Shown here: positions 1-64,000 of the stretch, piece by piece | How positions within the stretch are numbered: position 1 is the first letter of the stretch | How the letters are laid out: each line of letters starts with the position of its first letter | From: Escherichia phage vB_EcoM-LTH01 | Strand: one strand, 5' to 3' | Length of the DNA: 64,000 nucleotides | Sequence record: PP430345 | Notes under the pieces: model-generated | What the model was told of the DNA's origin: nothing | Databases searched by the model: none | The model's input: the letters and a program-made list of their open reading frames with translations, nothing else | Translations under genes and position numbers: made by a program

Positions 1-2
1 GA

Positions 3-164
3 TCAACGTCCTACATGAAGGCAGAGCACATTATTCGTATTCTTCCACTCGACCAGTTCGATGAAGAAGAAAAGAAAAAGGATAAACTTGTTTCCGATTA
101 TCGTGAAAAAGAACTTAAATTAAGACTTGACTTGTTGGAACAAGCTGGTGTAGACTATATCTAA
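3..164 (+). CDS. hypothetical protein, 5'-truncated by window edge (ends ...LEQAGVDYI)
   Basis: Open frame 3 from window start to TAA at 162-164; same strand as downstream early genes. Confidence 0.3.
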   Translation, partial: STSYMKAEHIIRILPLDQFDEEEKKKDKLVSDYREKELKLRLDLLEQAGVDYI

Positions 165-187
165 CTTGAAACGAAGAGGATAATATA

Positions 188-454
188 ATGTCAGAAAAAA
201 CTTTAGTTGGTATTGAAAAAGCTTTCATCGAATCTTTTGATGGGTGGGATGAAATTGATTGTGGGGTGATGTATTTTTACGACGTTGTGTTAAAAGAAGA
301 ATATAAGCATCTCGTACCAGAAGGAACTGCCTCTGTAGGTATGGCTGTTAGTTCGACTGAGAGCTATGTCCAATTTAATTTCTTCGACAAGGACGACAAA
401 GCTACAACAAAAGCTTTCGAGATTAATCTTACTTTAGGTAAAGAAAAGTTATAG
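188..454 (+). CDS. hypothetical protein
   Basis: ORF track; GAGGA-type RBS upstream; tight packing with neighbours. Confidence 0.5.
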   Translation: MSEKTLVGIEKAFIESFDGWDEIDCGVMYFYDVVLKEEYKHLVPEGTASVGMAVSSTESYVQFNFFDKDDKATTKAFEINLTLGKEKL

Positions 455-475
455 ACTACCGAGGGGAATAAATAA

Positions 476-733
476 ATGAAATTTTACTCAGCAAAACATA
501 AATTTAGCGGTGAATTTGTTTCATTTTGGCAGACTGCCGACGATGATGGTTTTGTACATACAAAATTAAGTCTTTCTAATAACGAAAGGGACACACCTTT
601 TGTGACCTCGTTAGAACAGGTAGCCAAACTGATCAAAGGTAATCTTAACAATGATTGGTCTATTATTGTATACGATGAGCTTAAGGAAGCTGTTGAAAAT
701 TCAATGCTTGAAATCGTAGTAATTGATATCTGA
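476..733 (+). CDS. hypothetical protein
   Basis: ORF track; GAGGGG upstream; stop overlaps next start (ATCTGATG). Confidence 0.5.
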   Translation: MKFYSAKHKFSGEFVSFWQTADDDGFVHTKLSLSNNERDTPFVTSLEQVAKLIKGNLNNDWSIIVYDELKEAVENSMLEIVVIDI

Positions 734-915
734 TGAAAGTCAAAATCTTAGAATCAAAGACCAAACTGCTTGAGCAACTTAAGTATTACGGTGTCCAAAA
801 AGATTCAATTCTTTTCGTGACAAAAGAAAGCGCGTCTGGTACTATTATTGCGAATAAGGGCAAGGGCTATCAATTTATGCTCTTGAAAGATGAATACGAA
901 ATAGTTGAAGAATAG
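733..915 (+). CDS. hypothetical protein
   Basis: ORF track; start overlaps upstream stop. Confidence 0.4.
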   Translation: MKVKILESKTKLLEQLKYYGVQKDSILFVTKESASGTIIANKGKGYQFMLLKDEYEIVEE

Positions 916-923
916 GAGTCACC

Positions 924-1160
924 ATGTGGCCTTTTAAAAAGAAAGAAACTGAAGAAAACAAACCAAGTTGTAAACATGATTTTGTCATTACTCAATGTAA
1001 TCAAGTTACAAAGGTAATGTCTCGCTTCTACGATACAGAAGAGATCAAGACAACAGTTGTGTCACGTATTTGTCGGCAATGCCTTGTACAAGAGGCTCAC
1101 ACTGTTCCAGGTCACATTGATTATTCTAAAGCTTTAAATATTTTTGGAGGTACTCGATGA
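924..1160 (+). CDS. small Cys-containing protein (possible zinc-binding)
   Basis: ORF track; CxxxxxxC ... CRQC spacing; GGAG RBS. Confidence 0.4.
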   Translation: MWPFKKKETEENKPSCKHDFVITQCNQVTKVMSRFYDTEEIKTTVVSRICRQCLVQEAHTVPGHIDYSKALNIFGGTR

Positions 1161-1543
1161 GTTTATCAAAAAATAGAAAAGAGTTTAATGAATTTATTGA
1201 CAGCTTGGCAGGAAAGCCTTATATTAATGCCATCGTCTCTAAATATCCTTTGGCGCATCTGACCTTTGTTCCAGAAAAGCGATTGTACCAACTGGAAGAG
1301 GATGAAGTATTTTGCTGTACGTGCGGTTGTGGTGAGGTAAAACCTATTATGGTCCCTTACCCAACATTGAGTGTTGTATCACATACCGACGGACTGGAGG
1401 AGGCAGTAATCCACGGTTTTTGGGTATCACCTTGTAAACAAAAAAGTTCTTTTGATGATGAAGGTATTGTTGAATACTATGACATTGAAGTATTCAATGA
1501 TAAAACTGGTGAAATTGTTAAAGTGGAGATCAATTACGAATGA
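1157..1543 (+). CDS. hypothetical protein with CCTCGCG cysteine cluster
   Basis: ORF track; ATGA overlap with upstream stop. Confidence 0.45.
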   Translation: MSLSKNRKEFNEFIDSLAGKPYINAIVSKYPLAHLTFVPEKRLYQLEEDEVFCCTCGCGEVKPIMVPYPTLSVVSHTDGLEEAVIHGFWVSPCKQKSSFDDEGIVEYYDIEVFNDKTGEIVKVEINYE

Positions 1544-1857
1544 AAATTGTATGGGGTTTTACTAAAATAATCTTTATGATCCTGTGCCTTGCTGTACTAA
1601 ACCCACATCGTTTACTGCTGGCCTTGATTCACCTTTTAGCTGCAATATTTAGTTTTATCGCTTGGCGACTAGAAGACCTCGCGGGCTTTATGGGGAAGTG
1701 CGTTAAGAAAGGCATGAAGAAATTCTGGCTTTTTGGTGAGAAGTTATTATCTGAGCCTTTACATAAGGAAATCGAAAAGCTGGATATTATTTTGAAGGCC
1801 GCAGAAAAGAAACTCAATCCGAATAATGTTGACAAGGAAAAGGATGATGGTGTATAA
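1540..1857 (+). CDS. putative membrane protein
   Basis: Two hydrophobic segments in first 45 aa; ATGA overlap. Confidence 0.4.
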   Translation: MKIVWGFTKIIFMILCLAVLNPHRLLLALIHLLAAIFSFIAWRLEDLAGFMGKCVKKGMKKFWLFGEKLLSEPLHKEIEKLDIILKAAEKKLNPNNVDKEKDDGV

Positions 1858-2050
1858 AGTATTCTGCGAATGGGATATTGGTCAAGAAGGTATTGCATTT
1901 GTTTCAGAAAAGGCAGCACTCAATTGGATAGAGGGTCAAAAAGATATTCTTCTGTCTGACATTGATGAGACTATAAAAAGTCTTATGAAGCAACGTCTTT
2001 TAGTTATTGAGCCACTAATTGTTATTGATGAAAAAGGAGAAAGAGTATGA
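1844..2050 (+). CDS. hypothetical protein
   Basis: ORF track 1826-2050; start moved to ATG 1844 after AAGGA RBS to reduce overlap. Confidence 0.35.
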   Translation: MMVYKVFCEWDIGQEGIAFVSEKAALNWIEGQKDILLSDIDETIKSLMKQRLLVIEPLIVIDEKGERV

Positions 2051-2655
2051 TCAAGAAGTTTGTTGCTTGGGTAAAATCGCTGTTTATTCCTCTGGAAGTA
2101 GAAACTGCGGCGATCGACAAGTATATTGCAAAGCAGGCCGAACAGCGTAAGGAGACTGAAAGCGTTAAATTCGGCCCAGTTGAAACACGCGATCTGGAAG
2201 AACCATTAAAAGAAAATGAGGTATTGGTTGGGGTAAACATCAAAGATAAGACGATGAAGGTTGTTGATATCTCTGTTGAACGACCAAAATCACAGGCTAC
2301 GCCGCCGAAACCGTTGGATGAACAACTGAAGGGTGTTGAATTACCGTCCTATGCTCAAGGTAAGAAATTACCACCGAAGGCAAAGCGACAGTATATTGAT
2401 CAGGCCCGTCGGGCAGCACCACGTAAGATGAGCGACTCTCCAAATGGGTATGGAACTAGCCAGGTTGATCCTCAGGTGGCAGCTTTAGGTGGTGTGGCAA
2501 CGTATACTGCTGTAATGTCCTCCAGTGAAGATCGTACAAGTAGTTCAAGTTCTCACTGTTCTTCAAGTCGGTCAAGTTCGTATGATAGCTCATCATCGTA
2601 TGATAGTTATTCTTCTGATAGTAGCAGCAGTAGTTCTTCAAGCAGTTGTGATTGA
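2047..2655 (+). CDS. hypothetical protein with Ser-rich low-complexity C-terminal tail
   Basis: ORF track; last ~45 aa are mostly S/D/Y. Confidence 0.5.
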   Translation: MIKKFVAWVKSLFIPLEVETAAIDKYIAKQAEQRKETESVKFGPVETRDLEEPLKENEVLVGVNIKDKTMKVVDISVERPKSQATPPKPLDEQLKGVELPSYAQGKKLPPKAKRQYIDQARRAAPRKMSDSPNGYGTSQVDPQVAALGGVATYTAVMSSSEDRTSSSSSHCSSSRSSSYDSSSSYDSYSSDSSSSSSSSSCD

Positions 2656-2722
2656 TATTTAAGAGAGGGGCCGAAAGGCTCCTCACATCGGGAGTAAGAG
2701 TTTTAATTAGAGGAGTGATGAA

Positions 2723-3124
2723 ATGCGTAAAGTATACCCTAAGAAGCCAAATGCCACTAAAACCCCACGCTACGGTTCTGAAGAATGTCCGCGAATCACG
2801 GATGAAGAATCTCGTATCGTTAAGGAAAATTTTGCAGAAATATTTTTGTTTGGTCCCACTAATAATGATCCGTACACTCTGTTGGCTGAACGTTTAGGCT
2901 CAGATCGCAATCGAGCAAAAACTGTATACTATGCTTGGGTTTATCGACAGAAAGGTCATTATTTTCGTCATGTTACTCGGGAGCGTCAAGTTCGTTCACG
3001 TTTAGTCTGTCGTATCAAAAAGTACACAGAATTCTTAAACAATCCAGAAACTATCTATCAGATTATGTGTCGTGCAGAAGATGAGGTTGACGAACTGATT
3101 GCTAAGGGGACTATCAAACAATGA
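2723..3124 (+). CDS. hypothetical protein
   Basis: ORF track; GAGGAG RBS upstream. Confidence 0.45.
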   Translation: MRKVYPKKPNATKTPRYGSEECPRITDEESRIVKENFAEIFLFGPTNNDPYTLLAERLGSDRNRAKTVYYAWVYRQKGHYFRHVTRERQVRSRLVCRIKKYTEFLNNPETIYQIMCRAEDEVDELIAKGTIKQ

Positions 3125-3272
3125 TGATTTCTCCAGAGATTTTTGTAACGTTTTTCATTATGGTTTCTCTTGCAGGATCAAGGTTTTTACCTTTCAACGT
3201 ACTAAGTGCGACATGGTTCATACTTGGGACAATATTTGCAGTAGAGACTACAAAATATTTTGGAGGTAGCTA

Positions 3273-3572
3273 TTGAAAAGGTTAATCATTTTATGTATAC
3301 TTCTTCTTGTTGGTTGCGGAGAGGGTGAAGATGAGCAGACAAAGCGATACAAAAATCTACCTTCTCTGATGCCAACAGAGGTTAAGGAGTTACACGAATT
3401 TTGCAAGAAGCAACACAATTATTACAACAGTTATGCGGTTGTTGTTGATGGTGAAGCAAAATCTGTAATTTGCAAGTTCAAAGATAGTGAACGTGAAAAA
3501 GGTATCTCCTCAGGTTATACGTGGGATGCTCAAAGTTTAAGAGATAAAATGAAGGGGGTTAAAAATGAGTAA
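3273..3572 (+). CDS. putative lipoprotein (TTG start)
   Basis: N-terminus MKRLIILCILLLVGCGEGED has signal peptide plus lipobox LVGC; GGAGG RBS at 3262-3266. Confidence 0.5.
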   Translation: MKRLIILCILLLVGCGEGEDEQTKRYKNLPSLMPTEVKELHEFCKKQHNYYNSYAVVVDGEAKSVICKFKDSEREKGISSGYTWDAQSLRDKMKGVKNE

Positions 3573-3753
3573 TGATCTTAGTTCACATGCGGTAATGGGA
3601 CCTGGTGGTGCACTGATCGGGATCGCAATCACAAAAGGTATTGCAAATGAAATTATCATGGAGTTTCAAAAGAAAGGTCGAACGGGTTACTATGCAACCC
3701 CTGTAGAAAGTTGGATGTTAGATTACTTTAAAGACGATACCGAGGAGGCTTAA
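3565..3753 (+). CDS. small Gly-rich membrane protein
   Basis: GPGGALIGIAITKGIA hydrophobic helix; overlaps neighbours by a few nt. Confidence 0.4.
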   Translation: MSNDLSSHAVMGPGGALIGIAITKGIANEIIMEFQKKGRTGYYATPVESWMLDYFKDDTEEA

Positions 3754-4340
3754 TGGAATACATTAGTTGGTTGTTTATCTTATCTGCGTGGGTTATCTTT
3801 GCTATCTGGTTAGCCCCTGTGATCATCGCTTTCCGTCGTAATCACAAGAACAAGGTTGTAATTTTAGCTTTGTCATTCTTTACTTCAATGATCCCTTACC
3901 CGCTTGCATTGTTTGCTTGTTGGATAGTTCTGTTGGCTTGGTCATTGTATAAAGTTTCAGTGGTCAATGATGGCTCAAAGTCTGCATATTTAGATTCTAA
4001 GTATCTTGAGTATGCAAAAGGACCGCAAGGTTTACCTGGTCCAATGGGTCCCCGTGGAGAGTCTGCTTATGAAACATACCTGAGAATTCTTCGTAAAGAA
4101 GATCCTAGCGCTATCCCACTAAATGAGAAGGATTGGCTGGATAGTTTAAAAGGGTTGGATGGTGACAAAGGTGATCGAGGGCCATCTGCATACGATCTGT
4201 ATTGCTTATCTGTATGGTCCAAAGGTGATGGTAAAGTACCTCTGTCTTTAGATGAGTGGCTAGAATCTCTCCGTGGTAAAGATGCAGACGAATTACCTTT
4301 ATCTAAAAAAGGTGTCGTTAGTCCACCAAAACGTCCTTGA
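3753..4340 (+). CDS. membrane protein with short collagen-like Gly-X-Y motifs
   Basis: Two N-terminal TM helices, then GPQGLPGPMGPRGESAYETYL and DGDKGDRGPSAYDLY motifs resembling modules of the collagen-like structural protein. Confidence 0.5.
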   Translation: MEYISWLFILSAWVIFAIWLAPVIIAFRRNHKNKVVILALSFFTSMIPYPLALFACWIVLLAWSLYKVSVVNDGSKSAYLDSKYLEYAKGPQGLPGPMGPRGESAYETYLRILRKEDPSAIPLNEKDWLDSLKGLDGDKGDRGPSAYDLYCLSVWSKGDGKVPLSLDEWLESLRGKDADELPLSKKGVVSPPKRP

Positions 4341-4394
4341 CAGAAAGTTAAGTGTGGGGCATAATGGCCCCACTTAAACAACAGAGGAAAGAAG

Positions 4395-4775
4395 ATGAGT
4401 ATTTTTGACGGTAAAGATTATTTGGTTGCTGATTGGATTCCTATCTCTGCGACACGTAACATTCACATTTACGATGGTGTTAAGAATTTGAATACGACGA
4501 TCATCTACACAAACAGTGAAGAAGACCGTGAAATGCAAATCATGAGTGTCTTCGGTATTGATGATGAGAATAAGATTGAAAAAGGTCGTGCTCGTATTGG
4601 TATCGACATTTTCGACCTGTCTGGTGACCAAAGTGCAGATCCCGTAAACATTGACCGTTCTCGTGTGTTTGCTCACAAAGAAGAACAATTTACGGAAGAA
4701 CTTATTAAAGACTTGCAGATGATCAACACTTTGTTTGATAATGTTCATGAAAAAGTTAAGCGAGTTTATCTCTAA
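4395..4775 (+). CDS. hypothetical protein
   Basis: ORF track; AGGAAAGAAG RBS. Confidence 0.5.
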   Translation: MSIFDGKDYLVADWIPISATRNIHIYDGVKNLNTTIIYTNSEEDREMQIMSVFGIDDENKIEKGRARIGIDIFDLSGDQSADPVNIDRSRVFAHKEEQFTEELIKDLQMINTLFDNVHEKVKRVYL

Positions 4776-4782
4776 AAGTTGT

Positions 4783-4811
4783 TTGCAATTCAAATAAGTT
4801 AGTTGTAATAT
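4783..4811 (+). promoter_or_regulatory. putative sigma70-like promoter (TTGCAA-17-TAATAT)
   Basis: Hexamers read directly upstream of the 4859 gene. Confidence 0.35.
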
Positions 4812-4858
4812 AGTTTCTCGGCCTTAAGTGGTGTGTTCAATAGTTAAAGGAGATTTAA

Positions 4859-6034
4859 ATGTCTGAAGTTAAAGTTATCAATGCTGTATACGATGCTGTT
4901 TCCGATACCACAGTAAACATTGCAGCAGGTACGATTGAACGTATCCTCATTAAACGTATTAATGAAGATGGTAGTCCACGCGTTACCACCTTTAAAGATA
5001 AGAATACAGGTCAGCAAAAAAGCATTAACAATACCCACCGCTATGCAGTTCTTCTGAAAGAAGGTGAAGACCAGGCTTGGATTTCTTTTGGTGAAGGTGA
5101 AGTTAAAAACCTGAAGTATGAGAATCAGTTCCAGATTAAAAATCCTGAAGGTGGTTACACTGATCTTAAAGAAGGTATGAAAATTCGCTTACCTGTTGTT
5201 ATCAAGACCTACACCAAACAAGATGGTAGTCAGGGTTCTTCTACGGAAGGTAAGAAAGCACGTATCAAGATTACTGACGCATCCGGTGCTCGTGAGCCTC
5301 GTCAGCAACAGCAGCAATCAAGTGGTTCCCAACAGCAGCAAAAGCCGTCTGGTGGTGCAGCTAAGAAGATTTATGGTGATATCACATCTATCGAAGGCAA
5401 TAAGGTAGTTGTTAAGCTGGAAGACGGCACAGAAGTTACTGTAAACCTCACTGATGAACAGACGGGTCAGATTACAGAAGGTGGTCGTATTGCAGGTGTT
5501 CGTTCAGATGATGGTACGGTTACAAGCTTTAAAGCTTACGGTCCAAAAGGTGCAAATACTGGAACAGGATCACGTTCAGGTAAAGGTAAAGACGATCTGC
5601 CTATTCGTTTAGGTAATGCACTGTCTATCACAGATGCGATGTTCCCGAATGAAACGATCGCAAATCAGGGTATTGTTGTAGAGCAAGTTCTTGCAGCGAT
5701 GGACTCCATTAAAGCAAAACTTCGCGAAGAGTTTAAATCTATGGATGATTATTCTTTTGGTGCTCGTTTAGGCCAGTGTGGTATTCTTTCTGCCCGTTGG
5801 GGAAGTAATAACATTGAAACGTTTATTGCTAAAACAGAAGAGAATTTCCGATTTATCTGTCAGTTGGAAGATAAGATCCGTAACGGGGCTTCAACCCCTA
5901 AGCAAGAAGAAAAGAAATCTGAGCCGGAACCGCAGTTAACTCCGTCAGCAGAAGATTCACCTACACCTGATATCGAAGGCCATGTGAATATGTCTGTAGA
6001 TGATATGGATTTTGACGACGATATTCCGTTTTGA
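4859..6034 (+). CDS. ssDNA-binding-like protein with E. coli SSB-type acidic C-terminal tip
   Basis: Strong RBS AAAGGAGA; C-terminus MSVDDMDFDDDIPF matches the host SSB tip; internal Q/G/S-rich linker (REPRQQQQQSSGSQQQQKPSGG); N-terminal fold not assignable by eye. Confidence 0.5.
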   Translation: MSEVKVINAVYDAVSDTTVNIAAGTIERILIKRINEDGSPRVTTFKDKNTGQQKSINNTHRYAVLLKEGEDQAWISFGEGEVKNLKYENQFQIKNPEGGYTDLKEGMKIRLPVVIKTYTKQDGSQGSSTEGKKARIKITDASGAREPRQQQQQSSGSQQQQKPSGGAAKKIYGDITSIEGNKVVVKLEDGTEVTVNLTDEQTGQITEGGRIAGVRSDDGTVTSFKAYGPKGANTGTGSRSGKGKDDLPIRLGNALSITDAMFPNETIANQGIVVEQVLAAMDSIKAKLREEFKSMDDYSFGARLGQCGILSARWGSNNIETFIAKTEENFRFICQLEDKIRNGASTPKQEEKKSEPEPQLTPSAEDSPTPDIEGHVNMSVDDMDFDDDIPF

Positions 6035-6054
6035 TCGTAAAATTTAGATAAAAA

Positions 6055-6084
6055 TAAAGGCGCTCATTTGAGCGCCTTTTCTTT
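6055..6084. terminator. bidirectional rho-independent terminator between convergent genes
   Basis: Hairpin AGGCGCTC-ATTT-GAGCGCCT flanked by A-run on one side and T-run on the other. Confidence 0.6.
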
Positions 6085-7318
6085 ATGCTGGAATAACTAT
6101 ACCTTCCAAGTTAAACTTCTGAGCTATCGTATTAGAGGCCGTAAAGTCAGCAGGGTACATAGCCCCTGTGTAACCTCTCCCTGTCCAGTAAAGATTACCA
6201 TTGCCACTAACAATTACTTTAAAAGTGTCAGCCAATGAGCCAGTCATATGGAGAATGCCGCCATCATCTATAATATCTTGATGTATGCTTTCAAAAGATG
6301 TTGCGTTGGTGGTTATAGGAAGATCTCTAAATAAGGAGTATGTGTATCCACCTTGTCCACCTGTCGATTGATAAACTCCATTAACCCTGTCAGAGATGAA
6401 TACTTGCAGTGCTGCCCTAGTGCTCACACTTGCGTTTGTATAACTGATCTGGTTAGTTAGGTAAACTTCAACTCCAGCAGGAATGCTTGCCATAGGTGCT
6501 AAATTAGGACCGAGGACGTTGGTTGAGTTTATCCCTGCTCTTGCTGCCGATCCAACTGCATCCCATGACCCATCTTCCCTCTGTGCAACAATAAGTATAA
6601 TAGATTGAGCACCTGAACCGCCAGCCGTGTTAGCCACTTGACCACGAGCACATTTTGCCCTAATATATCTTACAGAAGGGTCCCCAATAGTTGTCCAAGT
6701 TGATAATATTGTTCCGGCAGAAGTACCTGCTACTTGATCTACACCATTGTCGCCTCGGTATTTTAAAGTCCCATCAACCTCGACACGAATAGCATTATAG
6801 TTTGCAAAATACAGATATTTTGTTTTTTCACCCCAAGCTATTTGGGGTCCGTCTGGAAGAAGTCTATAAACAGTGCCGTCAGGTTGGATCGCATATGATC
6901 TAGCTATTTGTATTGCGGAAGATAAGATATTTACGCCGTCAACAATGTATGCAGATTCAGGCAAGACGTTCCAACTGTTTTGGAGAGTTGTGTCAACAGC
7001 GGGGAAGATTACGGCAGAGATATATTCATAGTGGTTATTATTTTTCTTAACCCATACACCGCCGTACAGTGTACTGTCTGTGCCTGCCTCATAAACTTCT
7101 TCGACACCCGTGTTAGTGAGTGTCCATCCAGAAGTTGCATTATTTGTGGTCCCTGTTTTACCAAGCCCGTTTAAATAATTAGATCCGGTTACATACAGAT
7201 GCCCATTAGTAAGCAAAATAAAAATATTTCCTGTACTGGTGCTTACGGCATATTTGATTGTAACGCCTACAGGCAGCGGAACACCGCCGCCGAAGTTAAT
7301 AATTGGAAAAGGGATCAT
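6083..7318 (-). CDS. putative tail fiber / receptor-binding protein
   Basis: Last gene of tail module, Gly/Thr/Asn-rich; AGGAGG RBS; family not assignable by eye. Confidence 0.45.
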   Translation of the reverse strand: MIPFPIINFGGGVPLPVGVTIKYAVSTSTGNIFILLTNGHLYVTGSNYLNGLGKTGTTNNATSGWTLTNTGVEEVYEAGTDSTLYGGVWVKKNNNHYEYISAVIFPAVDTTLQNSWNVLPESAYIVDGVNILSSAIQIARSYAIQPDGTVYRLLPDGPQIAWGEKTKYLYFANYNAIRVEVDGTLKYRGDNGVDQVAGTSAGTILSTWTTIGDPSVRYIRAKCARGQVANTAGGSGAQSIILIVAQREDGSWDAVGSAARAGINSTNVLGPNLAPMASIPAGVEVYLTNQISYTNASVSTRAALQVFISDRVNGVYQSTGGQGGYTYSLFRDLPITTNATSFESIHQDIIDDGGILHMTGSLADTFKVIVSGNGNLYWTGRGYTGAMYPADFTASNTIAQKFNLEGIVIPA

Positions 7319-7328
7319 TTATCCTCCT

Positions 7329-7353
7329 AAAAAGAAAAGGCCCCGAAGGGCCT
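7329..7353 (-). terminator. intrinsic terminator (GGCCC-CGAA-GGGCC hairpin + U-tract)
   Basis: Hairpin 7338-7353 followed on minus strand by TTTTCTTTT. Confidence 0.5.
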
Positions 7354-7356
7354 CTA

Positions 7357-10300
7357 TTAGCGACGAGTGATGAATACGTCAATCAATGGGCCTTTGCCAC
7401 GATAAACCATGTTAACTACCGATACAGTGTTTGCATCTGTGTTGATGGTTTCAGTACCGTGTACAACAAACTCCGATCCGAATGTTACCGCATGTCCACC
7501 TGTACCATCCTGTTCAAAGAAGAGGAACACTGACTCACCTTTTCCTGAACTCAACAGGCCAATCGGTGCTTTCACTTCAACATCATTTATAACGTTTACG
7601 TTATATATGCTCGTTGAGCCGTCTGGGATATAAGAAGAAGAGGTGGTGCTTACTTCTTTTGGTGTGGTGCTGAACTTGCTTGCGGAAATGGCGTTTTCAG
7701 AACTAAGGGATTGAACATTTAACGGTACAGTCGGGATATTAAACTGACCAGTTACAGTCAGGTCTGTTATGTTCGCCGTCGTTAACGTAGCTGTCGTGGT
7801 AGACAAAGATGCAGGCTCGATCGCCTTTCCAGACAAGTCGATATTGCCAGAGATGTTACCAACAACAGTCAGGTTTCCACCAACTCGAAGGTTCTTGTTG
7901 ATGTTTGCACCGGAAAGAGAAGTTATCCCGTATGTAGGTGCACCTTCATAATCTTCACCGAATGTACCAGATAATCCAGTTACCGATGTACGAGACTCAA
8001 TGGAAAGGGCACTTACTGTTCCCGTTGAGGTCATAGAAGCAACGTTAACGTCTTGAGAGCTAAGGTCAATGTTGCCAGTTACAGTTCCTGTTACGTTAAG
8101 GTCGCCCTGAATCTCACCTGGTCCACGAACTTCAAGAGCAGGATCACTAGACCCGACAGTACGAGTGATAACCGTGTTACCTGAAGTTACTTTACCAGCA
8201 CGGATATCATCGGTGATGACTTGATCAATGTTGCCTATCCCTGAAACCTCTAAGCTTCCTGCCATTACTTGTCCAGTTGAAATCAAAGAACCAACTTCAG
8301 CTTGACCTGTGGCAACAATTGCAGTAGTCTGAATCTCAACTTGAGCGGTTACGCTACGGGGAGAGATATCTTTACCGTTTATGCTTTCCGCTGTCCCTAA
8401 GGCGTTACCATTCGCGTCCAGAAGAGATCCAAATACCTGTACGTCATTGAAGCTTGCTTGACCTTGAACAGATGTGATATTACCAGCGGTGATAGTCAAA
8501 CCATCATTTAAGGTAACAGCACCTTCCAAGAGGCTAGTCTCTTCGACACGTAGCGTTTTAGTTCTCACAGACGTTGCAGACTGCACACTATTTGGAAGAA
8601 TGTCTTGACCAGTGACGTTTGCAAAGAATTGCTCACCATTGGCATTTGTCAGGTTTCCAGTTACCTGAAGATCTACCGTAGTAATCTTTTGATTGTTGGT
8701 TATGTTATTAGCAGTAACCTCGTCAAAAGTTGATCCACGAGTAACCGTCAGGGTATTAACCTGAATGTCCCGCCCAGTGAGGTCTACTTCAAAACCTGTT
8801 ACAGTTCCCGTGATTGTCAGGTTATTTACCTGAGTTTCTCCAGTGGCTGTCAGGTTTGCCGTTGTAACGCTCTCAGAAGCTTCTACAGACGTTGTTTCCA
8901 CAGAGGATGGGAGAATGTCTTGTCCGTCAACATTTCCCGTTACAGTGATTCCTGTGGTGGTTCCTGTGACTACAAGATTGTTAACCGTTGTGGTCGAAGT
9001 TGTTCCTGCGGTAATGTCGCCACTAACTGAGAGGCTCGCACCATCAATTGCAGCAGCCGTTATGTCCCCAGTATCTAAGCTTTGGATACTTAACTCACCG
9101 TCTAGAGTAATATCACCACGAACACGCATGTTGTTACCAACATCGATGTTTCCTGTGGTTGTCACCGAAGAAGGAGAGATTGCTTCACCATCAATAGAGA
9201 CTGTAACTCCCGTCAGGTTTCCAGTGATCTCAAGATCCTTGATCGTTGCCTTGTTAGTCACTGTCAGATCTTGGAATTCAACAGCAGAAGTTCCAAAGTC
9301 GATATCGGCCCTGAGTGTTCCATTAACCGTCAGGTTGTTTACCGTAACATCGCCGGAAGCAGTAGTAGGTCCAGTAATGTTTAAGCTCTCTGCCACAGTA
9401 ACAGATGTTGCACTCACATTACGAGGGGAAATGTCTTTCCCGTCAACACCGATTCCAGCACCCGTGAGAGTACCTTCGATTCTTACATTTTTCAATACTG
9501 TATTGCCAGCAACGGCAAGATCTGCACCGAGAGTTGTATTTCCCTTGACCTCCGCAGTTCTTTCAACCACAATGCTGTTAGGATTAATATCCAGACCTTC
9601 AACGTCAGCCTTCAATCCTTCAATGGTGTTCGTCACACGAAGAGTATTTATTTCCGCAATACCGTCAACGATCAGCTGTGGGCGGTCTTCTGCGTTATTG
9701 GCATTACCCTCTAAGTGAAGATAGTCACCTTGCATGAATCCATCAACATCAAGAGAATTCGTGGAAACAGAGGTATTTCCAACCTTGATCTCTCTCGCAG
9801 TTATATTATCGCTATCAACAACACCAGTGGTGACTTGGAAAGGCTTTATATTTGTTCTTTTGGTTAACCCTGCCTGGGGTGGAACGCCATTTTGTTCAAA
9901 TGCGATTTCTGCGTCTGTGCCTGTCATTCGTAATCTTTTTAAAGATAATTCGGCATCAAGAGCAGCGATCCTGTCGCCAGTGAAGATGGTTTCTCCACTT
10001 ACATAGAGATCTTTCAGACTCGCATCATCTGCAACGATAATGTTTTGGAATTCACCTTTGGACTCTTCAAGAACCTCACCACGTACTTTTTCTATTTCTC
10101 GGCTAACCCAAGCGGTGTTCGCGATAGTAAATGAGCTATCACCTTCAGCAGCAAGAGGTACAGTAGGGTTTCCACGGAAGACAGGGGAAAGGATAGGGGC
10201 GTAAGTTTCTTGAATGTTACCTTTATCGAAGAAAGGTCTGAACTTCCCGTCGTTGATCGGACTGTCTCGCATAACGACAGGGGTACTAGTAGTTGCACCT

Positions 10301-10590
10301 GGGGCATACCACCAAGTTACGTTGCCATTTACATCGGTAAAGGCATACAACTGATTGAATTCAATAACTGAACTTCCATTTCTCCACGGTAACGGTGGAG
10401 TTTTGAAATAAAAGTTATCAATTATTGCTTTACGTACACTCGGGATTAAGCTACCATCTTCTGTAACAGCTTGTTCAGTTGCTGTGCCGTTGACGATCAA
10501 ATGAAGTCTTCGAGAGTCTTCGATGATCTGATCAACAGCAAGGTCTGCTTCGGTGCTTACCAGTGCCAATATATCAGTATTAGACGACAC
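7357..10590 (-). CDS. large tail fiber / tailspike-like protein (1077 aa)
   Basis: Repetitive T/G/N/V-rich segments (recurring ...GxDISPxSV... units); position in tail module. Confidence 0.6.
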   Translation of the reverse strand: MSSNTDILALVSTEADLAVDQIIEDSRRLHLIVNGTATEQAVTEDGSLIPSVRKAIIDNFYFKTPPLPWRNGSSVIEFNQLYAFTDVNGNVTWWYAPGATTSTPVVMRDSPINDGKFRPFFDKGNIQETYAPILSPVFRGNPTVPLAAEGDSSFTIANTAWVSREIEKVRGEVLEESKGEFQNIIVADDASLKDLYVSGETIFTGDRIAALDAELSLKRLRMTGTDAEIAFEQNGVPPQAGLTKRTNIKPFQVTTGVVDSDNITAREIKVGNTSVSTNSLDVDGFMQGDYLHLEGNANNAEDRPQLIVDGIAEINTLRVTNTIEGLKADVEGLDINPNSIVVERTAEVKGNTTLGADLAVAGNTVLKNVRIEGTLTGAGIGVDGKDISPRNVSATSVTVAESLNITGPTTASGDVTVNNLTVNGTLRADIDFGTSAVEFQDLTVTNKATIKDLEITGNLTGVTVSIDGEAISPSSVTTTGNIDVGNNMRVRGDITLDGELSIQSLDTGDITAAAIDGASLSVSGDITAGTTSTTTVNNLVVTGTTTGITVTGNVDGQDILPSSVETTSVEASESVTTANLTATGETQVNNLTITGTVTGFEVDLTGRDIQVNTLTVTRGSTFDEVTANNITNNQKITTVDLQVTGNLTNANGEQFFANVTGQDILPNSVQSATSVRTKTLRVEETSLLEGAVTLNDGLTITAGNITSVQGQASFNDVQVFGSLLDANGNALGTAESINGKDISPRSVTAQVEIQTTAIVATGQAEVGSLISTGQVMAGSLEVSGIGNIDQVITDDIRAGKVTSGNTVITRTVGSSDPALEVRGPGEIQGDLNVTGTVTGNIDLSSQDVNVASMTSTGTVSALSIESRTSVTGLSGTFGEDYEGAPTYGITSLSGANINKNLRVGGNLTVVGNISGNIDLSGKAIEPASLSTTTATLTTANITDLTVTGQFNIPTVPLNVQSLSSENAISASKFSTTPKEVSTTSSSYIPDGSTSIYNVNVINDVEVKAPIGLLSSGKGESVFLFFEQDGTGGHAVTFGSEFVVHGTETINTDANTVSVVNMVYRGKGPLIDVFITRR

Positions 10591-10602
10591 AGTTTTCTCC
10601 TC

Positions 10603-10863
10603 TTACTTGTTTTCGTCGGAAGGGTCTTTATCTTTTTTCAAAGATAATCCCCAACGGAGGTTGATGAGGTCACTCAACAGGTGTGGGGCCACTACCGTAG
10701 GGGCATAAAGCCATACGTACCATTCAGGCAATGTATTGTTGAATCCATACCAGAGAAAGACGGCAGTCATAGCAGCCATACCTACGTTAGACCAAAACTT
10801 CGTATGAGAAGCTTTATCTGGTTCCACCGCAGAGGTCACTAGGTCTTTGAGAAATTTTAACAT
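10603..10863 (-). CDS. small membrane protein (holin-like topology; function unknown)
   Basis: One hydrophobic helix plus charged C-terminus. Confidence 0.35.
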   Translation of the reverse strand: MLKFLKDLVTSAVEPDKASHTKFWSNVGMAAMTAVFLWYGFNNTLPEWYVWLYAPTVVAPHLLSDLINLRWGLSLKKDKDPSDENK

Positions 10864-10885
10864 AGATCACCTTCATTATCAATGT

Positions 10886-11344
10886 TCATACCATGTGGGC
10901 AATGAGCACTAGAAATATCACTACTGCTGTTCTTATCCATTCCGGTACGGTATTATCCTTCCAAGAATAAACGAACACAAAGGTTTCTATGAAATATTTG
11001 TGAGCGTCTCTAAGAGCGAATTCGTAAACCCATAAGGGGAACAATTCTGGATATTGGATTGCAAACACTTGAATAAGCATGAACGGAATACTTAGGCATA
11101 CGATAAGTTTTTGTCGTAATCCTTTCACTGTACAACCCATAGTGAAAAGCAGTATCGAATCCAATGTCCAGACGACATTAAAATAAAGAGTGATATCGAA
11201 ATTGATTTGCGTAGAGAAGAACCAAAGGATCAGGTTCTCCAATACGAGATAGGCCAGGCAAAGCCCAGCCATTATCTTTGTTCCACTCTCTTTTCGAGTA
11301 GCAAGGATTACGAAACAAATGCCATATATTATGGCTGTAATCAT
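10886..11344 (-). CDS. polytopic membrane protein
   Basis: About four hydrophobic segments. Confidence 0.45.
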   Translation of the reverse strand: MITAIIYGICFVILATRKESGTKIMAGLCLAYLVLENLILWFFSTQINFDITLYFNVVWTLDSILLFTMGCTVKGLRQKLIVCLSIPFMLIQVFAIQYPELFPLWVYEFALRDAHKYFIETFVFVYSWKDNTVPEWIRTAVVIFLVLIAHMV

Positions 11345-11673
11345 TTGCGGTTCTCAATAATTTTGTTTAGTAATTCTCGAATATCCTTCTGTAGAGCGTG
11401 GTTTTCTTCTTTTGCTTCCTTTCGCATATCTGTGATATCGGTCCTAATATCTTGGATCGTATCGGTGATATGTTTTATCTTACGGTCAAGAATGGCATCG
11501 ATACTATCCTTAGTAACCGCAGATTCCTTCAAGCGAAGAACATCTTTTTCAAGCTCACTTTGACGTGACTCTAATTTTTTAAAGTCGGTGTAAAAGATCT
11601 TTAATGCACCCAGCAAAATGAATGTTAAAAGACCCCAAAGTGCTTTCAGAACTGCCATTATATCAACAATCAT
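11341..11673 (-). CDS. membrane-anchored coiled-coil protein (start reassigned to internal ATG)
   Basis: ORF-track start 11706 lies inside a GC hairpin (11685-11708); GGAGA RBS precedes ATG at 11673 (MIVDIMAVLK...); N-terminal TM then heptad-rich charged domain. Confidence 0.4.
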   Translation of the reverse strand: MIVDIMAVLKALWGLLTFILLGALKIFYTDFKKLESRQSELEKDVLRLKESAVTKDSIDAILDRKIKHITDTIQDIRTDITDMRKEAKEENHALQKDIRELLNKIIENRK

Positions 11674-11712
11674 AAGTCTCCATAGTCGGGCCGAAGCCCG
11701 ACTCATCTAAGG

Positions 11713-12333
11713 TTAAAAGGTGAACTCTGACCAGTCGATATCACCAGGGGAGGTGCTATCAGGGATACGCATGACTTTAACTCTCATCTTGCGAAGATCG
11801 TTATATCTCTCAAGCTCATCGTCTGTAGCATCTCCCAATTCAACAGCATCCTGAAGCGGAACGATAACAGAACCGATCACTTGCAGAATGCCAGCCTTTC
11901 TTGCAGCGGTGCTAAAAGCAGGGTCATAATCTGCCTTAACTACCTGTTTACCGTTGAATGACCAAACACCGCCTTGCAAAGAAAAATCTTTGGGAAGTGT
12001 ATTAAGATCCACAACAGACAAACCACCTGGGTGAAGACGAGTAACCTCTTCACTCTTTGCCCAGCCACGGACAATACTATGTTCATCAAAGAAAACAACA
12101 TATTTCTTTTTGAACAGTTCGCGAGAGTCGTAGAAATCACGACCTTTATCGTCCTGAAAATACTGAACACCTTCTCCAAAAGCTTTAACTTCCGGTGTAT
12201 AAAGCTTGAAGTTATTCATTCTCATAATTAGCCCTCCACCGTTACCCATACGCCAGACATACGCTTCTGGATTGGTTTGTAATAACCTTGGTTTAATCCA
12301 AGTCCCGCTGAAACAACACCAGTGATTACGCAA
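11713..12333 (-). CDS. tail fiber assembly (chaperone) protein-like
   Basis: Directly downstream of tail fiber gene with overlap; size and acidic C-terminal region typical of Tfa/gpG-type proteins; true start may be an internal ATG. Confidence 0.5.
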   Translation of the reverse strand: MRNHWCCFSGTWIKPRLLQTNPEAYVWRMGNGGGLIMRMNNFKLYTPEVKAFGEGVQYFQDDKGRDFYDSRELFKKKYVVFFDEHSIVRGWAKSEEVTRLHPGGLSVVDLNTLPKDFSLQGGVWSFNGKQVVKADYDPAFSTAARKAGILQVIGSVIVPLQDAVELGDATDDELERYNDLRKMRVKVMRIPDSTSPGDIDWSEFTF

Positions 12334-13862
12334 CCTGCCGGAGCACGTACAGGACTGGTATAGTTGTCCCCATTCATTGTCGTTTGTTGCTCAATACCTA
12401 AACGAACATCTTCGATAGTTTGAACAACTACGGCTGGAATAACTGTAACCTGCCTTGTTGCTTGGATTCCCGTAATAGATCCACGAACAGTAATAACAGC
12501 AGTACCTGGAGCAACACCCGATACATATCCACTTTGTGTAACGACAGCAACGTTAGCATTACTGGTGGAATACACTAGCGGCTCGTTGGAGTTGGCAGGT
12601 GTTCTGTTAACAGGGATCACTTCAGAATCGTTAACTTCCACACTAGGGATGCTGCCGATACTGATCGCTGTCAATGGTGTGTATGAAACTATTTTAACCT
12701 GTGCCGATATACCTGTGGAGATAGAGGCAATGATGTTAGTTTCACCTGGTCCAGTCAATCTTACATTACCAGCGCTATCCACGGTTGCAACATTACCATT
12801 CTGAGAGGTCCAAGTAACAGGATATTGGCTCGCCAAGTTTGCAGGGAGAACTTGAGCAGATATCCCTTGGGTAAAACCTACACGATTTGTAATGCTATCT
12901 GGTGTAGTAACAAGTGCAGTTGGTGACAGACTTCCAGTACCTTGTGCCTGATCAGTCTTGATAATGTACATCACTGCGACGTTCTTAGGTCTGTTTTCCG
13001 GTGCAGTCGGAACTACACGGCTTGCATCGAATCGAACATCACCTGCTGGGTTTTTACGATCGTGGTCAGGACCCGAGTTTGAGTTATATTGCGTATAAAG
13101 CGCACCTTGTTCACGATAACCGTGATCAGTACGGATACTTTCGTAACCCATTACACCCGTAATGTTTCGAATCGCATCACCTTGAATAGAACCTAAAGCA
13201 CGACCAGAGTCAGGGTCGTAAGCTCCAGATCCGTGCGCCCATCCACGAAGGAACAATCCACGATAATCAGGGACTACGTTTCGTCCTAAAACTTGGTACA
13301 GTCGTGGGTTCTGAGATGTACTGAATACTTGCCCGTTACACTCCAAGAATCCCGCCGGAGGAACTTGACCAGCCCAAGTAAGAATTGCACCAATCGGAAC
13401 CAGACGAGGCTCAAGCTCATCAATACGTGCGTTTAATCGGGAAACTGCATTATCTAAGTCTTGAGATAAACGAGTAACACGCTGATCAACCGCAGTGATC
13501 TCACGACGAAGATCTGCAACAGTCTGCTCTACATAAGTTCTTAAAGTTGCAACAGATTGTCTTACGTTCGCAACATCTTCACGAATAACTTCCAGTTGAT
13601 TGTTTACTCGTGTTTCGAGTTCCTGAATCAGTCGCTTGTATTCTTCTTCAACCTCTGGAAACTTCTCTTCTACGATCCAATTAAGCCAAGCACCAGACTG
13701 GTGAAGAATATAGTTGAATTCTTCTGCCGCTGGTTTTTGCCCTTTGTCATAGCCCTTTGCTAAAAGGTCATCAATCGGTTTTGATTTGTTAGGTCTTCCA
13801 GTACCAGGAAGGTTAACATCTTGTGCCGCAAAGACAACAATCGGTGTTGTTGGTCTAGCCAT
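12228..13862 (-). CDS. tail fiber protein with collar-like and Ig-like (Big_2-type) domains
   Basis: LTWAGQVPPAGFLECNGQVFS...PDYRGLFLRGW resembles phage tail-collar domain; TWTSQNGNVATVDSAGNVRLTGPGETNIIAS resembles Big_2 repeats. Confidence 0.65.
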   Translation of the reverse strand: MARPTTPIVVFAAQDVNLPGTGRPNKSKPIDDLLAKGYDKGQKPAAEEFNYILHQSGAWLNWIVEEKFPEVEEEYKRLIQELETRVNNQLEVIREDVANVRQSVATLRTYVEQTVADLRREITAVDQRVTRLSQDLDNAVSRLNARIDELEPRLVPIGAILTWAGQVPPAGFLECNGQVFSTSQNPRLYQVLGRNVVPDYRGLFLRGWAHGSGAYDPDSGRALGSIQGDAIRNITGVMGYESIRTDHGYREQGALYTQYNSNSGPDHDRKNPAGDVRFDASRVVPTAPENRPKNVAVMYIIKTDQAQGTGSLSPTALVTTPDSITNRVGFTQGISAQVLPANLASQYPVTWTSQNGNVATVDSAGNVRLTGPGETNIIASISTGISAQVKIVSYTPLTAISIGSIPSVEVNDSEVIPVNRTPANSNEPLVYSTSNANVAVVTQSGYVSGVAPGTAVITVRGSITGIQATRQVTVIPAVVVQTIEDVRLGIEQQTTMNGDNYTSPVRAPAGCVITGVVSAGLGLNQGYYKPIQKRMSGVWVTVEG

Positions 13863-13874
13863 TAAATTCTCCCA

Positions 13875-14516
13875 TTAAAAGCCCCAAGGGTCTTCGTCGT
13901 CAGATACATAAACTAAAGTTGCAAGTCCACCCGCGCCAGTACGATCAGTGTCGTAGACGGATGCCCACCCAAATGCTTGTTCGTCACCCTCAAATCCAAA
14001 CGGGTATCCCTGATTCTCCACAACTCGCAAGTGAGTCACCAGAGGGAGCATATCAAGTATTTGGTCAAGAATAAGCTCAACTTCCACACAGGTATTGAAG
14101 ATGTTAATATCCATACGGTAATTTCTACCCTTATAGGTAGTCACACCCTCCTCACCGAATAATTGCTTCAGTGTGGATATAATTTCAGATCTTGTTCCAC
14201 TTTTAGATCCAATAGCTGTAAGGATTATAATAACAGCCCTGTACTCAGGATCATTCAATCCGTTACGGAAGATACCGTTTTGTCTGCCTATTTCGTCGAG
14301 AGTGTCGCCCTCTGCATTGATGATTGTTCTCATCTCTGCCAGTTCAACAGCTTTCTGATCTATGAGTTCAAGACGTTTCAAGAAGATCTCAAGGACCTTT
14401 TGGATGTTATCTTTATTCTCAAAGATCTCAGGGGGTAAATAATCAATACCCCCTTTGACGAAATCAGGCAGAGGATGGATGTGGTTAACATCCTTCTTTT
14501 CTGTAACCTCTGCCAT
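13875..14516 (-). CDS. baseplate/tail protein (P2 gpI-like position)
   Basis: Position between baseplate J-like gene and tail fiber; size ~210 aa. Confidence 0.4.
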   Translation of the reverse strand: MAEVTEKKDVNHIHPLPDFVKGGIDYLPPEIFENKDNIQKVLEIFLKRLELIDQKAVELAEMRTIINAEGDTLDEIGRQNGIFRNGLNDPEYRAVIIILTAIGSKSGTRSEIISTLKQLFGEEGVTTYKGRNYRMDINIFNTCVEVELILDQILDMLPLVTHLRVVENQGYPFGFEGDEQAFGWASVYDTDRTGAGGLATLVYVSDDEDPWGF

Positions 14517-14525
14517 TCTTTCTCC

Positions 14526-16010
14526 TTAAACTATCTGACGGAATTCAATATTCTCTGCGGACAGGGCGAATACTTCAGTAACATCGGCAGATACATCTGT
14601 TCCAACATAGGAAGACTCAGGTTCTTCTACGTTCTTAATCTCAACAAAAACTTGAGTGAAACGAGATGATGCCGTTGAACTGATAACTGTACCTACCAAC
14701 TGAACGTTGTACAGAGTTCCGGCTATAATAGTCCCATTTATCGCAGTAATCAAGCTATTTGAGATAGTTGTTTCTTCGACAACAGAAAGAGGTCTTCCAC
14801 GATAGCTGATTCTCATACTCAGGTTACGAGCTTGGGCCTTCGTGTGCCAGATTGTTTCTACTTGGTCATCTTCAGTGGTGATGTTGTAGAAAGTACTCCC
14901 TGACGTATTGTTGGAACCAGCGATAGTGTCGTAAAGTACCTGACTGATTTCAGCAGTGTTACCACCGTAAACAACAGGCATGAAGGAGTAAGGAGGCACA
15001 CCAACAGAGTTTGTCTTGTCGGTATTGTTTGCAAAGATCCTTACCTTCTCTATACCCTCAACTTTGTTCAGCAGTGCAGAAAGGATCGCTGCACGAGTGG
15101 CCTTTCCTGTGTTAACTGCATCAATTGCACGGAGACGGTATTCATTATCTGATTCTACGTCTGACCCTGGGGTGAATGCAATCAGGTTCGTCAAGTCAAG
15201 GAAACCCGCCGGAACCGGACTTATTCCACGAACACTGAAAGCATCACGAGATGTTAAACCAGGCTCCGTAGCTCTAACATCCATTGTGATAGTTCTAGTA
15301 CCTGCCAATGGTTGAGTACGGAAATCGATTCTGCTTGACAAGCCGATAAGGTTCTTGTTACTATCATACCCAATGTGGATAGAGTTGGCTACGGAATCAA
15401 TAATGATTTTATCACGGTTGGACAGGATAGTGTTCTCCACAATGAAATCTTTAATTGCAGAGAAGAATGCGATAACAGGCGCACCAGTGGTGGCTGTCAA
15501 TTGATATGTCATGGTCTTGATCGATTGATCATTGATGTTCTGGATCTGTAATCGGTAACTTCCGACAGAAAGATCCGAACCACGGATGACCTGAGCAAAA
15601 ATGTTTCCTGCAACCTGAACATCGTTAGATAGACGATAATCGTTGTCGATGGTGTATGCAGAGGCAGAGTAAATCATGTTGTAAGGGATAGTGGAATCAA
15701 TGGTCAACTGAACCTGACCTGTGCTTCGAGTCTTCCCGTTACGATAAATACCACGCTTAGATAAAAGGTCGTCAAGGTAAATACCTTCTGCACCTTGCAT
15801 TGTCTGTGCGTAATAAACAGAACCCATCAACAACCAGAGTTGATATTCACGTTCGTTAAAGATAGAAATGAGTTTGTCAGCAACTGAGTTACTTTCGGTA
15901 TTGAAATCTTCACCAAATTCATTCTTGAAAGTTTTCTTCGTTTCCTGAATCAAGTCTTCCATCGGCGGGAGGTTAAATCCACTACCCGTTAGACCGTAAT
16001 TGGACGCCAT
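14526..16010 (-). CDS. baseplate J-like wedge protein
   Basis: Size and position upstream of tail fiber genes in Mu/P2-like order. Confidence 0.55.
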   Translation of the reverse strand: MASNYGLTGSGFNLPPMEDLIQETKKTFKNEFGEDFNTESNSVADKLISIFNEREYQLWLLMGSVYYAQTMQGAEGIYLDDLLSKRGIYRNGKTRSTGQVQLTIDSTIPYNMIYSASAYTIDNDYRLSNDVQVAGNIFAQVIRGSDLSVGSYRLQIQNINDQSIKTMTYQLTATTGAPVIAFFSAIKDFIVENTILSNRDKIIIDSVANSIHIGYDSNKNLIGLSSRIDFRTQPLAGTRTITMDVRATEPGLTSRDAFSVRGISPVPAGFLDLTNLIAFTPGSDVESDNEYRLRAIDAVNTGKATRAAILSALLNKVEGIEKVRIFANNTDKTNSVGVPPYSFMPVVYGGNTAEISQVLYDTIAGSNNTSGSTFYNITTEDDQVETIWHTKAQARNLSMRISYRGRPLSVVEETTISNSLITAINGTIIAGTLYNVQLVGTVISSTASSRFTQVFVEIKNVEEPESSYVGTDVSADVTEVFALSAENIEFRQIV

Positions 16011-16101
16011 TGTTCCTCCTGCTCCAAAATTAGACGATAAGCGTATTTTATCATAATATCCAGAGAATTAAAAGAAAAGGGAGCACGAGGCTCCCTTGAG
16101 G

Positions 16102-16626
16102 TTATTTCCAGGTATTGACCCAAGTAGAGTCACCATATTTCGGTAATCTGAAGTTAATCAGGTAGTAAAGCTTGTTCTTGAATTCAATTAAAGAACCTTC
16201 GTCACCACACAGTTCAACGTTACCTTCCGGCGGTGTTGGATACTCATAAGTATCATCACCTAAGAATGCGAAGTTAATCTCTTCACCCTCTGACGTTACA
16301 ACCGTAAAGAAGCATTTATAACTACGGCTGTAAATCTCTACAGAGGAATTGAAATCTTTTATCGCGATCACATCCGGCTCTTGACGAACCTCTTGCTTTA
16401 TCCTATTATCCAGTACAGTTTTTGATAGTTTCTTGGCAATAAACATTCCGTAAGGGAAGCCTATTGTTTCATCGAAATACCAAGTTCCCTGCCAGATCCC
16501 GAAGCGAAGATAAAGCCTTTGACGTAAACTCATCTGGTTAGAGGTAACAACCTGCAAAGTCCTTGTCGAGAAATCAAGATCCCCTGTTAAGGGATCTAAA
16601 AGGAAGTCTTTAAATACTGTAGCCAT
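16102..16626 (-). CDS. baseplate protein (gp25/W-like position)
   Basis: Gene order only. Confidence 0.35.
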   Translation of the reverse strand: MATVFKDFLLDPLTGDLDFSTRTLQVVTSNQMSLRQRLYLRFGIWQGTWYFDETIGFPYGMFIAKKLSKTVLDNRIKQEVRQEPDVIAIKDFNSSVEIYSRSYKCFFTVVTSEGEEINFAFLGDDTYEYPTPPEGNVELCGDEGSLIEFKNKLYYLINFRLPKYGDSTWVNTWK

Positions 16627-17318
16627 TATACTTTAACCCCACTGGTATCACCACCTCTTTCAACGCCACTATGTCTATGGTTGAGGTAGTCGGCATAAAA
16701 ATCTTCCAGATCAACACCGGAAGCTGTGATCACGTTACCGGAGGTTGTTATGGTGCAACCATTCACCCTTACCATTCCAGACTCCATCACTTCTATGTTG
16801 GCAGGACCATTCGAAAACGTCATCTTACCACTTTGCTCAATCTTTAGATTGGCAGCAGGATTCTGAAACGTCATCGTCCCATCAGGCATCAGTGTCATAA
16901 CACCTTTATCGTTCTCAAGAACAACGTTGTCGGGATGAGCAGCCTTTCCATTACCTTCGGTAAATATCTGCGTCACAGCCCAACCAGGGAATAATTGATG
17001 GGTATTCACATCCTTAAAGTCACCTTCGTTCCTTTCAGAGAAAGCAACACCCACCAAATCTCCGACTTTTATAGGCATAGATAATCTTGCCTTTCCACCT
17101 GCGCCGGAAGGGAAGTTAATCGGAACATCGTAAATAACTGGATAAGCTTCTACTGTTCCGTTATCAAATTCCGTTTGTGCCATAGGTTTAACATCGACAG
17201 AGGGGATGGCGTAATTAACGCCAACCACTGTTCCTCGGATGTTAGTATGCACGTTGTTTCGCAGATATCTTCCGACAAAGACAGATAGTGCTGCATCATA
17301 ACGATCTACGTAAGCCAT
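16626..17318 (-). CDS. baseplate spike / assembly protein (gpV-like position)
   Basis: Gene order; ATGGCTTACGTAG start overlaps upstream stop. Confidence 0.35.
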   Translation of the reverse strand: MAYVDRYDAALSVFVGRYLRNNVHTNIRGTVVGVNYAIPSVDVKPMAQTEFDNGTVEAYPVIYDVPINFPSGAGGKARLSMPIKVGDLVGVAFSERNEGDFKDVNTHQLFPGWAVTQIFTEGNGKAAHPDNVVLENDKGVMTLMPDGTMTFQNPAANLKIEQSGKMTFSNGPANIEVMESGMVRVNGCTITTSGNVITASGVDLEDFYADYLNHRHSGVERGGDTSGVKV

Positions 17319-17321
17319 AAG

Positions 17322-18278
17322 TTATCTTATCAACTCCCCTCGTGTTTCTGCAAGACCTAATTCGGTTACCCAGTCGCCTGTTTCGTAACCGCCCCTGTGT
17401 GTCAACTCAATGACTTTGTAAAAACCCTTAATGTATCGAGTGTTCAGGTATACTGTAGACTCAGGAAGGATCGCACCATTAAGGAGTGTAGTCACTGTCA
17501 AACCAACGTCCTCCTTTACATTCTTCTCCTTCTTCTTTGAAGTCTCTTTTGTATCTTTTTTCTTTTTCTTCTTCGAGATGTTTGGTTGCTTTAACGTTGG
17601 AGTGCCAACCATCCCGCCTTCCTCGGAGATCTCGAACATCACATTTGCAAACCTGGAGCCTTCTTTTGTCCAATAAACAGCACCATCCTGTATGGAAAAG
17701 GTAGATCCAGTATTTTTTGCAAGGTTTTCTAAGTTCTGTGCCGCATTACCAGTAAATGCCATAGAACTCTGCAATGTGTCAGCACTAAAAGGAACAACAC
17801 GCCCTTTGGGTAGCTTAAGATCAGAGATAAGGTCATTAAGAACCTGATTCACAGGCGTTCCCTTTCGGTAAGATCGGGAGGTTGTGGCGGTAGTCAAGTT
17901 TAGCGTTCCATCACCAAAAATAAACTTAGTCTCTCGTGTTTCCTCTGAGAAAGTATCCTCTACAAACTCGATTGTTCCAGAAAAGATAAGTTTTTCGTCA
18001 CCATTGTACCCCGCTTTTAAAAGGACAGCGAGGGATTCTCTTTGGTTTATACTGAGGTAGTTAACAACGTCATCGGAAAGGTTAAATACACTTACGTATC
18101 CCTTGTTAGGTTCCTTTGAGTTGTCTTTCTTTAACTGAAAGGTAATATGAAGATCCTTGATCTCATATGCTTCACCTTGGTTACTGTTACTGGCGTAGCG
18201 CTCAATGTTGACGGGCTTTTCACCAATATAAACAGGTCTTCCGATAACTAAAGTATATGTCCTTTCCAATGCCTTCAT
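17322..18278 (-). CDS. baseplate hub-like protein
   Basis: Gene order; contains Lys-rich tract (KKKKKKD). Confidence 0.35.
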   Translation of the reverse strand: MKALERTYTLVIGRPVYIGEKPVNIERYASNSNQGEAYEIKDLHITFQLKKDNSKEPNKGYVSVFNLSDDVVNYLSINQRESLAVLLKAGYNGDEKLIFSGTIEFVEDTFSEETRETKFIFGDGTLNLTTATTSRSYRKGTPVNQVLNDLISDLKLPKGRVVPFSADTLQSSMAFTGNAAQNLENLAKNTGSTFSIQDGAVYWTKEGSRFANVMFEISEEGGMVGTPTLKQPNISKKKKKKDTKETSKKKEKNVKEDVGLTVTTLLNGAILPESTVYLNTRYIKGFYKVIELTHRGGYETGDWVTELGLAETRGELIR

Positions 18279-18646
18279 TAATTAATCGCCTCCACATCTT
18301 CCTCTCTGGATGCATAAATCATCTGGACACCAGAAAGAGGTCCAACATTATAACGACCCACACGAGTAGCAATATCTCGCAATGGGAATAAATACAGGTT
18401 ACCATCGGGAACATTATCCAAATAACGATAAGGTCCGATAATATCACTATAGCAAGTCAATTTGGTAGTTATCGTAGGAGAAACACCGATATCACCTAAA
18501 GAGAATAACCAAGACTCATCCCTTTCATTCCATGTAAAACGAACCTCGTAAGTTACGGAGTCGAGGACCACACGGAATGTTTCGTCAGGGTATCCAGTCA
18601 ATTCAAAATCGAATGTTCTCACATATTTCTTGTTAAGATCAATCAT
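18278..18646 (-). CDS. tail protein (unknown role)
   Basis: Gene order; translational coupling. Confidence 0.35.
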   Translation of the reverse strand: MIDLNKKYVRTFDFELTGYPDETFRVVLDSVTYEVRFTWNERDESWLFSLGDIGVSPTITTKLTCYSDIIGPYRYLDNVPDGNLYLFPLRDIATRVGRYNVGPLSGVQMIYASREEDVEAIN

Positions 18647-18648
18647 TA

Positions 18649-19524
18649 TTACCTCTTCAAAGATGCTGGATCAAATTCATATTTCTTACCTGCCTCTCCA
18701 GAGAAATCTGTCGTTCCTGTAAGTGCGTTTTCGATTCGCTCTTTTGCAGCAGCATTCTTTCCGAGATACGGTGTTTTACGCTTACCTTGAGCGTTGTCGC
18801 TAACAGAACCATTCTCTGCGGTCTGTTTAGTGCCAGAGTTTACATTCTTAGCTTTCTTAGGATCAGCAGTAGTTCTTGCTAAAACTGTTTTAGAAATATC
18901 ACGGAAACGGAACTCTTCTAGGGTCAAACTAACAGCAATGCTACCTCCCTGACCATTGTCACGAGTAACAGAGAAGTTTGTGATCACATAGTTCGTCAGG
19001 ATATCATCTTCTGTTACCAAGGTAACAAGTTGATGACCATCACCAATTTGCTTAAGGATCTCTACAGCTTTTGCTGGACGCTTGGATTGTAACGGGTTAT
19101 TTTTGTCTGTATCGAAATCAATATAGTTTCTCTCGTTTATAATTAAAGGAGAGTCAGTGATGACTGCCGAAAAACTAAATTTACCATCTTGAGTTACAAC
19201 ATGATCAGATGCTTTAGCTTTTGACTCTACAGCATAGCTGGTCTTGTTATAATCCTTTGTGTAGGTGTGGGTAGTAACAACGTCAAACAGGATAGCAATA
19301 TCGTCTGTTTGGTTCTTGTCGTAAAGAAGTGGTGCTCTACCTGTATTTATACCAGAAGCGAAGAGTGTGTATTGAACATCTTCACGCAACTTGGTATTCT
19401 GTGCCGTCTGTTTTTGACGGGCCTCTTCAGCTTGACCTTGCTGATACGCCTTGTCGATAGCAGCAATCTGCTCAGGTGAATACGTACCCATTTTGTAAGT
19501 GCTAGGTTTTAAATCAGTAGCCAT
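18649..19524 (-). CDS. tail protein downstream of tape measure (Mu gpP-like position)
   Basis: Gene order; AGGAGG RBS. Confidence 0.35.
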   Translation of the reverse strand: MATDLKPSTYKMGTYSPEQIAAIDKAYQQGQAEEARQKQTAQNTKLREDVQYTLFASGINTGRAPLLYDKNQTDDIAILFDVVTTHTYTKDYNKTSYAVESKAKASDHVVTQDGKFSFSAVITDSPLIINERNYIDFDTDKNNPLQSKRPAKAVEILKQIGDGHQLVTLVTEDDILTNYVITNFSVTRDNGQGGSIAVSLTLEEFRFRDISKTVLARTTADPKKAKNVNSGTKQTAENGSVSDNAQGKRKTPYLGKNAAAKERIENALTGTTDFSGEAGKKYEFDPASLKR

Positions 19525-19562
19525 AAGTTTCCTCCTTTCAGTATTTTAACACGAATAAGTAC

Positions 19563-19587
19563 AATAAAAAAGGGGGCCGAAGCCCCC
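19563..19587 (-). terminator. intrinsic terminator (GGGGGC-CGAA-GCCCCC + U-tract)
   Basis: Perfect 6-bp GC stem with CGAA loop, followed on minus strand by TTTTTTATT. Confidence 0.55.
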
Positions 19588-19592
19588 TGTAA

Positions 19593-22016
19593 TTATTGGT
19601 TACCACCCTGAGTGAGCAGGTTGATATTGAATCCGTTCTCTTCATCCACAATTGCACGGATATATTGACGAATCTCTCCACTCTTGATCTCAACGGTGAT
19701 CTTACCTTCAGGTGGTGCTGCTGGAGTTTCCAGAGGAAATCCGCTAGGGCGAATACCAGATGGAGTCGAGATAGTGTTAGGATCTACAGTTATGTCACGA
19801 GAGCCACCAAACAACTCTCTGAACACATCAGTTAACCCGACAGGTTGTGGAGTTACACCATATTGCTGCTGGAAAGCTGTTGCGTCAAGCCCTGCTCCAG
19901 CCAATCGGCTCTCTCCACTTTGGATAAAGCGGTCATTGATTTCTGACCCTGCTGAATAAAGCGTACCAAGGCCAAAAAGATTACCAAGCTTACCAAGTTG
20001 ACTGAATCTTCCAGCTACACTTGTCTTACCTGGGGTAGTTGCGCCACCAGAGGCTGTGGTGTTTGCACCAGTTGTGGTTTTTCCACCCGTAGCTAAATCT
20101 CCACCAAGGGTTCCACGAATCTCCTTAAGTGCACCTTTTAATCCTGCAATCTTAGCTAGGATATTAAACACTTTAGTTAGACCGCCGAGGAACAATCCGA
20201 TACCAAGGAGATAAGAACCCCAATCAAACACTTGACGAAGAGTATCACCTTCAACACCTATTTTCTTGAAGTAATAAGACACCACACGATCCAAAAGGAC
20301 AAGGTTATCATGTATTTCAAGAACCATGTCTGTAAATCCTTCAATTACGTTACCGAAGAATCTACCGATGGTGCTTGCAACGTTACCATTACTTGATAGG
20401 ATTGTAGCTAAGTTATTGAAAACTCTTGTCAGTTGTTCACCAAAGCCACCTTGGAATATTCTGTTTTGAAACTCTGCAAAAGTCTGAGTTAAACGCTGGT
20501 AAGCAACACGGTTACTTTCCAAAGCTTTATCCAGTGCACCACCTTTGTTAGCAGCCTCTGCATAGTATTTACCAACCAAAGGTATGATCTTGGAGGCTTT
20601 CAATTCACCATCTTCCATCAACTTCAACAATTTTGCAATGTCGATAGAGGTGTCGCCGAATGCTTCTTGAGTTGCTTTCAAGAATACCTGTAAAGAACCA
20701 GGAATTGCTTCAGCCAACTGACCCTTTAGTTCTTCAGCCATTACTTGACCTTTACCAAGGATCTGTTGAATTGCTGTAATGCCACGCTGATATCTTACAG
20801 GATCGACCTGAAGTGCGGTGGAATATTCAGAAAATGCACTAAATAATTCGTCTGTTTGAGATTTACTAATAACACCATCAGCAGAGATCGCTAACTGGGT
20901 AAATCCCTGCGATGCAGTTTTCAGATCCAAACCTAAACGGTATGCTTCGTCACGAACAAACTTAACACGCTGACCAGCTTCTTCTGCCGAATCAGAGATC
21001 AACAGAGATGTTGCATTGATTCCTTCGAAGAATTGACCTTGACGAGTTATTGATGCACCTGCTGAGAAAACTCCATATGCGGCAGTAGCACTTACCAAGC
21101 TGGAACGAACATCTTTAAGTGTGGAAGAGAAAGATCCAGCACTTGACTGTGCAGCACGGAATTGTCTTTCTAGCGCCTGTATGCTTTGACGATACTGCCC
21201 AGATGATAACGTACCAGCACGAAATTGTCTATTAAGATCTTCAATCCCACGACCTTCCGAGTCACGACCCAAAGCACCTGCATAACCACGACCATATCGA
21301 GAGGATAGACGAATACGTTGTTGTGCTGTAACATCATCAATACGGGCAGCAGCACGAGCAGCGCGGACACGTTCACGTTCCTGTTCTTGAGTTTGTTGCT
21401 TCTGCATTCTCTCTTTGATACGAGAACTACGTTGCATCGCTCTGTTTTGTGCAGCAATTAAATCAGGGTTGAATCGGCTATTAGGATCTCCAACAATACC
21501 TGACCCTGGCTCTCTGTTACCGCGAGATAATAATTGATTTGCAGCTTCCACACGTTGGATGTTGAAAGGCGGTAAAGGTGTCGCTGTACGGTTTGCAGAT
21601 CTTGCAGCAGCACGGGCAGCTTTCTCCTGTTCCTGATAGAACTTTCTCATCTCAGCAGAACCAGGGGATGCAGCCGTCAGGCTTTTAACCTGTTGTCGTA
21701 TTCTTGCAGCAGAAACCTTCTGAATTGCCTCTTTTGCCTTGGCTTCTTTCTTTGCCAGAGCAATACGATAATCAGTGGCCTTCTTCTCCTCACGCTTCCG
21801 AGTTTCTTCCAGACGTTTACTGACTAGTCTCATTTCACGAGCGGATTGTTTATAAGCCTCAGCAGGAGAATTCTTTCCGGCAGCGGTAGCCTCTGTTGAA
21901 GCCTTTTTCCATTCGTTGGAGAGTTTTCGGATCTCCTCACGAGCTTTTCGATAGGAACCTTTGTCAGTTTCAAATATGACTCGGTTCTTTGTTGTTGCAA
22001 TTACTTCAACAGCCAT
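19593..22016 (-). CDS. tail tape measure protein
   Basis: 807 aa, Ala/Arg/Gln-rich coiled-coil N-terminus, Gly-rich hydrophobic segment, canonical position after chaperone pair. Confidence 0.75.
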   Translation of the reverse strand: MAVEVIATTKNRVIFETDKGSYRKAREEIRKLSNEWKKASTEATAAGKNSPAEAYKQSAREMRLVSKRLEETRKREEKKATDYRIALAKKEAKAKEAIQKVSAARIRQQVKSLTAASPGSAEMRKFYQEQEKAARAAARSANRTATPLPPFNIQRVEAANQLLSRGNREPGSGIVGDPNSRFNPDLIAAQNRAMQRSSRIKERMQKQQTQEQERERVRAARAAARIDDVTAQQRIRLSSRYGRGYAGALGRDSEGRGIEDLNRQFRAGTLSSGQYRQSIQALERQFRAAQSSAGSFSSTLKDVRSSLVSATAAYGVFSAGASITRQGQFFEGINATSLLISDSAEEAGQRVKFVRDEAYRLGLDLKTASQGFTQLAISADGVISKSQTDELFSAFSEYSTALQVDPVRYQRGITAIQQILGKGQVMAEELKGQLAEAIPGSLQVFLKATQEAFGDTSIDIAKLLKLMEDGELKASKIIPLVGKYYAEAANKGGALDKALESNRVAYQRLTQTFAEFQNRIFQGGFGEQLTRVFNNLATILSSNGNVASTIGRFFGNVIEGFTDMVLEIHDNLVLLDRVVSYYFKKIGVEGDTLRQVFDWGSYLLGIGLFLGGLTKVFNILAKIAGLKGALKEIRGTLGGDLATGGKTTTGANTTASGGATTPGKTSVAGRFSQLGKLGNLFGLGTLYSAGSEINDRFIQSGESRLAGAGLDATAFQQQYGVTPQPVGLTDVFRELFGGSRDITVDPNTISTPSGIRPSGFPLETPAAPPEGKITVEIKSGEIRQYIRAIVDEENGFNINLLTQGGNQ

Positions 22017-22073
22017 TTCGACTCCTCATAATAAAAATAAAGGCCAGAGTCTTTCGACTCCAGCCCTATTTAT

Positions 22074-22325
22074 TTACTTTCTCCGTTTTAACTGGGCCTC
22101 TTGTTGTTCCATTCGCTGGCGTTCGTATTCCTTCTCTTTCTCTTGAACACCTTCCAAATATTCTTGAATATCTATATATTCATTTTTCTTAAGAAGGTCT
22201 TCCATGTCCCCACTTTCAATAGAAAGTTCATTAACTCCCTTGAATTTCTCCATGACACGGAAATAAAGATAGTCATACCATTTCAGACTGGAGTTTTTCC
22301 TACAATACTCCAAGGCCCTTTCCAC
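22074..22325 (-). CDS. tail assembly chaperone C-terminal extension frame (likely expressed by -1 frameshift from upstream ORF)
   Basis: Its frame stays open upstream across the stop of 22340-22810 and is in -1 register relative to it. Confidence 0.45.
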   Translation of the reverse strand: MERALEYCRKNSSLKWYDYLYFRVMEKFKGVNELSIESGDMEDLLKKNEYIDIQEYLEGVQEKEKEYERQRMEQQEAQLKRRK

Positions 22326-22339
22326 CGTACTCAGCGGCC

Positions 22340-22810
22340 TCAGGCTTCCGTCTGATCCAGTTGGTCCACCTTGCGAACCAGACCGAACTTCTGAAGGAGA
22401 TTTTCGATTGTCCCGAAACCGCTCTTGCCGAAAAAACAGCCGTAGTTCACCTGTATGATTTCAGCAAGTAACTTGAACAAATCTTCTACGTGACCATCAA
22501 ACACTTCATCGATATCAATCGGGCCGCCCATGTTGTCTACTTCAACGCCTTCCAGTAAAAGGTTGATAATTTCCAGACCACCTTCATCGATACGATCCAG
22601 AATATAAAGAATTGCGGTTGGGACAGCATCTTGAAAATCTTGTCCACCGGAAATAGCAGAGCCTGCCATTGTACCCAAAGGAACAGCTACCAGCTTGCCA
22701 ATTTTAGGCATATTACGGATAACTTGAGTAGGCGACCAATGATAAATCGTGAATCGCTTACCGCCGCAGAGAGTGATCTCTGTAGTCTTTTTAAATTTAA
22801 AACCTTGCAC
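22340..22810 (-). CDS. tail assembly chaperone
   Basis: Position between tail tube and tape measure genes; ends shortly after a U UUU UUC heptamer. Confidence 0.55.
   Translation of the reverse strand: MQGFKFKKTTEITLCGGKRFTIYHWSPTQVIRNMPKIGKLVAVPLGTMAGSAISGGQDFQDAVPTAILYILDRIDEGGLEIINLLLEGVEVDNMGGPIDIDEVFDGHVEDLFKLLAEIIQVNYGCFFGKSGFGTIENLLQKFGLVRKVDQLDQTEA
22430..22436 (-). promoter_or_regulatory. candidate -1 programmed frameshift slippery heptamer (T TTT TTC)
   Basis: Heptamer in the 0 frame of the chaperone ORF (codons TGT TTT TTC); -1 frame open from here to the stop at 22074. Confidence 0.45.
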
Positions 22811-22889
22811 GTTTACACTCCTGTGTCCACTTTGTTAATATAAATATGTCCATAGCGTGAGAAGGGCCTCATCCTTGAGGCTCACGTAA

Positions 22890-23372
22890 TTATTGATCCA
22901 GTCCGAGTATTCCACCGATACCAGCAGCAACGCCTTGAATCTGATCAGCGCTCAACTGTGCATCGACTACGCCAATTTCCCAGTCCATCTGACCTACTTC
23001 AGAACCGTAGGTCAGGTCTGGTTGACGTTGAATCCATCCGAAGGTGTTCAGAGATAGACCCTGAGAACCTTCAATCTGAATCGGGAAGTAAACAAGTCCG
23101 GTAAGACGGGCTTGCAACTGCCATTGAGAGAGATAACCGTTCCATACAGAGGTATTCTGCAAAGAGATGGTCACTACGCCGGAGTTATCACGGACGATAG
23201 CAGAACTCACTTCACCATCTACACCCGACAGCGGAGTAATGTTATCATTGTTACGAGAAACAACGACTTTCGTATCAGCGGCGAATCCAGAAACACGTTG
23301 ACCACCGATAAAGATCAGGACTTTGGCTGGGTCATACGCCTGGAGACTAATTAACTTAGGATTCAGTGCCAT
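22890..23372 (-). CDS. tail tube protein
   Basis: 160 aa directly downstream of sheath gene; canonical sheath-tube order. Confidence 0.65.
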   Translation of the reverse strand: MALNPKLISLQAYDPAKVLIFIGGQRVSGFAADTKVVVSRNNDNITPLSGVDGEVSSAIVRDNSGVVTISLQNTSVWNGYLSQWQLQARLTGLVYFPIQIEGSQGLSLNTFGWIQRQPDLTYGSEVGQMDWEIGVVDAQLSADQIQGVAAGIGGILGLDQ

Positions 23373-23375
23373 CTA

Positions 23376-24791
23376 TTACACCCCTACAGAAGAAGTAGTG
23401 AAAGAAGTCTGAGTGCTTTGGGTCGTAGTTTGAGGACGATCCAGAACAACAGCAGCGCGAATTTTAACGTAGTGCAGGGAGTTGTTGTAAACTACTTCAA
23501 CTTTAACATCACGCAGGATACGGTTAGCCAAGTCGTTGCTTGGAATTTCAGCACGACGAGGAATAGTAATGATTGGATCGTAGCTCACACGGTTCACTGT
23601 ATCATAACCAGTCAGAATACCACCGTTACGAATACCGATGTTGATTGGATTATTGAACAGGATAGAACGCAGAACCGGAAGATCTTCATCACTCATCTTC
23701 ATGGACTGGCCTTGATCAGAACGACGCTTCATGTATCCGAATACAGATTCTTCCATGCGGAATTTCAGCCAATGGGAGAAACGAATAACGTCAACATACT
23801 GACCGCTGGAGGTACGACCTTCGATGTAGCTGTTAGTGCCGTACATTGCACGATAGATGTTTGCGTTACGTCCCCAAGCGTTGCTACGCTGAGTTTCGGA
23901 GATGGTAGAAGGCTTCATGCCAGGCATTGTCTTCAGGTGAATAGAGTCACCGTAAGAAGGATCGTTGGCAGCCATTGCACCGATAACAGAACCTTCGGTG
24001 AATTCTACATCCGCTTCTTTGTCGTAAGTACCCAGAGAGTTGTAACCCAGAGCTTTCAGTGTATCAAACACGGAAGCGCTTTGGTTAGCTGCTGCCAGAG
24101 CATCGCTGTCACTGGAATTATATACGTGCAGTTTATAATTGGCTTGTGCAAATTCAGCCGCTGCAACGATATCTGCATCAGAACGTTGTTCGTGAGACAG
24201 GAAGTACCAGTTGTGGTTTTCAGCAAGTACCTGCGGAAGAACAGTTGCAACAGTTTCAACAGAGGTGTTTACAATCTTGTAATTACCTTCGCCTTTTCCT
24301 ACGCTGATAATTTCTGCGGATTGTACAACAACGACGACACCACCTTCAACAGTTGCAGTAACGCGACCAGCCAAATCCGCATCGTTGTTAATGCCTTCTG
24401 CCAGAGCGGTTGCGATCTGACCAGGGGTGTTTCCAACGTTAACCAAAATGGTGATTGCTTTAACAACCTTATTGATGGTAATATTTACAACAACACGTTC
24501 GGTATTGGTAGTGCCAGTAAAGTCGATTCGAGAACCCGACATAGACATACGACCAATAGCCACCAGTTGCGGAGCAAAAGAACCGCCAAATGCATTGGAT
24601 GCAAACTGATGCGCTGCGGAACCAACTGCAAATCCATCACCAACCAGACTTTCCAAAGACCCGTACAGACGGAGACGTTCAGGGAAGTTGTTGTGTACTG
24701 CTAAGAACATTGGGGTTTCAAACCCTACGGTATCAATAGGTTGAGTGCCAAGAGTTACCTCGACGTCAACTACCTTATCTTCATAAGCCAT
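23376..24791 (-). CDS. contractile tail sheath protein
   Basis: 471 aa; position and size; identifies a myovirus-type tail. Confidence 0.8.
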   Translation of the reverse strand: MAYEDKVVDVEVTLGTQPIDTVGFETPMFLAVHNNFPERLRLYGSLESLVGDGFAVGSAAHQFASNAFGGSFAPQLVAIGRMSMSGSRIDFTGTTNTERVVVNITINKVVKAITILVNVGNTPGQIATALAEGINNDADLAGRVTATVEGGVVVVVQSAEIISVGKGEGNYKIVNTSVETVATVLPQVLAENHNWYFLSHEQRSDADIVAAAEFAQANYKLHVYNSSDSDALAAANQSASVFDTLKALGYNSLGTYDKEADVEFTEGSVIGAMAANDPSYGDSIHLKTMPGMKPSTISETQRSNAWGRNANIYRAMYGTNSYIEGRTSSGQYVDVIRFSHWLKFRMEESVFGYMKRRSDQGQSMKMSDEDLPVLRSILFNNPINIGIRNGGILTGYDTVNRVSYDPIITIPRRAEIPSNDLANRILRDVKVEVVYNNSLHYVKIRAAVVLDRPQTTTQSTQTSFTTSSVGV

Positions 24792-24902
24792 GTTTATCCT
24801 CTGCTTCTAGACGATTATTGACTAGCACCGGAAGTGCCAATTGATTAGGGGCCGAAGCCCCTCATTTGTCACTGATAAGCGTGGGCCTATCAATAACCGG
24901 AT

Positions 24903-25562
24903 TTACTTCTCGTTTACAGTAACGATAGTATCGATGTAAGTGAAAGGAATATCCGGTTCTGGCGGGATACTAGGACCATCACCACCTGGTTTGACGTTGA
25001 TATCGATAAGGGCTTCATTTTCGATCTTGTTTCCAGAGGGATCTGAAACACTAGTGTCGATAATGATGCTTTCGATATTTTCAAACTGACCGAAGTCACT
25101 TTCAACGAATGTAACGTTAAAGGTAATCAGTACCCTTGCCCTGTTTTCGTAATATTGCTCATTAAGGGGAATTCTTAATCTTGCAATAGAAGAAGTGGAC
25201 GAGTAAGCATAAGGTGATCCGACAGGGAAGTATTTATCTCTTATCCATGCAAGGCTCAATGCCTGATGAAAACGAGTCAATGCCCAGTGAGGTTTTCCAC
25301 GATATGCGGTGAGTGTGTATGTTGCAGTGTAGTTGTGAACAGTGTGGGTGATACCATTCTCAACAATCTGATTTGTTTCCCAATCGAGAGGGCTTAAATC
25401 TGATAGGTCTACGAGGATGAATGGTCCCTCAACTTTAGGGATTGTTTCACCAGCTTCAACCACCTTGTAAGTGGTTACGTCTTTCAAGAGACGACCGATA
25501 ACCTTTGTGAGATTGCCCATAATCTCGTCGGAGTTTGTAAACTCATTAGGCAATTGATCCAT
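24903..25562 (-). CDS. neck / tail completion protein (unknown)
   Basis: Gene order between head and sheath genes. Confidence 0.35.
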   Translation of the reverse strand: MDQLPNEFTNSDEIMGNLTKVIGRLLKDVTTYKVVEAGETIPKVEGPFILVDLSDLSPLDWETNQIVENGITHTVHNYTATYTLTAYRGKPHWALTRFHQALSLAWIRDKYFPVGSPYAYSSTSSIARLRIPLNEQYYENRARVLITFNVTFVESDFGQFENIESIIIDTSVSDPSGNKIENEALIDINVKPGGDGPSIPPEPDIPFTYIDTIVTVNEK

Positions 25563-26002
25563 TATAATCCACCCTCTGTTCCAACAGGTACAGCGATCAG
25601 ATAGTAACGATATCTCATGTTGCCTGCACTTGGATAACGGTCAGCTTTCATTACTGTAAACCAACTGTTCTCACCAACAGAATTGGGAAGCCACAATTGA
25701 TCAGAAAGTTTATCCGTTCCTTCTTGTGCACGATACAATACAGTTTCTGAATACACAGTATAGGAGTCGTAATCTTCCTCACCTGCTGTAGTCAGTTGGT
25801 TGTTTTGATCACGAAGCGCTTTGCCTCGGATTGGTTGAATGACACACTCAACAGCCGTGAATGGTGTGTATTCAATTTCCAGACCACCGTTGTCGAATGG
25901 GTCATCCAAATCAACCTTTTTATAAGAACGTCTGCGACCTTCAACCTCGATACGAGGGATAAGCTGGTTGCGACGACTTAACAATAAATAGCCACGAGAC
26001 AT
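25562..26002 (-). CDS. neck / tail terminator-like protein (unknown)
   Basis: Gene order; translational coupling. Confidence 0.35.
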   Translation of the reverse strand: MSRGYLLLSRRNQLIPRIEVEGRRRSYKKVDLDDPFDNGGLEIEYTPFTAVECVIQPIRGKALRDQNNQLTTAGEEDYDSYTVYSETVLYRAQEGTDKLSDQLWLPNSVGENSWFTVMKADRYPSAGNMRYRYYLIAVPVGTEGGL

Positions 26003-26011
26003 TATGCCTCC

Positions 26012-26473
26012 TTAGTCTTTCGTAAGAGGAACAATCTTAAACTTCGCTGCATCTGAAAGATCGCCGTAATGGATCATTGCATCACTGAATCCTTTATAGC
26101 TCGCCCATGCAGTGGATACTCGGTTATTGGAGAACGTACCTTGATCAATTGTAAAACGAATGCTGTCAGCGTAGTCCTTACCGATTTTCTTGAGTGCAGG
26201 GCTATATGACTTACCTTTCAGCAAATCATCATTAAGCCTTTTGAGGTTCTTGATGAGTCCACCGCGATAATGAATCGAAGTAGAAAGCATGAAGTTACGT
26301 TCAGGAAGATTGTTCCATCCTAATTCGTGAATTGCTGCAAGAGTCGCCATATTTAGACCAGAATAGTGAGCCTCATCAAAGAAGCCCACCTCAATCTCTT
26401 TTGTTTCCAATTCAGAGAGTTGGTCGAAATAGTGATCCATGACAGAAAAATCAACTGTTGATGTTTTCTTCAC
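26012..26473 (-). CDS. head-tail joining protein (unknown)
   Basis: Gene order. Confidence 0.35.
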   Translation of the reverse strand: MKKTSTVDFSVMDHYFDQLSELETKEIEVGFFDEAHYSGLNMATLAAIHELGWNNLPERNFMLSTSIHYRGGLIKNLKRLNDDLLKGKSYSPALKKIGKDYADSIRFTIDQGTFSNNRVSTAWASYKGFSDAMIHYGDLSDAAKFKIVPLTKD

Positions 26474-26536
26474 GGTTATTTCTCCATGAAAGTTATTTTA
26501 CCACAATAGATGAGCAAAAGCAACAAAGTCAAAGCT

Positions 26537-27094
26537 TTAGTTGACCATCCAAGGATTACGCTTTCTTACACCAGTTCTTGTACCCACAGCAGGGAAAATA
26601 CCTGGTTCCATGAATCCATTGAAGGAATCCCGATTTCTTTTAACTCTCGCAAATTCACCATTCCTTGTTCCACCGATAATGATCAAACCGAGGCCAGAAC
26701 CTACGGCGTTGTCTTTAAGGCACGGGTCAATATACTCAGGATGCTCAGTCAACCAGTCGAGAAAGTCTTGCCAGTTTCCAGAGTTAGACCCGTATTTCAC
26801 AGATATGGTTTCATCGCCAACTTTTTCGAATCGTTCACGAATTGAAGAAGCACCACTTGAAACTTCCTGAACAATAAGCCAACGTACACAATCAAGAACG
26901 GTATTGTAAAGAATGATGGAGAACTGATCCGGCCTGTTTTCTAGGTCGTAACAAATCTTCCATTTATTATAGAAAAACAGAATCATGCTGTCAGGCATTT
27001 CATCTTCAGTAAGTCCACCTAAAAAGTTACGGACAAGTTGTACTACTTCTTCATCAGTCATGTTATCCTCCAGTGTATTAAAACATATTATCAC
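26537..27094 (-). CDS. hypothetical structural-module protein
   Basis: Gene order. Confidence 0.35.
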   Translation of the reverse strand: MIICFNTLEDNMTDEEVVQLVRNFLGGLTEDEMPDSMILFFYNKWKICYDLENRPDQFSIILYNTVLDCVRWLIVQEVSSGASSIRERFEKVGDETISVKYGSNSGNWQDFLDWLTEHPEYIDPCLKDNAVGSGLGLIIIGGTRNGEFARVKRNRDSFNGFMEPGIFPAVGTRTGVRKRNPWMVN

Positions 27095-27120
27095 AAAATA
27101 AAGAGAAAGTCATTTGTATA

Positions 27121-27146
27121 AAAATAAAGCCACCCGAAGGTGGCCT
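27121..27146 (-). terminator. intrinsic terminator (GCCACC-CGAA-GGTGGC + U-tract)
   Basis: Hairpin 27128-27146 followed on minus strand by TTTATTTT. Confidence 0.5.
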
Positions 27147-27153
27147 TATACAT

Positions 27154-28851
27154 TTAATAGACATTACCGGTTTGAATAGTTTGTGTAGCTCCGTCAAAAA
27201 TACAAATAGAATATATTGACAATCTCCCACCTGTGTCACTTGAAGAAGATTTATTCATCGTTGCTGTTATCCAAACCCTCCAACAACTTCCGTCGTTATT
27301 GTCTGTAACAACAAGGTGCATTGTATCTGGATACCCTACAGTCGCCGACGCATTTTCAACATAAGCAACAGTATTGCTCAATGTTGCATTACTTACCCTC
27401 CCTGTTTTTATTCTATTAATATCCGTGTAGTTAGCCGTCAAGTACCATCCAAAATTTATTTGTCTGGAAGAAGACGATGTTCCTGCGGAGAAACCTACCT
27501 TAACTTGACTAGCCAAACCTGCGGCGTCAATAATAAGCCTTACATTACCATTATTAGTACCGGGTAAAGGTAACCACATTTTTTTAGTCCCAGTAGGTGT
27601 ATTATAAACCCCAGCTAAGGTAGGAGTAGCAGCTGGACCTACATCTCCTTTATCCCCTTTGTCCCCTTTCTCGCCCTTAGGACCTTGAGGGCCTATCATA
27701 CCTGCCGGACCTTGTGGTCCAATAGCACCTGTCTCCCCCTGAGGGCCAGTCGGACCCCTGATACCCTGAGGGCCAGCTATGCCTTGAGTGCCTTGAGGGC
27801 CTGCTGGGCCGATATCTCCTTTATCTCCCTTAGGACCTTGCGGACCCTCTGGGCCAGTTGGTCCTGCATCACCCTTCACTCCCTGGGGACCTTGTGGACC
27901 TTGAGGACCAGTCGGACCTATATTACCTTGAGGGCCAGTTGGACCCGTTGCACCAATTGGACCTTGAGGACCTTCAGGGCCTGCTGGACCTTCAGCGCCT
28001 ATATCCCCTTTAGGTCCTTGTGGTCCCATAGGACCCTGAGGTCCTTCAGCACCTTGATCACCTTTGGGACCAACAGCGCCTGCAATCCCCTGAATACCCT
28101 GGGGACCCTGAGGGCCTGTTGGCCCTTGTTCCCCCCTTGCACCTTGATCACCTTTTGGACCCTGCGGTCCTTGTGGACCTGTTGGCCCTTGAGATCCTTC
28201 TAAGGCTAAGATAACCCAATCTTCATTTGTACCAGGTTCTGAGCCAATACTGGCAGAACTGGCAAAATACGTTGAACCATTGTAAGAAACCGAATCATTT
28301 TCAGAATAAGATTCCTCAGCGTCCCAAGTACCTTTGAAAGTCAAACCAGCAGGGCCAACCTCACCTTTTTCCCCTTTAGGGCCTGTAAGTCCGATCGGTC
28401 CTTGCGGACCTTCTGCTCCAGTCTCACCCTTAGGACCTTCAGGGCCAACAAGTCCCTGAGGACCTTGCTCACCTTTTTGTCCTTGTGGCCCTTGCGGACC
28501 CATAGGTCCTTGAGGGCCAACAATACCAGCTGCCCCCGCTATACCTGCGGGACCTTGTTCTCCTTTATCACCCTTAGGACCTGTAAGGCCACGGACACCT
28601 TCATCTCCTTTGGGACCAATAGGACCTTGCGGTCCAATATCCCCTTTTGGACCCTGAGGGCCAGCAGGTCCAACTGGACCTTGTTCTCCCTGAGGTCCGC
28701 GAGGACCAGTGTTACCAACATCACCTTGTTCTCCGACACGGGAAAACAAATCTTTAAACAAATACCTCTTTCTTGCATTAAGATCGTAAACGGCAGTCCC
28801 GAAATAAACCCCGCTGTGATCTCCCGTAATACCTTTAGCTGTAGAAGGCAT
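27154..28851 (-). CDS. collagen-like triple-helix repeat protein with globular C-terminal domain (565 aa)
   Basis: Long uninterrupted Gly-X-Y tracts ([23 protein letters not shown]...), then ~170-aa non-collagenous C-terminus. Confidence 0.75.
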
Positions 28852-28863
28852 AGATTACTCCTA

Positions 28864-29502
28864 TTAAACAGTGCGGAAAGATTCAGGTACGGAAGGAAGT
28901 TCTTCAATATTTTTTGCAATATTCACTTCTTTAATAAAAGTCCCCATATTATTGTAACTTTCTACATAAACGGAGATTATTTCTTTGATAAGTTCGATTA
29001 CATCTAGACGAAGATGCTCGATCACTTTATTATCATAAGTTAACAGACTAAATAATTGATCGTCTTCAGCCAGTTCTGCAACAGAAAGAATGGAGTGATA
29101 AAGAGACAGTGAATTTGAATCTACAGAATAGAAACTACCATCAACCTCTACGCCGCCCATGTTTTCATTTTCGAAATTAGATTTGGCAGAGTAGATTAAT
29201 TGTTCTTTTTCACGAGTCAAGTTATCAGCTAACTCTTCCTCGGTAAAATCCCTAACGTTCCAAGTTCTGTACCAGAAACCGTCTTCTCGCAATTCTGGAA
29301 GTCCTTCCGTCACAACATCCCCTTGCGGCATCGGTACATCATAAACCGCATGATATCCAACTTCAGCCATACCGACAGCGTAAACAAAGCTACCAATAGA
29401 TACGTTAGGATATTCAGCACGGTAGTCGGCCAGGTATACCGGATAACGCATGTCAGACATGCGGATCATGGGGGTCCAGCCATAAATCTTATCGATCACC
29501 AT
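28864..29502 (-). CDS. hypothetical protein between the two collagen-like genes
   Basis: ORF track; AAAGGAA RBS. Confidence 0.4.
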   Translation of the reverse strand: MVIDKIYGWTPMIRMSDMRYPVYLADYRAEYPNVSIGSFVYAVGMAEVGYHAVYDVPMPQGDVVTEGLPELREDGFWYRTWNVRDFTEEELADNLTREKEQLIYSAKSNFENENMGGVEVDGSFYSVDSNSLSLYHSILSVAELAEDDQLFSLLTYDNKVIEHLRLDVIELIKEIISVYVESYNNMGTFIKEVNIAKNIEELPSVPESFRTV

Positions 29503-29547
29503 ATTAATTCCTTTCTGAAAGAGGGGGCCTAAGCCCCCATTTAAAAA

Positions 29548-32500
29548 TTAACCTATAGTCATTGCTTGAGTACCCGTCAGGAACTCACCATCCCAGAACA
29601 AGGTCAGGATAGTGCGAGTAGCCCCGAGAGTAGGTGCTGTTCCGTTAGACCAAGCGATCTGGCTATCCCAGTTAATCTGACCACCGTTACCAGTGAATCG
29701 TAAGACTATGGTTTTAGCCCTTCCTGCTGGCAATCCGGTGATGACTAAGGATTTGTTGGTAGTCCCATCTAAAGTCCAAGCGTTACCTGTGCTTGCATCA
29801 ATTGCCCCTGTAGAAGCAACAACACGCAAATCGTACTGGTCCAGCTTAACCCATGCGCCGTTTTCACGAACATAGAACCCACCTTCCAGCGGTGCTTCCA
29901 GAACTGGAACCGTCAATGTAGACCAAGCACCATCTTTACGGACGTACTGGTTACCATCACGAGGTGCTTCCAGAACTTCTGCGGTAGGCAGTTCAGTCCA
30001 ATCACCGTCGGTACGGACATACAGCTTTCCGTCCCCTGGTGCGTCATACACGTTACCACCACCTAAGAATCCGAGCAGTGCCCAGTTCGTTGCGGAAGTT
30101 TTACGGTAATATTCCAGAGTGGAAGAGTTCAGGTACAAATCGTTAAGACGACCATCGCTAACCATCGGTGCACGAGGGAAAACAACCCACAATGTACCTT
30201 GATCACCTTTAGCACCTGTCGGACCAGAAGGGCCTTGCGGACCTTGGTTACCCGTTGGACCAACTGGTCCTACTGGACCTTGGATACGTCCTAAGTTTTC
30301 GTATGCTGCACCAGTCCAACCCCAGAAGTCACCTTGGATAAGATAACCTTGACCCAAAGTACCAGTTGAAGGTAATTCATCAGAGGTATCAAATCGACCA
30401 ATGATCTCTACACCAGGACCAATATCTCCCTGAGGACCTTGCTCACCCTGTGGGCCTTGGTCGCCTTGTGGTCCTACTTCACCACGTTCACCCTGAGGAC
30501 CTTGCTCCCCTTGTGGCCCTGTGGCTCCAGTATCACCTTTGTCACCTTTAGCGCCAGTCAATCCCTGAGGGCCCTGAGTACCCTGAGGACCTTGCTCCCC
30601 TTGTGGGCCACGGGCAACCCCAGCCTCTACAAAAGCAGTTCCGTCGAAAGCGTAACCGATCCCAGTGTCGTCTGTGACATAGAAATCACCTACAGCACCA
30701 GTTTGAGGAAGGTCTGCTTGAGATGGTACAGTTCCTTTAGGGATCAGGCCAGAGCCAACATCCCCCTTGTCGCCTTTGTCTCCTTTTGCACCAGTTTCAC
30801 CAGCAGGTCCTTGTGGTCCTTGGTCACCCGTAGAACCTTTCTCACCTTGTGGACCTTGAGGACCAACTTCTCCTTGAGGGCCGACCTCACCCTGCGGTCC
30901 GCGAACGGTTCCGGCAGAAACGAATTCCACGCCATCCCAAGCGTAACCGATCCCAGTGTCTTCAGCTACGTAGAAGTCACCTAATTCAGCAGTAGAAGGA
31001 AGTTCAGCGGAGGTTGCAACCAAACCTTTCAGCTTCAGTGCATCACCTGCGTCGCCTTTGTCTCCTTTGTCTCCTTTCTCACCAGTGTCGCCTTTGTCGC
31101 CCTTCAGACCCTGAGGTCCACGAGTAAGACCAGTCAGTACCCATGCAGTGCCATCCCAAGCATAACCATTACCTTCAGACTCTACAACGTAGAAGTCACC
31201 AGTGGTGGCATCGGCAGGAAGTGCTTCTTGAGTTGCAACAATACCACGAGCAACGATACCAATTCCAGTATCACCCTTATCACCCTTATCGCCCTTGTCA
31301 CCTTTTTCGCCAGTCTCACCCTGTGGACCAATACCACCTTGTGGACCAGTCTCACCTTGGGGGCCAGCAGGACCTTGTGCCCCTGTTGCACCCTGCGGTC
31401 CTTGTGCACCAGTCAGACCAATAGGACCTTGTGGACCTTGTGGTCCTACATCCCCTTGGGGACCTTTGATGTTACCAACGTTAGTCCACTGACCGCCAGT
31501 AAAGATATAAAGATCAGCTTCAATCAGATAAGCATCACCTTCACTAATACCAGTCTGAGGCAATTGGTCTTCGGAAGCTACTGAGCCAAGGATATTCAGA
31601 CCCGCACCAACAGGACCTTGTTCACCTTGTGGACCAGTTAATCCACGAGGGCCAGTTGCACCCACGTCACCTTTTTCACCCTTCAAGGTTGCAAGGTATT
31701 CATTAACTGAACCTTCGAAACCGTTAGCAACCGCGATAGTGTAGTTGTCGTCTCCTTTATCGCCTTTATCGCCTTTGTCCCCTTTATCGCCTTTATCACC
31801 CTTAGCACCAACTGGGCCTTGTGGGCCTTGGAAAGATCCCAAATCTTCCCAGTTACCAGTACCATCAGAAACGAAGACATTAGTTCCGATCAGGTAAGCA
31901 TCACCCGCATCAGCACCTGCTGGCAAACTTGCTTCATCGGCAACAGAACCTAAGATATTAATAGCGTTAGCATTCTTACCGTCAACACCAGGTTCACCCT
32001 GCGGTCCTTGTTCACCAACATCCCCTTTCTCACCCTTCAGCGATTCAAGAAATTCACGTTGAGAACCAACGTTACCGTTAGCCAGCCAGACCTGATAAGC
32101 AGAACGACCTTCAGGGCCAATCTGGCCTACTGGTTGCCATTTATCGGTATCTCCCGTCCAAACATACATCTTTTCTTGAATGATGTAGGCATCACCAGGT
32201 TTGTTCTCTTCTTGAGGAAGATCTTCGATACGCTGGAAAGAACCAAGGAGTTGCAGACCTATACCGTCAGCACCACGAAGGGTAGCCAACCAGTCATCGA
32301 CTGTTCCAACAAAGCCTGCGGTTTCAGCAACTTCAAATGCAGAAAGACCTTCAGGTCCAGCGAAGTTACCTACGTTTCTCCATTGTTTGATACCACCTTC
32401 AGTGATAACGGTAAAGAAACTCTGTCCGATTACGTATGTATCACCATTCGCAAGATCAACAACAGAAGGCAATTGATCTTCAGATGCCAAGGTGTCGAGG

Positions 32501-33348
32501 ATGTTGATACCAATACCAGCAGGGCCACGAGGACCTTCTACACCACGAGGGCCAGTTGCTCCAGTCAGACCGATAGGTCCAGTTGCGCCAGCAGGACCGA
32601 CTTCTCCAGTATCCCCTTTATCCCCTTTTTCACCCTGCGGGCCAACAGGTCCAGTTTCTCCGGCTGGGCCTTGTGGACCTGCTGGTCCTTGTTCACCCTG
32701 ATCGCCTTTGTCACCTTTGATGGTTTCTACAAACAGACCATCTGAACGTTGTTCCAGTTTGTTACCTGCATCTTGAGAAATGTCAGCACCAACTGGAGCC
32801 ACATACAGTGCACCTTCACGAACTTGCAAGCTGTTGTCGATAGCGGGGGAAACTTTAACTGCCAAACCATCAGGGTCTACAGACAAAGCGTTAGTTGAAG
32901 AGGTGGAAACTTTCAGGGATATACGGGAGTTTTTAGCAACCAGAGGATCTGCGGTAATTTCCAGTGCGTCACCAACAGCGGTAGTGGTAGCATGAACTGG
33001 CTCAACCAGAACACCTTCCAAACTGGCATCACCTTGAGCAGCAGCTTCTTCCGCAGTGACGTATTTTGCAACGTTCGCCTGAGAGGTAGATACTTTAGCA
33101 TCTCCAGCGGAAGCAAACAAGCCTTCCTCGTTATCAGTCTGAACCAGAGTCAGGGCGTTACCTGCACGGCGAGATAGCTTAACTTGAGCTTGCAGAGGGG
33201 AAGAGGTAGTACCATTACCAACTAACAGGGTAGATACAGTATCTTCCGTTTCAATACCGTTAAAAATAACTCCACCACCAGTGGTAGTTACGACAGGATC
33301 AGGAGCAGTAACGAATGCTTCCACGACCTTATCATTATATTCAGCCAT
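29548..33348 (-). CDS. giant modular collagen-like fiber protein (1266 aa)
   Basis: At least eight Gly-X-Y blocks alternating with ~40-aa repeated globular modules (GDAYLIG..., [17 protein letters not shown]...), [12 protein letters not shown] runs, three C-terminal repeats (YVR.DG.W). Confidence 0.75.
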
Positions 33349-33400
33349 TTATAAAATTCTCCTAGGGATTTAAGCCCCTGAACAGGGGCATGAGGTGAGA

Positions 33401-33994
33401 TTAAAGTGCAGCAGCTAAATCTTCAAGCATCCCATCAAAGGTTTTACCTTTGCTCAGTGAAATGCCGTATTCCACAGCGAAAGCTTCCAATGCCGCCTTA
33501 GATGCAGACTTTTTGCTGTCGTCACGCAGTTCTTCAGCCTTGGCTAAGATCTGAGATTTTTCTTCTTCAGTACGAGCAGTTAATTCTTCCTTTACTTCAA
33601 CTTCTTTAACTTCTTCAACTTTAGTGTTGACAAGTACAGACTCTTCCATTACCTTAGTTGGAGTATCAGTAACAATGGCTTCTTTGACAGCCTCAATTTT
33701 CTTAACATCCAAACGGAATTTTAAAGGATCTTTAGGCTTCTCTTTAAAGAATACTAGGAAACTTGTACCTTTTTGCACAGAAGCAAGGGTGTCGATACCG
33801 AGAGCGGTCATCTTTTCCATTTGAGTTAGAAAATCATAAAGGCCACGGGCAAGGACTAGTTTTCCGTCGTAGCTGTAAAGGAATGCACCTAAACGTGCAG
33901 AGGTGTTTACATCAAGCTTTTCTAGATATTCACCGAAGAACTTGAGCATGTGATATTCACTTTTAAAAATTTCCAAGTGAGTTTGCTTAGACAT
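33401..33994 (-). CDS. hypothetical structural protein downstream of major capsid gene
   Basis: ORF track; charged coiled-coil-like C-terminal half. Confidence 0.4.
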   Translation of the reverse strand: MSKQTHLEIFKSEYHMLKFFGEYLEKLDVNTSARLGAFLYSYDGKLVLARGLYDFLTQMEKMTALGIDTLASVQKGTSFLVFFKEKPKDPLKFRLDVKKIEAVKEAIVTDTPTKVMEESVLVNTKVEEVKEVEVKEELTARTEEEKSQILAKAEELRDDSKKSASKAALEAFAVEYGISLSKGKTFDGMLEDLAAAL

Positions 33995-34071
33995 TAAATT
34001 ACTCCTTCGTCATTGATTAGATTAATAGCCTATCTTATAATGGTACACTATTTTGCCTAAATTGTACAGGC

Positions 34072-34102
34072 ATAATAAAAAAGGCCACCCGAAGGTGACC
34101 TT
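34072..34102 (-). terminator. intrinsic terminator after major capsid gene
   Basis: GGCCACC-CGAA-GGTGACC hairpin (one mismatch) followed on minus strand by TTTTTTATTATG. Confidence 0.55.
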
Positions 34103-34118
34103 TAATCAGTTATTAAGA

Positions 34119-35114
34119 TTATTCAAACTTACCAACAGACTTAACTACCAGTTCAGGACGGTTGTTAACAGTCAGGAAGGAAGTTTCAGATTCGATCTTC
34201 GCTTCACGCAGGTACTGAGATTCTTTGAAGAATACATACAGTTCCTGAGCTACTTGGTTAGCACCTTCCAGAGTGTCGCTCGGCGCGTAATAGATTTCGA
34301 ACATACGATCGATACCACGAGGGAAGATGTATGCTTCACCAGCAGGGATGTTACCGGAAATGTCTTCGATGAACAGGATGTTCTTGTGTTCGAAGATACG
34401 GTTGTTGGCATTACCGCCCAGACGACGACGCAGGACTTCCTGAGTAGAAGGGTACTGAGAATATGCACCAGTTACCTGCGGGTGAGCGATCAGAGCAGAG
34501 AACCACTGACGGGATGCCATAACGACGATCTCGTAGTTGTCACCTTGGTCACCAGCGTAATCGATGATGTGTGCACGAGCTTCAGCTTCCAGCACTTCAA
34601 TCGGGTCAATAGCCAGAGCGGTGAAGTCAACGTCAGCAGTCTGCTGGGTTACACCCCAAACATCGTAGTAGTCGTAATCACAAACCGGATCGTTAGGGGA
34701 CCAGGAAGTACCTTTCAGAGCAGCGTACATTGCCTTGGATTTCAGAACCGCATGACTACGACGGATACGGGCCAAGTGACGAGCCACTTCAGCTTCAACA
34801 GTTGCCGGAGCGTTGTCAGTACCGAATTCACGGAAGTTCTGAATGTCTGCACGGTCGATAGAACGGTCAAGAGGGAAGAACGGGATGTTCAGGTTTACGA
34901 TCTTTTTACGATCATTACCCAGGTGCTGACGAACGCTACCACGCTGTACAGCATTGATCTGACCAGCACCGTCATCACGACGTTCGATTTTAGCGATAGT
35001 AGTACGACCAAAGTTCTCAGTGAACAGGTTCATGCTTTGAAGCAGGGTATCAACACGCGGCAGAGTAGAGATCAGGCCAGTGTAATCCAGGATTTGAAAA
35101 TCACCATTTTGCAT
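34119..35114 (-). CDS. major capsid protein (lambda gpE-like family)
   Basis: 331 aa; order decoration-like then capsid as in lambda D-E; followed by strong terminator; family by size/order and loose sequence resemblance. Confidence 0.65.
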   Translation of the reverse strand: MQNGDFQILDYTGLISTLPRVDTLLQSMNLFTENFGRTTIAKIERRDDGAGQINAVQRGSVRQHLGNDRKKIVNLNIPFFPLDRSIDRADIQNFREFGTDNAPATVEAEVARHLARIRRSHAVLKSKAMYAALKGTSWSPNDPVCDYDYYDVWGVTQQTADVDFTALAIDPIEVLEAEARAHIIDYAGDQGDNYEIVVMASRQWFSALIAHPQVTGAYSQYPSTQEVLRRRLGGNANNRIFEHKNILFIEDISGNIPAGEAYIFPRGIDRMFEIYYAPSDTLEGANQVAQELYVFFKESQYLREAKIESETSFLTVNNRPELVVKSVGKFE

Positions 35115-35137
35115 TTAAATATTCTCCTTCGAAAAAG

Positions 35138-35569
35138 TTACAGGACAGCGCCGAGGAATTCGGTAGCTACTACACGATCAGTTACTTGGTTACCAGCTTT
35201 AGACAGTGCCAGCTTACCAGCATCGTCAATTGCAGTACCGTCAGCGTAGACCAGTTTGGTTGCGTTCAGGGTCAGACCACGAACAGCGATAGTCATAGGA
35301 AGCTTCTCACCAGCCATCGGGGTAGCGCCGTCATGCTTGGTAACACCAGGCAGAACTTTACGGTCAACCAGAACACCGTAAACGTCAGCAGCGTCTGCAA
35401 CAGCAGCCGGAGTACCATCAGCTTTAACCAGCAGACCTGCGACCAGATCAGCAGTATAATCCATTTCTACTTCTTCAAAGTTCCAACCAGTGTCACCAAA
35501 TGCAACAACACGGCCCAGTACGATATCAGAGTAGTTACCTTCGAGAGTTACAACATGTGCTTTAGCCAT
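35138..35569 (-). CDS. head decoration-like protein
   Basis: 143 aa Ala/Gly/Val-rich, immediately upstream of capsid gene. Confidence 0.4.
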   Translation of the reverse strand: MAKAHVVTLEGNYSDIVLGRVVAFGDTGWNFEEVEMDYTADLVAGLLVKADGTPAAVADAADVYGVLVDRKVLPGVTKHDGATPMAGEKLPMTIAVRGLTLNATKLVYADGTAIDDAGKLALSKAGNQVTDRVVATEFLGAVL

Positions 35570-35589
35570 TCTATTCGTTTCCTCAATAA

Positions 35590-36684
35590 TTAGGCGTTAA
35601 TAAATTCAGCATTGCCGTTAGCAGCCTTAGCGATCTCTGCTGCACGTTCTGCGATTACTCGGTTCAAACGAGCCTGAGCGTCTTCAGAGCCTTTAGCAAC
35701 TTCAGTCAGTTGACCATCAGCACCTACTTCTTTGCCGTCAGCGAAGGATTTTTTGATCTCTTCGATTTCTGCATCTTTAGCGACGAGAGCTTCGTCTTTC
35801 TCTTTAAGAGCAGCAGCAGCTTTTTCCAGCACAGCAACAACAGATGCTTTAGCTGGGTCTTCGATCAGGTCAGCAACAGCTTCACGTTGGTCATCAGCAA
35901 CAAAACCAAAACTTGCAGCTTTGTTCAAGGCAACTTCACGTTTTGCAACAGCCTGAGCTTTAACGATTTCTTGAGCAGCGGTGAAGGTTTCTTTCATACC
36001 TTCAACCTGAGCCATCAACGCTTCATTAGCTTTCATCAGATCAATGAATTGTTGGGACTTGGTTACATCTACTTCTTTTTCCACAGGAGTCTCCTTGATG
36101 GTTGTGGTCGCTCCAGCGGAGCTTACAGGTTCAGGCTTAGTAGCTGATTTAACTACTTCACCAGTTTCTGGTTTGCGTAATTCTGAATTGTCACCAAAGT
36201 CAAGGCCCAATTCTTTACATCCGTCTTCAAACTGCTTGCGAGTCTTAATTAACTCGAAGCGTTCAACGAGAGAAAGGTCAGCACCTTCTTTTGCTTTCTT
36301 GATGATAGTGATTGTTTCAAGCTTCTCATCGAGATATTCTTGATGACGACGGATGTAATCAGCCGTATAAGAATCCAAGTCTTCAGGATCTTTATCAGCA
36401 TATTCGTCTTCGAAGGTAGTTGTGAAGCCCAGCAGCTTAGTAAGTAACTCAGCATCATCATAATACATGTGGAAGAAGCGACGTAAAAACTCTTCCATAC
36501 TGATAGTTACTTGAACTTGCTCAAGGGCTTTGATAACATCAACCGTCAGTTTGCTGGGGTCAATGTCAGATTTAGTGAGAAGGCTTACGTGGCGATTGTT
36601 CGCACTGTAACCTTGATCTCGGTGAGTTAGAGCAATTCCGCGAGATTTAATCTGGCGACCTTTCTCTATAAGGGTCTTAATCAT
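35590..36684 (-). CDS. putative scaffolding protein
   Basis: Ala/Glu/Lys-rich coiled-coil C-terminal half; position between portal side and capsid. Confidence 0.45.
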   Translation of the reverse strand: MIKTLIEKGRQIKSRGIALTHRDQGYSANNRHVSLLTKSDIDPSKLTVDVIKALEQVQVTISMEEFLRRFFHMYYDDAELLTKLLGFTTTFEDEYADKDPEDLDSYTADYIRRHQEYLDEKLETITIIKKAKEGADLSLVERFELIKTRKQFEDGCKELGLDFGDNSELRKPETGEVVKSATKPEPVSSAGATTTIKETPVEKEVDVTKSQQFIDLMKANEALMAQVEGMKETFTAAQEIVKAQAVAKREVALNKAASFGFVADDQREAVADLIEDPAKASVVAVLEKAAAALKEKDEALVAKDAEIEEIKKSFADGKEVGADGQLTEVAKGSEDAQARLNRVIAERAAEIAKAANGNAEFINA

Positions 36685-37301
36685 TATTCTTCCTCTTCCA
36701 ATTCGATACTGAAATCAAGATCGGATAGCTCATTTGTTTCCTCATTCAACATACCACCGCACTGAAGAGATAATCCACCGACGATGCCAGCTTTCTTTAA
36801 CTCCCATGCTTCAGGTGAATATTGAACCTTTGCTACCCATGATCCTGCTTTTATGATTTCTCCTGTTTGTGTGACAGTTACATCAATTTCTGGCTGAATC
36901 CAATGATCTACGATCTTGAATGCTTCGGTATCAACCAAGTGGTACAAGTTCTCAGTTACCGCACCGATTTCTTGAGCTTTCTTGAAATCTTGTTGTGCTT
37001 TAACTAGTGTCTCTTTGCTCATCCATTGTCCATGAGCATCCGGCGTATCAGGTTCGTAAATGATCTCGTAAGAAATCATCTCTTCTTTCTGTGCAGCTTT
37101 TTGGACAAGAACGGAGCCAATGGCTCCAGAAATAGAAGCCTCTTTATTGAAGCCCTGTTTAAGTAGCTCATTGGCCTTTTTCACAGCCCGTCCCTTTTGG
37201 ATTCGGGACAGATAGGTTTGTGAAGGAAGGTCGGAGATAGTAATGTTTTCCATCATTGCTCCCGTGATATTTATTTTAACACTGAACGATTCGTTTTGCA
37301 A
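36684..37301 (-). CDS. head morphogenesis protein (possible prohead protease position)
   Basis: Gene order only; acidic C-terminus EEEE. Confidence 0.3.
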   Translation of the reverse strand: MQNESFSVKINITGAMMENITISDLPSQTYLSRIQKGRAVKKANELLKQGFNKEASISGAIGSVLVQKAAQKEEMISYEIIYEPDTPDAHGQWMSKETLVKAQQDFKKAQEIGAVTENLYHLVDTEAFKIVDHWIQPEIDVTVTQTGEIIKAGSWVAKVQYSPEAWELKKAGIVGGLSLQCGGMLNEETNELSDLDFSIELEEEE

Positions 37302-37322
37302 GAGTCTGATTTAAATCAAAGA

Positions 37323-38855
37323 TCAATTTTCTAAATTAGAAACTGAATTATCTCTTGTTCCGCTAATCTTTGCAGTCCCGTTTCCAGAAGTCCCCTGTGC
37401 AAAGCCATCGCCAGAACGACTGGTATTATCTCCAAGGAGAAGCATAAGTTCTTCTTGCGAAATATCTTCACCAACTTGATAATCGATTCCAAGAACATCA
37501 AGAATGCGATTAATAACTTCCGGTGTCTTAGGCAAGTAGCCGACAGCACCCATACGCTGAACCGCTTTAGAGAAACCTTCCATGTCTGTATCAACGATCT
37601 GACCAAATTTAACGAATGGCATTTCTTTTTCTGCCAGACGAATACCGTTCAGAGCCAGAAGCTGAGGGAGCAGGTTTTCATTCAGTGCTTCAGCGATAAT
37701 TTCATTAACACGTTGTACAAATTGAGTATGGATAGTTTGTTTTGATTCCGACAGGTTGTATGAACCAGAAGCATCATTACCTACGTTCAGGAATCCCGCG
37801 CCCAGACGATCAAGGATTGATTTTTTACGATCACTGATCAGGTCACGAGTACTGTACTGTTTACCCATACCGTCAATGCCCTTCAGAGACATTGAGTACA
37901 GGGGTGAGTTATCTTTAACGTCAGACGGTAACATAAAGAAAGATTGCTCGCCTGAGTGGGCGTTTGCGGCATCCATCATTAGACCTTGAACCATCTCAGC
38001 TTCGTAGCTGGAAGGGTCGATAGCTGCTTTGTTAAGAATAGCAGAAGGAATCTTCAGTTCGATAACACCACCCATGTCTTTCGTAGCACCAACAACTTCA
38101 AGGTTCTCGATAAGAACTTTTTCACGCCAAGGTCGGTAACAAGCAACCAGCGGAGAAACGCCGAGCGCTTGAGAAGAAGAACCGCCAGTCGTCATGATCA
38201 TCAGCTTGTTTGCTGGAATAACAACATCATTCCCTCTACGAGAACCAGTCAGGCCACTCATAGAAGCACCAAGTGGACTATCTGTGTAGTTCTTGAAAGA
38301 ATCAAGTGACTGTTTAACACCAATAACACGAGAACCATCATCGCTGTACACGAGAGGGTTTTTACGACTCAGAGAAGCCTGTGGACGGAATGCAAGGTTT
38401 TTAATCTTAAATCGTCCTGCATATTCACCAGTCTGGATCTGAGTATATACCTTCTCAACTACAGAGATGCCGTATTCGTTAAATGTGGCAGCGTCACGGG
38501 CAAATTGACGCAGGGTTTGACCTTCCATGTTACGAAGGCAGAAGGTAATGAACTCGGCTGCGTCTTGAGACTCTTTAGATTTGCCAGGGATTACTTTGAA
38601 GTCCTTGAATGCTTTCTCTACGAAAGTGTAAAGCATATCAAGACCAGTCGCTACCGTAGCATCTTGTTTCATAGCTTCAACTGTACCGATCAATTGAGGC
38701 CATTTAATTTCTTCAGCTTTCATGCGTTCAGTTTCTACCTGAACCTTAGCTAAAGCAAAAGTACCTTGCTCACTCATTCGTAAACGAGCAACGTTTAATT
38801 CTTCGCTCGTCGCTTTACGAACCTGTGTGTTGCGACCTTTATTCTTCTTCTTCAA
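37323..38855 (-). CDS. portal protein
   Basis: 510 aa immediately downstream of terminase large subunit. Confidence 0.6.
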   Translation of the reverse strand: MKKKNKGRNTQVRKATSEELNVARLRMSEQGTFALAKVQVETERMKAEEIKWPQLIGTVEAMKQDATVATGLDMLYTFVEKAFKDFKVIPGKSKESQDAAEFITFCLRNMEGQTLRQFARDAATFNEYGISVVEKVYTQIQTGEYAGRFKIKNLAFRPQASLSRKNPLVYSDDGSRVIGVKQSLDSFKNYTDSPLGASMSGLTGSRRGNDVVIPANKLMIMTTGGSSSQALGVSPLVACYRPWREKVLIENLEVVGATKDMGGVIELKIPSAILNKAAIDPSSYEAEMVQGLMMDAANAHSGEQSFFMLPSDVKDNSPLYSMSLKGIDGMGKQYSTRDLISDRKKSILDRLGAGFLNVGNDASGSYNLSESKQTIHTQFVQRVNEIIAEALNENLLPQLLALNGIRLAEKEMPFVKFGQIVDTDMEGFSKAVQRMGAVGYLPKTPEVINRILDVLGIDYQVGEDISQEELMLLLGDNTSRSGDGFAQGTSGNGTAKISGTRDNSVSNLEN

Positions 38856-38870
38856 AATAATTCCCCTCAG

Positions 38871-40358
38871 TTATCGTCTATACCTGGAATACATCGTAGG
38901 GGCGTGAGGTCGTGGTATTGGAACAGCACGGACAATTTCTGTTTTCTCCAGATAGTTAATACCCGAAGAGATGGCATCCACCCAGTCGTCCTTACGTGAT
39001 CCAGTTGACCTCTCGCCGTCGAAAGATTCAAGTTCCTTCAATAAAGCTTCTAATGTGTCCACAGGGAAAGATTTCTCAACAATCCGTACAAATCCGTTCT
39101 GTGCTAAGTTAGCGAACGGAGAGAAGCGTACAAGCTTCTTTTTGTTACCTGGTGTTGGGTCTTTCTCAACCATGAACCCTTGATTCAATAACTCACGAGA
39201 AGATGTAGTAAATTCGGATAGACCTGCTTGACCAGGGTCAACAGGGAAGATGATCCTAACGTCATCTCCGTCATGTATTGCCTGTTTAAGAATAATCTTG
39301 TCACGCTCACCTGCTTTTTTGCAGAAGCGTCCGGCTTGTCCAGTGGACCAATCGCCAGTATCAACGAATTCATCACAATAATCACCGAACAGGTAGTAGA
39401 ACCCATCCTGATCTCGCGCTACACCTATACCTGCCGTGAAGTCAGGTGTTTTGTTACCTGTGGAACGCTCTGTACCTGCTTTATCGTAAGATCTAACCTT
39501 GTCGCAATTAAGCGGGAGATGATCTACATTTTTGAGGAAAGAACGTTTAAAATAGTTTGCACCCTGCGGACGAGCATCCCAGTTACCATGAAGAAGTCGT
39601 GCACGGTCAACCTCGTTAAGACCTTCCAACTGAGCAAGGTATTCGGGGTTGTTGATAAGCATTGGCGGGTTGTCATAAATAGTGGAAGATATGAATGTGA
39701 ACGATACGGGCTTACATTTCTTACCATAACGTTTCTTCAACTCCTCTACTGAGTCTCCCCACATGTATTGGTCATCCACACGGACGAAATAACGAATAAC
39801 TCCGTCTTTTTCAGGATTAGGATAGCCATCCTTATCGAGATACCAGTCAACCATCTTACGAAGGTAATGATCAGGATCAGGGTTGCAACTTATTACCATA
39901 CGGGAAGGGTATTTTGAGTTTGAACGCAAACGGGACATCATATATTCCAACTGTTCCCATTCGAACTGTGTTCCTTCGTCAACTCCGATAAAGGTAAACT
40001 CCAATCCCTGAATATCGAATTTATCGCTTACGTGTTGCATAGACTGCCATTTAACGGTAGCCCCGTTAGGAAATGTTGCAGTCATTTCATTTTCTTTAAA
40101 CTTAGGCTTAACTACCGGAGGTAGTTGGTTGTAAATATCCTTAGCTTTGTCGAACAAACCACCTTGTCCACGAATCTGAGGGACGGTACGACGGAACATG
40201 ATACATGCTGTTCTGGGGTCGTTTACAATCAACAAAGGCATCAACTGGAGCAGGTAGGACTTACCTGATCCTGCTGCACCACCTATAACCATTATTTGTG
40301 CGTCAGATTCGAGAACCATTTGTTGCTTTCGACTCGCTGGTGCGAATGTAGCAGACAT
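38871..40358 (-). CDS. terminase large subunit
   Basis: Walker A GGAAGSGKS near N-terminus, Walker B-like FIGVDEGTQF, C-terminal nuclease-sized domain; first gene of head module. Confidence 0.85.
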   Translation of the reverse strand: MSATFAPASRKQQMVLESDAQIMVIGGAAGSGKSYLLQLMPLLIVNDPRTACIMFRRTVPQIRGQGGLFDKAKDIYNQLPPVVKPKFKENEMTATFPNGATVKWQSMQHVSDKFDIQGLEFTFIGVDEGTQFEWEQLEYMMSRLRSNSKYPSRMVISCNPDPDHYLRKMVDWYLDKDGYPNPEKDGVIRYFVRVDDQYMWGDSVEELKKRYGKKCKPVSFTFISSTIYDNPPMLINNPEYLAQLEGLNEVDRARLLHGNWDARPQGANYFKRSFLKNVDHLPLNCDKVRSYDKAGTERSTGNKTPDFTAGIGVARDQDGFYYLFGDYCDEFVDTGDWSTGQAGRFCKKAGERDKIILKQAIHDGDDVRIIFPVDPGQAGLSEFTTSSRELLNQGFMVEKDPTPGNKKKLVRFSPFANLAQNGFVRIVEKSFPVDTLEALLKELESFDGERSTGSRKDDWVDAISSGINYLEKTEIVRAVPIPRPHAPTMYSRYRR

Positions 40359-40458
40359 AATTCTCCTTTAGTTCTTGACTTGAACTGATAAAAGGTATAT
40401 TACCATAAAAAGGATAAAAAATAAAGGCCAATGCATAAAAGCACTGACCTTGTCAACA

Positions 40459-40758
40459 TTATTTGCAGAACTCTGGTGGATTTTCTTTAAAAATATTACA
40501 AACGTAGGTCTGTAATCCTTCAGCACGTCTTTCTATTCTTGCAGCACGAAGATTGTTATGACTAAGAACGTCAGCAACAGTTGTCTTTGCAGAGCGTTTT
40601 TCCATAACCAGCTTAGGACCTTCTTTCTTCATAAGTTCAAGATCCGGCTTTTCGATCAGCTTTTCTATCTTAACTTCTTCAGTAGGACCACAAATTTCTT
40701 TACTCTGACAACCAACAAGACCAAAACAAAGGATAATTCCGGCGATAATCTTCTTCAT
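40459..40758 (-). CDS. outer-membrane lipoprotein, o-spanin-like
   Basis: MKKIIAGIILCFGLVGC has signal peptide plus lipobox; several Cys; start overlaps stop of upstream TM/coiled-coil gene. Confidence 0.45.
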   Translation of the reverse strand: MKKIIAGIILCFGLVGCQSKEICGPTEEVKIEKLIEKPDLELMKKEGPKLVMEKRSAKTTVADVLSHNNLRAARIERRAEGLQTYVCNIFKENPPEFCK

Positions 40759-41117
40759 TATTCCCCCAGTGATTTGTTATAGATATCAACTATCTCATCA
40801 TCCATAAATATTTCTTGTCCCTTTTTAGATTTTGCATAGTCGATTCTCATTGCCTCTACTTCATCACGTAATTTTTCCTCAGCGATGATCCGTTTTGCAT
40901 TTGCATAAGAAAGTTCTTCATTCAATCTCTTATTCTCTTCCAATGTAGAGTCAAGCTTTCCTTTGTACTCAGTAGCTTTCTTTATCCAAGCCGTGTTTGC
41001 AGCATCGTAGCCTTTGTCATATCCCACAGACTCAACGTGTCCGAGATACAGTTTTCCAGAAGTAAATAACGCAACGCCGATCATTGCGTAAATGAAATAT
41101 TTTTTAGCGGGTAACAT
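40758..41117 (-). CDS. inner-membrane coiled-coil protein, i-spanin-like (start at internal ATG 41117)
   Basis: AAGGAGGA RBS 7 nt before ATG (MLPAKKYFIY...); N-terminal TM then coiled-coil; upstream ATG 41174 would fall inside a terminator. Confidence 0.45.
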   Translation of the reverse strand: MLPAKKYFIYAMIGVALFTSGKLYLGHVESVGYDKGYDAANTAWIKKATEYKGKLDSTLEENKRLNEELSYANAKRIIAEEKLRDEVEAMRIDYAKSKKGQEIFMDDEIVDIYNKSLGE

Positions 41118-41154
41118 ATAAATCCTCCTTTTGGATATTTTATCACCGAAATCA

Positions 41155-41186
41155 CAAATAAAAAAGCCTCCCAAATGAGGGAGGCT
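41155..41186 (-). terminator. intrinsic terminator ending the tRNA operon
   Basis: Hairpin GCCTCCC-TCATTT-GGGAGGC followed on minus strand by TTTTTTATTTG. Confidence 0.6.
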
Positions 41187-41234
41187 GAGGCGAAGGAGAG
41201 GAGATTATATTATTGTTATTATATGAGGGTAAAT

Positions 41235-41309
41235 TGGCTGGGGATACTGGACTCGAACCAGTGAATGTTGGAATCAAAATCCAATGCCTTACCGCTTGGC
41301 TAATCCCCA
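41235..41309 (-). tRNA. tRNA-Gln (anticodon TTG)
   Basis: Manual cloverleaf: 7-bp acceptor, anticodon arm TTGGA-TTTTGAT-TCCAA, T-arm ACTGG-TTCGAGT-CCAGT, encoded CCA; close to E. coli tRNA-Gln. Confidence 0.8.
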
Positions 41310-41317
41310 TTTTTGTT

Positions 41318-41393
41318 TGGAGCGGATAACGAGACTCGAACTCGTGACATTCTGATTGGAAATCAGAAGCTCTACCAACTGAGCTATACCCGC
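41318..41393 (-). tRNA. tRNA-Gly (anticodon TCC)
   Basis: D-arm GCTCAGTTGGTAGAGC, anticodon arm TCTGA-TTTCCAA-TCAGA, T-arm ACGAG-TTCGAGT-CTCGT, CCA encoded. Confidence 0.8.
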
Positions 41394-41398
41394 ATATT

Positions 41399-41475
41399 TG
41401 GTCGGTGTACGAGGATTTGAACCTCGAACCTAATGCTCCCAAAGCATTCGCGCTACCAAGTTGCGCTATACACCG
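41399..41475 (-). tRNA. tRNA-Pro (anticodon TGG)
   Basis: Anticodon arm AATGC-TTTGGGA-GCATT, T-arm CGAGG-TTCAAAT-CCTCG, CCA encoded. Confidence 0.8.
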
Positions 41476-41479
41476 TATT

Positions 41480-41560
41480 TGGCGTGAAGGTGAAGAGTCG
41501 AACTCCTTACGACTGGTTTTGGAGGCCAGCTTGCCACCGTGACAATTATGTTACCCGCAC
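41480..41560 (-). tRNA. tRNA-Trp-like (anticodon CCA), atypical 5' half
   Basis: Anticodon loop CTCCAAA and T-arm GGAGTTCGA resemble tRNA-Trp, but acceptor pairing needs a mismatch and the D-arm region is ~5 nt too long. Confidence 0.4.
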
Positions 41561-41569
41561 ATTAATTTG

Positions 41570-41642
41570 GTTTCCGTACTGGATTCGAACCAGTATCACA
41601 ACGAGACGTTGCGGGAATCTTATCCTATAAGCCTAACGGAAA
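41570..41642 (-). tRNA. tRNA-like element, possibly non-functional
   Basis: Perfect acceptor (TTTCCGT/ACGGAAA), U8-A9 and T-arm ACTGG-TTCGAAT-CCAGT, but anticodon-position hairpin has a 3-nt TCT loop on a 7-bp stem. Confidence 0.3.
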
Positions 41643-41645
41643 ATT

Positions 41646-41732
41646 TGGTGCATTGTGATGGAGTCGAACCACCCGAGTTCTATGAACAGCAGATTTACAG
41701 TCTGCCCCGCTACCCCTACGGTCTAACAATGC
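41646..41732 (-). tRNA. tRNA-Tyr (anticodon GTA), long variable arm
   Basis: Anticodon arm GCAGA-CTGTAAA-TCTGC identical to E. coli tRNA-Tyr; variable arm GTTC-ATA-GAAC; perfect 7-bp acceptor; CCA encoded. Confidence 0.8.
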
Positions 41733-42040
41733 CTTATCCTACGGTCACACAAGTCTGACCATCTATCTCTGAGCAAGGGATTTCAAAATGTCTCCCGTCC
41801 CCAAATACATCTCGCCACATAGTCTATTCGGAAGCGGGAGTCTATGCACACCCCTTGCGGTAAGTGACCTCACTTTGAGATCAGCATCTTCCTTATTCGA
41901 CGAGTTAAATTCTCTTTAAGGTAGCCAGTGTTCGCAGCACTAACTATGAGGTATCCGTAAGATGATTTCAGTCATCTACCGAAAAATTACACCAAGCAAC
42001 TACCTTAAAGAGAACTTCTTAGTAAAGGCCCTTGCGAGCC

Positions 42041-42415
42041 TTAATCTTCACCTTCTGCCATTTTATACTCACGAATCTGAGTAGTTAATGGAATAGCATC
42101 TTTAAATGCATCAGAAGGGCCTTGATGAGTTTCTGAATTTGCAGAAGTAGTTCCTCCTGCCAGATCCTCTTCATTATCTTCCATTGTGTACAGATTGTTT
42201 GCCTTTTCAGCTTGCTCAAGAATATACTTCGCAGTAGTTTCTTTAACTTTCTCTGTACCGGAAGTCAGTAGACCTTCCAGAGTTTTAATTGCTTGAGGAG
42301 TAAGTCTTGCAAACTCGGAACGAGCATGAAGAATTGCTCTCTCAGTATTGATTGCAATGCTTTCCTCTGTAGTAGGCCGACCGCGTTTTCGAGTAACGAT
42401 TTCAGCTTTAGCCAT
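42041..42415 (-). CDS. hypothetical early protein (basic N-terminus RKRGRPTTEE, acidic C-terminus)
   Basis: ORF track 42041-42421; ATG 42415 preferred (GAGG + 5-nt spacer); promoter-like hexamers just upstream. Confidence 0.45.
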   Translation of the reverse strand: MAKAEIVTRKRGRPTTEESIAINTERAILHARSEFARLTPQAIKTLEGLLTSGTEKVKETTAKYILEQAEKANNLYTMEDNEEDLAGGTTSANSETHQGPSDAFKDAIPLTTQIREYKMAEGED

Positions 42416-42442
42416 AAACACCTCAATTCAGTCGATATAACT

Positions 42443-42471
42443 ATATTAGCAGTATAATAGGATTATGTCAA
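42443..42471 (-). promoter_or_regulatory. putative sigma70-like promoter (TTGACA-17-TAATAT)
   Basis: Consensus -35 and 4/6 -10 read on minus strand upstream of the 42415 start. Confidence 0.4.
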
Positions 42472-42607
42472 GAACTTATTGAAATGTATTAAGAAATGAA
42501 ATGGGGGTGCGCCGTTTCTGCTGTAATCTACGTCGTTATCGTTGAGGGAACTCGTAGTCAGGGAACATCAGTCCGACGACTTATCGGGAGCGACCCGACT
42601 TCTTATG

Positions 42608-42682
42608 TGGTGGCCCTGGGTGGAATCGAACCACCGTCTGGCGATTATGAGTCGCTTGCTTGAACCGTCCAGCTACAGGGCC
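42608..42682 (-). tRNA. tRNA-Met (anticodon CAT; initiator vs elongator vs tRNA-Ile2 not resolved)
   Basis: Perfect acceptor GGCCCTG/CAGGGCC, anticodon loop CTCATAA, T-arm GGTGG-TTCGATT-CCACC, discriminator A, CCA encoded. Confidence 0.75.
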
Positions 42683-42701
42683 TGTATTTAAAAGAACTTA
42701 G

Positions 42702-42780
42702 CGCGGGAGGAAGGACTCGAACCTTCATACTCCAATTACTCGATTAACGACGGTTTAGAAGACCGTTGAGATACACCCGC
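42702..42780 (-). tRNA. tRNA-Arg(TCT)-like element with non-canonical architecture
   Basis: T-arm GAAGG-TTCGAGT-CCTTC and perfect hairpin ACGGT-CTTCTAA-ACCGT, but the hairpin sits at the D-arm position; no canonical cloverleaf found. Confidence 0.3.
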
Positions 42781-43093
42781 GCTAAATTCTCTTGTGGGTG
42801 GTGACAGGTTTTGGATATTTAACGACAGGATAACCTTAAACCTCGTCATCATGACAAGGGGTACACCGTAAAAGATTGTCGTGGTATTAAAACTATAATG
42901 ATCCGTGGATCACTAATCAGACGATCTTCGACGGCTCCCCGATATACACAGGGATGGACTGGGCATCCCATTTAGTCGCAGTCAACCAAAAGCGTAAATC
43001 GCGGCGGTGGTATATTGGTTCCAACATATATTTATCCACCCAGCCTTCAAGATGACTAATCTCTCAGGCAACAAAATAATCTTACATATTTAA

Positions 43094-43276
43094 TCAGCTA
43101 TTGTCAACAGGTTTTTTACCATTAATGCAGAGATTACACATCACTGATCTCTTTGGTCCTAAAAACCTGTAACCGCAAACAAAACACTGACAAGTGTAGC
43201 CTTTTTGTTTTTCATGGTTGCGAGGATCATCGAAACTTAGAGATTCAAAGGTCTGGTCTTTCATCATACATCCCAA
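43094..43276 (-). CDS. small zinc-ribbon-like protein (CQCFVCG ... CNLC)
   Basis: ORF track; two Cys pairs. Confidence 0.4.
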   Translation of the reverse strand: MGCMMKDQTFESLSFDDPRNHEKQKGYTCQCFVCGYRFLGPKRSVMCNLCINGKKPVDNS

Positions 43277-43371
43277 TTCTCCTCGTTAATAATTCCTTCT
43301 CCGAATCCTACGAAACCATCAAATTCGTCTTTCATTAACCTTCTCCGTATCCAATCATGTATCTTCTCCTA

Positions 43372-43590
43372 TTACAGTTTAACAACACTAACGCTAAAGC
43401 CAGGTATGGTTTTACACTCAGCTTCCATAGATTCAAGAGTCCCTTCAACAAGTTCTTTTTCTACAGCTTCGAAAATCTCTTCGATGCTCAAGCCGGACTT
43501 TTCCATCTTAGCTTTTAACATCTCTTCCATATCTTCGTTAGTGTAGTCAATTTCATAAGTAACCTTGAGTTCTACAACCTGTTTAGTCAT
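43372..43590 (-). CDS. small acidic protein (paralog A)
   Basis: 72 aa, E/D-rich; shares pattern with adjacent 74-aa ORF. Confidence 0.45.
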   Translation of the reverse strand: MTKQVVELKVTYEIDYTNEDMEEMLKAKMEKSGLSIEEIFEAVEKELVEGTLESMEAECKTIPGFSVSVVKL

Positions 43591-43807
43591 TGGCGATCTC
43601 CGAAACGGTAACTTCAGTAGTTAACCCAGGGAATTCTGAATCATCATTAGGGAACTGTTCTACAAACCCCTCAAGAAATTGCTGCGGGAATGTCTTGTAG
43701 AGTTCTTCAACTGTAATACCTTGACGCTCAGAAGCTTCTTTCATTTCTTTGCTAAGAGCTTCATTAGTCTTATCTACGGTAAAGTTCAATGTAATGCTAA
43801 ATTTCAT
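43583..43807 (-). CDS. small acidic protein (paralog B)
   Basis: 74 aa, E/D-rich; overlaps neighbour by 8 nt. Confidence 0.45.
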   Translation of the reverse strand: MKFSITLNFTVDKTNEALSKEMKEASERQGITVEELYKTFPQQFLEGFVEQFPNDDSEFPGLTTEVTVSEIAND

Positions 43808-44052
43808 TTTGCCTCCATAAAAGTCATCTTGTAACGAGAAGTTAAGTCACCCTCGTTGGGGTAGAAGAAGTATATTCGATTTCCTTTCCCAAAGTCAATC
43901 TTTTTCCAACACTCCAGAGAAAACCCTGTAGTCTCAAAAGCAATGTCGTTACCCTCATCGAAAGCTTCATCATAGCTGTTAAAGGTATCGATATACTCTT
44001 CCGTTACGTATCCAGCAGCACCGTATTCCAGTGCAAGTTTAAAGTTTTTCAT
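43804..44052 (-). CDS. small acidic protein
   Basis: 82 aa, acidic/aromatic; translationally coupled. Confidence 0.45.
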   Translation of the reverse strand: MKNFKLALEYGAAGYVTEEYIDTFNSYDEAFDEGNDIAFETTGFSLECWKKIDFGKGNRIYFFYPNEGDLTSRYKMTFMEAK

Positions 44053-44110
44053 ATTAGTTAACCAGTCAAATAAAAGTATACCTCCATTTTACTGGCATAA
44101 CCAATGATAG

Positions 44111-44356
44111 TCAATGTAACTCAAGCGATTGAAGAAGTCCAGAAATTTCTTCTTCAAGTTTAGACTCTATTTGAATCTCCTTACATGGAATCATAAACTC
44201 TGGAACCATATCGGCATAAACTCTCTCAGAAACGATTTGAGCGTTCATTGCACTCCAGTCAAGAAAAGACATGACTTCATCTGTTTCTTTCATGAGAGAG
44301 CTTCCTATTGCGTTTAAACGGCATTCTGAAACCTGATTCACGATTACCTCCATCAA
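44111..44356 (-). CDS. hypothetical protein
   Basis: ORF track; overlaps upstream stop. Confidence 0.4.
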   Translation of the reverse strand: MMEVIVNQVSECRLNAIGSSLMKETDEVMSFLDWSAMNAQIVSERVYADMVPEFMIPCKEIQIESKLEEEISGLLQSLELH

Positions 44357-44739
44357 TATCCGTACTTCTCTTTAAGTATTGGGTCGTTAACCACAATGTA
44401 ATGACGTGGTTTCGACTTCCCGTTGATTATCACCTTATCTCTGTAAATCCTGATGTAACCGCCAGTCTCCATCTTCTTAAGGAATGCACTTACCTTGGCT
44501 TGACTGGTCGGTGACATTTGAAACAACTCACACAATGCCACCTGTGATTCATAGAAACACGTTTCCACTGATTCGCCCTGTCGAGAAGCAAACTCCGCAA
44601 AGAATGAAAATCTCCACCTCAAAAGTATCATCCTCTTTAAATCCTCGCCGGACATTTCAGTAACCCAACGAAGAGGAAGCATGGCGAACGCATCGTCTTC
44701 AAAAGTCTTCTTCCCAACAGAGGTGTTTATCTCAAACAT
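44353..44739 (-). CDS. putative winged-helix DNA-binding protein (first gene of leftward early operon)
   Basis: C-terminal SQAKVSAFLKKMETGGYIRIYRDKV resembles a wHTH recognition helix plus wing; AAGAGGAGG RBS; adjacent to repeat-rich control region. Confidence 0.4.
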   Translation of the reverse strand: MFEINTSVGKKTFEDDAFAMLPLRWVTEMSGEDLKRMILLRWRFSFFAEFASRQGESVETCFYESQVALCELFQMSPTSQAKVSAFLKKMETGGYIRIYRDKVIINGKSKPRHYIVVNDPILKEKYGY

Positions 44740-44767
44740 AGACCCTCCTCTTAATCTTACCTTCGCT

Positions 44768-44795
44768 ATCTTACATGACTATCCCAACATGTCAA
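44768..44795 (-). promoter_or_regulatory. putative leftward early promoter (TTGACA-16-TAAGAT)
   Basis: Read on minus strand upstream of the 44739 start. Confidence 0.35.
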
Positions 44796-44879
44796 ACCCT
44801 TTATGCCCGTTTAGGCATACAATACTATATTAGATTTCCCTGGCTCGAAGCCTCTCGCCAAACCCTTTATCATTATAAT

Positions 44880-44929
44880 TTATTCATTTCATTCATAAAT
44901 TATATAATAATTATTCATTTCATTCATAA
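44880..44929. repeat. two copies of 19-bp direct repeat TTATTCATTTCATTCATAA separated by 12 bp
   Basis: Exact copies at 44880-44898 and 44911-44929 in AT-rich intergenic DNA. Confidence 0.7.
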
Positions 44930-44953
44930 TTATTATTAAAAACAATAAAAACA

Positions 44954-45022
44954 AGATCTTTTATAAGATCTTTTTATATATATGATCTATAGATCTACAG
45001 ATCTTAAAGGATCTTTTATAGA
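44954..45022. repeat. GATC-dense repeat block (6 GATC in 60 bp; AGATCTTTTATA-like unit x3)
   Basis: AGATCT at 44954, 44966, 44991, 44999; GATC also at 44984 and 45010. Confidence 0.7.
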
Positions 45023-45052
45023 TTTTATACTAAATTTTTTAAATTTAAAGTC

Positions 45053-45081
45053 TTGACATGGAGTTTTTACATAGGTATAGT
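45053..45081 (+). promoter_or_regulatory. putative rightward early promoter (TTGACA-17-TATAGT)
   Basis: Hexamers read upstream of the 45117 gene. Confidence 0.45.
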
Positions 45082-45116
45082 GACTCTACTTTAACAAACA
45101 ACAGGTTATCTTTATA

Positions 45117-45398
45117 ATGATTTTGAATAATAAATGTAAAAAGTTATCAGAGAATGAATTAAGTCATCTTCAAGCTATGAGAGAAGCTTGGCATTCAGCA
45201 AAAGCTGGACTGAAAGTATGTGTTGTGACTGTTTACGAATGTGACTGGTACACCATTTTGGGGAACTATTACGGAGTAATGAATCAGTATGTGGAAAAAG
45301 GCTTGATTTATCATCGTGTGGAAGATAGTATGAATCCTGACTTACAGCTTGTGGCTGAAGATTTGGATAATGTACTAATAACTTTGGAGATGATCTAA
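45117..45398 (+). CDS. hypothetical early protein
   Basis: ORF track; first gene after divergent promoter. Confidence 0.45.
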   Translation: MILNNKCKKLSENELSHLQAMREAWHSAKAGLKVCVVTVYECDWYTILGNYYGVMNQYVEKGLIYHRVEDSMNPDLQLVAEDLDNVLITLEMI

Positions 45399-45537
45399 TG
45401 AAAGAGTGTAACGATATTGTTGCGTTTGGATTGAACATCGTGGAGTTTGGAACAGTGTGGTTTCTGATGCTAATAGCATTTGGTGTCAGTTTGGTTAAGT
45501 ATCTTAACAAAGGTATTGGAGAGAGGAAAAGTAAATC

Positions 45538-45837
45538 ATGAAATTGATCTTTAGTGATGAATTAAGCGAGCAGTTGGAAAACATCTTTCGTGCACAGGAA
45601 AAGCCTCGGTTCTACTTGTGGTGTACAGAACTGAATGACCAGTTTAAATACCTCGAAGAAATCCTCGAAGGGAGGGGTGTAGAACTCACTGTGGCGAAAG
45701 TAAGACAGAACTGTGACAACTTATGCCTCTCTGTGATTGGTGACGCTGACGAGGTTGCTTGGATGGATATGGCCCTATTGGTCTATTCACATAATCATCG
45801 TTATAAGCACCTTCTTGTTTTGGAGCATATGGAATGA
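45538..45837 (+). CDS. hypothetical protein
   Basis: ORF track; GAGAGGAAA RBS. Confidence 0.45.
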   Translation: MKLIFSDELSEQLENIFRAQEKPRFYLWCTELNDQFKYLEEILEGRGVELTVAKVRQNCDNLCLSVIGDADEVAWMDMALLVYSHNHRYKHLLVLEHME

Positions 45838-46172
45838 AAAAGTCTATTGTGGCGTACAAGTTGTTTAGAGTCAGGAAAGACGGTACAATAGGCCCCCTAT
45901 TTATCAATAGATCTTTAGTCGTAGAAAAGAATAAGTGGATGGAAGCTGAAAATCATCCTACTCGGGGATTTTCTGTACGACCAGGTTGGCATTGTACACT
46001 TAAACCTGAAGCTCCTCATCTGAAGATAAACCTTAAATCGGGAGAGATCCGTAAATGGTTCAAGGTTGAAGTTCAAGGCACTGTTAATTTTCAAAGACCT
46101 GAATCTCAAGGCGGCACTTGGATATTGGCAGAAAGATTACGCGTTCTGGAGGAGGTATCTGGCAGTGTGTGA
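45834..46172 (+). CDS. hypothetical protein
   Basis: ORF track; ATGA overlap. Confidence 0.45.
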   Translation: MKKSIVAYKLFRVRKDGTIGPLFINRSLVVEKNKWMEAENHPTRGFSVRPGWHCTLKPEAPHLKINLKSGEIRKWFKVEVQGTVNFQRPESQGGTWILAERLRVLEEVSGSV

Positions 46173-46404
46173 ATGTGATAATTGTAAGCTTGGGAAAAGG
46201 ATCGGGGATGTTCGAGAATACCTGAAAGATCGCCCTGATCTTGTTGACACTCTTGATGAACTGTATAGTGAATACATTCATGTAAGTACGGATCTTGAGT
46301 GGCTTGAGAACGTTGTAAATAAAAGGTGGCCTAATTACCAGGGGTGTATGAAGGCTTATGGTTGGGTAGAGGACAAAAAGGAGACTAATGATGAAAGTTG
46401 TTGA
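46165..46404 (+). CDS. hypothetical Cys-containing protein (GTG start)
   Basis: ORF-track frame 46066-46404 overlaps previous gene by 107 nt; GTG 46165 after GGAGG (46150-54) gives an 8-nt overlap. Confidence 0.35.
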   Translation: MCECDNCKLGKRIGDVREYLKDRPDLVDTLDELYSEYIHVSTDLEWLENVVNKRWPNYQGCMKAYGWVEDKKETNDESC

Positions 46405-46582
46405 TATAGAGATCAGTGAGAACATTGCTGGTGGGTATTCTCTTCTGGTATGTAATCGTGAAGGTGGTGAGATTGTTCACGGCTATAAGGTTGGTGGGAT
46501 GGACACTGTAGAGTCATTCACTGTTCCTTTGGACGTATTACTGGAAGCAATCAAGAATAACACCTACGATACTGAAGAGTGA
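46388..46582 (+). CDS. hypothetical protein
   Basis: ORF track; AGGAG RBS. Confidence 0.4.
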   Translation: MMKVVDIEISENIAGGYSLLVCNREGGEIVHGYKVGGMDTVESFTVPLDVLLEAIKNNTYDTEE

Positions 46583-46586
46583 TGCT

Positions 46587-46958
46587 ATGACGACAGAGAA
46601 GAAGCCTTTTGACAAGACGGCCTTTGTTTTTAATACGCCAGTTGAAAAACTTGAAGAATGTTTGTTGACATGCAATGAAGAGTTGAGTAGACTGCTCACT
46701 ATTCCGAAACCGGACCCTTGGGTACAGGATCGTATCGACGATCTGTCTTATTGGTTGGGTATTTGGGAGCTACAGCTTCCTGACGCTAAGAGACGGAAGA
46801 TGACAACCGTTCCTATGAGTGCGATAGAAAGAGTCGTGCTTGGGCTGTATGAGAAGCCAGAGGAGCCTAAAAAGGCTTGGACCAAACCGAAAAAGAAAGC
46901 ACCACCAAAGGTGGAAAAGGAGAAGAAACGTGTCACAAAAAAGAAAAAGTCTGTCTGA
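46587..46958 (+). CDS. hypothetical protein with Lys-rich C-terminus
   Basis: ORF track. Confidence 0.45.
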   Translation: MTTEKKPFDKTAFVFNTPVEKLEECLLTCNEELSRLLTIPKPDPWVQDRIDDLSYWLGIWELQLPDAKRRKMTTVPMSAIERVVLGLYEKPEEPKKAWTKPKKKAPPKVEKEKKRVTKKKKSV

Positions 46959-46977
46959 GAAATGGCTTAGTAACGGA

Positions 46978-47331
46978 ATGTCAAACCAGTGGATTGATTC
47001 TGGATTGGCAACCTGCTTGAAAAAGCCAAACAAGACGCTCATCGAAGAAGAACCAAAAGATGAAGTTTTCGAATCTCCGAATGGAAGTGTTTGGATTGTG
47101 GCTGTCGATTACAGTGGACGGGTAACCGTCCTTAAAGCACCAAATATTCATCCTGCATTGCTTGACGAGGGTCCTGAAGCGGAGTATATTGGTCTTCCAC
47201 CTGATTCAGATTCTGGCCCTGGTGTTTACCGTTGGACGTGTAGTTATCATGAAAGTAAGGATCGAGAATCTAATCTTGTGGACGGTTTTGAGTTTCATGT
47301 GGAGAAAGAAGAGGTTCTTTTCTCTGTTTAG
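46978..47331 (+). CDS. hypothetical protein
   Basis: ORF-track frame 46840-47331 trimmed to first ATG past upstream stop. Confidence 0.35.
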   Translation: MSNQWIDSGLATCLKKPNKTLIEEEPKDEVFESPNGSVWIVAVDYSGRVTVLKAPNIHPALLDEGPEAEYIGLPPDSDSGPGVYRWTCSYHESKDRESNLVDGFEFHVEKEEVLFSV

Positions 47332-47340
47332 GAGGAAACA

Positions 47341-47562
47341 ATGAGGATAAGTAAGAAGACTCATCCGTTTTATTTCACCAATGTCTATATGGGTGGGGAA
47401 CTGAAGAAATCCAGCTTTGATGCTTGGTATCGAGGGATCAAAGCATTCGCATTTCTCCGTCGGAACATTGGTGGCATCATTAAAAAGAATGATCAGTTCT
47501 TTAAAGAGAATCCTGATTATGTTGAAGGTGCTCTTTGTGGAAAACTAAAGGAGACTAAATGA
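47341..47562 (+). CDS. hypothetical protein
   Basis: ORF track; GGAGG RBS. Confidence 0.45.
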   Translation: MRISKKTHPFYFTNVYMGGELKKSSFDAWYRGIKAFAFLRRNIGGIIKKNDQFFKENPDYVEGALCGKLKETK

Positions 47563-47894
47563 AATATCGGTTCAATGGCTACAAAACTAAATTTACCTCT
47601 CTTAAGTTTGTTGTTGGTAAGGTATATGATTTCAAAGATCGAGTTTTTGAAGTTGCTAATGAAGATGGGATCATGCTATCGGGTAGCGACGAGAATGGTA
47701 CAACCGGAGTGATCGTATTTTTTAAGGACTATGATTTCGAAGTTGTTGGGGAGGGAAGTCCTGAGATACGGTATATTGTTAGTGGCAAGAATGTAACTAA
47801 AGAGGTCTTTGAAGAGGTTAAAAAATCCCTAGAAGATCTTGACAAGATTGGGTTTGGTCTGGCAAAATACACATTAGAAATCAAAGCAAACTAA
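47559..47894 (+). CDS. hypothetical protein
   Basis: ORF track; ATGA overlap. Confidence 0.45.
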   Translation: MKYRFNGYKTKFTSLKFVVGKVYDFKDRVFEVANEDGIMLSGSDENGTTGVIVFFKDYDFEVVGEGSPEIRYIVSGKNVTKEVFEEVKKSLEDLDKIGFGLAKYTLEIKAN

Positions 47895-47900
47895 GGAGAA

Positions 47901-49271
47901 GTGATGAGCGTAACTAAGATTATCGAACAACTGGCAGCAACCGGATCAACAAAAGAAAAAGAAGCGATCTTACGTAGTCATGCGGATAACGATGGCCTGC
48001 GTGAAGTATTTCGGGTAGCATATAGCAAAGAGTTAAACTTCTTTGTTCGCAGTTTTAAGGTTGATCCTGCAACTTTCCACCAAGGAAGCCGTAATCTGCA
48101 AGAGAGTATTGATCTTATCGTCAACGATGTTGCAAGCCGTATGTACACTGGGCATGAAGCTCGTGATGTTCTCACGAATGCCGTTCAACTGTGTGAAGAA
48201 CCCGAAACCCTGATAAAGATCATCAACCGCGATCTTGAGTGTGGTATCCAGACAACTCTGACCAACAAGGTTTGGAAGGACCTGATTACAGAGCCTCCTT
48301 ACCAGAGCTATACTCTTTTCAAAGAGGATCTCCTTCGTAATTTCAACTATGAGGGTGCTTTCTCCGACGAGAAGATGGACGGACTTTATGCAGACATTAT
48401 GGTTTGGCCTGAGCAGGTCATTTATCGTTCACGATCAGGGAAAGAGCTTAATTTCCGGTGTATTACTTCACTTGAGCAAAACCTGAAAGAAAAAGCCAAT
48501 TCTGATGGTCCTTTTGTTATGCACGGGGAAGGTTTAGTTATTGACCTGTCATACCCGCACGGGGTTCAACCACGAGAGATCGGTAACGGATATCTTAACC
48601 AAGATCCTGAAAACATTGATCCTAATCTGGTACGTTTGGTTGTTTGGGATGTTGTTTCTATGGACGAGTATATCGCACGTAAATCCAAGAAAAAATATAA
48701 AGACCGTCGTAAGCAGGTTGAAAATATTGTCAACTATGTTGATGAGTCTTCTCATTTCCAGATGATCCGTGGTCGTCAGATAGGCAGTCTTAAAGAGGCT
48801 ATTGACCACTTTATCGAAATGCGTTTGCAGAAGAAAGAGGGTACGGTTCTTAAAGAAGCGAATATGCCTTGGGGAGATAACAAGACTAAGAAAGGGATCA
48901 AACTTAAAAATGAGTTCGATGTTGATCTTGAGGTTGTGGCGACAACGCCTCACAAGAAGAAGCCTGGGCTTATTGGATCTCTGGTCTGCCGGACTCGTGA
49001 TGGACTTCTTGAAGTTGGTGCTGGGTCTGGACTTACTGATGCGCTTCGTAAAAAGCCGAGTGAGTATTTCATTGGGCAGATTATTACGATCAAGGCTAAT
49101 GACATTACTGATGCGGAGAATAAAGATCTGAAATCGCTGTTTTTGCCACGTTTAAATTATAAGTTTGTTGAACTTCGCTTTGATAAGAGCGTAGCCAACA
49201 GCCTGGAAGAAGTGATCGAAGCATCGAACTCTCTTCTGGATCTTCTTCGTAAAATTGCAGAGGAGGTTTAA
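47901..49271 (+). CDS. ATP-dependent DNA ligase
   Basis: Adenylation motif I KxDG present as EKMDGLYADI; 456 aa; AAGGAGAAG RBS. Confidence 0.65.
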   Translation: MMSVTKIIEQLAATGSTKEKEAILRSHADNDGLREVFRVAYSKELNFFVRSFKVDPATFHQGSRNLQESIDLIVNDVASRMYTGHEARDVLTNAVQLCEEPETLIKIINRDLECGIQTTLTNKVWKDLITEPPYQSYTLFKEDLLRNFNYEGAFSDEKMDGLYADIMVWPEQVIYRSRSGKELNFRCITSLEQNLKEKANSDGPFVMHGEGLVIDLSYPHGVQPREIGNGYLNQDPENIDPNLVRLVVWDVVSMDEYIARKSKKKYKDRRKQVENIVNYVDESSHFQMIRGRQIGSLKEAIDHFIEMRLQKKEGTVLKEANMPWGDNKTKKGIKLKNEFDVDLEVVATTPHKKKPGLIGSLVCRTRDGLLEVGAGSGLTDALRKKPSEYFIGQIITIKANDITDAENKDLKSLFLPRLNYKFVELRFDKSVANSLEEVIEASNSLLDLLRKIAEEV

Positions 49272-49273
49272 TA

Positions 49274-49735
49274 GTGGAAGCTTTAATTATCGCTGTTGTG
49301 GGGATTACACTTTACCTTTCCGTAATTTTGGGCGTTCCCGTGTTGCTTACTCGTAAGCCAGCAGGTAAGATCTTGAAGTTGATTCGTGAAGGATCTTCTC
49401 GGTTTGAGGTACATTCTGGAGTTTTTGTTCCTGAGGGCCATGAAGATCCTTGTGAGGATAATGATGATCTTTGGTATGTTGATTATACAATTGTTGATAC
49501 GGTCACAGGTAAGGTTACTTACATTGAAAAGGTTTGTGGTATTATCTCCGATAGCCTTTTCGTAAATGGCGATCTGTTCTGGATGAATGATTATGAAGGT
49601 ACACGACTTTACCACACCTGTCGTCGAATCGTTAAGCGACGTAATAAGGCTTCAAAAAAGGACAAACGATCTAAGTTCGAGATCGAAAAGGATGAAGCAC
49701 GTAAAGTTGCACTAGAAACTTATAAAGACTGTTGA
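49274..49735 (+). CDS. membrane-anchored hypothetical protein
   Basis: N-terminal hydrophobic helix; basic C-terminus. Confidence 0.4.
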   Translation: MEALIIAVVGITLYLSVILGVPVLLTRKPAGKILKLIREGSSRFEVHSGVFVPEGHEDPCEDNDDLWYVDYTIVDTVTGKVTYIEKVCGIISDSLFVNGDLFWMNDYEGTRLYHTCRRIVKRRNKASKKDKRSKFEIEKDEARKVALETYKDC

Positions 49736-49788
49736 CAATGATAAGGGGCCATTATACATGACCCCAAGTTAAACGAAAGGAGATTAAA

Positions 49789-50526
49789 TTGAAATACAAT
49801 GAATTGAGTACTGATCAAAAAACCTTTATTTCCGAGATGATTGATGTTAAGGGCAATAGCTTCTTTCGGGAAGCAGCAGAGCGAGTAAAAAATTGGAATT
49901 TTGTTGCTCGTGGTTTTCATGACTTCTCTGAAGATGTTTCAAAATTCCAAAAAACTCTTGTTATGGAAGAGTACAATGAACTTTATGATCTTGGTTTAAC
50001 TAAAAAGAATCGTAAGGAAATCATAGATGCACTTTGCGACTTGTTTGTAGTTGGATCATATTACAACTTCTTGAAAGGTGGTTCTGAAAACATCTGTCCT
50101 GCTGACAATGTTGGTACGTATAATCTGACTTCGCTTTATCGAACTCTTGATCAATTTATCGAGAGTGACAATACAAACGGGATCGTTATGGCGGTTGTTG
50201 CAATCATGCAGAACTCCAACTTTAATGCTCATCGTGCTTTAAATGAGGTTTTGGATTCAAATGATTCCAAGATCCCAACCGTGAAAGAATTTACAGAAGG
50301 TTTCTACAAGACGTATTACTTTTTTGCAGAAGCTGATTTTGATCTTGATGCCATGATGCGTTTGGAAGCAGAACAGATTGAACTGCGTAACCGTAACCGT
50401 TATCATGGTGTGAAGGGAAGTATCGTAAAAGGTGGTGATGGTATGGATCGAGTAGTATTTAAAGATAAGAACGGCAAGATCATGAAGCCGATCACTTATT
50501 TTGAAGCAAACCTAGAGGGAATGTAA
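49789..50526 (+). CDS. hypothetical protein, possibly MazG-like NTP pyrophosphohydrolase
   Basis: EEYNELYD and EIIDALCDLFVV resemble the EExxE..D motif pair of all-alpha NTP-PPases; weak. Confidence 0.3.
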   Translation: MKYNELSTDQKTFISEMIDVKGNSFFREAAERVKNWNFVARGFHDFSEDVSKFQKTLVMEEYNELYDLGLTKKNRKEIIDALCDLFVVGSYYNFLKGGSENICPADNVGTYNLTSLYRTLDQFIESDNTNGIVMAVVAIMQNSNFNAHRALNEVLDSNDSKIPTVKEFTEGFYKTYYFFAEADFDLDAMMRLEAEQIELRNRNRYHGVKGSIVKGGDGMDRVVFKDKNGKIMKPITYFEANLEGM

Positions 50527-50529
50527 TTA

Positions 50530-50706
50530 ATGCCGTTGTATTCTTACAAATGTGAAAAATGTGGTGAAGTTTTCGATCAAAATAGAAAGATCGCAGAACG
50601 TGAAAATGCTCCTTGCAAGTGTGGAGAGATTGCAGTAAAATGTTTGTCTGCTCCACGAGGAATTAAAAACGGTTATTGTGACCAGGGTAAAATGTTTGTA
50701 CGATAG
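50530..50706 (+). CDS. small zinc-ribbon protein (FmdB-like), 58 aa, absent from ORF track
   Basis: MPLYSYKCEKCGEVF...APCKCGE: two CxxC pairs with typical N-terminus; reading frame checked to TAG at 50704-50706. Confidence 0.5.
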   Translation: MPLYSYKCEKCGEVFDQNRKIAERENAPCKCGEIAVKCLSAPRGIKNGYCDQGKMFVR

Positions 50707-50714
50707 GGGGAATT

Positions 50715-51059
50715 ATGAATCAAGAAAAAGATGTTGAAAAACCTGGCTTACCTGTGTATGATGGTTCTCAGACTAAAATTTCTTTTGATGGTTTAGTTAT
50801 TACGGGTCTTGCAAGTGGTAAAAAATATGCTCGTCGTCCAAACGGTTATCATGAGATCTATGTCAGTGCATTAAGTCCTTTTGTCCGTCAGTTCCAAATT
50901 GGACTAAAAGGTAATTTAACCTTGAAGATCCATACGGGTTATGAAACATTTGCAACGTGTACTTTACCTTGTGAAACTGTAGCTCTGCTTGTGTCAGAGA
51001 TCAGTGATGAAATCCCAGTCTTTCAGGTTGTTTTTAAAGAACTTAAAAATCCTGCTTGA
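50715..51059 (+). CDS. hypothetical protein
   Basis: ORF track; GGGGGA RBS. Confidence 0.45.
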   Translation: MNQEKDVEKPGLPVYDGSQTKISFDGLVITGLASGKKYARRPNGYHEIYVSALSPFVRQFQIGLKGNLTLKIHTGYETFATCTLPCETVALLVSEISDEIPVFQVVFKELKNPA

Positions 51060-51144
51060 CATAAGATATTGAATGGGGTATTCTTACCCCATCGAAGCAA
51101 AGAAGTTAACTTACTATTTAAACATTAAAGAGGAGAAATACAAA

Positions 51145-51456
51145 ATGGCTAAATCTAAAACTGACCTGATCACTACCCTGCCTTCTGACCTGGAAGTTCG
51201 TAAGCGTCTGGCTAACATTGTTCAGGAAGGTGTTGAAGCTGTTCGTCGTCAGAAAGATGCTGCTGAAGATCTGAAAAGCATCCTGGCGATCACTAAAGAA
51301 GACCTGAACATCGACCCTAAATTCCTACGTACCCTGATCAACGGTGAATATGATAAGCAAGATGCAGCAGAGAAGAAACGTGCAGCGCTTGAAAGCCAGA
51401 TTGAACAACTGAACGAACTTGATATCTTGATGGGCCGTGAAGTTGGTGAAGAATAA
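51145..51456 (+). CDS. hypothetical protein (probably highly expressed)
   Basis: ORF-track frame from 51073; ATG 51145 preferred because of strong RBS AAAGAGGAG. Confidence 0.45.
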   Translation: MAKSKTDLITTLPSDLEVRKRLANIVQEGVEAVRRQKDAAEDLKSILAITKEDLNIDPKFLRTLINGEYDKQDAAEKKRAALESQIEQLNELDILMGREVGEE

Positions 51457-51496
51457 TATAAAGTTAATATCTTAAACTTCTATAAGGAGAAATTCT

Positions 51497-51718
51497 GTGA
51501 ATATCAAAGAAGTTAATCCAGGGCAGACAGTTAAGTTCAACCCACTGGGTAATTATGAGGATCGCTATAATTTGTACGGTGTTCAAGTTGGTGATACAGG
51601 TGTTGTTGAATTCGTTGATGAAGAATGTGAATATGTCACTGTTGCATTCACACGTCAGGACGGTGTTATCGTTGATGGTTTCTACGCAGAAGCTGAAGAT
51701 TTAGAACTCGTAGCTTAA
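51497..51718 (+). CDS. hypothetical protein
   Basis: ORF track; AAGGAGA RBS; followed by terminator. Confidence 0.45.
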   Translation: MNIKEVNPGQTVKFNPLGNYEDRYNLYGVQVGDTGVVEFVDEECEYVTVAFTRQDGVIVDGFYAEAEDLELVA

Positions 51719-51726
51719 GTAACGAT

Positions 51727-51750
51727 CGGGCCACATTAGTGTGGCCCTTA
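51727..51750 (+). terminator. intrinsic terminator-like hairpin (GGGCCACA-TTAG-TGTGGCCC)
   Basis: Perfect 8-bp stem followed by TTATAAT. Confidence 0.45.
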
Positions 51751-51781
51751 TAATGAAAAATACAAAAAAGGAGATACAAAT

Positions 51782-52024
51782 ATGAATATTAATTTTAACG
51801 ACGCAACTTACGAAAAACTGAAATACCTGGCTACTCTGGAAGGTCGATCAGTTGCAGCGTATATCTCCCAAAAGATGGATGAGCTTACAGGTCAACTGGT
51901 AAATGTTGAATATTCACTGAATGATATTCCAGAAGGTACGCCTCTTGCTCATATGGATCTAACTCCAAAGCCACGAATCGTAGATCGTGACACTGATGAA
52001 CAAGATGGTTACGCAAATTGGTAA
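51782..52024 (+). CDS. possible ribbon-helix-helix DNA-binding protein
   Basis: N-terminal NDATYEKLKYLATLEGRSVAAYISQKM resembles RHH strand-helix-helix pattern; AAGGAGA RBS. Confidence 0.35.
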   Translation: MNINFNDATYEKLKYLATLEGRSVAAYISQKMDELTGQLVNVEYSLNDIPEGTPLAHMDLTPKPRIVDRDTDEQDGYANW

Positions 52025-52033
52025 AAATTTTTA

Positions 52034-52060
52034 AGCCGCCCTTCGGGGCGGTTTTTCTTT
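52034..52060 (+). terminator. rho-independent terminator (CCGCCC-TTCG-GGGCGG + T-tract)
   Basis: GC stem with TTCG tetraloop followed by TTTTTCTTT. Confidence 0.7.
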
Positions 52061-52069
52061 ATCTATCTC

Positions 52070-52097
52070 TTGACACCTGCCTCCAGTTCTGTATAAT
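52070..52097 (+). promoter_or_regulatory. strong sigma70-consensus promoter (TTGACA-16-TATAAT)
   Basis: Perfect -35 at 52070-52075 and perfect -10 at 52092-52097, directly after terminator. Confidence 0.6.
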
Positions 52098-52126
52098 ACC
52101 TATATCAACCAACAACAGGAGATAAA

Positions 52127-52315
52127 ATGAATATTAAACTTACAAAAGAAATGATTGCCGTGTTTATGCAAATTTCGTCAGTTCGTGATGGGATGAGTAA
52201 AGAATCTAAGAGTATTAAGTTACCTGAAGTTGACTCTCTCGTAACACTTCTTGAAAATGTTGGAGCACTTATTCTTCGTGAAATGACCAAGCAAGATTCT
52301 ACTACAGAGGGGTGA
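52127..52315 (+). CDS. hypothetical protein
   Basis: ORF track; AGGAGA RBS. Confidence 0.45.
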
Positions 52316-52319
52316 TCAA

Positions 52320-52784
52320 TTGAAAACTTTTAAAGAACGTATGGAATTGTTAGATAAAGCTTTGTCTCGTGAAACTCCAGAGAGTTTGTTTGAAAAACTA
52401 CAGTCATACGGAAATGCTGATTACTCTTTCGAAGATATGATGGATGAGATTCCTGAGATCTGTTGGCAAACATGTTATTGGAATAACGATCAAAAAGTTC
52501 AACGTACTATTGTATGTGCAGCTAATCGGTTTAAATTGAAAGATGGTGGAACTCTGATTATCCCTGGATCTCGTCATTACTCTAAGGATATGGCAGAAGT
52601 GCTTGATGTGGTGGGGCCACAATTAGTATCTCAGCAAGTTTGTGGAGACGATCAAGGCTTTATCGACCAATACGGTAATTATTGGAATCGTGAAGAAGCA
52701 ATGATTATTGCAACTTATGCCGGACAGGTACGTATCGAACGTGGTGGAAGTGAGAAAGAACTTTACTCGGAGGACCTTTACTGA
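52320..52784 (+). CDS. hypothetical protein (TTG start)
   Basis: ORF track; GAGGGG RBS. Confidence 0.4.
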
Positions 52785-53056
52785 TGAACACTAAACAGCT
52801 TACTATTGAAGCTTTGCAGCTTAAGATAAAACAAATCGAGTATCTTAACCAGATGATGAAAGAGGGTTGGGGTACGTATACTAATCAGCCTGCCTGGGAG
52901 GCTTTAGGTCATCCATACCTGAACGATGCTTGTAATGGTAATATTCCTCGTGATGGGTTGAAACCTTTCTTACGGGATATGTACATTAAGGTTAACGAAG
53001 AGATCATTGATTCCCTTTACTATCAGATCAGGAAACTCGAAAATGAGAGTAATTGA
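52784..53056 (+). CDS. hypothetical protein
   Basis: ORF track; ATG overlaps upstream stop. Confidence 0.45.
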   Translation: MNTKQLTIEALQLKIKQIEYLNQMMKEGWGTYTNQPAWEALGHPYLNDACNGNIPRDGLKPFLRDMYIKVNEEIIDSLYYQIRKLENESN

Positions 53057-53243
53057 TTCTAAAAGTGATTATTTCAATTCTTTAAATGATAAGGACAAGA
53101 CTAAGATTCGTCACTTCATCGTAGAGATGGGATACACCAACTCTGAAGATTTGAAAGAGCATATTCTCGAATGTTACGTAGCTAAGAAATTTTCTTTGAC
53201 AAGTAAGTGTTTAAATGAGATTATACAGCACTACACGGCTTAA
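53043..53243 (+). CDS. hypothetical protein
   Basis: ORF-track frame 53007-53243 trimmed to ATG 53043. Confidence 0.35.
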   Translation: MRVIDSKSDYFNSLNDKDKTKIRHFIVEMGYTNSEDLKEHILECYVAKKFSLTSKCLNEIIQHYTA

Positions 53244-53256
53244 GGGGGATAGTTGA

Positions 53257-53589
53257 ATGGGTAAATTAGTTGTTTTGGAAGTTCGGGCAGCAGACTTAGC
53301 AAAGGCAGTTGGTTTCTTTAAATTTGAAGATTCTGAATTTCGTGAGCGATGGGGACTTAACTTACCATCCAAAATCTGTGGTCTTTTTAAGGCAAGTCAG
53401 ATCGAAGACCTGATTATTAAAAAGATTGTTAATCTTGATGGTGTGGAATTTAATAATATTGTCGTTTTCGACGAAGACTTTGATTGGTCTGCCTATTGCA
53501 GCCTTTCAGATTGGATTGCTAAATTCCCGATGGCAGAAAACTGTTCTGTTTCAATTCCTGGATCTTTACTGGAGATTGTGAATGTATAA
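53257..53589 (+). CDS. hypothetical protein
   Basis: ORF track; GGGGGA RBS. Confidence 0.45.
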   Translation: MGKLVVLEVRAADLAKAVGFFKFEDSEFRERWGLNLPSKICGLFKASQIEDLIIKKIVNLDGVEFNNIVVFDEDFDWSAYCSLSDWIAKFPMAENCSVSIPGSLLEIVNV

Positions 53590-53818
53590 TCAAGATATCG
53601 AAACGATTAAAGAAAGGCTTAAGTTGATGACAGCTTCGCCCAATGTAACGACTAAGGATGTTGATCTTATTCGTCAAACACTTCATGTAATAAATTCATT
53701 AGAAGAGGAGATCAAGTCTCTCAATGTTGATGTAGGTTGTTACAAACATGCTTATGTTGCGTTTGCTGACATTACGAAGATTATGGCTCGGGAGTTAGAA
53801 AAATCGAAACATTCTTAG
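53582..53818 (+). CDS. hypothetical protein
   Basis: ORF track; overlaps upstream by 8 nt. Confidence 0.4.
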   Translation: MYNQDIETIKERLKLMTASPNVTTKDVDLIRQTLHVINSLEEEIKSLNVDVGCYKHAYVAFADITKIMARELEKSKHS

Positions 53819-53954
53819 GGGTTATCGTTTTAATACTGGCATTCTACCTCTTCACAAGAGCGTGCTGGATTGGATTTTTCAGTACGCCTGACGGATTACT
53901 TTCGGTAGTGCTATTCTTGATTTCAATATCTGCATTGGATCTATAGGAGTTTTT

Positions 53955-54506
53955 ATGCGAGTCACTGATAAACATGTGTTCTTTTATTCTTATCGCGATG
54001 TTTTTAGTAATCATTACCAGGAGATCTCTCCATTCTCAAACTTCGACCAGAAGATGAAGGGGGTTTATTTCCACACTGGTGAGCATTACATGATGTATGA
54101 AAAGGCTATGCTTTTCGGTGACAAAGCTTCAGCGGAAAGGATCATTAAGGCCGTAACGCCGCAAGGTGCTAAAACGCTCGGTCGTAAGGTAAAGAATTTT
54201 GATCAGGCAGTTTGGGATGAAAATAAATTTAACATTGTGACCCGTTTAGTGTATAGTCGTATGTGTGATAATGGTAATCTCCGTGAACTTGCGGTAGGTT
54301 ACCGTAAAAAGGGTTTGAAGTTTGTAGAAGCCTCGCCGAGAGATCGTATATGGGGGATCGGTATGGACGAGAATCATCCTATGGTAGATGATGAAAGTTT
54401 CTGGTATGGAGAGAATCTTTTGGGGAAAGCCTGGGACGAAGCAACGGATATGATTATCGATGTTTCGGAAGCTATGAATATGATTGGTAAATGTGAGGCA
54501 TACTAA
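53955..54506 (+). CDS. NADAR-family (YbiA-like) hydrolase; candidate DNA ADP-ribosylation reversal enzyme
   Basis: N-terminal FFYSYRDVFSNHY, HYMMYEKAMLFGD, GRKVKNFDQAVWDE and ASPRDRIWGIGMDE match the conserved blocks of NADAR/DUF1768 as I recall them. Confidence 0.65.
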   Translation: MRVTDKHVFFYSYRDVFSNHYQEISPFSNFDQKMKGVYFHTGEHYMMYEKAMLFGDKASAERIIKAVTPQGAKTLGRKVKNFDQAVWDENKFNIVTRLVYSRMCDNGNLRELAVGYRKKGLKFVEASPRDRIWGIGMDENHPMVDDESFWYGENLLGKAWDEATDMIIDVSEAMNMIGKCEAY

Positions 54507-55010
54507 ATGAAATTAACTATCGAATTAATCCCAAGCACAGCTTGGGACAACAACCTTCGGTCTTACCTTACCCAATCTGGTTGGGACAAAGTTCGTCGAA
54601 AGTGCTATCAAGAAGCAAACTACCACTGTGAGGTTTGTGGAGGTCAAGGTGGAAATGGACGTAAGCATCCATGTGAAGCTCACGAGGTATGGGACTTTGT
54701 TGATGGGGAAGTTGTGTTAAGGGGTGTGATCGCTTTATGTCCTCCTTGCCACGAAGTAAAACATATCGGTCGTGCTCAAGCGACTGGTAACATGACTCGT
54801 GCAATACGACACTTTATGAAAGTTAACGGTGTTGACAAGAAGGCTGCTGAAGAATACATTAGGCAAGCTGCGGCATTGTGGCGAGAAAGAAGTAAGCAAG
54901 AGTGGTCTTTGAATATCGATTATCTGTATGAATACATGGGTAAAGATTTCAAATTCAAGCGACCAGTAAAAGAAGTTAAAGAAGACGAAGATTACGGCGA
55001 AGCATTTTAA
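54507..55010 (+). CDS. HNH-family endonuclease-like protein (possible free-standing homing endonuclease)
   Basis: CEVCG...H...AHEVWDF...CPPCHEVKH has the Cys-pair/His spacing of HNH nucleases; ATGA overlap with NADAR gene. Confidence 0.45.
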   Translation: MKLTIELIPSTAWDNNLRSYLTQSGWDKVRRKCYQEANYHCEVCGGQGGNGRKHPCEAHEVWDFVDGEVVLRGVIALCPPCHEVKHIGRAQATGNMTRAIRHFMKVNGVDKKAAEEYIRQAAALWRERSKQEWSLNIDYLYEYMGKDFKFKRPVKEVKEDEDYGEAF

Positions 55011-55023
55011 TAAGGAGAGGTCT

Positions 55024-56133
55024 ATGGGTTATCCGGTAATTGAAGATTGGTCAGGTATTATCGAAGACAACGTGGTTGTTGCACTTGATCTCGATCAAAC
55101 TTGCTATGTTGCTGCGGCTGGTGCAGAAAAAAGAACGATCATCGCTCGACACAAGGAGACTGGAAGGGAAAAAGAATTTCGCAACAAAACAGAGTTTTGG
55201 GGTCGCCAAAAGAATGTTGTTGGTGGATGGTTAAAAGACCAAAACATTAATATGGAAGCAAAAGCGGTTGCTCGCGGAAAAGAATTTACTCCGTGGACCC
55301 GTGATGATTTCGAGATCATTGAAAAGCAAACTCCAGAACCAGTGGAGAACTGTCTTCACTTATTGAAGATTAAGATCAATGCTATTCTTGAACACGTAGG
55401 ATCAGCAAACGGGCTTGGTGTTTTAGGTGGGAGTGGTAACTTCCGTCTTGCACTCCCGACCCCTGAGATCTATAAGGGTAACCGTGAAGATACTTTACGT
55501 CCTCTGTTGCTTGGGGAGACTCGTCGATATGTTCAGCAGAAGTATGGTGCGATCATTGTGGATGGTATTGAGGCAGATGATTATTTATCGATCCTTGGTT
55601 ACAAAGGTTATTTAAATTATCGAAAGACTGGAAAGTTCAGTCATATTGTGGCATCCTTTGATAAGGATCAGGTTCAGGTTCCTTCTCTGTTGTTTAACAC
55701 GATGCGTGATTCAACAGAGCGTACTTGGAAACATCCTGAACTCTGGTTGATTGATGATTCTATGGGTGAGATCTGGATGGAGTCTGGAAAGGTAAAAGGC
55801 TGGGGTAAGAAATTCTTCGGTTACCAAATGCTATTTGGTGATGCAGCGGATAACGTTAAACCATATCAAACCTTCGAGGGTCTTCGCTTTGGTGAAACAT
55901 CGGCTTTCCAGGTCATCTCCCCTTGTGCAGACGAGAAGAGTATGTGGTTAGCTATTATTGATCAGTATAAGAAGTGGTTTCCTGAGGGTGTTGAATATAC
56001 AGACCACTTAGGGAATCATCGTAAGTTTTCAGCGGGTCAGTGGGCTTCTGTCATTTTCCAGTGTGTTTATATGAAGCGCACAGAAAATGATAAGACAACA
56101 TTATCCTCAACTTTAAAACGGGTAGGTATTTAA
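55024..56133 (+). CDS. putative nuclease (5'-3' exonuclease/FEN-like motif)
   Basis: GAIIVDGIEADDYLSILGY resembles the GxEADD motif of 5' nucleases; N-terminal VVVALDLDQT acidic cluster; weak. Confidence 0.3.
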   Translation: MGYPVIEDWSGIIEDNVVVALDLDQTCYVAAAGAEKRTIIARHKETGREKEFRNKTEFWGRQKNVVGGWLKDQNINMEAKAVARGKEFTPWTRDDFEIIEKQTPEPVENCLHLLKIKINAILEHVGSANGLGVLGGSGNFRLALPTPEIYKGNREDTLRPLLLGETRRYVQQKYGAIIVDGIEADDYLSILGYKGYLNYRKTGKFSHIVASFDKDQVQVPSLLFNTMRDSTERTWKHPELWLIDDSMGEIWMESGKVKGWGKKFFGYQMLFGDAADNVKPYQTFEGLRFGETSAFQVISPCADEKSMWLAIIDQYKKWFPEGVEYTDHLGNHRKFSAGQWASVIFQCVYMKRTENDKTTLSSTLKRVGI

Positions 56134-56444
56134 TGTCAGGCTTTTCTGAGAGTTTTGATGATGTTATGATCGCTGACGAAATTCGTGCAGCACTCGTTCC
56201 TGGCGCAAAGCGCCAGGTCTACAAGATTGAAGAACCTTGGACTATGCTGGAGGAGCCTTGGAGAATTCAATGGTTTGACAAGCGTGTTGATTCTATCTGT
56301 CAGGTCTATGTTGTTGGTGATCCGTTCTACGATGAGAAATATGTAACTTTTATGGTTTACATGGACGGAGAAGTAAAGAACTATGTGTTCTTAATCGACC
56401 AATATCATTATCTTGATAATACCGAAGAAGGGGAATCAGCGTGA
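56133..56444 (+). CDS. hypothetical protein
   Basis: ORF track; translationally coupled. Confidence 0.45.
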   Translation: MSGFSESFDDVMIADEIRAALVPGAKRQVYKIEEPWTMLEEPWRIQWFDKRVDSICQVYVVGDPFYDEKYVTFMVYMDGEVKNYVFLIDQYHYLDNTEEGESA

Positions 56445-57019
56445 AAATTTTATCCATCGATCAGAGTATGGCTTCTTGTGCATGTGTAGTTTTTGACGGT
56501 AATGAACCGATCTTTAAAGAAGTATTGAAAACAACAGGATCTGCAAATGCCAAAGACTGGCAGATTCGTTTTGATAATCCTGTTGAGCAGATGGCATACA
56601 TTTCTCGACACATTGCGGATATTTGTGAGTCTTTCCAGGTCGAGAAGATCGTGCTGGAGTCTTTGAGCTTTGGATCTGCTGGTAATGCCACAAGGGATCT
56701 TGCAGGATTATTTTTCTGTATTCAGTTGACACTACTTCGAGATGGATATAGTATGGACAACATACACACCATTGCACCAACATCTGTTAAATCTTGGGCG
56801 CGAGGTAAATTACCTGGTGAGGAACAAGAGGTGATGAATGCAAAAGGTACGAAGATGGAAAAAATTAAAATGGATAAAGATCAAATGATGAAGGTTTGCG
56901 AGTTGATGGAACCTGGGTTTTTAGCTGGATATTCAAAGACAGGTAAGAACGGCGGGGCTACAGATCTTGCAGATGCCTACTTAATTGGGAGATGCTACCT
57001 TGAACGAAACGGTTATTGA
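56441..57019 (+). CDS. RuvC-like Holliday junction resolvase
   Basis: N-terminal KILSIDQS and C-terminal ATDLADAYLIGRCY resemble RuvC catalytic blocks. Confidence 0.5.
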   Translation: MKILSIDQSMASCACVVFDGNEPIFKEVLKTTGSANAKDWQIRFDNPVEQMAYISRHIADICESFQVEKIVLESLSFGSAGNATRDLAGLFFCIQLTLLRDGYSMDNIHTIAPTSVKSWARGKLPGEEQEVMNAKGTKMEKIKMDKDQMMKVCELMEPGFLAGYSKTGKNGGATDLADAYLIGRCYLERNGY

Positions 57020-57653
57020 ACGCTACGAATCTGAAGAGTTTTACCAGAGTAAGAAATTAGTGATCTGTTGGAATACCCTCGAAAGGGGGGATTTCATTGC
57101 TAAACTAAAGCACACTGCAAATAAGTTGGGGTTTGGTTCTTATCAGAAGGATCGTAGTGGTTACGATATAAACCTGTTTAATGAGCGATCTAAGCTGAAC
57201 ATGCACATTCAGACGATCAGTTCTGCACAGTGGTCTTTTTGGCAAAAAGTCAGAGGTATGTGTTTTGACGAAATCATCATCAGTGGGTATTCTTTTAAGT
57301 CTGTTTCTGATAAAGCTTCACTGAAAGAATTACTTTATTTGACGAAGCAAAAAGGTAATCCGATTTTTGATAATGCTTTAAGGGTTTTTATAAACTCAAG
57401 TCGATCTGAATTCTTTAAGGATTTTGATTCGAACGTTCCATCAGAGTTTAAAAATAATGTTGACAACAGTCTGTTTAGTAATATAAACTTTCCAATGTCA
57501 CTTTATCGCTTCGGAATGGAAGAGTATTTTGAAAACCCTGTTGCACCTACACACGGTGAGTTCTTAATGGCTTTGGCCTTGGAGGGAGTACATGCGAGTA
57601 CCGAGAGTGAGGAAGCGGCGGTCAAAGAGGCCACTATTCACAGCGAAGGATAA
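56985..57653 (+). CDS. hypothetical protein
   Basis: ORF track; 35-nt overlap with upstream gene, start uncertain. Confidence 0.4.
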   Translation: MGDATLNETVIERYESEEFYQSKKLVICWNTLERGDFIAKLKHTANKLGFGSYQKDRSGYDINLFNERSKLNMHIQTISSAQWSFWQKVRGMCFDEIIISGYSFKSVSDKASLKELLYLTKQKGNPIFDNALRVFINSSRSEFFKDFDSNVPSEFKNNVDNSLFSNINFPMSLYRFGMEEYFENPVAPTHGEFLMALALEGVHASTESEEAAVKEATIHSEG

Positions 57654-57696
57654 GGCAACTACACCTATCCGTGTTAAATTGAATAAGGATCTTTGG

Positions 57697-58170
57697 GTGA
57701 GTGGGTCGAAGGAAATAGCAAAATATCGTGATGAAATATTGCTTGACCAACAGGGAGTTTGTGCTATACTAGGTGAAGTTATGGAGAAGCCTTGTTTAGA
57801 CCATGATCACTTTGATGGAAAGGTTAGGGGTGTTATTGGAAGCACCCTGAACCTTTTCGAAGGTGGTGTACAAAAACTTTGGTCTAAACACATGGAAGAT
57901 AAAACAGACTTGACAATGAGTGAAGTTCTACGTAGAATGGCTGACTATCTCGAAAGGGATTACTCTTCAAGAAAGTTTCATGGTGAGATTGTTGCTGACC
58001 TGAAAAAATATTTGAAGAGATTAAAGAAAGAAACAATTGCAATGAACGCTTTATTGAGGTACAATGTAGTTATCGATGATAGTTTGGATAAAGGTGAAAT
58101 GATAACTCTTTATGTGAAAGCGTTTATCGATAAACTTGAGGAGGGTTATCTGTATGAGTCAAGAAGTTGA
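57697..58170 (+). CDS. endonuclease VII-like resolvase (GTG start, 157 aa)
   Basis: CAILGEVMEKPCLDHDHFDGKVRGVIGSTLN matches the EndoVII zinc/HN block; ORF-track start 57592 overlaps previous gene by 62 nt; GTG 57697 follows AAGGA with 7-nt spacer. Confidence 0.6.
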   Translation: MSGSKEIAKYRDEILLDQQGVCAILGEVMEKPCLDHDHFDGKVRGVIGSTLNLFEGGVQKLWSKHMEDKTDLTMSEVLRRMADYLERDYSSRKFHGEIVADLKKYLKRLKKETIAMNALLRYNVVIDDSLDKGEMITLYVKAFIDKLEEGYLYESRS

Positions 58171-58381
58171 CAATAACACCTACGGTTTACCAACCCTGCG
58201 GTTTTATTATCGCAATTGGAAAGGTGATTGTGGTTATCGTACTGTAACTGGTACGCCAGTGATGTGGTATGGTGAATCGCCGTATCATCGTGGCGAACAG
58301 TGGTTTATGAAAGCGTATGATGTAGATAAACAAGATATCCGTGACTTTGCTGTTGCCGATGTAATCGAATTTTTTAAATAA
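58154..58381 (+). CDS. hypothetical protein
   Basis: ORF-track frame from 58136; ATG 58154 after GAGG preferred. Confidence 0.4.
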   Translation: MSQEVDNNTYGLPTLRFYYRNWKGDCGYRTVTGTPVMWYGESPYHRGEQWFMKAYDVDKQDIRDFAVADVIEFFK

Positions 58382-58391
58382 GGAGTTTTTA

Positions 58392-59486
58392 GTGACTAAT
58401 AAAGTAACTTTTACTGTTGAACAAGTTCTGCAACTGATGAAACACGGTTTGTCTCAGCGCGAAGTAGCTCGCCAATTGGGTAAAGAGTCTCAGGAATCTA
58501 CGGTTCGTAATATGATCCGTCGTGAAATTCAAAAGAATGATGTTTCAAGTGTTAAGGAACTCCTTGAAATCACCCCAGCTTATGAAGATTACGAAAACTA
58601 TGCAGAATATATGCAGCAGAAAGAGTCAGGTGGGGAGTCTGTCGCTAAGATTGAAAAAGATTTCATTGAAAAGATCAAAGAGCAGAACCCAGGTGCTAAA
58701 GTTTTCCTTGGTGACATTGAAACATCTCCTTCTATAGCATATTCGTTTGGACGATTTAAACAGTTCATTGCACCGAAGCAGGTAATTATGGAACCGTACA
58801 TGCTGACATTCGCTGGTAAGTGGCTGCACAACCCATCGATCTTCAGCCGGAAGCTGACTGACTATCCAGAAGAGTTTGCACGAGATCACCAGTCAGATCG
58901 CAAGTTGATCGAAGACCTGTGGAAAGTTCTGGACGAATGTGATATCTTTATCGCACATAATGCTCGCTTTGACCGTGGTTGGGCAAATCAGCGTTTCGCA
59001 TATTACGGTATGCAACCGCCAAGCCCCTACATCACGATCGATACATTGGCTGCACTGAAAGAAGCTTTCTCTCTTCCTTCAAATGCACTTGAAGCAGCAT
59101 GTAACTATTTTGAACTTGATAGTCGTAAGCTGTCGCATGAAGGTTTCAGTCTGTGGCGACGTTGTGTTGAAGGTGACCCAACCGCATTTGAAGAGATGGA
59201 AGAATATAACATTGGTGATATTCCAACGCTGGAAGAACTGTATCTGACTGTACGACCTTTCATGCGGAAACATCCGAACATTGCATTGTTCCACAAAGAT
59301 CAATCAACTATGCGTTGTGTTCGTTGTGGTAGTGACGACTTAGTTATTGAGGAAGGTAAGTCAGCAGTAACGTTCTTGTCTAAGTTCAAGGTGTATCGTT
59401 GCCAGGAATGTGGTTCTTGTGCACGAGATCGTCAGAATGTTCGCGAGAAGGCAGCGATGAAGAAAACGCTGGCAAACATTCTGTAA
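58392..59486 (+). CDS. DEDD-type 3'-5' exonuclease with N-terminal HTH-like region
   Basis: Exo I-like FLGDIETSP and Exo III-like HNARFDRGW; C-terminal CVRCG...CQECG zinc-ribbon-like. Confidence 0.55.
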   Translation: MTNKVTFTVEQVLQLMKHGLSQREVARQLGKESQESTVRNMIRREIQKNDVSSVKELLEITPAYEDYENYAEYMQQKESGGESVAKIEKDFIEKIKEQNPGAKVFLGDIETSPSIAYSFGRFKQFIAPKQVIMEPYMLTFAGKWLHNPSIFSRKLTDYPEEFARDHQSDRKLIEDLWKVLDECDIFIAHNARFDRGWANQRFAYYGMQPPSPYITIDTLAALKEAFSLPSNALEAACNYFELDSRKLSHEGFSLWRRCVEGDPTAFEEMEEYNIGDIPTLEELYLTVRPFMRKHPNIALFHKDQSTMRCVRCGSDDLVIEEGKSAVTFLSKFKVYRCQECGSCARDRQNVREKAAMKKTLANIL

Positions 59487-59495
59487 TTTTATTTA

Positions 59496-59521
59496 ACCGC
59501 CCTTCGGGGCGGTTTTTTTTA
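59496..59521 (+). terminator. rho-independent terminator (near-copy of the 52034 terminator)
   Basis: ACCGCCC-TTCG-GGGCGGT followed by TTTTTTTTATT. Confidence 0.7.
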
Positions 59522-59545
59522 TTGTGAAAATGAGAGGAGATTAGT

Positions 59546-60184
59546 ATGAAATTCATTAATTTAAATGGTCCTGCTTTTTCTGGTAAAGATGCTCTTGCTA
59601 AAGAGATTGCAGAGTTAGTTACGGTAGATAATAACGTAGGTATTCATGTTGAGTTTAAAGGTTCCCTTATCGATCTAGCTATTCGTATTGCAGGTATTAA
59701 TCGTGAACTGTGGGATGCACTTTACCACCGCGATTATAAAGAAGTACCTCAACCATATTTTAATGTTGCAGGTAAACAAGTGTCCCCACGTAACTGGCTG
59801 ATCCATATCTCTGAGAATGTTGCGAAGCCTCTCTTCGGAGAAGAATACTTTGGTGTTGCTCTTGCCAAGCGTGTTAAAGATATTGCGAAAGGTATGGAAA
59901 TGAATGGTTATACCTGTACGTTTATTAGCTCTGATGGTGGATTTGTTCATGAAAGTGTTCCGGTAGTGAAGGCGGTAAATGGCGATTACACATTGATCCG
60001 TCTGCACCGTACTGATCCACGAACTGGTAATAAATTAACTTTTGAAGGCGATTCTCGTAATTATATTTACTCTGAGAATTTTCCTGAAAGTGCACGACCT
60101 AGAGATTTCGACGTTGAAAACGTTAATGGTAAGCTAACTGAAACTGCAAAATTAATTATCAAACTCTCAGAGGGGAAAGAGTAA
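59546..60184 (+). CDS. P-loop kinase, deoxynucleoside monophosphate kinase-like
   Basis: N-terminus MKFINLNGPAFSGKDALAKEI (P-loop) resembles T4 dNMP kinase N-terminus as I recall it; GAGAGGAGA RBS. Confidence 0.45.
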   Translation: MKFINLNGPAFSGKDALAKEIAELVTVDNNVGIHVEFKGSLIDLAIRIAGINRELWDALYHRDYKEVPQPYFNVAGKQVSPRNWLIHISENVAKPLFGEEYFGVALAKRVKDIAKGMEMNGYTCTFISSDGGFVHESVPVVKAVNGDYTLIRLHRTDPRTGNKLTFEGDSRNYIYSENFPESARPRDFDVENVNGKLTETAKLIIKLSEGKE

Positions 60185-60790
60185 ATGAAAAAAGCGATCA
60201 TTGTGGATGTTGACTTAACTATCGTTGATTCTGGATGGCCTTGGTTGCACTGGATGGAAAGCATCTATAATATGGAGGCTGATTCTGACCTTATGGAAAA
60301 GGACATTAGCGAGAATGGGTATTTTGATTACAATCTTTCTCGGTACTTTCCTGATCGCTGTAAGAAGGCTATCCCTCCATATGATTATTGGGAAGACCCT
60401 TTCTTGTATGATAAGATGTTCCCTATTGCGGGAGCAGTAGAGGCAATCAATAAGTTACATGCCGCAGGATTCCCTATTCGGTTTGTGTCTTATTGCAAGA
60501 AAGGTCATTTTAGTAGTAAAGTTCGTTTCTTGAAGCGACACTTCCCTAACCTGGATCTTGAAAATGGAACAGACGGGTGTGGTTTTTATGCTACAAAGTA
60601 CAAGGCTGGAGTTTCGGGTGATTACATCATTGATGATCGTAATAAATTTTTGAATCAATTTAGTGACAAGGTAGTAAAAATCAAGTATGATACACCCTTC
60701 AGTCAAGACGAAGAAGAGATCGGGTGTTACGACTTGGTAACTAGCGATTGGGCATCAATTGCTGAATTTATTTTGGAGAGAGAATCTTGA
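60185..60790 (+). CDS. HAD-superfamily hydrolase, likely 5'(3')-deoxyribonucleotidase
   Basis: HAD motif I in AIIVDVDLTIVDS; start overlaps stop of kinase gene. Confidence 0.45.
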   Translation: MKKAIIVDVDLTIVDSGWPWLHWMESIYNMEADSDLMEKDISENGYFDYNLSRYFPDRCKKAIPPYDYWEDPFLYDKMFPIAGAVEAINKLHAAGFPIRFVSYCKKGHFSSKVRFLKRHFPNLDLENGTDGCGFYATKYKAGVSGDYIIDDRNKFLNQFSDKVVKIKYDTPFSQDEEEIGCYDLVTSDWASIAEFILERES

Positions 60791-60972
60791 GATGTGGTAA
60801 AGGAAGATGGGTAGTTAGGGAAGGTGATTATGTAGAGATCCTTTCTAAAGAAAAGGGAAGCCTTTTGGCTTCCTTCAAAGTAAAAAGCGACATGTGCAAA
60901 GAAATGTTTGACATGTATCTTCACATTATGTACGATATTAGCGTTGATTACAAAATCAGGAAAATAAAATGA
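60787..60972 (+). CDS. hypothetical protein
   Basis: ORF track. Confidence 0.35.
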   Translation: MRCGKGRWVVREGDYVEILSKEKGSLLASFKVKSDMCKEMFDMYLHIMYDISVDYKIRKIK

Positions 60973-61175
60973 ATATAGTATTTTTCGAAGGTGAAGATTG
61001 GGAAGGTATTTATGTTGACGGTAAGTTAGTGTTAGAAGGCCACAGGGTAGACATTAAGGAATTTATTTCTTACTTGGCAAAGAAAAGACTTGCTAACTTA
61101 GAGATTGTAAGGGAAAATGATTTGAGTAGTCCAATTGAAGATTACTTGCCACAATTTGTTGAAGATTTAAATTAA
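60969..61175 (+). CDS. hypothetical protein
   Basis: ORF track. Confidence 0.4.
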   Translation: MNIVFFEGEDWEGIYVDGKLVLEGHRVDIKEFISYLAKKRLANLEIVRENDLSSPIEDYLPQFVEDLN

Positions 61176-61191
61176 TAGAGAGGAGATTTGA

Positions 61192-62220
61192 ATGTCCATG
61201 ATTGAAGCCCGTATTATTGCAGATTCTGTTGGCTATCGTAGTAAAGCTCGTATCACCACGTTTGAATTGACCTATCCTCGATTCATTCACTCAGAACTTA
61301 TGACACACCGACTGTTTAGTAGAAATGCAATGTCTTCTCGTGCAGTGCCGATCAAGACAATGGTTAAACTGATCCGTGAAAATATGGCAATGCCTGTTCG
61401 ATTTGGTGCTAACCAACCTGGTATGCAGGATAAAGGAACAGAACATGATGGTAAAGTATGGTATGATTGGGTGGAAGATACAAGTGGCGTGTGTCATGAA
61501 CTGTACTGTACCGGACGAGAAGCTTGGGCGAAGGCTGCGGAAAATGCCTGTGAATGGGCAGAACGTTTCGAGGCAGCGGGGTTCCATAAGCAGATTGCTA
61601 ACCGATTGATCGAGCCGTTCCAGATGATGAAGACTATCGTTACAGCAACAGAATTTGAAAACTTCTTCTGGTTACGTGTTGATGCAGACGCAGACCCAAC
61701 GATCGAAGTATTGGCTAAGAAAATGCACGAAGCTTATAAAGCTTCTACTCCAGAATGGTTACAACCTGGTGTGTGGCATACGCCTTACGTAGACCATTGT
61801 TTCGACTCTGGACCTTTGGGTGATGGGCATATTTTTGCAGGGTATTGTGTACAGGATGAAGATGGAAATCACATTATGCTGTCCGAAGAAGAGGCTTTGT
61901 CTATCTCTTCCTCTTGTTGTGGACAGGTAAGTTATCGTCGTCTTAACAATACGAAAGATAAGGCTTTGGATATTTATGCCAAGCTCGTATCCGGTAAAAA
62001 GGTCCACGCTTCTCCGTTCGAGCATCAGGCGAAGGAGATAGAAGAGACATTTGAACCCGATGAAGTACAAGACGGTTACAATATGGTAAATGTCCCTTGG
62101 TGTTCAGCATCTTGGGAAGAGGGTATTACTCACGTAGATCGTGACGGTAACTTCTGGAGTGGAAACCTGAAAGGGTTTGTTCAACATCGTCAGTTAATTC
62201 CTGGTCATGTTGCAAAATAA
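61192..62220 (+). CDS. ThyX-like (flavin-dependent thymidylate synthase fold) protein, divergent, with C-terminal extension
   Basis: FELTYPRFIHSELMTHRLFSRNAMSSR aligns with the ThyX block F..K.PIFV.RQ..RHR.......S, but first Arg of RHR is Thr; 342 aa is ~100 aa longer than typical ThyX. Confidence 0.45.
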   Translation: MSMIEARIIADSVGYRSKARITTFELTYPRFIHSELMTHRLFSRNAMSSRAVPIKTMVKLIRENMAMPVRFGANQPGMQDKGTEHDGKVWYDWVEDTSGVCHELYCTGREAWAKAAENACEWAERFEAAGFHKQIANRLIEPFQMMKTIVTATEFENFFWLRVDADADPTIEVLAKKMHEAYKASTPEWLQPGVWHTPYVDHCFDSGPLGDGHIFAGYCVQDEDGNHIMLSEEEALSISSSCCGQVSYRRLNNTKDKALDIYAKLVSGKKVHASPFEHQAKEIEETFEPDEVQDGYNMVNVPWCSASWEEGITHVDRDGNFWSGNLKGFVQHRQLIPGHVAK

Positions 62221-62287
62221 GTGTTGACATTGGTTAGTTAATTTTATATTATTATCGGCGCTGGGGCATATTGCCCCTCTTTTTAAA

Positions 62288-62782
62288 ATGTTGTACGAGG
62301 AGATTAAAATGGGTTTTAAGAAAGAAGTTAAATACGGTGCAGTAACTCTGGATTTCATTTTGGAATGTGCAAAAATCATGAACTTCGACCCGAAGGATGA
62401 CAAAACTCTTCGTAAAGTCCTTCACCTGATCGGTTTCCAAGTTTCAATTCTGAATGAAGAGACTGGTGAGTATAAACCTTGCCAGATTGACCGAATTAAC
62501 CGAGTGAATGTGCGTTGTATTGATAAACCGTACCTTTGCCGTGAAACAACAGTGTTTTCTGGACGTTTACGTGACAAATCAGAATTCCCACTGGTAGATA
62601 TCTACGAAAAGATGGATATCTTAGATGTTAGCAGTTCTAAAGCAACAGCTTTTGTTAATTCTTTGGATTTTGATATTCCGGTTGTTGAAAAAGTGAATAC
62701 CCGTAAATACACACGAAAAGAAGATCGTTCTGAAACAATCGTTATGGATCTTCCTGAGTTTTCTGAGACACTGATTAAATAA
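62288..62782 (+). CDS. hypothetical protein
   Basis: ORF track; GAGGAGA RBS. Confidence 0.45.
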   Translation: MLYEEIKMGFKKEVKYGAVTLDFILECAKIMNFDPKDDKTLRKVLHLIGFQVSILNEETGEYKPCQIDRINRVNVRCIDKPYLCRETTVFSGRLRDKSEFPLVDIYEKMDILDVSSSKATAFVNSLDFDIPVVEKVNTRKYTRKEDRSETIVMDLPEFSETLIK

Positions 62783-62796
62783 TAAGGAGAAATTTT

Positions 62797-63045
62797 ATGG
62801 GTAAAGCTAAATTAACAGTTCCGGTTGAGCAGACTAAGTGGTTCCAACGTGGTTTTGCAAGCAAGCATGAATACTTGGGTTGGTTGCAGTTTAATGATCT
62901 GGTTGATGATTCGTTTGGTTATGACGACACTTACCACGATCAGTACTCTGGATTAACTGTTCGATTAGGTGAACCGACATTTGAAAATGTCGATAAATAT
63001 GATACACTGATCAACAAGTCTGCAACTAAAACTGAAACTAAATAA
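62797..63045 (+). CDS. hypothetical protein
   Basis: ORF track; AAGGAGAAA RBS. Confidence 0.45.
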   Translation: MGKAKLTVPVEQTKWFQRGFASKHEYLGWLQFNDLVDDSFGYDDTYHDQYSGLTVRLGEPTFENVDKYDTLINKSATKTETK

Positions 63046-63057
63046 GGAGAAATAAAT

Positions 63058-64000
63058 TGGGTATTACTGTTCGTAAGCGTAATGGTTCTGTAGAGAAATT
63101 CGAAGCTGAGAAGATCAACCGTGTTGTAGTTTGGTCTTGTGAAGGGGTTAATGATGTAAGTCCTTCTGATATCCTGATGAAATCTCAGATTCAGATGTAT
63201 GATGGTGTAGAAACCGACGCGATTCACGATACCCTGATCAAGTCCGCAGCGGACCTAATTAGTGTAGAAAGTCCAAACTATCAGTATCCAGCAGCACGTC
63301 TGCTTCTGTTTAAACTGCGTAAGCAGGCTTATGGTGGTTTTGAACCTCGTCCACTGTACGCTCACATTCTTATGACTGTAGCTCGCGGTAAATACGATGA
63401 ACATCTGATTTCAGATTACACGAAAGAAGAGATTGAATTTTTAGATACAGTTATCGATCATGACCGTGATTTTGATTACACTTACGCAGCTATGCGTCAG
63501 TACGAAGATAAATATCTGGTCAAGGATCGTGTAACAGGTGAAATCTTTGAATCTCCTCAGACAGCACTGATGCTGATCGCAATGTGCTTGATGAGTAAAG
63601 AAGATCCTAAGAAGCGTCTACAAAAAGTGATTGATCTGTACAACATGGTTTCTACCATGAAGGTTTCTCTGCCTACTCCGATTATGGGTGGTGTACGAAC
63701 TCCGACTCGCCAATTCAGTTCTTGTGTTCTGATTGAATCAGGTGATGATATTAACCAGATCTTTGCAGCAGTTGAAGCACAAGGTAAGTATGCAGCACAG
63801 CGAGCAGGCATTGGTTTGAACTTTGGCGCTATTCGTGGACAGGACGCTCCTATTCGCGGTGGGGAAGTTAAACATGCAGGTACGGTCGGCATTGTTCGAA
63901 TGTATCAAGAATCTTTAGGTTGGGCATCTCAAGGTGGTCTGCGTAAAGCTTCAGCTAACTACTTTTATCCGATTTGGCACTGGGACTTTGAAAACCTGAT
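63058..64000 (+). CDS. nrdA: ribonucleotide reductase class I large subunit (NrdA), N-terminal ATP-cone; TTG start; 3'-truncated by window edge
   Basis: Translation from TTG 63058 (RBS AAGGAGAAA) gives LGITVRKRNGSVEKFEAEKINRVV (ATP-cone) and later LPTPIMGGVRTPTRQFSSCVLIE; open to window end; absent from ORF track. Confidence 0.8.

What the first reader, a model, noticed from the sequence alone, without database searches (positions are those of the whole stretch)
40459..41117. Spanin-like pair occupies the slot upstream of terL where a small terminase is expected; no TerS recognisable in the window
Seen in sequence: immediately upstream of terL are a TM plus coiled-coil protein and an overlapping lipobox lipoprotein (i-spanin/o-spanin architecture), preceded by the tRNA operon terminator. 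No small basic DNA-binding ORF typical of TerS is present nearby. Either TerS is encoded elsewhere or is highly divergent, or these two proteins are not spanins; no holin or endolysin was identified beside them.
Basis: partly seen in the sequence, partly recalled or inferred. Interest (0 to 1): 0.4.

Follow-up and report, generated by a model that had tools for sequence, protein, structure and literature searches.

The report
Known spanin pair; probable hidden TerS
The two small genes just upstream of the large terminase are an ordinary, already described spanin (outer-membrane lysis) pair of rV5-like phages, and the "missing" small terminase is most likely an unannotated 124-residue DNA-binding protein about 1 kb further upstream, beyond the tRNA genes.

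Summary
On the minus strand, a TM plus long-helix protein (40758-41117) and a lipobox lipoprotein (40459-40758) overlap by one base (TAATG). They lie between the tRNA-operon terminator and terL (38871-40358). Both match the "Rz-like spanin" PHROGs of Vequintavirinae (2.5e-20, 2.4e-14). The window is 98% identical to Escherichia phage UPEC06.

A spanin pair beside terL, away from any lysis cassette, is already published for CB7, rV5, PVP-SE1, LL12 and the BASEL phages, so the finding itself is not new.

No known TerS family matched any of 57 window ORFs. However, the ORF at 42041-42415 (phrog_3330, "unknown") has an invariant AT-hook (RGRP), a confident helical hairpin, an acidic linker and a conserved C-terminal motif. 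In relatives with other layouts (Aeromonas phage phiA009 and three metagenomic lineages) this gene abuts terL. In another lineage it sits directly before a spanin pair and terL. Its Bas54 ortholog is essential (1 of 20 TA sites hit) among dispensable neighbours.

Most likely reading: terS and terL were separated by insertion of a terminator-bracketed spanin cassette and a tRNA array. I put the spanin call at about 0.9 and the TerS call at about 0.6. The TerS call rests on synteny and essentiality, not homology.

The parts
40758..41117 (-). i-spanin gene: 119 aa, N-terminal transmembrane helix plus a long periplasmic alpha-helix (stop codon included)
   Evidence: phrog_4297 'Rz-like spanin' E 2.5e-20, residues 4-118 of 119. 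Hydrophobic segment at 8-26. AF2 helices 4-31, 33-101, 107-117. 99-100% identical in UPEC06, W70 and A73; 31-38% identical to Certrevirus proteins annotated 'Rz-like spanin'. C-terminal motif IVDIYNKSLGE is shared with the Av-05, MaxTheCat, Kashira, SSBI34 and L023 proteins.
40459..40758 (-). o-spanin gene: 99-aa outer-membrane lipoprotein precursor. Its ATG shares one base with the i-spanin stop (TAATG).
   Evidence: phrog_1267 'Rz-like spanin' E 2.4e-14. Lipobox LVGC, Cys17, +2 Gln, mature length 83 aa with 5 Pro and 4 Cys. Relatives are annotated 'Rz-like spanin', 'o-spanin' or 'membrane lipoprotein'.
41165..41186 (-). Intrinsic terminator ending the tRNA transcription unit, just upstream of the spanin pair
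   Evidence: 8-bp GC-rich stem plus UUUUUUAUUU. -16.7 kcal/mol, z -4.71, 0 of 200 shuffles as stable.
41136..41145 (-). Promoter-like extended -10 element TGATAAAATA, 19 nt upstream of the i-spanin ATG
   Evidence: TGNTAAAATA gives 5 hits, all minus strand and all just upstream of late genes, against 1.05 expected. TGNTAAWATA gives 8 hits against 1.71 expected, with 0 of 100 shuffles reaching 8.
40424..40451 (-). Terminator-like hairpin plus U-tract between the o-spanin stop and terL
   Evidence: 11-bp stem followed by UAUUUUUUAU. -16.7 kcal/mol, z -5.15, 0 of 200 shuffles as stable.
40396..40405 (-). Promoter-like element TGGTAATATA, 38 nt upstream of the terL ATG
   Evidence: Member of the TGNTAAWATA set. 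Sequence context.
38871..40358 (-). terL, terminase large subunit (495 aa)
   Evidence: phrog_979 1.3e-210. Pfam Terminase_6N 4.9e-22 and Terminase_6C 2.5e-8.
41235..41732 (-). tRNA array (Tyr, Pro, Gly, Gln) lying between the TerS candidate and the spanin pair. A further tRNA-Met lies upstream at 42608-42682.
   Evidence: ARAGORN.
42041..42415 (-). Candidate small terminase (124 aa from ATG 42415; the ORF extends to GTG 42421). Layout: AT-hook RKRGRP, helical hairpin, acidic linker, conserved C-terminal PLTTxIREYKM.
   Evidence: - Family: phrog_3330 'unknown function' 3.5e-29.
- Conserved motifs: RGRP is invariant across the family; weak Pfam AT_hook matches in 6 of 23 members.
- Structure: AF2 helices 18-54 and 57-87 with pLDDT about 90.
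- Synteny: family members abut terL in L019, L021, L025/phiA009 and L029, and precede spanin-spanin-terL in L023/L024.
- Essentiality: Bas54 ortholog bas54_0220 is essential.
- Against: no homology to any known TerS.
42443..42471 (-). Sigma-70-like promoter TTGACA-17-TAATAT upstream of the TerS candidate. Its -10 region, extending one base further to 42442, matches the late-type element as TGCTAATATA.

Best explanation
The two genes at 40459-41117 are a genuine two-component spanin of the Vequintavirinae type.

- The i-spanin is anchored in the inner membrane by its N-terminal helix and reaches across the periplasm as a long alpha-helix.
- The o-spanin is a lipoprotein sorted to the outer membrane.
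- The two are inferred to bind through their conserved C-terminal regions and, after holin and endolysin have acted, to disrupt the outer membrane (by fusing it with the inner membrane, on the model proposed for Rz/Rz1) so that progeny escape.

In this phage the pair forms its own small transcription unit. It is bracketed by two intrinsic terminators and preceded by the same extended -10 element found before the late morphogenesis genes, so it is probably made late.

The pair does not replace TerS. The most likely TerS is the 124-aa protein at 42041-42415. Its proposed parts are an N-terminal AT-hook that would bind AT-rich DNA in the minor groove, a helical hairpin that would oligomerise, and a conserved C-terminal peptide on a flexible acidic linker that would dock onto TerL.

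The ancestral layout terS-terL survives in Plateaulakevirus-like Aeromonas phages. In the rV5-like lineage a spanin cassette, and later a tRNA array, were inserted between the two genes.

Shown: the anatomy, the family memberships, the synteny in relatives, and the essentiality of orthologs. Inferred: the spanin mechanism, late timing, TerS function, and the order of insertions.
For: Spanins:
- PHROG matches over most or all of each protein: phrog_4297 at 2.5e-20 (residues 4-118 of 119) and phrog_1267 at 2.4e-14 (residues 1-93 of 99). The same families fit the curated BASEL i-/o-spanins and the Av-05 pair at 1e-22 to 1e-49.
- TM segment, lipobox LVGC with Cys17 and +2 Gln, and the TAATG junction. 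AF2 long helix 33-101.
- The literature describes this pair next to terL in CB7, rV5 and PVP-SE1 (PMC7344957), in LL12 (PMC6658697) and in Bas54.
- Bas54 spanin genes took 0 of 29 and 0 of 19 transposon hits. The T4-like Bas37 spanins, which are not upstream of any essential gene, are also depleted.
- Flanking terminators and the late-type motif.

TerS candidate:
- It directly abuts terL in L019, L021, L025/L030 (Aeromonas phage phiA009) and L029. In L019, L021 and L025 the stop codon is followed at once by the terL start, and the GGAGG ribosome-binding site lies in the candidate's last codons (...NFGG*).
- L023/L024 show candidate, i-spanin-like, o-spanin-like lipoprotein, then terL.
- The order candidate, tRNAs (or other ORFs), spanins, terL is conserved across Vequintavirinae. 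The family is present in 220 phage records.
- bas54_0220 is essential (1 of 20 TA sites hit), while the flanking ORFs and tRNAs tolerate insertions. Homology to the window ORF was confirmed.
- Invariant RGRP, a confident hairpin and a conserved C-terminal motif.
- No other ORF in the window matches a TerS family.
Against: Spanins:
- No member of these two families has been tested directly for spanin function in anything I could find.
- The zero insertions in Bas54 could partly reflect polarity on terL.

TerS candidate:
- The central hairpin resembles a HEAT-like repeat only weakly.
- In the window the gene has a canonical TTGACA -35 box like the early genes of Certrevirus. It is co-transcribed with tRNAs, which would also suit an early DNA-binding regulator.
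- One marginal family member (P0058) has no terL within 10 kb.
- Several other essential genes of unknown function in Bas54 remain possible TerS candidates (bas54_0087, 0101, 0102, 0110 and 0184, plus unannotated genes of the structural block).
- Oligomerisation, DNA binding and TerL binding are all untested.
Confidence: 0.6

Rival explanations
1. The pair are spanins, but the 124-aa AT-hook protein is not TerS. On this view it is an essential DNA-binding regulator or architectural protein, for example a factor needed for the early-to-late transcription switch or for replication. The real TerS would be another unannotated gene, inside or outside the window.
For: - No homology to any TerS and uninformative fold searches.
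- Canonical sigma-70 promoter with a TTGACA -35 box, like the putative early promoters of Certrevirus.
- One GenBank record calls a homolog 'putative regulatory protein'.
- Bas54 has other essential genes of unknown function, such as bas54_0087, 0101, 0102, 0110 and 0184. The window homolog of 0184 (62288-62782) is also unexplained.
Against: - A regulator has no obvious reason to be translationally coupled to terL, yet the stop and start codons abut, with the RBS inside the last codons, in L019, L021 and L025; in L029 the gene lies 17 nt upstream of terL.
- The gene stays on the terL side of the genome in every layout seen except one marginal member.
- Its -10 region matches the element shared with terL and the late genes.
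- Its three-part layout (DNA-binding N-terminus, helical core, conserved tail on a linker) is what TerS proteins usually show. That comparison is from general knowledge and was not tested here.
Confidence: 0.3
2. This phage group has no small terminase at all: TerL alone, or TerL with a host factor, recognises and packages the DNA.
For: No recognisable TerS in the window, in the curated BASEL annotation over the regions I examined, or in the P7_Pc analysis, which identified only TerL (PMC9769974).
Against: TerS-less packaging in vivo is not established for tailed phages with T4-type TerL (general knowledge). A conserved, essential small gene sits in the TerS slot in relatives.
Confidence: 0.05
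3. The two small membrane proteins are not spanins. They would instead serve packaging or assembly, for example by tethering the terminase or prohead to the membrane, which would explain their place beside terL and their essentiality.
For: The position next to terL is conserved across the subfamily. No holin or endolysin is adjacent. Bas54 orthologs tolerate no insertions. The spanin function of this particular family has never been tested directly.
Against: - Both defining topologies are present (type II membrane protein with a long helix; lipoprotein with a non-Asp +2 residue), and the gene order and junction are typical of spanins.
- Both match spanin PHROGs.
- Spanin pairs unlinked to lysis cassettes and next to terminase genes are documented in T4, SP6 and VP4.
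- In this window the pair is insulated from terL by a terminator.
- T4-like spanins are equally depleted in the same plaque-based screen.
Confidence: 0.03

Closest known systems
Vequintavirinae spanin pair: CB7_252/253, rV5 and PVP-SE1 equivalents, LL12 gp66/gp65, BASEL bas54_0001/0002 and bas57_0001/0002
   Same: Same PHROG families (4297 and 1267), the same gene order with a small stop/start overlap (1 nt here as in CB7; 4 nt in Av-05, Kashira and the BASEL phages), and the same position immediately upstream of terL away from endolysin and holin. The i-spanin C-terminal motif (I/V)D(I/L/V)YNxSL is conserved.
   Different: Only 22-45% identity to genera outside its own clade. Here, and in Certrevirus, Kashira, SSBI34 and Av-05, a gap of about 100 nt separates the o-spanin from terL. 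That gap holds a terminator-like hairpin in this window; the relatives' gaps were not folded. In Vequintavirus the o-spanin and terL abut.
T4 PseT.3 / PseT.2 spanins
   Same: Separated (non-embedded) architecture with a tiny overlap, almost identical sizes (117/99 aa against 119/99 aa), and no linkage to holin or endolysin. The o-spanin ends in Cys-X10-Cys-Lys in both.
   Different: Different PHROG families (739 and 812 against 4297 and 1267) with no significant pairwise similarity (best E 0.095 over 31 aa). The T4 pair sits among early nucleotide-metabolism genes, not beside terL.
Lambda Rz / Rz1
   Same: The same two-component logic: a type II inner-membrane protein with a coiled-coil periplasmic domain, plus an outer-membrane lipoprotein. 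This rests on established knowledge and on the citation.
   Different: Lambda Rz1 is embedded in the +1 frame of Rz and lies in the lysis cassette. Here the genes are separate and isolated. The i-spanin here has no cysteines, so lambda-type intermolecular disulfides are not possible for it.
T4 gp16-type small terminase (comparison for the 124-aa candidate)
   Same: A small protein with a short N-terminal DNA-binding part, a central pair of long antiparallel helices and a C-terminal tail, partnered with a T4-type TerL (Terminase_6N/6C). The gp16 architecture is recalled from the literature and was not tested here.
   Different: No detectable sequence or fold similarity. DNA binding would be through an AT-hook, which to my knowledge and in the searched literature has not been described for a phage TerS. 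In the window the gene is 1.7 kb from terL.

Membership tests
Two-component spanin (i-spanin / o-spanin, Rz/Rz1 equivalents) | i-spanin: a single N-terminal transmembrane helix (type II topology) | tested here: met
   Best 19-residue hydropathy window at 8-26 (FIYAMIGVALFTSGKLYLG, KD 1.39), preceded by Lys5 and Lys6. AF2 helix 4-31. No dedicated TM predictor was available.
Two-component spanin (i-spanin / o-spanin, Rz/Rz1 equivalents) | i-spanin: periplasmic domain largely alpha-helical or coiled coil | tested here: met
   AF2 helix 33-101 with pLDDT 86-95 over residues 41-90, then a short helix 107-117. 40% of residues after the TM segment are charged.
Two-component spanin (i-spanin / o-spanin, Rz/Rz1 equivalents) | o-spanin: signal peptidase II signal with lipobox Cys; +2 residue not Asp (outer-membrane sorting); small mature protein | tested here: met
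   MKKIIAGIILCFGLVGC; lipobox LVGC, Cys17, +2 Gln, mature length 83 aa.
Two-component spanin (i-spanin / o-spanin, Rz/Rz1 equivalents) | Adjacent genes on one strand, i-spanin first, in embedded, overlapped or separated arrangement | tested here: met
   Separated type; stop and start share one base (TAATG) at 40758.
Two-component spanin (i-spanin / o-spanin, Rz/Rz1 equivalents) | Sequence membership in families annotated as spanins | tested here: met
   phrog_4297 2.5e-20 and phrog_1267 2.4e-14. The same families fit the curated BASEL spanins. Pfam has no hit.
Two-component spanin (i-spanin / o-spanin, Rz/Rz1 equivalents) | Function: needed for outer-membrane disruption (Mg2+-dependent lysis defect; complements lambda Rz/Rz1) | not testable with these tools
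   Indirect only. Bas54 orthologs took 0 of 29 and 0 of 19 transposon hits on plates; polarity on terL cannot be excluded.
Terminase small subunit (TerS), for the ORF at 42041-42415 | Homology to a described TerS family or solved TerS structure | tested here: not met
Terminase small subunit (TerS), for the ORF at 42041-42415 | Gene immediately upstream of terL on the same strand | tested here: inconclusive
   Not met in the window, where 1.7 kb holding 4 tRNAs and the spanin pair intervene. Met for family members in L019, L021, L025/phiA009 and L029: stop and start abut with the RBS inside the last codons in L019, L021 and L025, and a 17-nt gap separates the genes in L029. In L023/L024 only the spanin pair intervenes. 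Not met for the marginal member P0058.
Terminase small subunit (TerS), for the ORF at 42041-42415 | Small protein with a DNA-binding N-terminus, a helical oligomerisation core and a C-terminal TerL-binding tail | tested here: inconclusive
   The layout is compatible: invariant RGRP AT-hook, helices 18-54 and 57-87 at pLDDT about 90, a disordered acidic linker and a conserved PLTTxIREYKM motif. Oligomerisation and TerL binding were not tested.
Terminase small subunit (TerS), for the ORF at 42041-42415 | Essential for phage propagation | tested here: met
   Published HIDEN-SEQ data: ortholog bas54_0220 had 1 of 20 TA sites hit and was called 'Essential', while its neighbours are non-essential. 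Orthology was checked. Essentiality alone is not specific to TerS.
Terminase small subunit (TerS), for the ORF at 42041-42415 | Forms a ring oligomer, binds pac/cos DNA and modulates TerL ATPase or nuclease activity | not testable with these tools
   Needs biochemistry or multimer structure prediction.

The most novel reading that the evidence does not exclude
phrog_3330 would be a previously unrecognised small-terminase family. It would use an N-terminal AT-hook, rather than a helix-turn-helix, to recognise DNA, with a single helical hairpin as its core.

This would supply the missing TerS for more than 200 sequenced rV5-like (Vequintavirinae) and Plateaulakevirus-like phages. In the rV5-like lineage, terS and terL would have been split apart by insertion of a self-contained spanin cassette and a tRNA array.
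Probability: 0.55. Interest if true: 0.45.

Novelty: already known. Interest (0 to 1): 0.3.

Why it matters
The flagged feature itself changes nothing. It is the normal, published layout of rV5-like phages, and the pair should simply be annotated i-spanin and o-spanin.

The useful by-product is a concrete, testable TerS candidate for a phage subfamily used in therapy and biocontrol. In this subfamily curated annotations and papers report only TerL, and 220 database records label the gene hypothetical, unknown, or in one case putatively regulatory. If confirmed, the candidate would do three things:

- add a new TerS architecture to annotation libraries;
- help define the packaging signal and packaging mode of these phages, where reports conflict between circular permutation and short terminal repeats;
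- explain one of the 15 essential genes of unknown function in Bas54.

Tried and rejected
- **PDB sequence and profile searches.** Only designed ARM/HEAT repeats and chance hits.
- **Exhaustive HMM search of 1.84 billion representatives.** Only 19 hits, all of the same small family, with no bridge to a known TerS.
- **Metagenome scan with a distant-member profile.** One short contig (L020) sharing only the AT-hook; rejected as a family member.
- **Viral-contig scans with P0054, P0058 and P0060.** Nothing found.
- **Endolysin and holin in the window.** The ORF after DNA ligase (49274-49735), which holds the position of the Vequintavirus endolysin, is instead a membrane protein (phrog_12581). 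The MaxTheCat endolysin has no hit in the window.
- **The 128-aa ORF at 44353-44739 as a TerS candidate.** This ORF (phrog_8453) lies in roughly the position that the putative transcriptional regulator bas57_0217 holds in MaxTheCat; no sequence similarity was detected and the correspondence was not mapped gene by gene. It matched no TerS family, and every Bas54 gene from 0203 to 0219 tolerates insertions. Dropped, provisionally.
- **The window homolog of essential bas54_0184 (62288-62782).** No informative hit anywhere. Left open.
- **T4 spanin families.** Checked as possible homologs of the pair; they belong to different PHROGs.
Full report
**Origin of the window.** The region 38800-42500 is 98% identical over its full length to Escherichia phage UPEC06 (Vequintavirinae). 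It is 96-97% identical over the spanin, tRNA and upstream-ORF part to phages A7_1, A73, W70 and A5-4. More distant relatives belong to Certrevirus, Avunavirus, Vequintavirus and unclassified Vequintavirinae (Kashira, SSBI34). They share the same gene order around terL.

**The observation.** All genes here are on the minus strand.
- terL is 38871-40358 (phrog_979 1.3e-210; Pfam Terminase_6N/6C).
- A 99-aa ORF (40459-40758) lies 100 nt upstream. It starts MKKIIAGIILCFGLVGC, with lipobox LVGC, Cys17 and Gln at +2.
- Its ATG shares one base with the stop codon of a 119-aa ORF (ATG 41117, Shine-Dalgarno AAGGAGGA). That protein has a hydrophobic N-terminal segment (residues 8-26) followed by a highly charged region. 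A single-sequence AF2 model folds it as helix 4-31, a long helix 33-101 (pLDDT 86-95 over residues 41-90) and a short helix 107-117.
- Upstream lies a stable hairpin with a U-tract (41165-41186; -16.7 kcal/mol, z -4.7), right after tRNA-Gln.

The description at 40459-41117 is therefore accurate.

**What the pair is.** The two proteins match PHROG families annotated "Rz-like spanin": phrog_4297 at 2.5e-20 over residues 4-118 of 119, and phrog_1267 at 2.4e-14. The same two families fit the curated i-/o-spanins of the BASEL phage MaxTheCat and the Av-05 pair at 1e-22 to 1e-49. T4 PseT.3 and PseT.2 fall in different families.

RefSeq records of CR3, CR8, CR9, PBES 02 and phiTE label the orthologs "Rz-like spanin". 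The literature already states the point of the finding. Buttimer et al. 2020 (PMC7344957) describe the Rz/Rz1 pair CB7_252/253 as follows:
- it is conserved in Certrevirus, rV5 and PVP-SE1;
- the stop and start codons overlap, as in T4;
- SP6 and VP4 show a similar arrangement.

The LL12 announcement names gp66 and gp65 as i- and o-spanin next to TerL gp64. [quoted passage not shown] In that screen the Bas54 spanin genes took 0 of 29 and 0 of 19 insertions. The spanins of the T4-like Bas37, which are not upstream of any essential gene, are also almost free of insertions.

I conclude with about 0.9 confidence that this is a two-component spanin. The mechanism is inferred from the family, not shown here: the two proteins would form a complex spanning the periplasm and disrupt the outer membrane after holin and endolysin have acted.

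**Local organisation.** The pair is bracketed by two hairpin-plus-U-tract structures of equal stability, one at 41165-41186 and one at 40424-40451 (z -5.15). A 10-nt element, TGNTAAWATA, occurs 8 times in the window against 1.7 expected, and none of 100 shuffles reached 8. Seven copies are on the minus strand, each 19-45 nt upstream of a gene start: four late structural genes, terL (40396-40405), the i-spanin (41136-41145) and the ORF discussed below (42442-42451). I read this as a probable late promoter element and the spanin pair as an insulated late cassette. That is an inference from sequence only.

**Is a TerS recognisable?** I scanned 57 window ORFs against PHROGs and 17 of them also against Pfam. 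None matched a terminase small-subunit family. The curated BASEL annotation names none in the regions I examined: it starts with i-spanin, o-spanin, terL. The P7_Pc paper states that only TerL could be identified. So that part of the observation also holds.

**A candidate.** The ORF at 42041-42415 (124 aa from the ATG; the ORF extends to a GTG at 42421) lies 0.9 kb upstream of the i-spanin, beyond four tRNA genes. It belongs to phrog_3330, "unknown function" (3.5e-29).
- Alignments show an invariant R-x-x-G-R-P AT-hook near the N-terminus, then a helical region, an acidic low-complexity linker and a conserved C-terminal motif PLTTxIREYKM.
- AF2 with 25 sequences gives helices 18-54 and 57-87 at pLDDT about 90, with the rest disordered.
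- The whole protein is acidic (pI 5.0) but its first 20 residues are basic (pI about 10). That explains why a search for a small basic ORF missed it.
- The family is small: 19 representatives among 1.84 billion proteins. Within its group it is widespread, with 220 phage records, nearly all labelled hypothetical or unknown.

**Evidence that it is TerS.**

Synteny in relatives with other layouts:
- In the metagenomic viral contig L019 the family member (785-1132; phrog_3330 3.2e-13) ends ...NFGG-TAA. The terL start codon follows at once, with the GGAGG ribosome-binding site formed by its last codons. Then come terL (split by an HNH intron), portal, protease, scaffold, decoration protein and major capsid protein.
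- The same abutting junction occurs in L021, whose member is only 36% identical to the L019 protein, and in Aeromonas phage phiA009, genus Plateaulakevirus (phiA009_0112 next to the "putative terminase large subunit"). In L029 the gene lies 17 nt upstream of terL.
- In L023/L024 the order is family member, a 133-aa TM/coiled-coil protein ending FAEMYNQSL, a 100-aa lipoprotein (lipobox VVGC), then terL. Both middle proteins match the same spanin PHROGs. This layout lies between the Aeromonas-phage arrangement and the one in the window.

Essentiality:
- The Bas54 ortholog bas54_0220 lies at the syntenic position before the tRNA array. It is 29% identical over 109 aa (E 2e-14).
- It took 1 insertion at 20 TA sites and is called essential. 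The flanking ORFs and tRNAs tolerate insertions freely.

Its -10 region carries the element shared with terL and the late genes.

**Evidence against.**
- There is no sequence or fold similarity to any known TerS.
- The gene also has a perfect TTGACA -35 box, like the putative early promoters described for Certrevirus.
- One marginal family member has no terL within 10 kb.
- Bas54 has several other essential genes of unknown function.

An essential DNA-binding regulator remains a real alternative. I put TerS at about 0.6.

**Most likely history (inference).** The ancestral terS-terL pair is retained in the Plateaulakevirus-like phages. A spanin cassette was inserted between the two genes, giving the L024-type layout. 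In Vequintavirinae, tRNA arrays of variable size and occasional ORFs then accumulated between terS and the spanins.

**Verdict.** The finding is real but ordinary, since the arrangement is the published norm for this subfamily. Its open question, where TerS is, now has a specific, testable and apparently unannotated answer.

Noticed in passing
window 10603-11706 (-): Three consecutive small membrane proteins sit inside the late tail-fibre block. The first (11341-11706, 121 aa) has one TM and a coiled coil, belongs to phrog_5345, and weakly matches spanin families phrog_739 (0.0023) and phrog_7686 (0.0049). The second (10886-11344, 152 aa) is polytopic (phrog_7451). The third (10603-10863, 86 aa) also has a TM segment. 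They could be holin or lysis-timing candidates, since no holin is known for this group.
   Followed up: no
window 3273-3572 (+) and 3753-4340 (+): A second lipoprotein of 99 aa (lipobox LVGC, Cys15; phrog_15849) weakly matches the T4 PseT.2-type o-spanin family phrog_812 (0.0067). It lies near a protein matching 'immunity to superinfection' (phrog_1039, 2.7e-6). This may be a superinfection-exclusion module rather than a lysis module.
   Followed up: no
window minus strand: 16044, 19542, 26494, 37272, 40396, 41136, 42442: The element TGNTAAWATA lies 19-45 nt upstream of late genes, terL, the i-spanin and the TerS candidate, often right after a terminator. There are 8 hits against 1.7 expected, and none on the plus-strand early or replication blocks. 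It is a candidate late promoter for this phage group.
   Followed up: partly
window 49274-49735 (+): The ORF immediately after DNA ligase, where Vequintavirus phages encode their endolysin, is here a 153-aa protein with an N-terminal hydrophobic segment (phrog_12581 'membrane protein'). No scanned window ORF matched an endolysin family, so the endolysin of this phage probably lies outside it.
   Followed up: partly
L019 1502-2767; L021 5790-6122; L025 5778-6093; L023 5446-7980; L029 4408-6837: terL of the relatives is repeatedly interrupted. L019 has an HNH-endonuclease intron, L021 and L025 have split terL ORFs, and L023 and L029 have unusually long terL ORFs (844 and 809 aa) that may hold inteins. 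The window's terL (495 aa) is uninterrupted.
   Followed up: no
L023 4897-5162: In one relative a GC-rich, apparently structured non-coding insert of about 265 nt separates the i-spanin-like and o-spanin-like genes. These genes abut in its close relative L024.
   Followed up: no
window 62288-62782 (+): A 164-aa protein (phrog_5557, unknown) lies in the position of bas54_0184, next to thymidylate synthase; sequence similarity to bas54_0184 was not checked. bas54_0184 is essential in the HIDEN-SEQ screen. The window protein has no Pfam or PDB match.
   Followed up: partly
window 43094-44739 (-): A run of small, mostly acidic ORFs is preceded by sigma-70-like promoters (for example TTGACA-17-TAAGAT at 43079-43107). 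The run ends in the TerS candidate and the tRNA array. It includes a 60-aa protein with two Cys-X2-Cys pairs (phrog_8931).
   Followed up: no

Follow-up and report, generated by a model that had tools for sequence, protein, structure and literature searches.

The tRNA cluster of Escherichia phage vB_EcoM-LTH01 (PP430345), an rV5-like coliphage, analyzed here in a window of 64,000 nt, probably consists of five ordinary tRNAs and three non-standard tRNA-type RNAs under selection, which we call E1, E2, and E3 (Table 1). Sequence comparison indicates that E3 most likely represents a widespread, phage-only, and almost unannotated family of arginine tRNAs in which the strands of the D arm are differently ordered. 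All three RNAs recur in other phages with compensatory changes and therefore are not products of chance. Their sequences, helices, and covariation are established, as are their distribution, synteny, and anticodon restriction.

Organization of the tRNA cluster

An initial annotation of this region had proposed five canonical minus-strand tRNAs, three elements outside canonical folding, and a terminator closing the cluster. ARAGORN calls exactly these five tRNAs and leaves E1, E2, and E3 uncalled. Neither ARAGORN nor Rfam folds all eight genes canonically, and no other Rfam family matched any of the three odd elements. The terminator lies at the predicted place, with its hairpin and T-run at 41186-41165 and a tail to ~41155.

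The canonical tRNAs are spaced 5 to 8 nt apart, and the cluster is mosaic, with E1 and E2 missing from some close relatives. The closest relative, UPEC06, has no tRNA gene beyond the region that the window covers, so that this phage type has no Arg(UCU)- or Trp-type genes other than E3 and E1. Sub-threshold Rfam matches to YrlA and Plastid-ycf2 were dismissed as artefacts of adjacent or antisense tRNAs. An intron or protein-coding reading of the elements was also rejected, as no credible ORF covers them and substitutions track base pairing, not codon positions.

Table 1. Features of the tRNA cluster and of the E2 and E3 RNAs (window positions)
Feature	Position	Strand	Basis or detail
Intrinsic terminator closing cluster	41155..41186	-	hairpin and T-run
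tRNA-Gln(UUG) (ttg)	41235-41309	-	ARAGORN, Rfam
tRNA-Gly(UCC) (tcc)	41318-41393	-	ARAGORN, Rfam
tRNA-Pro(UGG) (tgg)	41399-41475	-	ARAGORN, Rfam
E1, tRNA-Trp(CCA) variant, 81 nt	41480..41560	-	sequence, covariation, Rfam scores
E2, tRNA-shaped RNA with closed hairpin replacing anticodon arm	41568..41642	-	sequence, relatives
E2 closed hairpin	stem 41613-41607 with 41603-41597; loop 41606-41604	-	loop UCU
tRNA-Tyr(GUA), canonical class II	41646..41732	-	ARAGORN
Highly structured non-coding RNA, ~300 nt, from ORF to tRNA-Tyr	41733..42040	-	fold z-score -4.5
ORF splitting tRNA cluster, 124-126 aa	42041..42421	-	phrog_3330
Sigma-70-like promoter before small ORF	42443..42471	-	consensus scan; TTGACA-17-TAATAT, extended -10 TG
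tRNA-Met(CAU) (cat), canonical	42608..42682	-	ARAGORN, Rfam
E3 with leader-trailer extension	42689..42794	-	sequence pairing, relatives
E3 core, tRNA-Arg(UCU)-like, without D hairpin	42702..42780	-	Rfam tRNA, family model R1, covariation
E3 acceptor 5' strand	42780-42774	-
E3 UAU connector	42773-42771	-
E3 helix P2 5' strand	42770-42767	-	CUCA
E3 anticodon stem	42766-42762 with 42754-42750	-
E3 anticodon loop	42761-42755	-	CUUCUAA; anticodon UCU 42759-42757
E3 bulge (7 nt)	42749-42743	-	CGUUAAU
E3 P2 3' strand	42742-42739	-	CGAG
E3 D-loop-like strand	42738-42727	-	UAAUUGGAGUAU
E3 T arm	42726-42710	-	GAAGG-UUCGAGU-CCUUC
E3 acceptor 3' strand	42709-42703	-	discriminator G 42702
Sigma-70-like promoter upstream of E3 and tRNA-Met	43079..43107	-	consensus scan only; TTGACA-17-TAAGAT

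Architecture of E3

E3 has acceptor, anticodon, and T arms and no D hairpin. In the canonical cloverleaf, this hairpin has a stem of 3 to 4 bp and a loop of 7 to 11 nt and lies between positions 9 and 26. The initial annotation had recognized a perfect TCT anticodon-type hairpin at the wrong position, correctly so: ACGGU-CUUCUAA-ACCGU begins at position 15 instead of 27 because the D hairpin is missing, and just 7 nt (UAUCUCA) separate the acceptor and anticodon stems. The anticodon arm is canonical, with a 5-bp stem, a 7-nt loop, U33, and a purine at 37, and the T arm conforms to the GTTCRANY loop (canonical UUCGAnU). The acceptor stem of the window copy forms six of seven pairs, with a U.U mismatch at 6-67, and is 98.9% paired family-wide. 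A helix of 3 to 4 bp, P2, pairs the 5' linker with the "variable" region and is followed by a D-loop-like strand with the motif AAYUGGA. E3 reaches 35.8 bits against the Rfam tRNA model (RF00005; gathering score, 29), in an alignment that drops the D arm and inserts 20 nt. An alternative assignment, with this hairpin as the D arm and the anticodon in the 23-nt region, was rejected, as that region offers no 5-bp stem that could carry a 7-nt loop; the same error underlies the ARAGORN-style annotation of Streptomyces phage Yaboi, in which GUUAACA is taken as a Val(aac) loop.

The architecture is backed by covariation in an alignment of 52 sequences, for which shuffled and slid alignments served as controls. 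Paired cells amount to 94.7%, versus 64.7% in shuffles, the covariation score is 0.765, versus ≤0.19 in shuffled and slid controls, and double changes occur at 18 of 21 pairs. Within P2, pairs 12-41 and 13-40 are formed in 52/52 sequences with three pair types each, and loci found later add the combinations CC/GG, GC/GC, and GG/CC. RNAfold on the single sequence with its flanks returns a non-tRNA fold, and RNAalifold recovers the three tRNA helices and not P2, so that support for this helix comes from pair counting, not from energy. Invariant residues include U8, A9, the UAA opening the post-P2 strand, UGGA, the A-U closing that strand, and U-U-C and A of the T loop. As the D-loop-like strand is invariant, it yields no covariation, and the mapping of E3 to D-stem and D-loop positions is based on motif resemblance and one covarying helix.

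Altogether, 32 columns are invariant and all stems covary among phages of unrelated groups. This pattern bears on a suggestion of the initial annotation, that the odd elements are decaying pseudo-tRNAs, functionless remnants of tRNA genes. Decay would break pairs, so compensated pairs speak against it; the elements are conserved, with compensatory stem changes, in other and sometimes very distant phages, and we regard this reading as very improbable overall and, for E3 and E1, as already contradicted by covariation. The companion suggestion of tRNAs with unusual architecture fares better for E3 and E1, which are conserved and covarying, with E2 not among the elements for which it is supported.

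In the arrangement that we propose, U8-A9 would be followed by what is ordinarily the 3' strand of the D stem, leading straight into the anticodon stem. The anticodon arm would then be followed by the 7-nt bulge, the 5' strand of the D stem, and the D-loop-like AAUUGGAGUA strand, which would offer equivalents of G18-G19 to the T-loop elbow and of A20 to ArgRS before joining the T stem directly. Three-dimensional equivalence to a D arm is something we infer, as are processing, charging, and decoding.

Several known systems depart from the cloverleaf in related ways. In mitochondria, D-armless tRNA-Ser decodes AGN codons. The metazoan mitochondrial tRNA-Ser(AGY/AGN) described in PMC4013460 lacks the D arm, and its anticodon helix is lengthened with the distance between anticodon and acceptor end kept. 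E3 is similar in the absence of the D hairpin, in the UAU connector, and in the 3 to 4 extra pairs (P2) stacked on the anticodon stem. The mitochondrial tRNA has serine identity, a degenerate T loop, and no D-loop/T-loop contact; E3, by contrast, is phage encoded, combines arginine-type anticodons with a conserved GG strand and a T loop of canonical form, and would need ordinary bacterial EF-Tu, ribosomes, and ArgRS. Because the canonical T loop and the GG-containing D-loop-like strand are kept, the elbow contact is still possible. We know of no D-hairpin-less tRNA that works with bacterial EF-Tu and ribosomes, a point against decoding by E3. In the circularly permuted tRNA genes of the red alga Cyanidioschyzon merolae, the 3' half is encoded ahead of the 5' half, and a canonical tRNA arises when processing joins the ends at the acceptor. 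The segments of E3 are likewise in non-standard order, but its acceptor strands are in normal order and mutually paired; the D-strand block alone has moved, and the rewiring would therefore persist in the mature RNA.

Distribution of the E3 family

The E3 family comprises at least 65 distinct sequences and spans at least 265 cultured phages in GenBank from widely differing groups, including Felixounavirus, Mydovirus, Phapecoctavirus-like phages, 110-kb Klebsiella phages, jumbo phages, and Streptomyces phage Yaboi. The family model, R1, scores members at 57 to 104 bits (window copy, 101 bits), compared with ≤33.5 bits for canonical tRNAs. Across 185,579 species genomes, E3 was detected on four MAG contigs only and in none of the bacterial isolate genomes; 8 of the 12 matches, those in both isolate genomes included, were discarded as chance matches with no tRNA features. 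GenBank records almost always leave E3 without annotation or give it a wrong label, namely tRNA-Val(aac), tRNA-TERM, tRNA-OTHER, or "hypothetical protein." Literature searches, which included conserved sequence strings, found no description of E1-, E2-, or E3-type RNAs, and phages are not mentioned in a 2020 review of non-canonical tRNAs.

Arginine identity elements and genomic context of E3

The identity set of bacterial ArgRS consists of C35, U36 or G36, A20, and A/G73. A scan of the E3 family with the anticodon left unspecified returned UCU in 64/65 distinct members and CCU in 1/65, and one further copy of the architecture, found separately, carries ACG. All of these are arginine anticodons, with C35 invariant and U or G at position 36. 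The GGA motif in the post-P2 strand is invariant in 52/52 aligned members and also in the variants, and its A would be the spatial equivalent of A20. CCA is encoded in 40/60 distinct members, with G (23), A (15), or U (2) as discriminator; 38/60 thus combine a G/A discriminator with CCA, and the window copy has G and no CCA.

Genomic context also points to an arginine tRNA. In Mydovirus NDO71, a canonical tRNA-Arg(tct) is flanked by tRNA-Leu and tRNA-Cys; in Mydovirus K54lambda1.1.1, E3 occupies exactly this slot, and no differences occur in the aligned 3' spacer or in tRNA-Cys. Nine E3 loci with 11 to 28 tRNAs have Arg(acg/tcg/cct) and lack canonical Arg(tct). E3 is not always a replacement, since at one locus (L020) a canonical Arg(tct) adjoins it. 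With canonical phage tRNA-Arg(UCU), as found in PVP-SE1, NDO71, and rV5-like phages, E3 shares the loop CUUCUAA and the genomic slot. The T arm and acceptor end are near-identical between the PVP-SE1 gene and two E3 members, L017 and L061 (GCGGGUUCGAAUCCUGC and ...GCCUCGACCA). Unlike the canonical gene, E3 places the 5' strand of the D stem and the D-loop block after the anticodon arm, not before it, has a 7-nt bulge for the variable loop of 4 to 5 nt, and is invisible to ARAGORN. AGA is used at 6.3 per 1000 codons (13.8% of Arg codons), about threefold its use in E. coli. Judged by these features, E3 is most likely a working AGA decoder.

Proposed maturation of E3

Fourteen further pairs extend the acceptor helix of E3 to ~21 bp (42794-42774 with 42709-42689); in SSBI34 these extra pairs form a perfect helix, and at locus L021 they covary. 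CCA is missing from about one-third of E3 members, half of which lie within helices of 20 to 23 bp. Around the window copy, the ~21-bp helix would impede RNase P without prior opening or cleavage. We propose that E3 is transcribed together with tRNA-Met inside this leader-trailer helix and excised from the precursor, putatively by RNase III and RNase P. CCA would then be added by the host enzyme or by the CCA-adding enzyme annotated in UPEC06, whose gene is outside the window, and the RNA would be charged by host ArgRS, supplying AGA decoding.

Position and pairing invite another explanation, in which the elements are purely processing punctuation, tRNA-shaped or long-stem modules that direct RNase P, RNase III, or RNase E cuts in the polycistronic transcript for the maturation of neighboring tRNAs. 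Such tRNA-like punctuation is established in mitochondria and offers a precedent, E3 lies within an RNase III-like helix 20 nt upstream of tRNA-Met, and E2 is separated from its neighbors, tRNA-Tyr and E1, by 3 and 7 nt, respectively. This explanation is improbable in our judgment, as the canonical tRNAs of the cluster lie 5 to 8 nt apart without such modules, and it leaves unexplained the invariant anticodon loop, arginine-only anticodons, GGA, discriminator, and CCA of E3, as well as the invariant CCA anticodon, G73, and CCA end of E1.

E1, a probable tryptophan tRNA variant

E1 would be the phage's tryptophan tRNA, with a lengthened linker and with its D arm zipped up as a hairpin of 6 bp around a 3-nt loop. 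The D region had been described as ~5 nt too long; the excess is ~6 nt, with an 8-nt linker (UAACAUAA) followed by the hairpin UUGUCA-CGG-UGGCAA. The remainder includes a discriminator G73 and CCA, and the anticodon arm, CUGGC-CUCCAAA-ACCAG, has the canonical 5-bp/7-nt layout with loop CUCCAAA and a C31.A39 mismatch. The T arm, (A)GGAG-UUCGACU-CUUC(A), conforms to the GTTCRANY loop. Six of seven acceptor pairs form; the C4.U69 mismatch is conserved, and the 31-39 pair is weak (C.A or U.G). E1 has no RF00005 match at E≤10 and falls below every Rfam tRNA threshold, with 19.4 bits against the tRNA-Sec model (RF01852; gathering score, 47).

Rejection by ARAGORN and Rfam, common to E1 and E2, is what pseudo-tRNAs would show, but the E1 hairpin is compensated in five lineages of Vequintavirinae (UUGUCA/UGGCAA, UUGCAG/CUGCAA, UUGCUC/GAGCAA, UUGCAA/UUGCAA, and GGCGGG/CCUGCC). 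Changes in the T stem and acceptor stem are also compensatory across these lineages, and the CCA anticodon, G73, and CCA end are invariant. In SSBI34, a UGU loop accompanies the T loop UUAGAUU, a possible swap of G19-C56 to U-A.

E1 resembles tRNA-Sec in its 6-bp D stem with a very small loop, on which the Rfam tRNA-Sec model aligns the two, and an acceptor of 8 bp with a T stem of 4 bp is a possible alternative reading. Unlike tRNA-Sec, it has a CCA anticodon rather than UCA, a 5-nt variable loop rather than a long variable arm, and an 8-nt linker before the D stem. In the tRNA region examined from PVP-SE1 (23 ARAGORN calls), E1 is the sole Trp gene found and carries the GenBank label tRNA-Trp. 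A search beyond Vequintavirinae returned 3 IMG/VR loci and 43 GenBank records, all of them Vequintavirinae by name or taxonomy save for a weak partial match in phage Av-05. We found no support for reading of UGA by E1, as a Hirsh-type suppressor through its odd D arm; TGA is a normal stop in 10/42 ORFs.

E2, a tRNA-shaped RNA without an anticodon loop

In E2, the initial annotation had seen a 7-bp stem with a TCT loop, and CGCAACG-UCU-CGUUGUG indeed replaces the anticodon arm, alongside a T arm (ACUGG-UUCGAAU-CCAGU, conforming to the GTTCRANY loop) and a perfect acceptor helix (7/7 pairs). CCA follows this helix directly, without a discriminator base. The D region has a near-canonical loop, AUAGGAUA, and at most three clean stem pairs. 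Opening two pairs of the hairpin would give a CGUCUCG loop with no U33; E2 has no usable anticodon loop and so cannot decode. It had no Rfam match at E≤10.

Relatives of E2 occur in ~66 phage records. Among close relatives, 95 to 97% identical overall, there are three substitutions in the 17-nt hairpin versus one in the other 63 nt; UCU becomes UAU, and one pair is broken in A73. This variation in hairpin and loop, along with the absence of E1 and E2 from some close relatives in a mosaic cluster, is consistent with decay, and the substitution pattern fits relaxed constraint as well as selection. Against decay, the hairpin is retained with wholly different sequences in phiEB49 (GUACUU-AAC-AAGUAU) and in Phapecoctavirus (CACAA-(CUA, CUUA, or UUUA)-UUGUG).

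E2 would most likely act by way of its shape (acceptor, T arm, and elbow), serving as a processing module or decoy, and could conceivably be a tRNA-derived regulatory RNA. The "species 1 and 2" RNAs of phage T4 (rnaC and rnaD) are small, stable, and cotranscribed and processed with tRNAs. E2 may be comparable to them, although it is tRNA sized, with a recognizable acceptor stem, D region, and T arm.

Decoding, defense, and significance

Phage tRNAs that counter anticodon nucleases are known (PMC10264068), and they lend a precedent to the idea that the odd elements are not for translation but are tRNA mimics against host defense. Such mimics would present the anticodon loop or the tRNA body to host nucleases or toxins that target tRNAs, or would persist when the phage destroys host tRNAs, and because of their unusual cores they would escape normal tRNA pathways or serve them poorly as substrates. 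The idea draws on the presence of E3 in phages and its absence from the scanned bacterial isolate genomes, by which the architecture seems to confer a phage-specific benefit, on the conservation of E2 without a decoding loop, and on the E3 members without CCA, half of them enclosed in long helices. We nevertheless consider it rather unlikely, as E3 precisely replaces canonical tRNA-Arg(UCU) in syntenic slots, supplies the UCU isoacceptor that large tRNA sets lack, keeps C35 and U36/G36 as its anticodon shifts within the arginine set, and in most members has a G/A discriminator with CCA. Such features serve charging and would be superfluous in a decoy, and no defense system targeting tRNA-Arg(UCU) was identified in the present analysis. 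E3 also resembles the nuclease-evading phage tRNAs treated in PMC10264068, in that phage variants differing from the host tRNA could defeat defenses. The tRNAs described there keep the cloverleaf and alter loop bases, whereas E3 keeps a textbook anticodon loop and alters the core.

A reading that we advance tentatively combines decoding with evasion: E3 may be a phage-private arginine tRNA, its D-arm strands transposed, that keeps the L shape and ArgRS charging, escapes a factor that reads the tRNA core, and has spread horizontally. That factor could be a tRNA-directed defense nuclease or toxin, for example, or the phage's own machinery for destroying host tRNAs. E1, with its zipped D arm, and E2, as a decoy without an anticodon loop, would be products of the same arms race. 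If this reading of E3 as a phage-private tRNA is true, it would be the first functional non-cloverleaf tRNA outside organelles, and the exclusivity of the form to phages ties the question to the field of tRNA-targeting immunity.

To our knowledge, the cloverleaf is assumed for all tRNAs outside animal mitochondria, and gene finders are designed accordingly. E3 is a conserved tRNA-type RNA without a D hairpin, backed by covariation and bearing arginine anticodons, in hundreds of phages of Gram-negative and Streptomyces hosts. If it is charged and decodes AGA, then ArgRS, EF-Tu, RNase P, the CCA-adding enzyme, and the ribosome must all accept a rewired core, and nature would provide in E3 a way to learn which core features a tRNA truly requires. 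Phage tRNA counts and analyses of codon compensation would then be systematically incomplete.

Other features of the cluster

The ORF that splits the cluster had no match in a Pfam search. The structured RNA between this ORF and tRNA-Tyr gave 0 matches in Rfam and contains a long-range stem of ~20 bp.

Three non-canonical members of a tRNA cluster

The window phage is closest to Escherichia phage UPEC06 (97.6% identity to a 2-kb region of the window), with phages A7_1, A73, W70 and A5-4 at 95 to 96.5%; all five are unclassified Vequintavirinae related to rV5. The tRNA cluster lies on the minus strand, adjoins genes which in relatives precede the large terminase, and is split by a 124-aa ORF (phrog_3330, function not assigned). 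Run on the whole 64-kb window, ARAGORN finds five canonical tRNAs, Gln-ttg, Gly-tcc, Pro-tgg, Tyr-gta and Met-cat, where the initial annotation had placed them, and the terminator proposed to close the cluster is present as a hairpin and T-run.

That all eight elements might fold as canonical tRNAs is contradicted by ARAGORN, which calls only these five, and by the non-canonical Rfam scores of the others. E3 matches the Rfam tRNA model (35.8 bits; gathering score, 29) only with the D arm deleted and 20 nt inserted, E1 reaches just 19.4 bits, with the tRNA-Sec model, and E2 has no Rfam match. The irregularities first noticed by eye are borne out: the D region of E1 exceeds the usual length by about 6 nt, its anticodon loop is of the Trp type and it carries G73 and CCA; in E2 the acceptor and T helices are perfect, and a 7-bp stem with a UCU triloop stands at the anticodon-arm site; and E3 has a textbook CUUCUAA anticodon hairpin, misplaced to begin 7 nt past the acceptor stem. 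Among the interpretations then offered, unusual architecture holds for E3 and E1, and decay is opposed by conserved, covarying stems. In the literature, searched also with conserved strings, and in a 2020 review of non-canonical tRNAs, we found none of the three described, although coverage was incomplete and a prior description elsewhere is possible.

Positions of cluster features and of related features in other phage sequences
Feature	Sequence	Position	Strand	Remark
Promoter-like site	window	43107-43079	-	upstream of E3 and tRNA-Met
E3	window	42780-42702	-	Arg(UCU)-like, no D hairpin
Long acceptor helix of E3	window	42794-42774 with 42709-42689		14 extra pairs, ~21 bp in all
Promoter-like site	window	42471-42443	-	upstream of 124-aa ORF
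Possible stable RNA	window	41733-42040	-	~300 nt, non-coding, between small ORF and tRNA-Tyr
E2	window	41642-41568	-	closed hairpin in place of anticodon arm
E1	window	41560-41480	-	Trp(CCA)-like
YrlA (Y RNA-like) match	window	41338-41454	-	3' part of tRNA-Pro and 5' part of tRNA-Gly
Terminator	window	41186-41155		closes cluster
Mosaic stretch	window	41150-41760		compared with loci L002-L004
E3 architecture, ACG	L191	2689-2766		3-nt bulge; adjoins canonical tRNA-Arg(tcg); standard UCU copy on same contig
E3 architecture, CCU	L217	about 12980-13070		separate contig
E3 copy	Streptomyces phage Yaboi (L212)	2495-2573		mislabelled tRNA-Val(aac)
HNH gene by E3 copy	SSBI34 (L195)	1514-1975
tRNA- and RNA-related genes	UPEC06 (L213)	13935-19945, 28975-29316		beyond window; annotated CCA-adding/repair enzyme, second nucleotidyltransferase, fragments of seryl-tRNA synthetase and RNA ligase 1
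99-nt element	rV5-like phage (L005)	2665-2763		4-base anticodon per ARAGORN
86-nt "tRNA-Lys"	PVP-SE1 (L037)	3087-3172		11-nt insertion 5' of anticodon arm
85-nt tRNA-Asn	Mydovirus (L006)	456-540		long variable arm

Architecture of E3

E3 represents a tRNA of new structure, which is widespread, specific to phages and has been overlooked; its function is read from comparison. Our alignment of 52 distinct sequences is gap-free over 82 columns; 32 are invariant, and all stems vary. The proposed structure pairs 94.7% of cells (64.7% in shuffles), 18 of 21 pairs change on both sides, and covariation is scored at 0.765, whereas shuffles give 0.19 and slid partners at most 0.15. The acceptor, anticodon and T helices also emerge independently from RNAalifold. 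Under a covariance model built from the alignment, members score 91 to 104 bits, divergent variants 57 to 74 and canonical tRNAs no more than 33.5; E3 is its sole match in the window, at 101 bits.

The linker 3' of the acceptor stem, U-A-U-C-X-Y-Z, is continuous with the anticodon stem, and the 23-nt "variable" region reads CGUUAA(N)-Z'-Y'-X'-G-UAAYUGGAGUAU. On this comparative evidence their 3- to 4-bp helix, P2, is real, because X pairs with X' and Y with Y' in all 52 sequences, each with three pair types and in varied combinations (UC/GA, AC/GU, AG/CU, AU/AU, GC/GC, GG/CC, UU/AA and, later, CC/GG). With P2 the anticodon helix is longer, and 7 nt bulge out on its 3' side.

Mapped onto tRNA numbering, the 5' part would run U8, A9, 22-25, 26 and anticodon arm, and the 3' part connector, 10-13, AAYUGGA(GU)A, a U equal to Y48, and T stem, with AAYUGGA(GU)A the likely equivalent of A14 R15 Y16 Y17 G18 G19 A20 ... 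A21. The simplest description is that a block, the 5' strand of the D stem plus the D loop, has been transposed from the 5' to the 3' side of the anticodon arm. Residues for the classic tertiary contacts (U8-A14, R15-Y48, G18-psi55, G19-C56 and A21) are all invariant; sequence order and P2 are read directly from the alignment, and we infer that the contact residues hold the same spatial positions as in canonical tRNA. The nearest functional analogue is mitochondrial tRNA-Ser(AGY/N) without a D arm, from which E3 differs in its retained elbow motifs, arginine identity and, presumably, bacterial partners. Circular permutation of the gene, as in Cyanidioschyzon, was considered and rejected. Further tRNA-like genes of non-standard form occur in other Vequintavirinae (the last three table entries).

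E3 as a probable arginine tRNA

An anticodon-independent scan, in which only the D-loop-like strand and T loop were fixed, returned 65 distinct sequences, 64 with UCU and one with CCU, and locus L191 holds a second copy of the architecture with ACG. All three are arginine anticodons, with C35 constant and U or G at position 36. ArgRS reads C35, U36/G36 and A20; for the last, the candidate equivalent is the A in the invariant GGA. Discriminator and CCA are encoded in 40 of 60 distinct members, the discriminator being G or A in 38 of these 40.

Genomic context points the same way. In Mydovirus NDO71 a canonical tRNA-Arg(tct) sits between tRNA-Leu and tRNA-Cys, an arrangement with canonical tRNA-Arg(tct) also found in PVP-SE1; in Mydovirus K54lambda1.1.1 E3 occupies precisely that slot, with no difference in the aligned spacer and tRNA-Cys downstream of it. 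E3 members differ very little from the canonical gene in the T arm and 3' acceptor strand. Nine E3 loci with 11 to 28 tRNA genes have Arg(acg), Arg(tcg) or Arg(cct) and lack canonical Arg(tct); L020 is the sole locus with both. UPEC06 has no tRNA gene beyond the stretch equivalent to the window, and E3 is therefore the only AGA-type gene of the window phage. AGA makes up 6.3 per 1000 codons and 13.8% of Arg codons in 42 long ORFs of the window, and roughly 2 per 1000 codons in E. coli; the cluster's canonical UUG, UCC and UGG tRNAs likewise read A-ending codons frequent in the phage. Comparative evidence of this kind suggests that E3 acts as an arginine tRNA.

Maturation is the weakest part of this reading for the window copy. 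Leader-trailer pairing exceeds 2 bp in none of the 40 CCA-encoding members; in 10 of the 20 without CCA, the acceptor helix is lengthened by 12 to 16 pairs. The window E3 is of this long-stem subtype, whose extension forms every pair in SSBI34 and covaries in L021. Excision would proceed by RNase III and then RNase P, followed by 3' trimming and CCA addition. The CCA-adding enzyme annotated in UPEC06 could serve cluster members that are non-canonical or lack CCA.

Distribution and annotation of E3

Sensitive BLAST found E3-like sequences in 265 to 267 GenBank phage records from unrelated groups, among them Felixounavirus (85-89 kb), Mydovirus, 145-150 kb coliphages, 110-kb Klebsiella phages, jumbo phages of 350-386 kb and Streptomyces phages; four IMG/VR pattern scans yield 60 to 65 distinct members. 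In 185,579 bacterial and archaeal species, one genome each, true members number only four, all on MAG contigs that have tRNA genes (two with three and seven), and these are probably binned phage DNA. Two isolate-genome matches were rejected as chance. HNH homing-endonuclease genes lie beside or over E3 copies in SSBI34 and three other matches (H137, H144 and H170), so endonuclease-driven cassette transfer may explain the family's spread.

Public annotation of E1-, E2- and E3-type RNAs is wrong or missing. Nearly all GenBank E3 copies are unannotated, the exceptions being tRNA-OTHER, tRNA-Undet, tRNA-TERM (as in Salmonella phage 7t3, H120) and tRNA-Val(aac). The UPEC06 record has zero tRNA features in the region fetched (L001), and short "hypothetical protein" CDSs overlie E3, E1 plus E2, and tRNA-Met.

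E1 and E2

E1 is a second structural variant, narrower than E3. Its relatives fill 43 records (UPEC06, Salmonella Seunavirus phages, Mydovirus and SSBI34, with Av-05 a weak partial match), and it is annotated in PVP-SE1 alone, where it is labelled an 81-nt tRNA-Trp. The hairpin (6 bp, 3-nt loop) changes by compensation across five variants (UUGUCA/UGGCAA, UUGCAG/CUGCAA, UUGCUC/GAGCAA, UUGCAA/UUGCAA and GGCGGG/CCUGCC), and its 8-nt 5' linker, UAAC(A/U)UAA, is conserved. An A-U pair of the T stem changes to G-C, and SSBI34 has a rebuilt acceptor stem (AGAAGGG/CUCUUCU). There, triloop UGU occurs with T loop UUAGAUU, which may be a swap of the G19-C56 tertiary pair to U-A, albeit one represented by a single event. 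In place of the usual U8-A14 and R15-Y48 layers, the hairpin could stack its two extra pairs. All variants keep the anticodon loop CUCCAAA, G73 and CCA, and E1 is the only Trp gene in the window phage and in the PVP-SE1 tRNA region fetched. With lower confidence than for E3, we take E1 to be a functional tRNA-Trp whose D arm resembles that of tRNA-Sec.

E2 resembles rV5-type tRNA-Arg(UCU) in its acceptor, D region and T arm. In the close clade it is nearly fixed outside the hairpin, where an A-U replaces G.U, the loop changes from UCU to UAU, and phage A73 has lost one pair. Among about 66 more distant records, some 60 Phapecoctavirus genomes have the D region and T arm of E2, no CCA, and a shorter hairpin, CACAA-(CUA, CUUA or UUUA)-UUGUG; siphovirus phiEB49 has GUACUU-AAC-AAGUAU with A73 and CCA, called tRNA-Val(aac) by ARAGORN. 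These hairpin sequences are unrelated, and the closed hairpin has thus been kept. The family never offers a 7-nt loop with U33, phiEB49 arguably excepted. From these patterns we conclude that E2 is a conserved, non-decoding, tRNA-shaped RNA, which may serve as a processing module, a decoy or otherwise.

Mosaicism and a further structured RNA

The cluster is mosaic even among phages 95 to 97% identical. A7_1, A73 and A5-4 have another tRNA-Tyr, the order Gly, Gln, Pro, and an ORF of ~70 aa where E1 would be; in A5-4 unrelated sequence replaces E2. Such a pattern resembles an exchange of cassettes at the boundaries of tRNA genes. The YrlA match (42.5 bits, under the gathering score of 69) appears to be an artefact of two adjoining tRNAs. 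Between the small ORF and tRNA-Tyr, the non-coding stretch, which has no Rfam match, folds at -109.5 kcal/mol (z = -4.5 vs shuffles) with a long-range stem of ~20 bp, UUCUCUUUAAGGUAG ... CUACCUUAAAGAGAA, and may be a further stable RNA of the cluster.

What the first reader, a model, noticed from the sequence alone, without database searches (positions are those of the whole stretch)
41733..42040. About 300 bp of unexplained non-coding sequence beside the tRNA cluster: candidate stable small RNA
Seen in sequence: no ORF of 60 aa or more on either strand and no tRNA-like motif I could fold, yet it lies inside the tRNA transcription unit. Established knowledge: some phage tRNA clusters (T4) co-encode stable non-tRNA small RNAs of unknown function. 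Inference: a comparable structured RNA could be encoded here.
Basis: partly seen in the sequence, partly recalled or inferred. Interest (0 to 1): 0.45.

Follow-up and report, generated by a model that had tools for sequence, protein, structure and literature searches.

The report
Phage RNA antisense to plasmid abi
About a third of this "empty" stretch is a folded 111-base RNA cassette whose core is a copy, in antisense orientation, of the end of an abortive-infection (anti-phage suicide) gene carried by E. coli conjugative plasmids, so the phage probably uses it to disarm that defence; the rest is a hairpin, a short unassigned spacer and the wreck of a homing-endonuclease gene.

Summary
Window 41733-42040 has no ORF longer than 43 aa and no tRNA or Rfam match. 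It lies on the minus strand inside a tRNA operon.

It contains several features:
- 42027-42040: a GNRA hairpin after an upstream ORF.
- 41907-42017(-): a 111-nt structured RNA cassette, conserved in 177 phage records from three groups of enterobacterial phages. It is always co-oriented with tRNA genes and usually wedged exactly between two of them.
- 41858-41906: a spacer I did not assign.
- 41734-41857: the leader and a 28-codon remnant of a PD-(D/E)XK endonuclease gene that is intact in phage UPEC06.

The cassette is an AU-rich 18-20 bp clamp around a four-way head. The head is homologous, in antisense orientation, to the last ~17 codons, stop codon and 3' UTR of the 114-aa gene annotated "abortive infection protein" (abi) of ColIb-P9-type plasmids.

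Different phages match different abi alleles at 89-100% identity. Some carry two heads in tandem. The window's copy matches the rare "ITPSN" allele: 84.7% over 59 nt, with 24 nt exact across the stop codon. T5, which ColIb aborts, lacks the element.

Best reading, inferred and not shown: an anti-Abi antisense RNA, possibly mimicking a plasmid antisense regulator. I found no prior description.

The parts
42027..42040 (-). GC-rich hairpin GGCUC-GCAA-GGGCC directly after the stop codon of the 126-aa ORF (42041-42421). Only three U follow it, so it is at most a weak terminator or stabiliser. It is conserved in UPEC06 and A5-4.
41907..42017 (-). The whole 111-nt RNA cassette: a clamp stem plus a four-way head. 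It is homologous to the 115-178-nt elements found in Vequintavirinae, Stephanstirmvirinae and T5-like phages.
42000..42017 (-). P1, 5' strand of the AU-rich clamp (AAGUUCUCUUUAAGGUAG). It has no counterpart in the plasmid.
   Evidence: (column pairs 6/132 and 8/130 covary: CG/AU/GC/UG and CG/UA/UG)
41907..41926 (-). P1, 3' strand of the clamp (GGCUACCUUAAAGAGAAUUU).
41987..41999 (-). P2' short hairpin UUGC-UUGGU-GUAA. It replaces the canonical UUACU-UUAGCAG-AGUAA and is complementary to the last codons and stop codon of the 'ITPSN' abi allele.
41954..41983 (-). P3 hairpin (UUCG..AGAUGA-CUGAAA-UCAUCU..CGGA). It is complementary to abi codons for ...KM(V/I)..I.R.
41942..41953 (-). Conserved junction UACCUCAUAGUU.
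41927..41941 (-). P4 hairpin AGUG-CUGCGAA-CACU. Its stem covaries GC/AU across phages.
41944..42002 (-). Segment homologous, in antisense orientation, to the 3' end of plasmid abi (pRHB41-C22_2 type). Identity is 84.7% over 59 nt, with an exact 24-mer at 41979-42002 spanning the abi stop codon.
41858..41906 (-). Spacer containing a small hairpin (GAUCUCA-AAG-UGAGGUC). It is shared only with the close relatives UPEC06 and A5-4. Its function is not assigned.
41734..41857 (-). Leader plus a 28-codon remnant (ORF 41734-41820, MWRDVFGDGRHFEIPCSEIDGQTCVTVG) of a PD-(D/E)XK endonuclease gene. A deletion of about 290 bp near 41796-41799 removed the catalytic core and the likely true start codon.

Best explanation
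The region is a composite. Its functional core (41907-42017, minus strand) is an RNA cassette co-transcribed with the phage tRNAs.

An AU-rich 18-20 bp stem (P1) pairs the two ends of the RNA. It encloses a head of three hairpins (P2, P3, P4). The head was captured from the 3' end of the plasmid gene annotated abi ('abortive infection protein', 114 aa, hydrophobic) and sits in antisense orientation.

Where tRNAs flank the cassette, ordinary tRNA processing would release it: RNase P at the 5' end of the downstream tRNA, and 3' maturation of the upstream tRNA. The RNA would then pair with the last ~17 codons, stop codon and proximal 3' UTR of abi mRNA. Pairing probably starts as loop-loop contacts at P2 and P3. 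This would block or destroy abi expression, so a cell carrying the plasmid cannot abort the infection.

The plasmid itself may make a homologous antisense RNA from an invariant TTGACA-17 nt-TAGNNT motif, which reads as a promoter. In that case the phage RNA is an antitoxin-like mimic that replaces it once host transcription is shut off.

Shown: the homology, its orientation, the allele matching, the structure and covariation, and the placement between tRNAs. Inferred: transcription and release of the RNA, pairing in vivo, silencing of abi, the existence of a plasmid antisense RNA, and that this 114-aa gene really is the classical ColIb abi determinant.

The rest of the finding is a hairpin (42027-42040), an unassigned spacer (41858-41906) and a dead homing-endonuclease gene (41734-41857).
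For: **Homology to abi, in antisense orientation.** The canonical element (phage ESCO5) matches 418 plasmids and 168 of 5426 complete E. coli genomes, 166 of those matches on plasmids. Identity is 96.8% over 62 nt (E about 1e-19 to 3e-20). The match always lies under a 345-bp CDS annotated 'abortive infection protein' or hypothetical, and opposite to its coding strand.

**The window's divergent copy matches a different allele.** It hits 12 other conjugative plasmids at the same gene and in the same orientation: 84.7% over 59 nt, E=8e-9, with 24 nt exact.

**Allele matching across phages.**
- ESCO5, UPEC06 and SD2: 100% over 55-56 nt to the ColIb allele. phAPEC8: 100% over 71 nt to the same allele.
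- inny (second head) 100%; nieznany, JLBYU50, EC.P2 and EF1-1 97-98%: all to the pRK1 allele.
- phi92 96.6% and HildyBeyeler 94%: to the RHB45 allele.

**Same clamp, different heads.** Seven Justusliebigvirus phages share a near-identical P1 clamp but carry heads of different allele types. Three sequences carry two heads in tandem: inny and L006 have pRHB41 plus pRK1 types, and L026 has pRHB41 plus ColIb types.

**Structure.** 99.7% of cells are paired and 8 pairs changed on both sides, with 0 of 500 shuffles as good. The phage-specific clamp covaries: CG/AU/GC/UG at columns 6/132. Recurrent G-U pairs would be A-C mismatches on the other strand, so the tRNA-sense strand is the folded one.

**Placement.** The element begins right after the CCA of tRNA-Ser. 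It ends at, or one or two bases before, the first base of tRNA-Tyr or tRNA-Lys. In T5-like phages it starts about 15 nt after the -10 box of a close copy of the annotated T5 promoter P14a.

**T5 lacks it.** T5 is aborted by ColIb (PMC10644984). It carries a different cassette in that slot, with only background pairing energy to abi: about -44 kcal/mol, against -106 for the window's RNA and -50.9 +/- 4.7 for shuffled controls.

**Specificity.** Only this segment of the window matches abi. The rest of the finding matches nothing in E. coli genomes.

**Plasmid side.** In ten abi alleles TTGACA, a 17-nt spacer and TAGNNT are invariant on the antisense strand. The P2 and P3 hairpins covary even though they lie in coding sequence.

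**Precedent.** Phage PhiTE escapes the plasmid ToxIN abortive-infection system with an RNA mimic of its antitoxin (PMC3594212).
Against: - There is no transcript, phenotype or binding data for any member. Expression is inferred from context alone.
- 'Abortive infection protein' is a database name. The 2023 BF23 paper says the products of ColIb ibf/abi have not been identified. The protein has no Pfam or PADLOC match.
- The window's own copy is only 84.7-89% complementary to the nearest known allele. No exact cognate allele turned up among 74 protein clusters or in the metagenome and genome scans.
- In the window the cassette is not flanked by tRNAs on either side: an ORF lies upstream and the endonuclease remnant downstream. 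How its ends would be made is unclear.
- The complementary bases are mostly locked inside P2 and P3.
- Pairing at the 3' end of an mRNA is not the usual way to block translation.
- The tool's promoter scan did not call the plasmid's putative antisense promoter, whose -10 box matches the consensus at only 3 of 6 positions. TTGACA could instead be conserved as a hairpin loop.
Confidence: 0.55

Rival explanations
1. A stable structured RNA or processing module of the tRNA operon, for example an RNase III or RNase P handle or a tRNA-like scaffold. Its similarity to abi would be a by-product of a past phage-plasmid exchange, with no role against the plasmid.
For: - A long perfect AU-rich duplex is a plausible RNase III substrate.
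- The cassette abuts tRNA ends exactly.
- T5 has a different cassette with an analogous clamp in the same slot, and that cassette has no E. coli match.
- ARAGORN at an 80% threshold calls a spurious cloverleaf on the element.
Against: - A passive relic would not stay 100% identical to one abi allele in three phage lineages while its clamp diverges.
- It would not be replaced by other abi alleles within one genus, nor be duplicated with two different alleles.
- The most conserved part is exactly the abi-complementary part.
Confidence: 0.15
2. The roles are reversed. The phage RNA has its own function, and the plasmid's abi mRNA has evolved complementarity to it as a sensor, so that pairing activates or stabilises abi during infection.
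For: Allele-by-allele matching is symmetrical evidence for an arms race in either direction. RNA structure is conserved in the abi 3' end.
Against: - T5 triggers ColIb abortion without carrying the element. The literature names a pre-early protein, A2, as the trigger (PMC10644984).
- Carrying two heads in tandem would be self-harming under this model.
- The shared segment is coding sequence plus stop codon in a uniformly 114-aa family of at least 74 clusters. It is therefore ancestral in the plasmid and captured by the phage.
Confidence: 0.1
3. Non-functional debris: a decaying fragment of plasmid DNA picked up by illegitimate recombination, comparable to the dead endonuclease gene next to it.
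For: The window's copy is the most divergent known. It has a shortened P2, and its minimum-free-energy fold differs from the family consensus at P4. It sits beside a genuine gene remnant.
Against: - 177 phage records keep the element with an intact clamp and compensatory changes.
- The window's differences from the nearest allele in P3 are themselves compensatory: GAUGA/UCAUC against GAUGG/CCAUC.
- The same head type recurs as the first module of inny and L026.
Confidence: 0.07
4. The element works at the DNA level or as a peptide. It could be a recombination or homing target shared with plasmids, or the plus strand could encode a short peptide resembling the Abi C-terminus. The window has a 40-aa plus-strand ORF at 41962-42084 beginning MISVIYRKITPSN.
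For: Homing endonuclease genes cluster here. The plus-strand ORF in the window retains Abi-like residues.
Against: - ColIb-type heads have no ATG for such a peptide, and the ORF is antisense to the operon (read from the sequence).
- G-U pairs and clamp covariation indicate selection on the minus-strand RNA.
- Only 55-71 nt are shared with the plasmid.
Confidence: 0.03

Closest known systems
Pseudo-ToxI of Pectobacterium phage PhiTE: a phage-borne RNA mimic of the type III antitoxin of the plasmid ToxIN abortive-infection system (PMC3594212)
   Same: [quoted passage not shown] This lets it grow on hosts that would otherwise commit suicide. Recombination with the plasmid can supply the sequence.
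   Different: - ToxI binds the toxin protein, whereas here the RNA is antisense to the toxin-like gene's mRNA.
- It is embedded in a tRNA operon inside a phage-specific clamp stem.
- It occurs naturally in three phage lineages with allele-matched, sometimes tandem, heads.
- Its function is inferred, not shown.
Type I toxin-antitoxin antisense RNAs that overlap the toxin mRNA, such as Sok/hok, and RatA/txpA and SR4/bsrG which overlap at the 3' end (the examples are from my own knowledge; general reviews were listed, e.g. PMC4147584, but not read)
   Same: A structured antisense RNA with hairpin loops is complementary to the mRNA of a small hydrophobic membrane protein whose activity kills the cell.
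   Different: - The RNA is encoded in trans by a virus, not by the locus.
- At 114 aa, Abi is larger than typical type I toxins.
- Toxicity, a plasmid-encoded antisense RNA and repression are all untested.
Stable non-tRNA RNAs of phage tRNA clusters: T4 rnaC and rnaD, and T5 RNAI, III, IV, 1, 2, 2H, 3 and X (annotated 'stable RNA with unknown functions')
   Same: All are encoded between tRNA genes and co-oriented with them. Where described they are about 70-170 nt (T5 RNAX is 719 nt), and they are presumably released by tRNA processing enzymes.
   Different: There is no sequence similarity to T4 rnaC/rnaD or to any annotated T5 stable RNA. This element, unlike those, has an identifiable external counterpart, the abi gene.
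Other phage RNA-level counter-defences: RNA anti-CRISPRs (repeat mimics) and phage tRNAs that replace host tRNAs cut by defence nucleases (from my own knowledge; van den Berg et al. 2023 appears in the reference list shown)
   Same: A non-coding RNA is used against a host defence and, in the tRNA case, is encoded in the tRNA cluster.
   Different: The proposed mechanism is antisense silencing or antitoxin mimicry of a specific gene, not decoying a Cas protein or replenishing tRNA.

Membership tests
tRNA | Cloverleaf with conserved D and T loops and an anticodon loop, scoring above the tRNA model thresholds | tested here: not met
   There is no ARAGORN call at default settings and no Rfam RF00005 hit in 41733-42040 even at E<=10. 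Only an 80%-threshold ARAGORN run gives a spurious 'tRNA-Ile' at 41917-42006. The P3 loop has 6 nt and is variable.
T4 stable RNAs rnaC / rnaD | Sequence or structure homology to T4 species 1 or species 2 RNA | tested here: not met
   blastn of T4 rnaC and rnaD against the window gives no hit in 41733-42040. rnaD matches 42506-42606 instead. The folds differ.
Y RNA-like YrlA, and all other Rfam 15 families | Covariance-model score at or near the gathering threshold | tested here: not met
   No YrlA hit falls on the element. The only YrlA hit (42.5 bits against a gathering score of 69) spans two tRNAs at 41338-41454. Nothing reaches a gathering score in the whole window except tRNAs.
cis-type antisense RNA / type I antitoxin | Extended complementarity to the mRNA of the regulated gene | tested here: met
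   The match is on the strand opposite the abi CDS in every plasmid examined. Other phages show 55-71 nt at 100% identity. The window shows 59 nt at 84.7% with 24 nt exact. RNAduplex gives -106 kcal/mol against -50.9 +/- 4.7 for shuffled controls.
cis-type antisense RNA / type I antitoxin | The target encodes a small toxic, usually membrane-active, protein | tested here: inconclusive
   Abi is 114 aa with a long hydrophobic stretch (sequence) and is named 'abortive infection protein' by its sources. ColIb abortion involves loss of membrane potential (PMC10644984). Toxicity of this particular protein is not documented, and it has no Pfam or PADLOC match.
cis-type antisense RNA / type I antitoxin | The RNA lowers translation or stability of the target mRNA | not testable with these tools
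   This needs reporter or Northern experiments.
Phage-encoded antitoxin RNA mimic (pseudo-ToxI kind) | The defence locus itself encodes the RNA that the phage copy imitates | tested here: inconclusive
   In ten abi alleles TTGACA, a 17-nt spacer and TAGNNT are invariant on the antisense strand, immediately upstream of where most phage heads begin. The consensus promoter scan does not call it, and I could not obtain transcript data.
Phage-encoded antitoxin RNA mimic (pseudo-ToxI kind) | Presence of the RNA lets the phage escape the abortive-infection system | not testable with these tools
   The only support is circumstantial: T5, which ColIb aborts, lacks the element.
PD-(D/E)XK endonuclease, Pfam PF11645 (PDDEXK_5) | An intact domain with its catalytic core | tested here: not met
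   The UPEC06 orthologue (125 aa) hits PF11645 at E=1.9e-21. The window keeps only 28 codons after a deletion of about 290 bp.

The most novel reading that the evidence does not exclude
Phage tRNA operons may serve as expression and processing platforms for swappable 'cargo' RNAs captured from host or plasmid defence genes. A constant clamp stem would hold antisense heads that are exchanged by recombination with plasmids to track defence alleles, and are sometimes stacked in tandem. That would amount to an RNA-based, allele-matched anti-immunity array. The orphan 'stable RNAs of unknown function' in the T5 and T4 tRNA clusters would then be further cargos whose targets have not yet been sampled.
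Probability: 0.25. Interest if true: 0.9.

Novelty: new variant of a known kind. Interest (0 to 1): 0.8.

Why it matters
- **A testable handle on ColIb abi.** Abortive infection of T5 and BF23 by ColIb plasmids has been known since the 1960s. As of 2023 its gene products and mechanism were described as unidentified (PMC10644984). A natural, allele-matched phage antisense RNA singles out one 114-aa gene and its 3' end as the point the phage attacks.
- **A possible function for phage small RNAs.** It would give a concrete role to at least one of the enigmatic small RNAs encoded in phage tRNA clusters.
- **A new counter-defence route.** It would show a phage silencing a defence gene with a captured antisense fragment delivered by the tRNA processing machinery.
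- **Practical relevance.** The element occurs in rV5-like, phi92-like, phAPEC8-like and T5-like phages, groups that (from my own knowledge) are used in phage-therapy work. The abi match occurs in about 3% of complete E. coli genomes and in 418 plasmids of the plasmid collection. The element could therefore help predict host range.

Tried and rejected
**Tried, led nowhere**
- Rfam at gathering score and at E<=10 gave nothing for the region.
- T4 rnaC/rnaD and the eight annotated T5 stable RNAs show no similarity to the finding.
- I first read the P3 'covariation' as pure structural selection in the phage. It largely mirrors abi allele variation. The clamp covariation is still phage-specific.
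- An exact 18-mer scan of IMG/VR gave 3 loci. Only L006 was confirmed to carry the element. L004 and L005 showed no similarity to it in a later blastn.
- A degenerate P2 pattern gave 16 loci, of which 12 are chance matches in unrelated coding DNA.
- The T5 cassette in the equivalent slot has no match in E. coli genomes or plasmids. The generalisation to other cassettes is therefore unsupported so far.
- A 20-mer from the window's P3, searched in metagenome and genome collections, gave three chance hits and none respectively. No exact cognate allele was found.
- 74 Abi protein clusters were inspected for a C-terminus '...KMISVIYRKITPSN'. None has it; the nearest is '...KMVAAIRRKITPSN'.
- The remainder of the finding (41733-41906) and the non-coding stretch 42781-43080 have no E. 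coli or plasmid match.
- The sigma-70 scan did not call the putative plasmid antisense promoter.
- Nine literature searches found no description of this RNA or of an antisense regulator of abi.

**Considered and rejected**
- Y RNA, tmRNA, self-cleaving ribozymes and riboswitches: no Rfam support.
- Group I intron remnant: no Rfam support, and the neighbouring ORF is a free-standing endonuclease gene.

Full report
**1. The observation**

The window is a Vequintavirinae-like E. coli phage. Its nearest relative is UPEC06, 97.6% identical over 41100-43100. A tRNA cluster lies on the minus strand:
- Gln 41235-41309
- Gly 41318-41393
- Pro 41399-41475
- Tyr 41646-41732
- Met 42608-42682

Rfam adds a weak tRNA at 42702-42780.

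In 41733-42040 the longest ORF on either strand is 43 aa. ARAGORN and Rfam find nothing, even at E<=10. The minus strand folds at -107.6 kcal/mol (z=-4.5). The plus strand gives z=-3.0. Promoter-like sites at 42471->42443 and 42088->42060, and a terminator at 41186-41165, bracket one minus-strand unit.

**2. Anatomy: several different features**

*Endonuclease remnant.* Compared with UPEC06, the window lacks about 290 bp near 41796-41799. In UPEC06 that DNA is the body of a 125-aa ORF that hits Pfam PF11645 (PD-(D/E)XK endonuclease) at E=1.9e-21. The window keeps 28 codons (41734-41820) plus the leader. This part, 41734-41857, is a dead homing-endonuclease gene lodged between the RNA element and tRNA-Tyr. 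It matches nothing in E. coli genomes.

*Hairpin and spacer.* At 42027-42040 a GGCUC-GCAA-GGGCC hairpin follows the stop codon of the upstream 126-aa ORF. The 49 nt at 41858-41906 contain a small hairpin and are shared only with UPEC06 and A5-4. I did not assign them a function.

*Conserved element.* Positions 41905-42017 match about 118-nt stretches in 149 phage records. With the canonical copy as query the count is 177. The records are Vequintavirinae, Stephanstirmvirinae (Phapecoctavirus and Justusliebigvirus) and T5-like Tequintavirus. In the 21 phage-record and three IMG/VR copies examined, the element lies in a tRNA cluster, in the tRNA orientation, and is not annotated as a feature.

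In most of these phages it is wedged exactly between two tRNAs. It starts immediately after the CCA of tRNA-Ser. It ends at, or one or two bases before, the first base of tRNA-Tyr or tRNA-Lys. In T5-like phages it starts about 15 nt after the -10 box of a close copy of the annotated T5 promoter P14a and runs straight into tRNA-Tyr.

**3. Structure**

I aligned 18 copies (A2). The consensus has four helices:
- P1: a closing stem of at least 13 bp, 18-20 bp in the window.
- P2: UUACU-UUAGCAG-AGUAA.
- P3: an interrupted hairpin.
- P4: AGUG, a 7-nt loop, CACU.

Of all cells, 99.7% are paired. Eight pairs change on both sides, and 0 of 500 shuffles reach that. Sliding the partners by one to three columns drops pairing to 38-55%. 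In P1, columns 6/132 show CG, AU, GC and UG. Recurrent G-U pairs (3/135, 36/42, 100/119) would be A-C mismatches on the other strand, so the tRNA-sense strand is the one under structural selection.

The window's copy has a shortened P2 (UUGC-UUGGU-GUAA) and a P3 with compensatory differences. Coordinates of all parts were checked.

**4. What the head is**

A search of E. coli genomes and of the plasmid collection with the canonical element gave an unexpected result. Sixty-two nucleotides covering P2, P3 and the junction are 96.8% identical to 418 plasmids. They also match 168 of 5426 complete E. coli genomes, 166 of those matches on plasmids. The plasmids are mostly conjugative, of IncI1 and IncF types, and include ColIb-P9 itself.

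The match always covers the 3' end of a 345-bp CDS. Sources call this CDS 'abortive infection protein' or hypothetical. The RNA-sense strand of the phage element is the strand opposite the CDS. The phage RNA would therefore be complementary to the last ~17 codons, the stop codon and the first part of the 3' UTR of that mRNA.

In ColIb-P9 the gene sits a few kilobases from the colicin Ib and immunity genes. It is convergent with a DUF4238 gene.

The window's divergent copy hits a different, rarer set of 12 conjugative plasmids. The gene and orientation are the same: 84.7% over 59 nt, E=8e-9, with an exact 24-mer across the stop codon. Nothing else in the window matches abi.

**5. Allele matching**

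I compared 16 phage copies with four plasmid alleles:

| Plasmid abi allele | Phage copies and identity |
|---|---|
| ColIb | ESCO5, UPEC06, SD2: 100% over 55-56 nt; phAPEC8: 100% over 71 nt |
| pRK1 (E. coli W) | inny second head: 100%; nieznany, JLBYU50, EC.P2, EF1-1: 97-98% |
| RHB45-C21 | phi92: 96.6%; HildyBeyeler: 94% |
| pRHB41-C22_2 | window: 89% over 46 nt; inny first head: 92% |

Seven Justusliebigvirus genomes share a near-identical clamp but carry heads of different allele types. Three sequences carry two heads in tandem. Inny and L006 combine pRHB41 and pRK1 types, and L026 combines pRHB41 and ColIb types.

RNAduplex energies reproduce this specificity. The window's RNA against its best allele gives -106 kcal/mol. 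Shuffled controls give -50.9 +/- 4.7, and the unrelated T5 cassette gives about -44.

The Abi family has at least 74 clusters at 90% identity. Almost all members are 114 aa, with variable C-termini. The shared segment is therefore ancestral in the plasmid gene and was captured by the phages.

Read in the abi sense, the window's head translates as ...KMISVIYRKITPSN. That places it in the 'ITPSN' group, but I found no exact cognate allele.

**6. The plasmid side**

I aligned ten abi alleles in the antisense orientation. TTGACA, a 17-nt spacer and TAGNNT are invariant. They lie just upstream of the point where most phage heads begin. The P2 and P3 hairpins covary even though they lie in coding sequence.

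This suggests the plasmid makes its own antisense RNA. However, the consensus promoter scan did not call the site. TTGACA could also be conserved as a hairpin loop. I treat this point as open.

**7. Link to known biology**

ColIb plasmids abort T5 and BF23 infection through the ibf/abi locus, with loss of membrane potential. The trigger is the pre-early protein A2. As of 2023 the gene products were described as unidentified (PMC10644984).

The 114-aa protein has a long hydrophobic stretch. It has no Pfam or PADLOC match. T5 itself lacks the element. In the same slot it has a different ~105-nt cassette with an analogous AU-rich clamp.

**8. Mechanism proposed**

The cassette is transcribed with the tRNAs. 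Where tRNAs flank it, tRNA processing would release it, and the clamp would protect its ends. Its head then pairs with the 3' end of abi mRNA, probably starting from loop-loop contacts.

This would prevent Abi production, for instance if the duplex is cleaved and the mRNA loses its stop codon and 3' structures. Alternatively, the RNA substitutes for a labile plasmid antisense RNA after host shut-off. The closest precedent is the pseudo-ToxI RNA of phage PhiTE against plasmid ToxIN (PMC3594212).

All functional steps are inferred. What is shown is the homology, its orientation, the allele tracking, the structure and the placement.

**9. Rivals**

- *A pure processing or scaffold RNA.* This does not explain identity to specific abi alleles, head swapping or tandem heads.
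- *A sensor model, in which the plasmid tracks the phage RNA.* T5 triggers abortion without the element, tandem heads would be self-harming, and the shared segment is coding sequence in the plasmid.
- *Junk.* The element is kept in 177 records with covariation in the clamp.
- *DNA-level or peptide roles.* These have little support.

**10. Novelty**

Nine searches of the paper library found no description of this RNA, or of an antisense regulator of abi. The library does not cover everything. I class the finding as a new variant of a known kind: RNA-based counter-defence by mimicry or antisense pairing.

The weakest points for this particular window are two. Its complementarity to known alleles is imperfect. 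It also lacks a flanking tRNA on either side.

Noticed in passing
window 42506-42606 (minus strand): A homologue of T4 stable RNA species 2 (rnaD) lies directly downstream of tRNA-Met. It is 86.8% identical over 53 nt at the 5' end and 92% over 25 nt at the 3' end, with a divergent middle.
   Followed up: partly
window 41568-41641 (-), 42703-42794 (-), 41480-41560 (-): There are two low-scoring tRNA-Arg(tct)-like genes. ARAGORN finds them only at a 90% threshold. Rfam scores 35.8 bits for a tRNA at 42702-42780, which overlaps the second of them. A further tRNA-like stretch ending in ...CACGCCA is called by no tool. The cluster therefore holds more tRNA-like units than standard annotation shows.
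   Followed up: partly
L044 (phage T5, NC_005859) 15429-15535 (-): Between promoter P14a and tRNA-Tyr, T5 carries a different ~105-nt cassette closed by an analogous long AU-rich stem (AUAUCUGAAUGAGAAGUAA...UUACUUUUCAUUCAAAUAU). It has no match in E. coli genomes or plasmids. The T5 record also lists eight 'stable RNAs with unknown functions' in its tRNA region.
   Followed up: partly
L018 (phage inny) 402-570; L006 9853-10021; L026 7213-7390: These are two-headed versions of the element (169-178 nt). A pRHB41-type head is followed by a pRK1-type head (inny, L006) or a ColIb-type head (L026), all inside one clamp.
   Followed up: yes
L038 2900-3010, and nine other abi loci (L041-L043, L045-L050): The 3' UTR of abi has a covarying GC-rich hairpin that looks like a terminator shared with the convergent DUF4238 gene. 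It also has a second covarying hairpin whose loop is the invariant GTTGACA. TTGACA, a 17-nt spacer and TAGNNT read as a promoter on the antisense strand.
   Followed up: partly
L003 (UPEC06) 2502-2879 (-) versus window 41734-41820: The PD-(D/E)XK (PF11645) endonuclease gene is intact in UPEC06. It lies between the RNA element and tRNA-Tyr, a position where the T5-like, phAPEC8 and phiWec181 genomes have no gene. This looks like a free-standing homing endonuclease insertion that the window's phage has since lost by deletion.
   Followed up: yes
window 42781-43078 (minus strand): About 300 nt of non-coding sequence lie between a strong promoter-like site (43107->43079, 10 of 12 matches) and the weak tRNA at 42702-42780. 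It has no Rfam hit and no E. coli or plasmid match, and remains unexplained.
   Followed up: partly
window 42041-42421 (minus strand): A 126-aa ORF lies immediately upstream of the element. It is conserved in UPEC06 and has no Pfam family.
   Followed up: no
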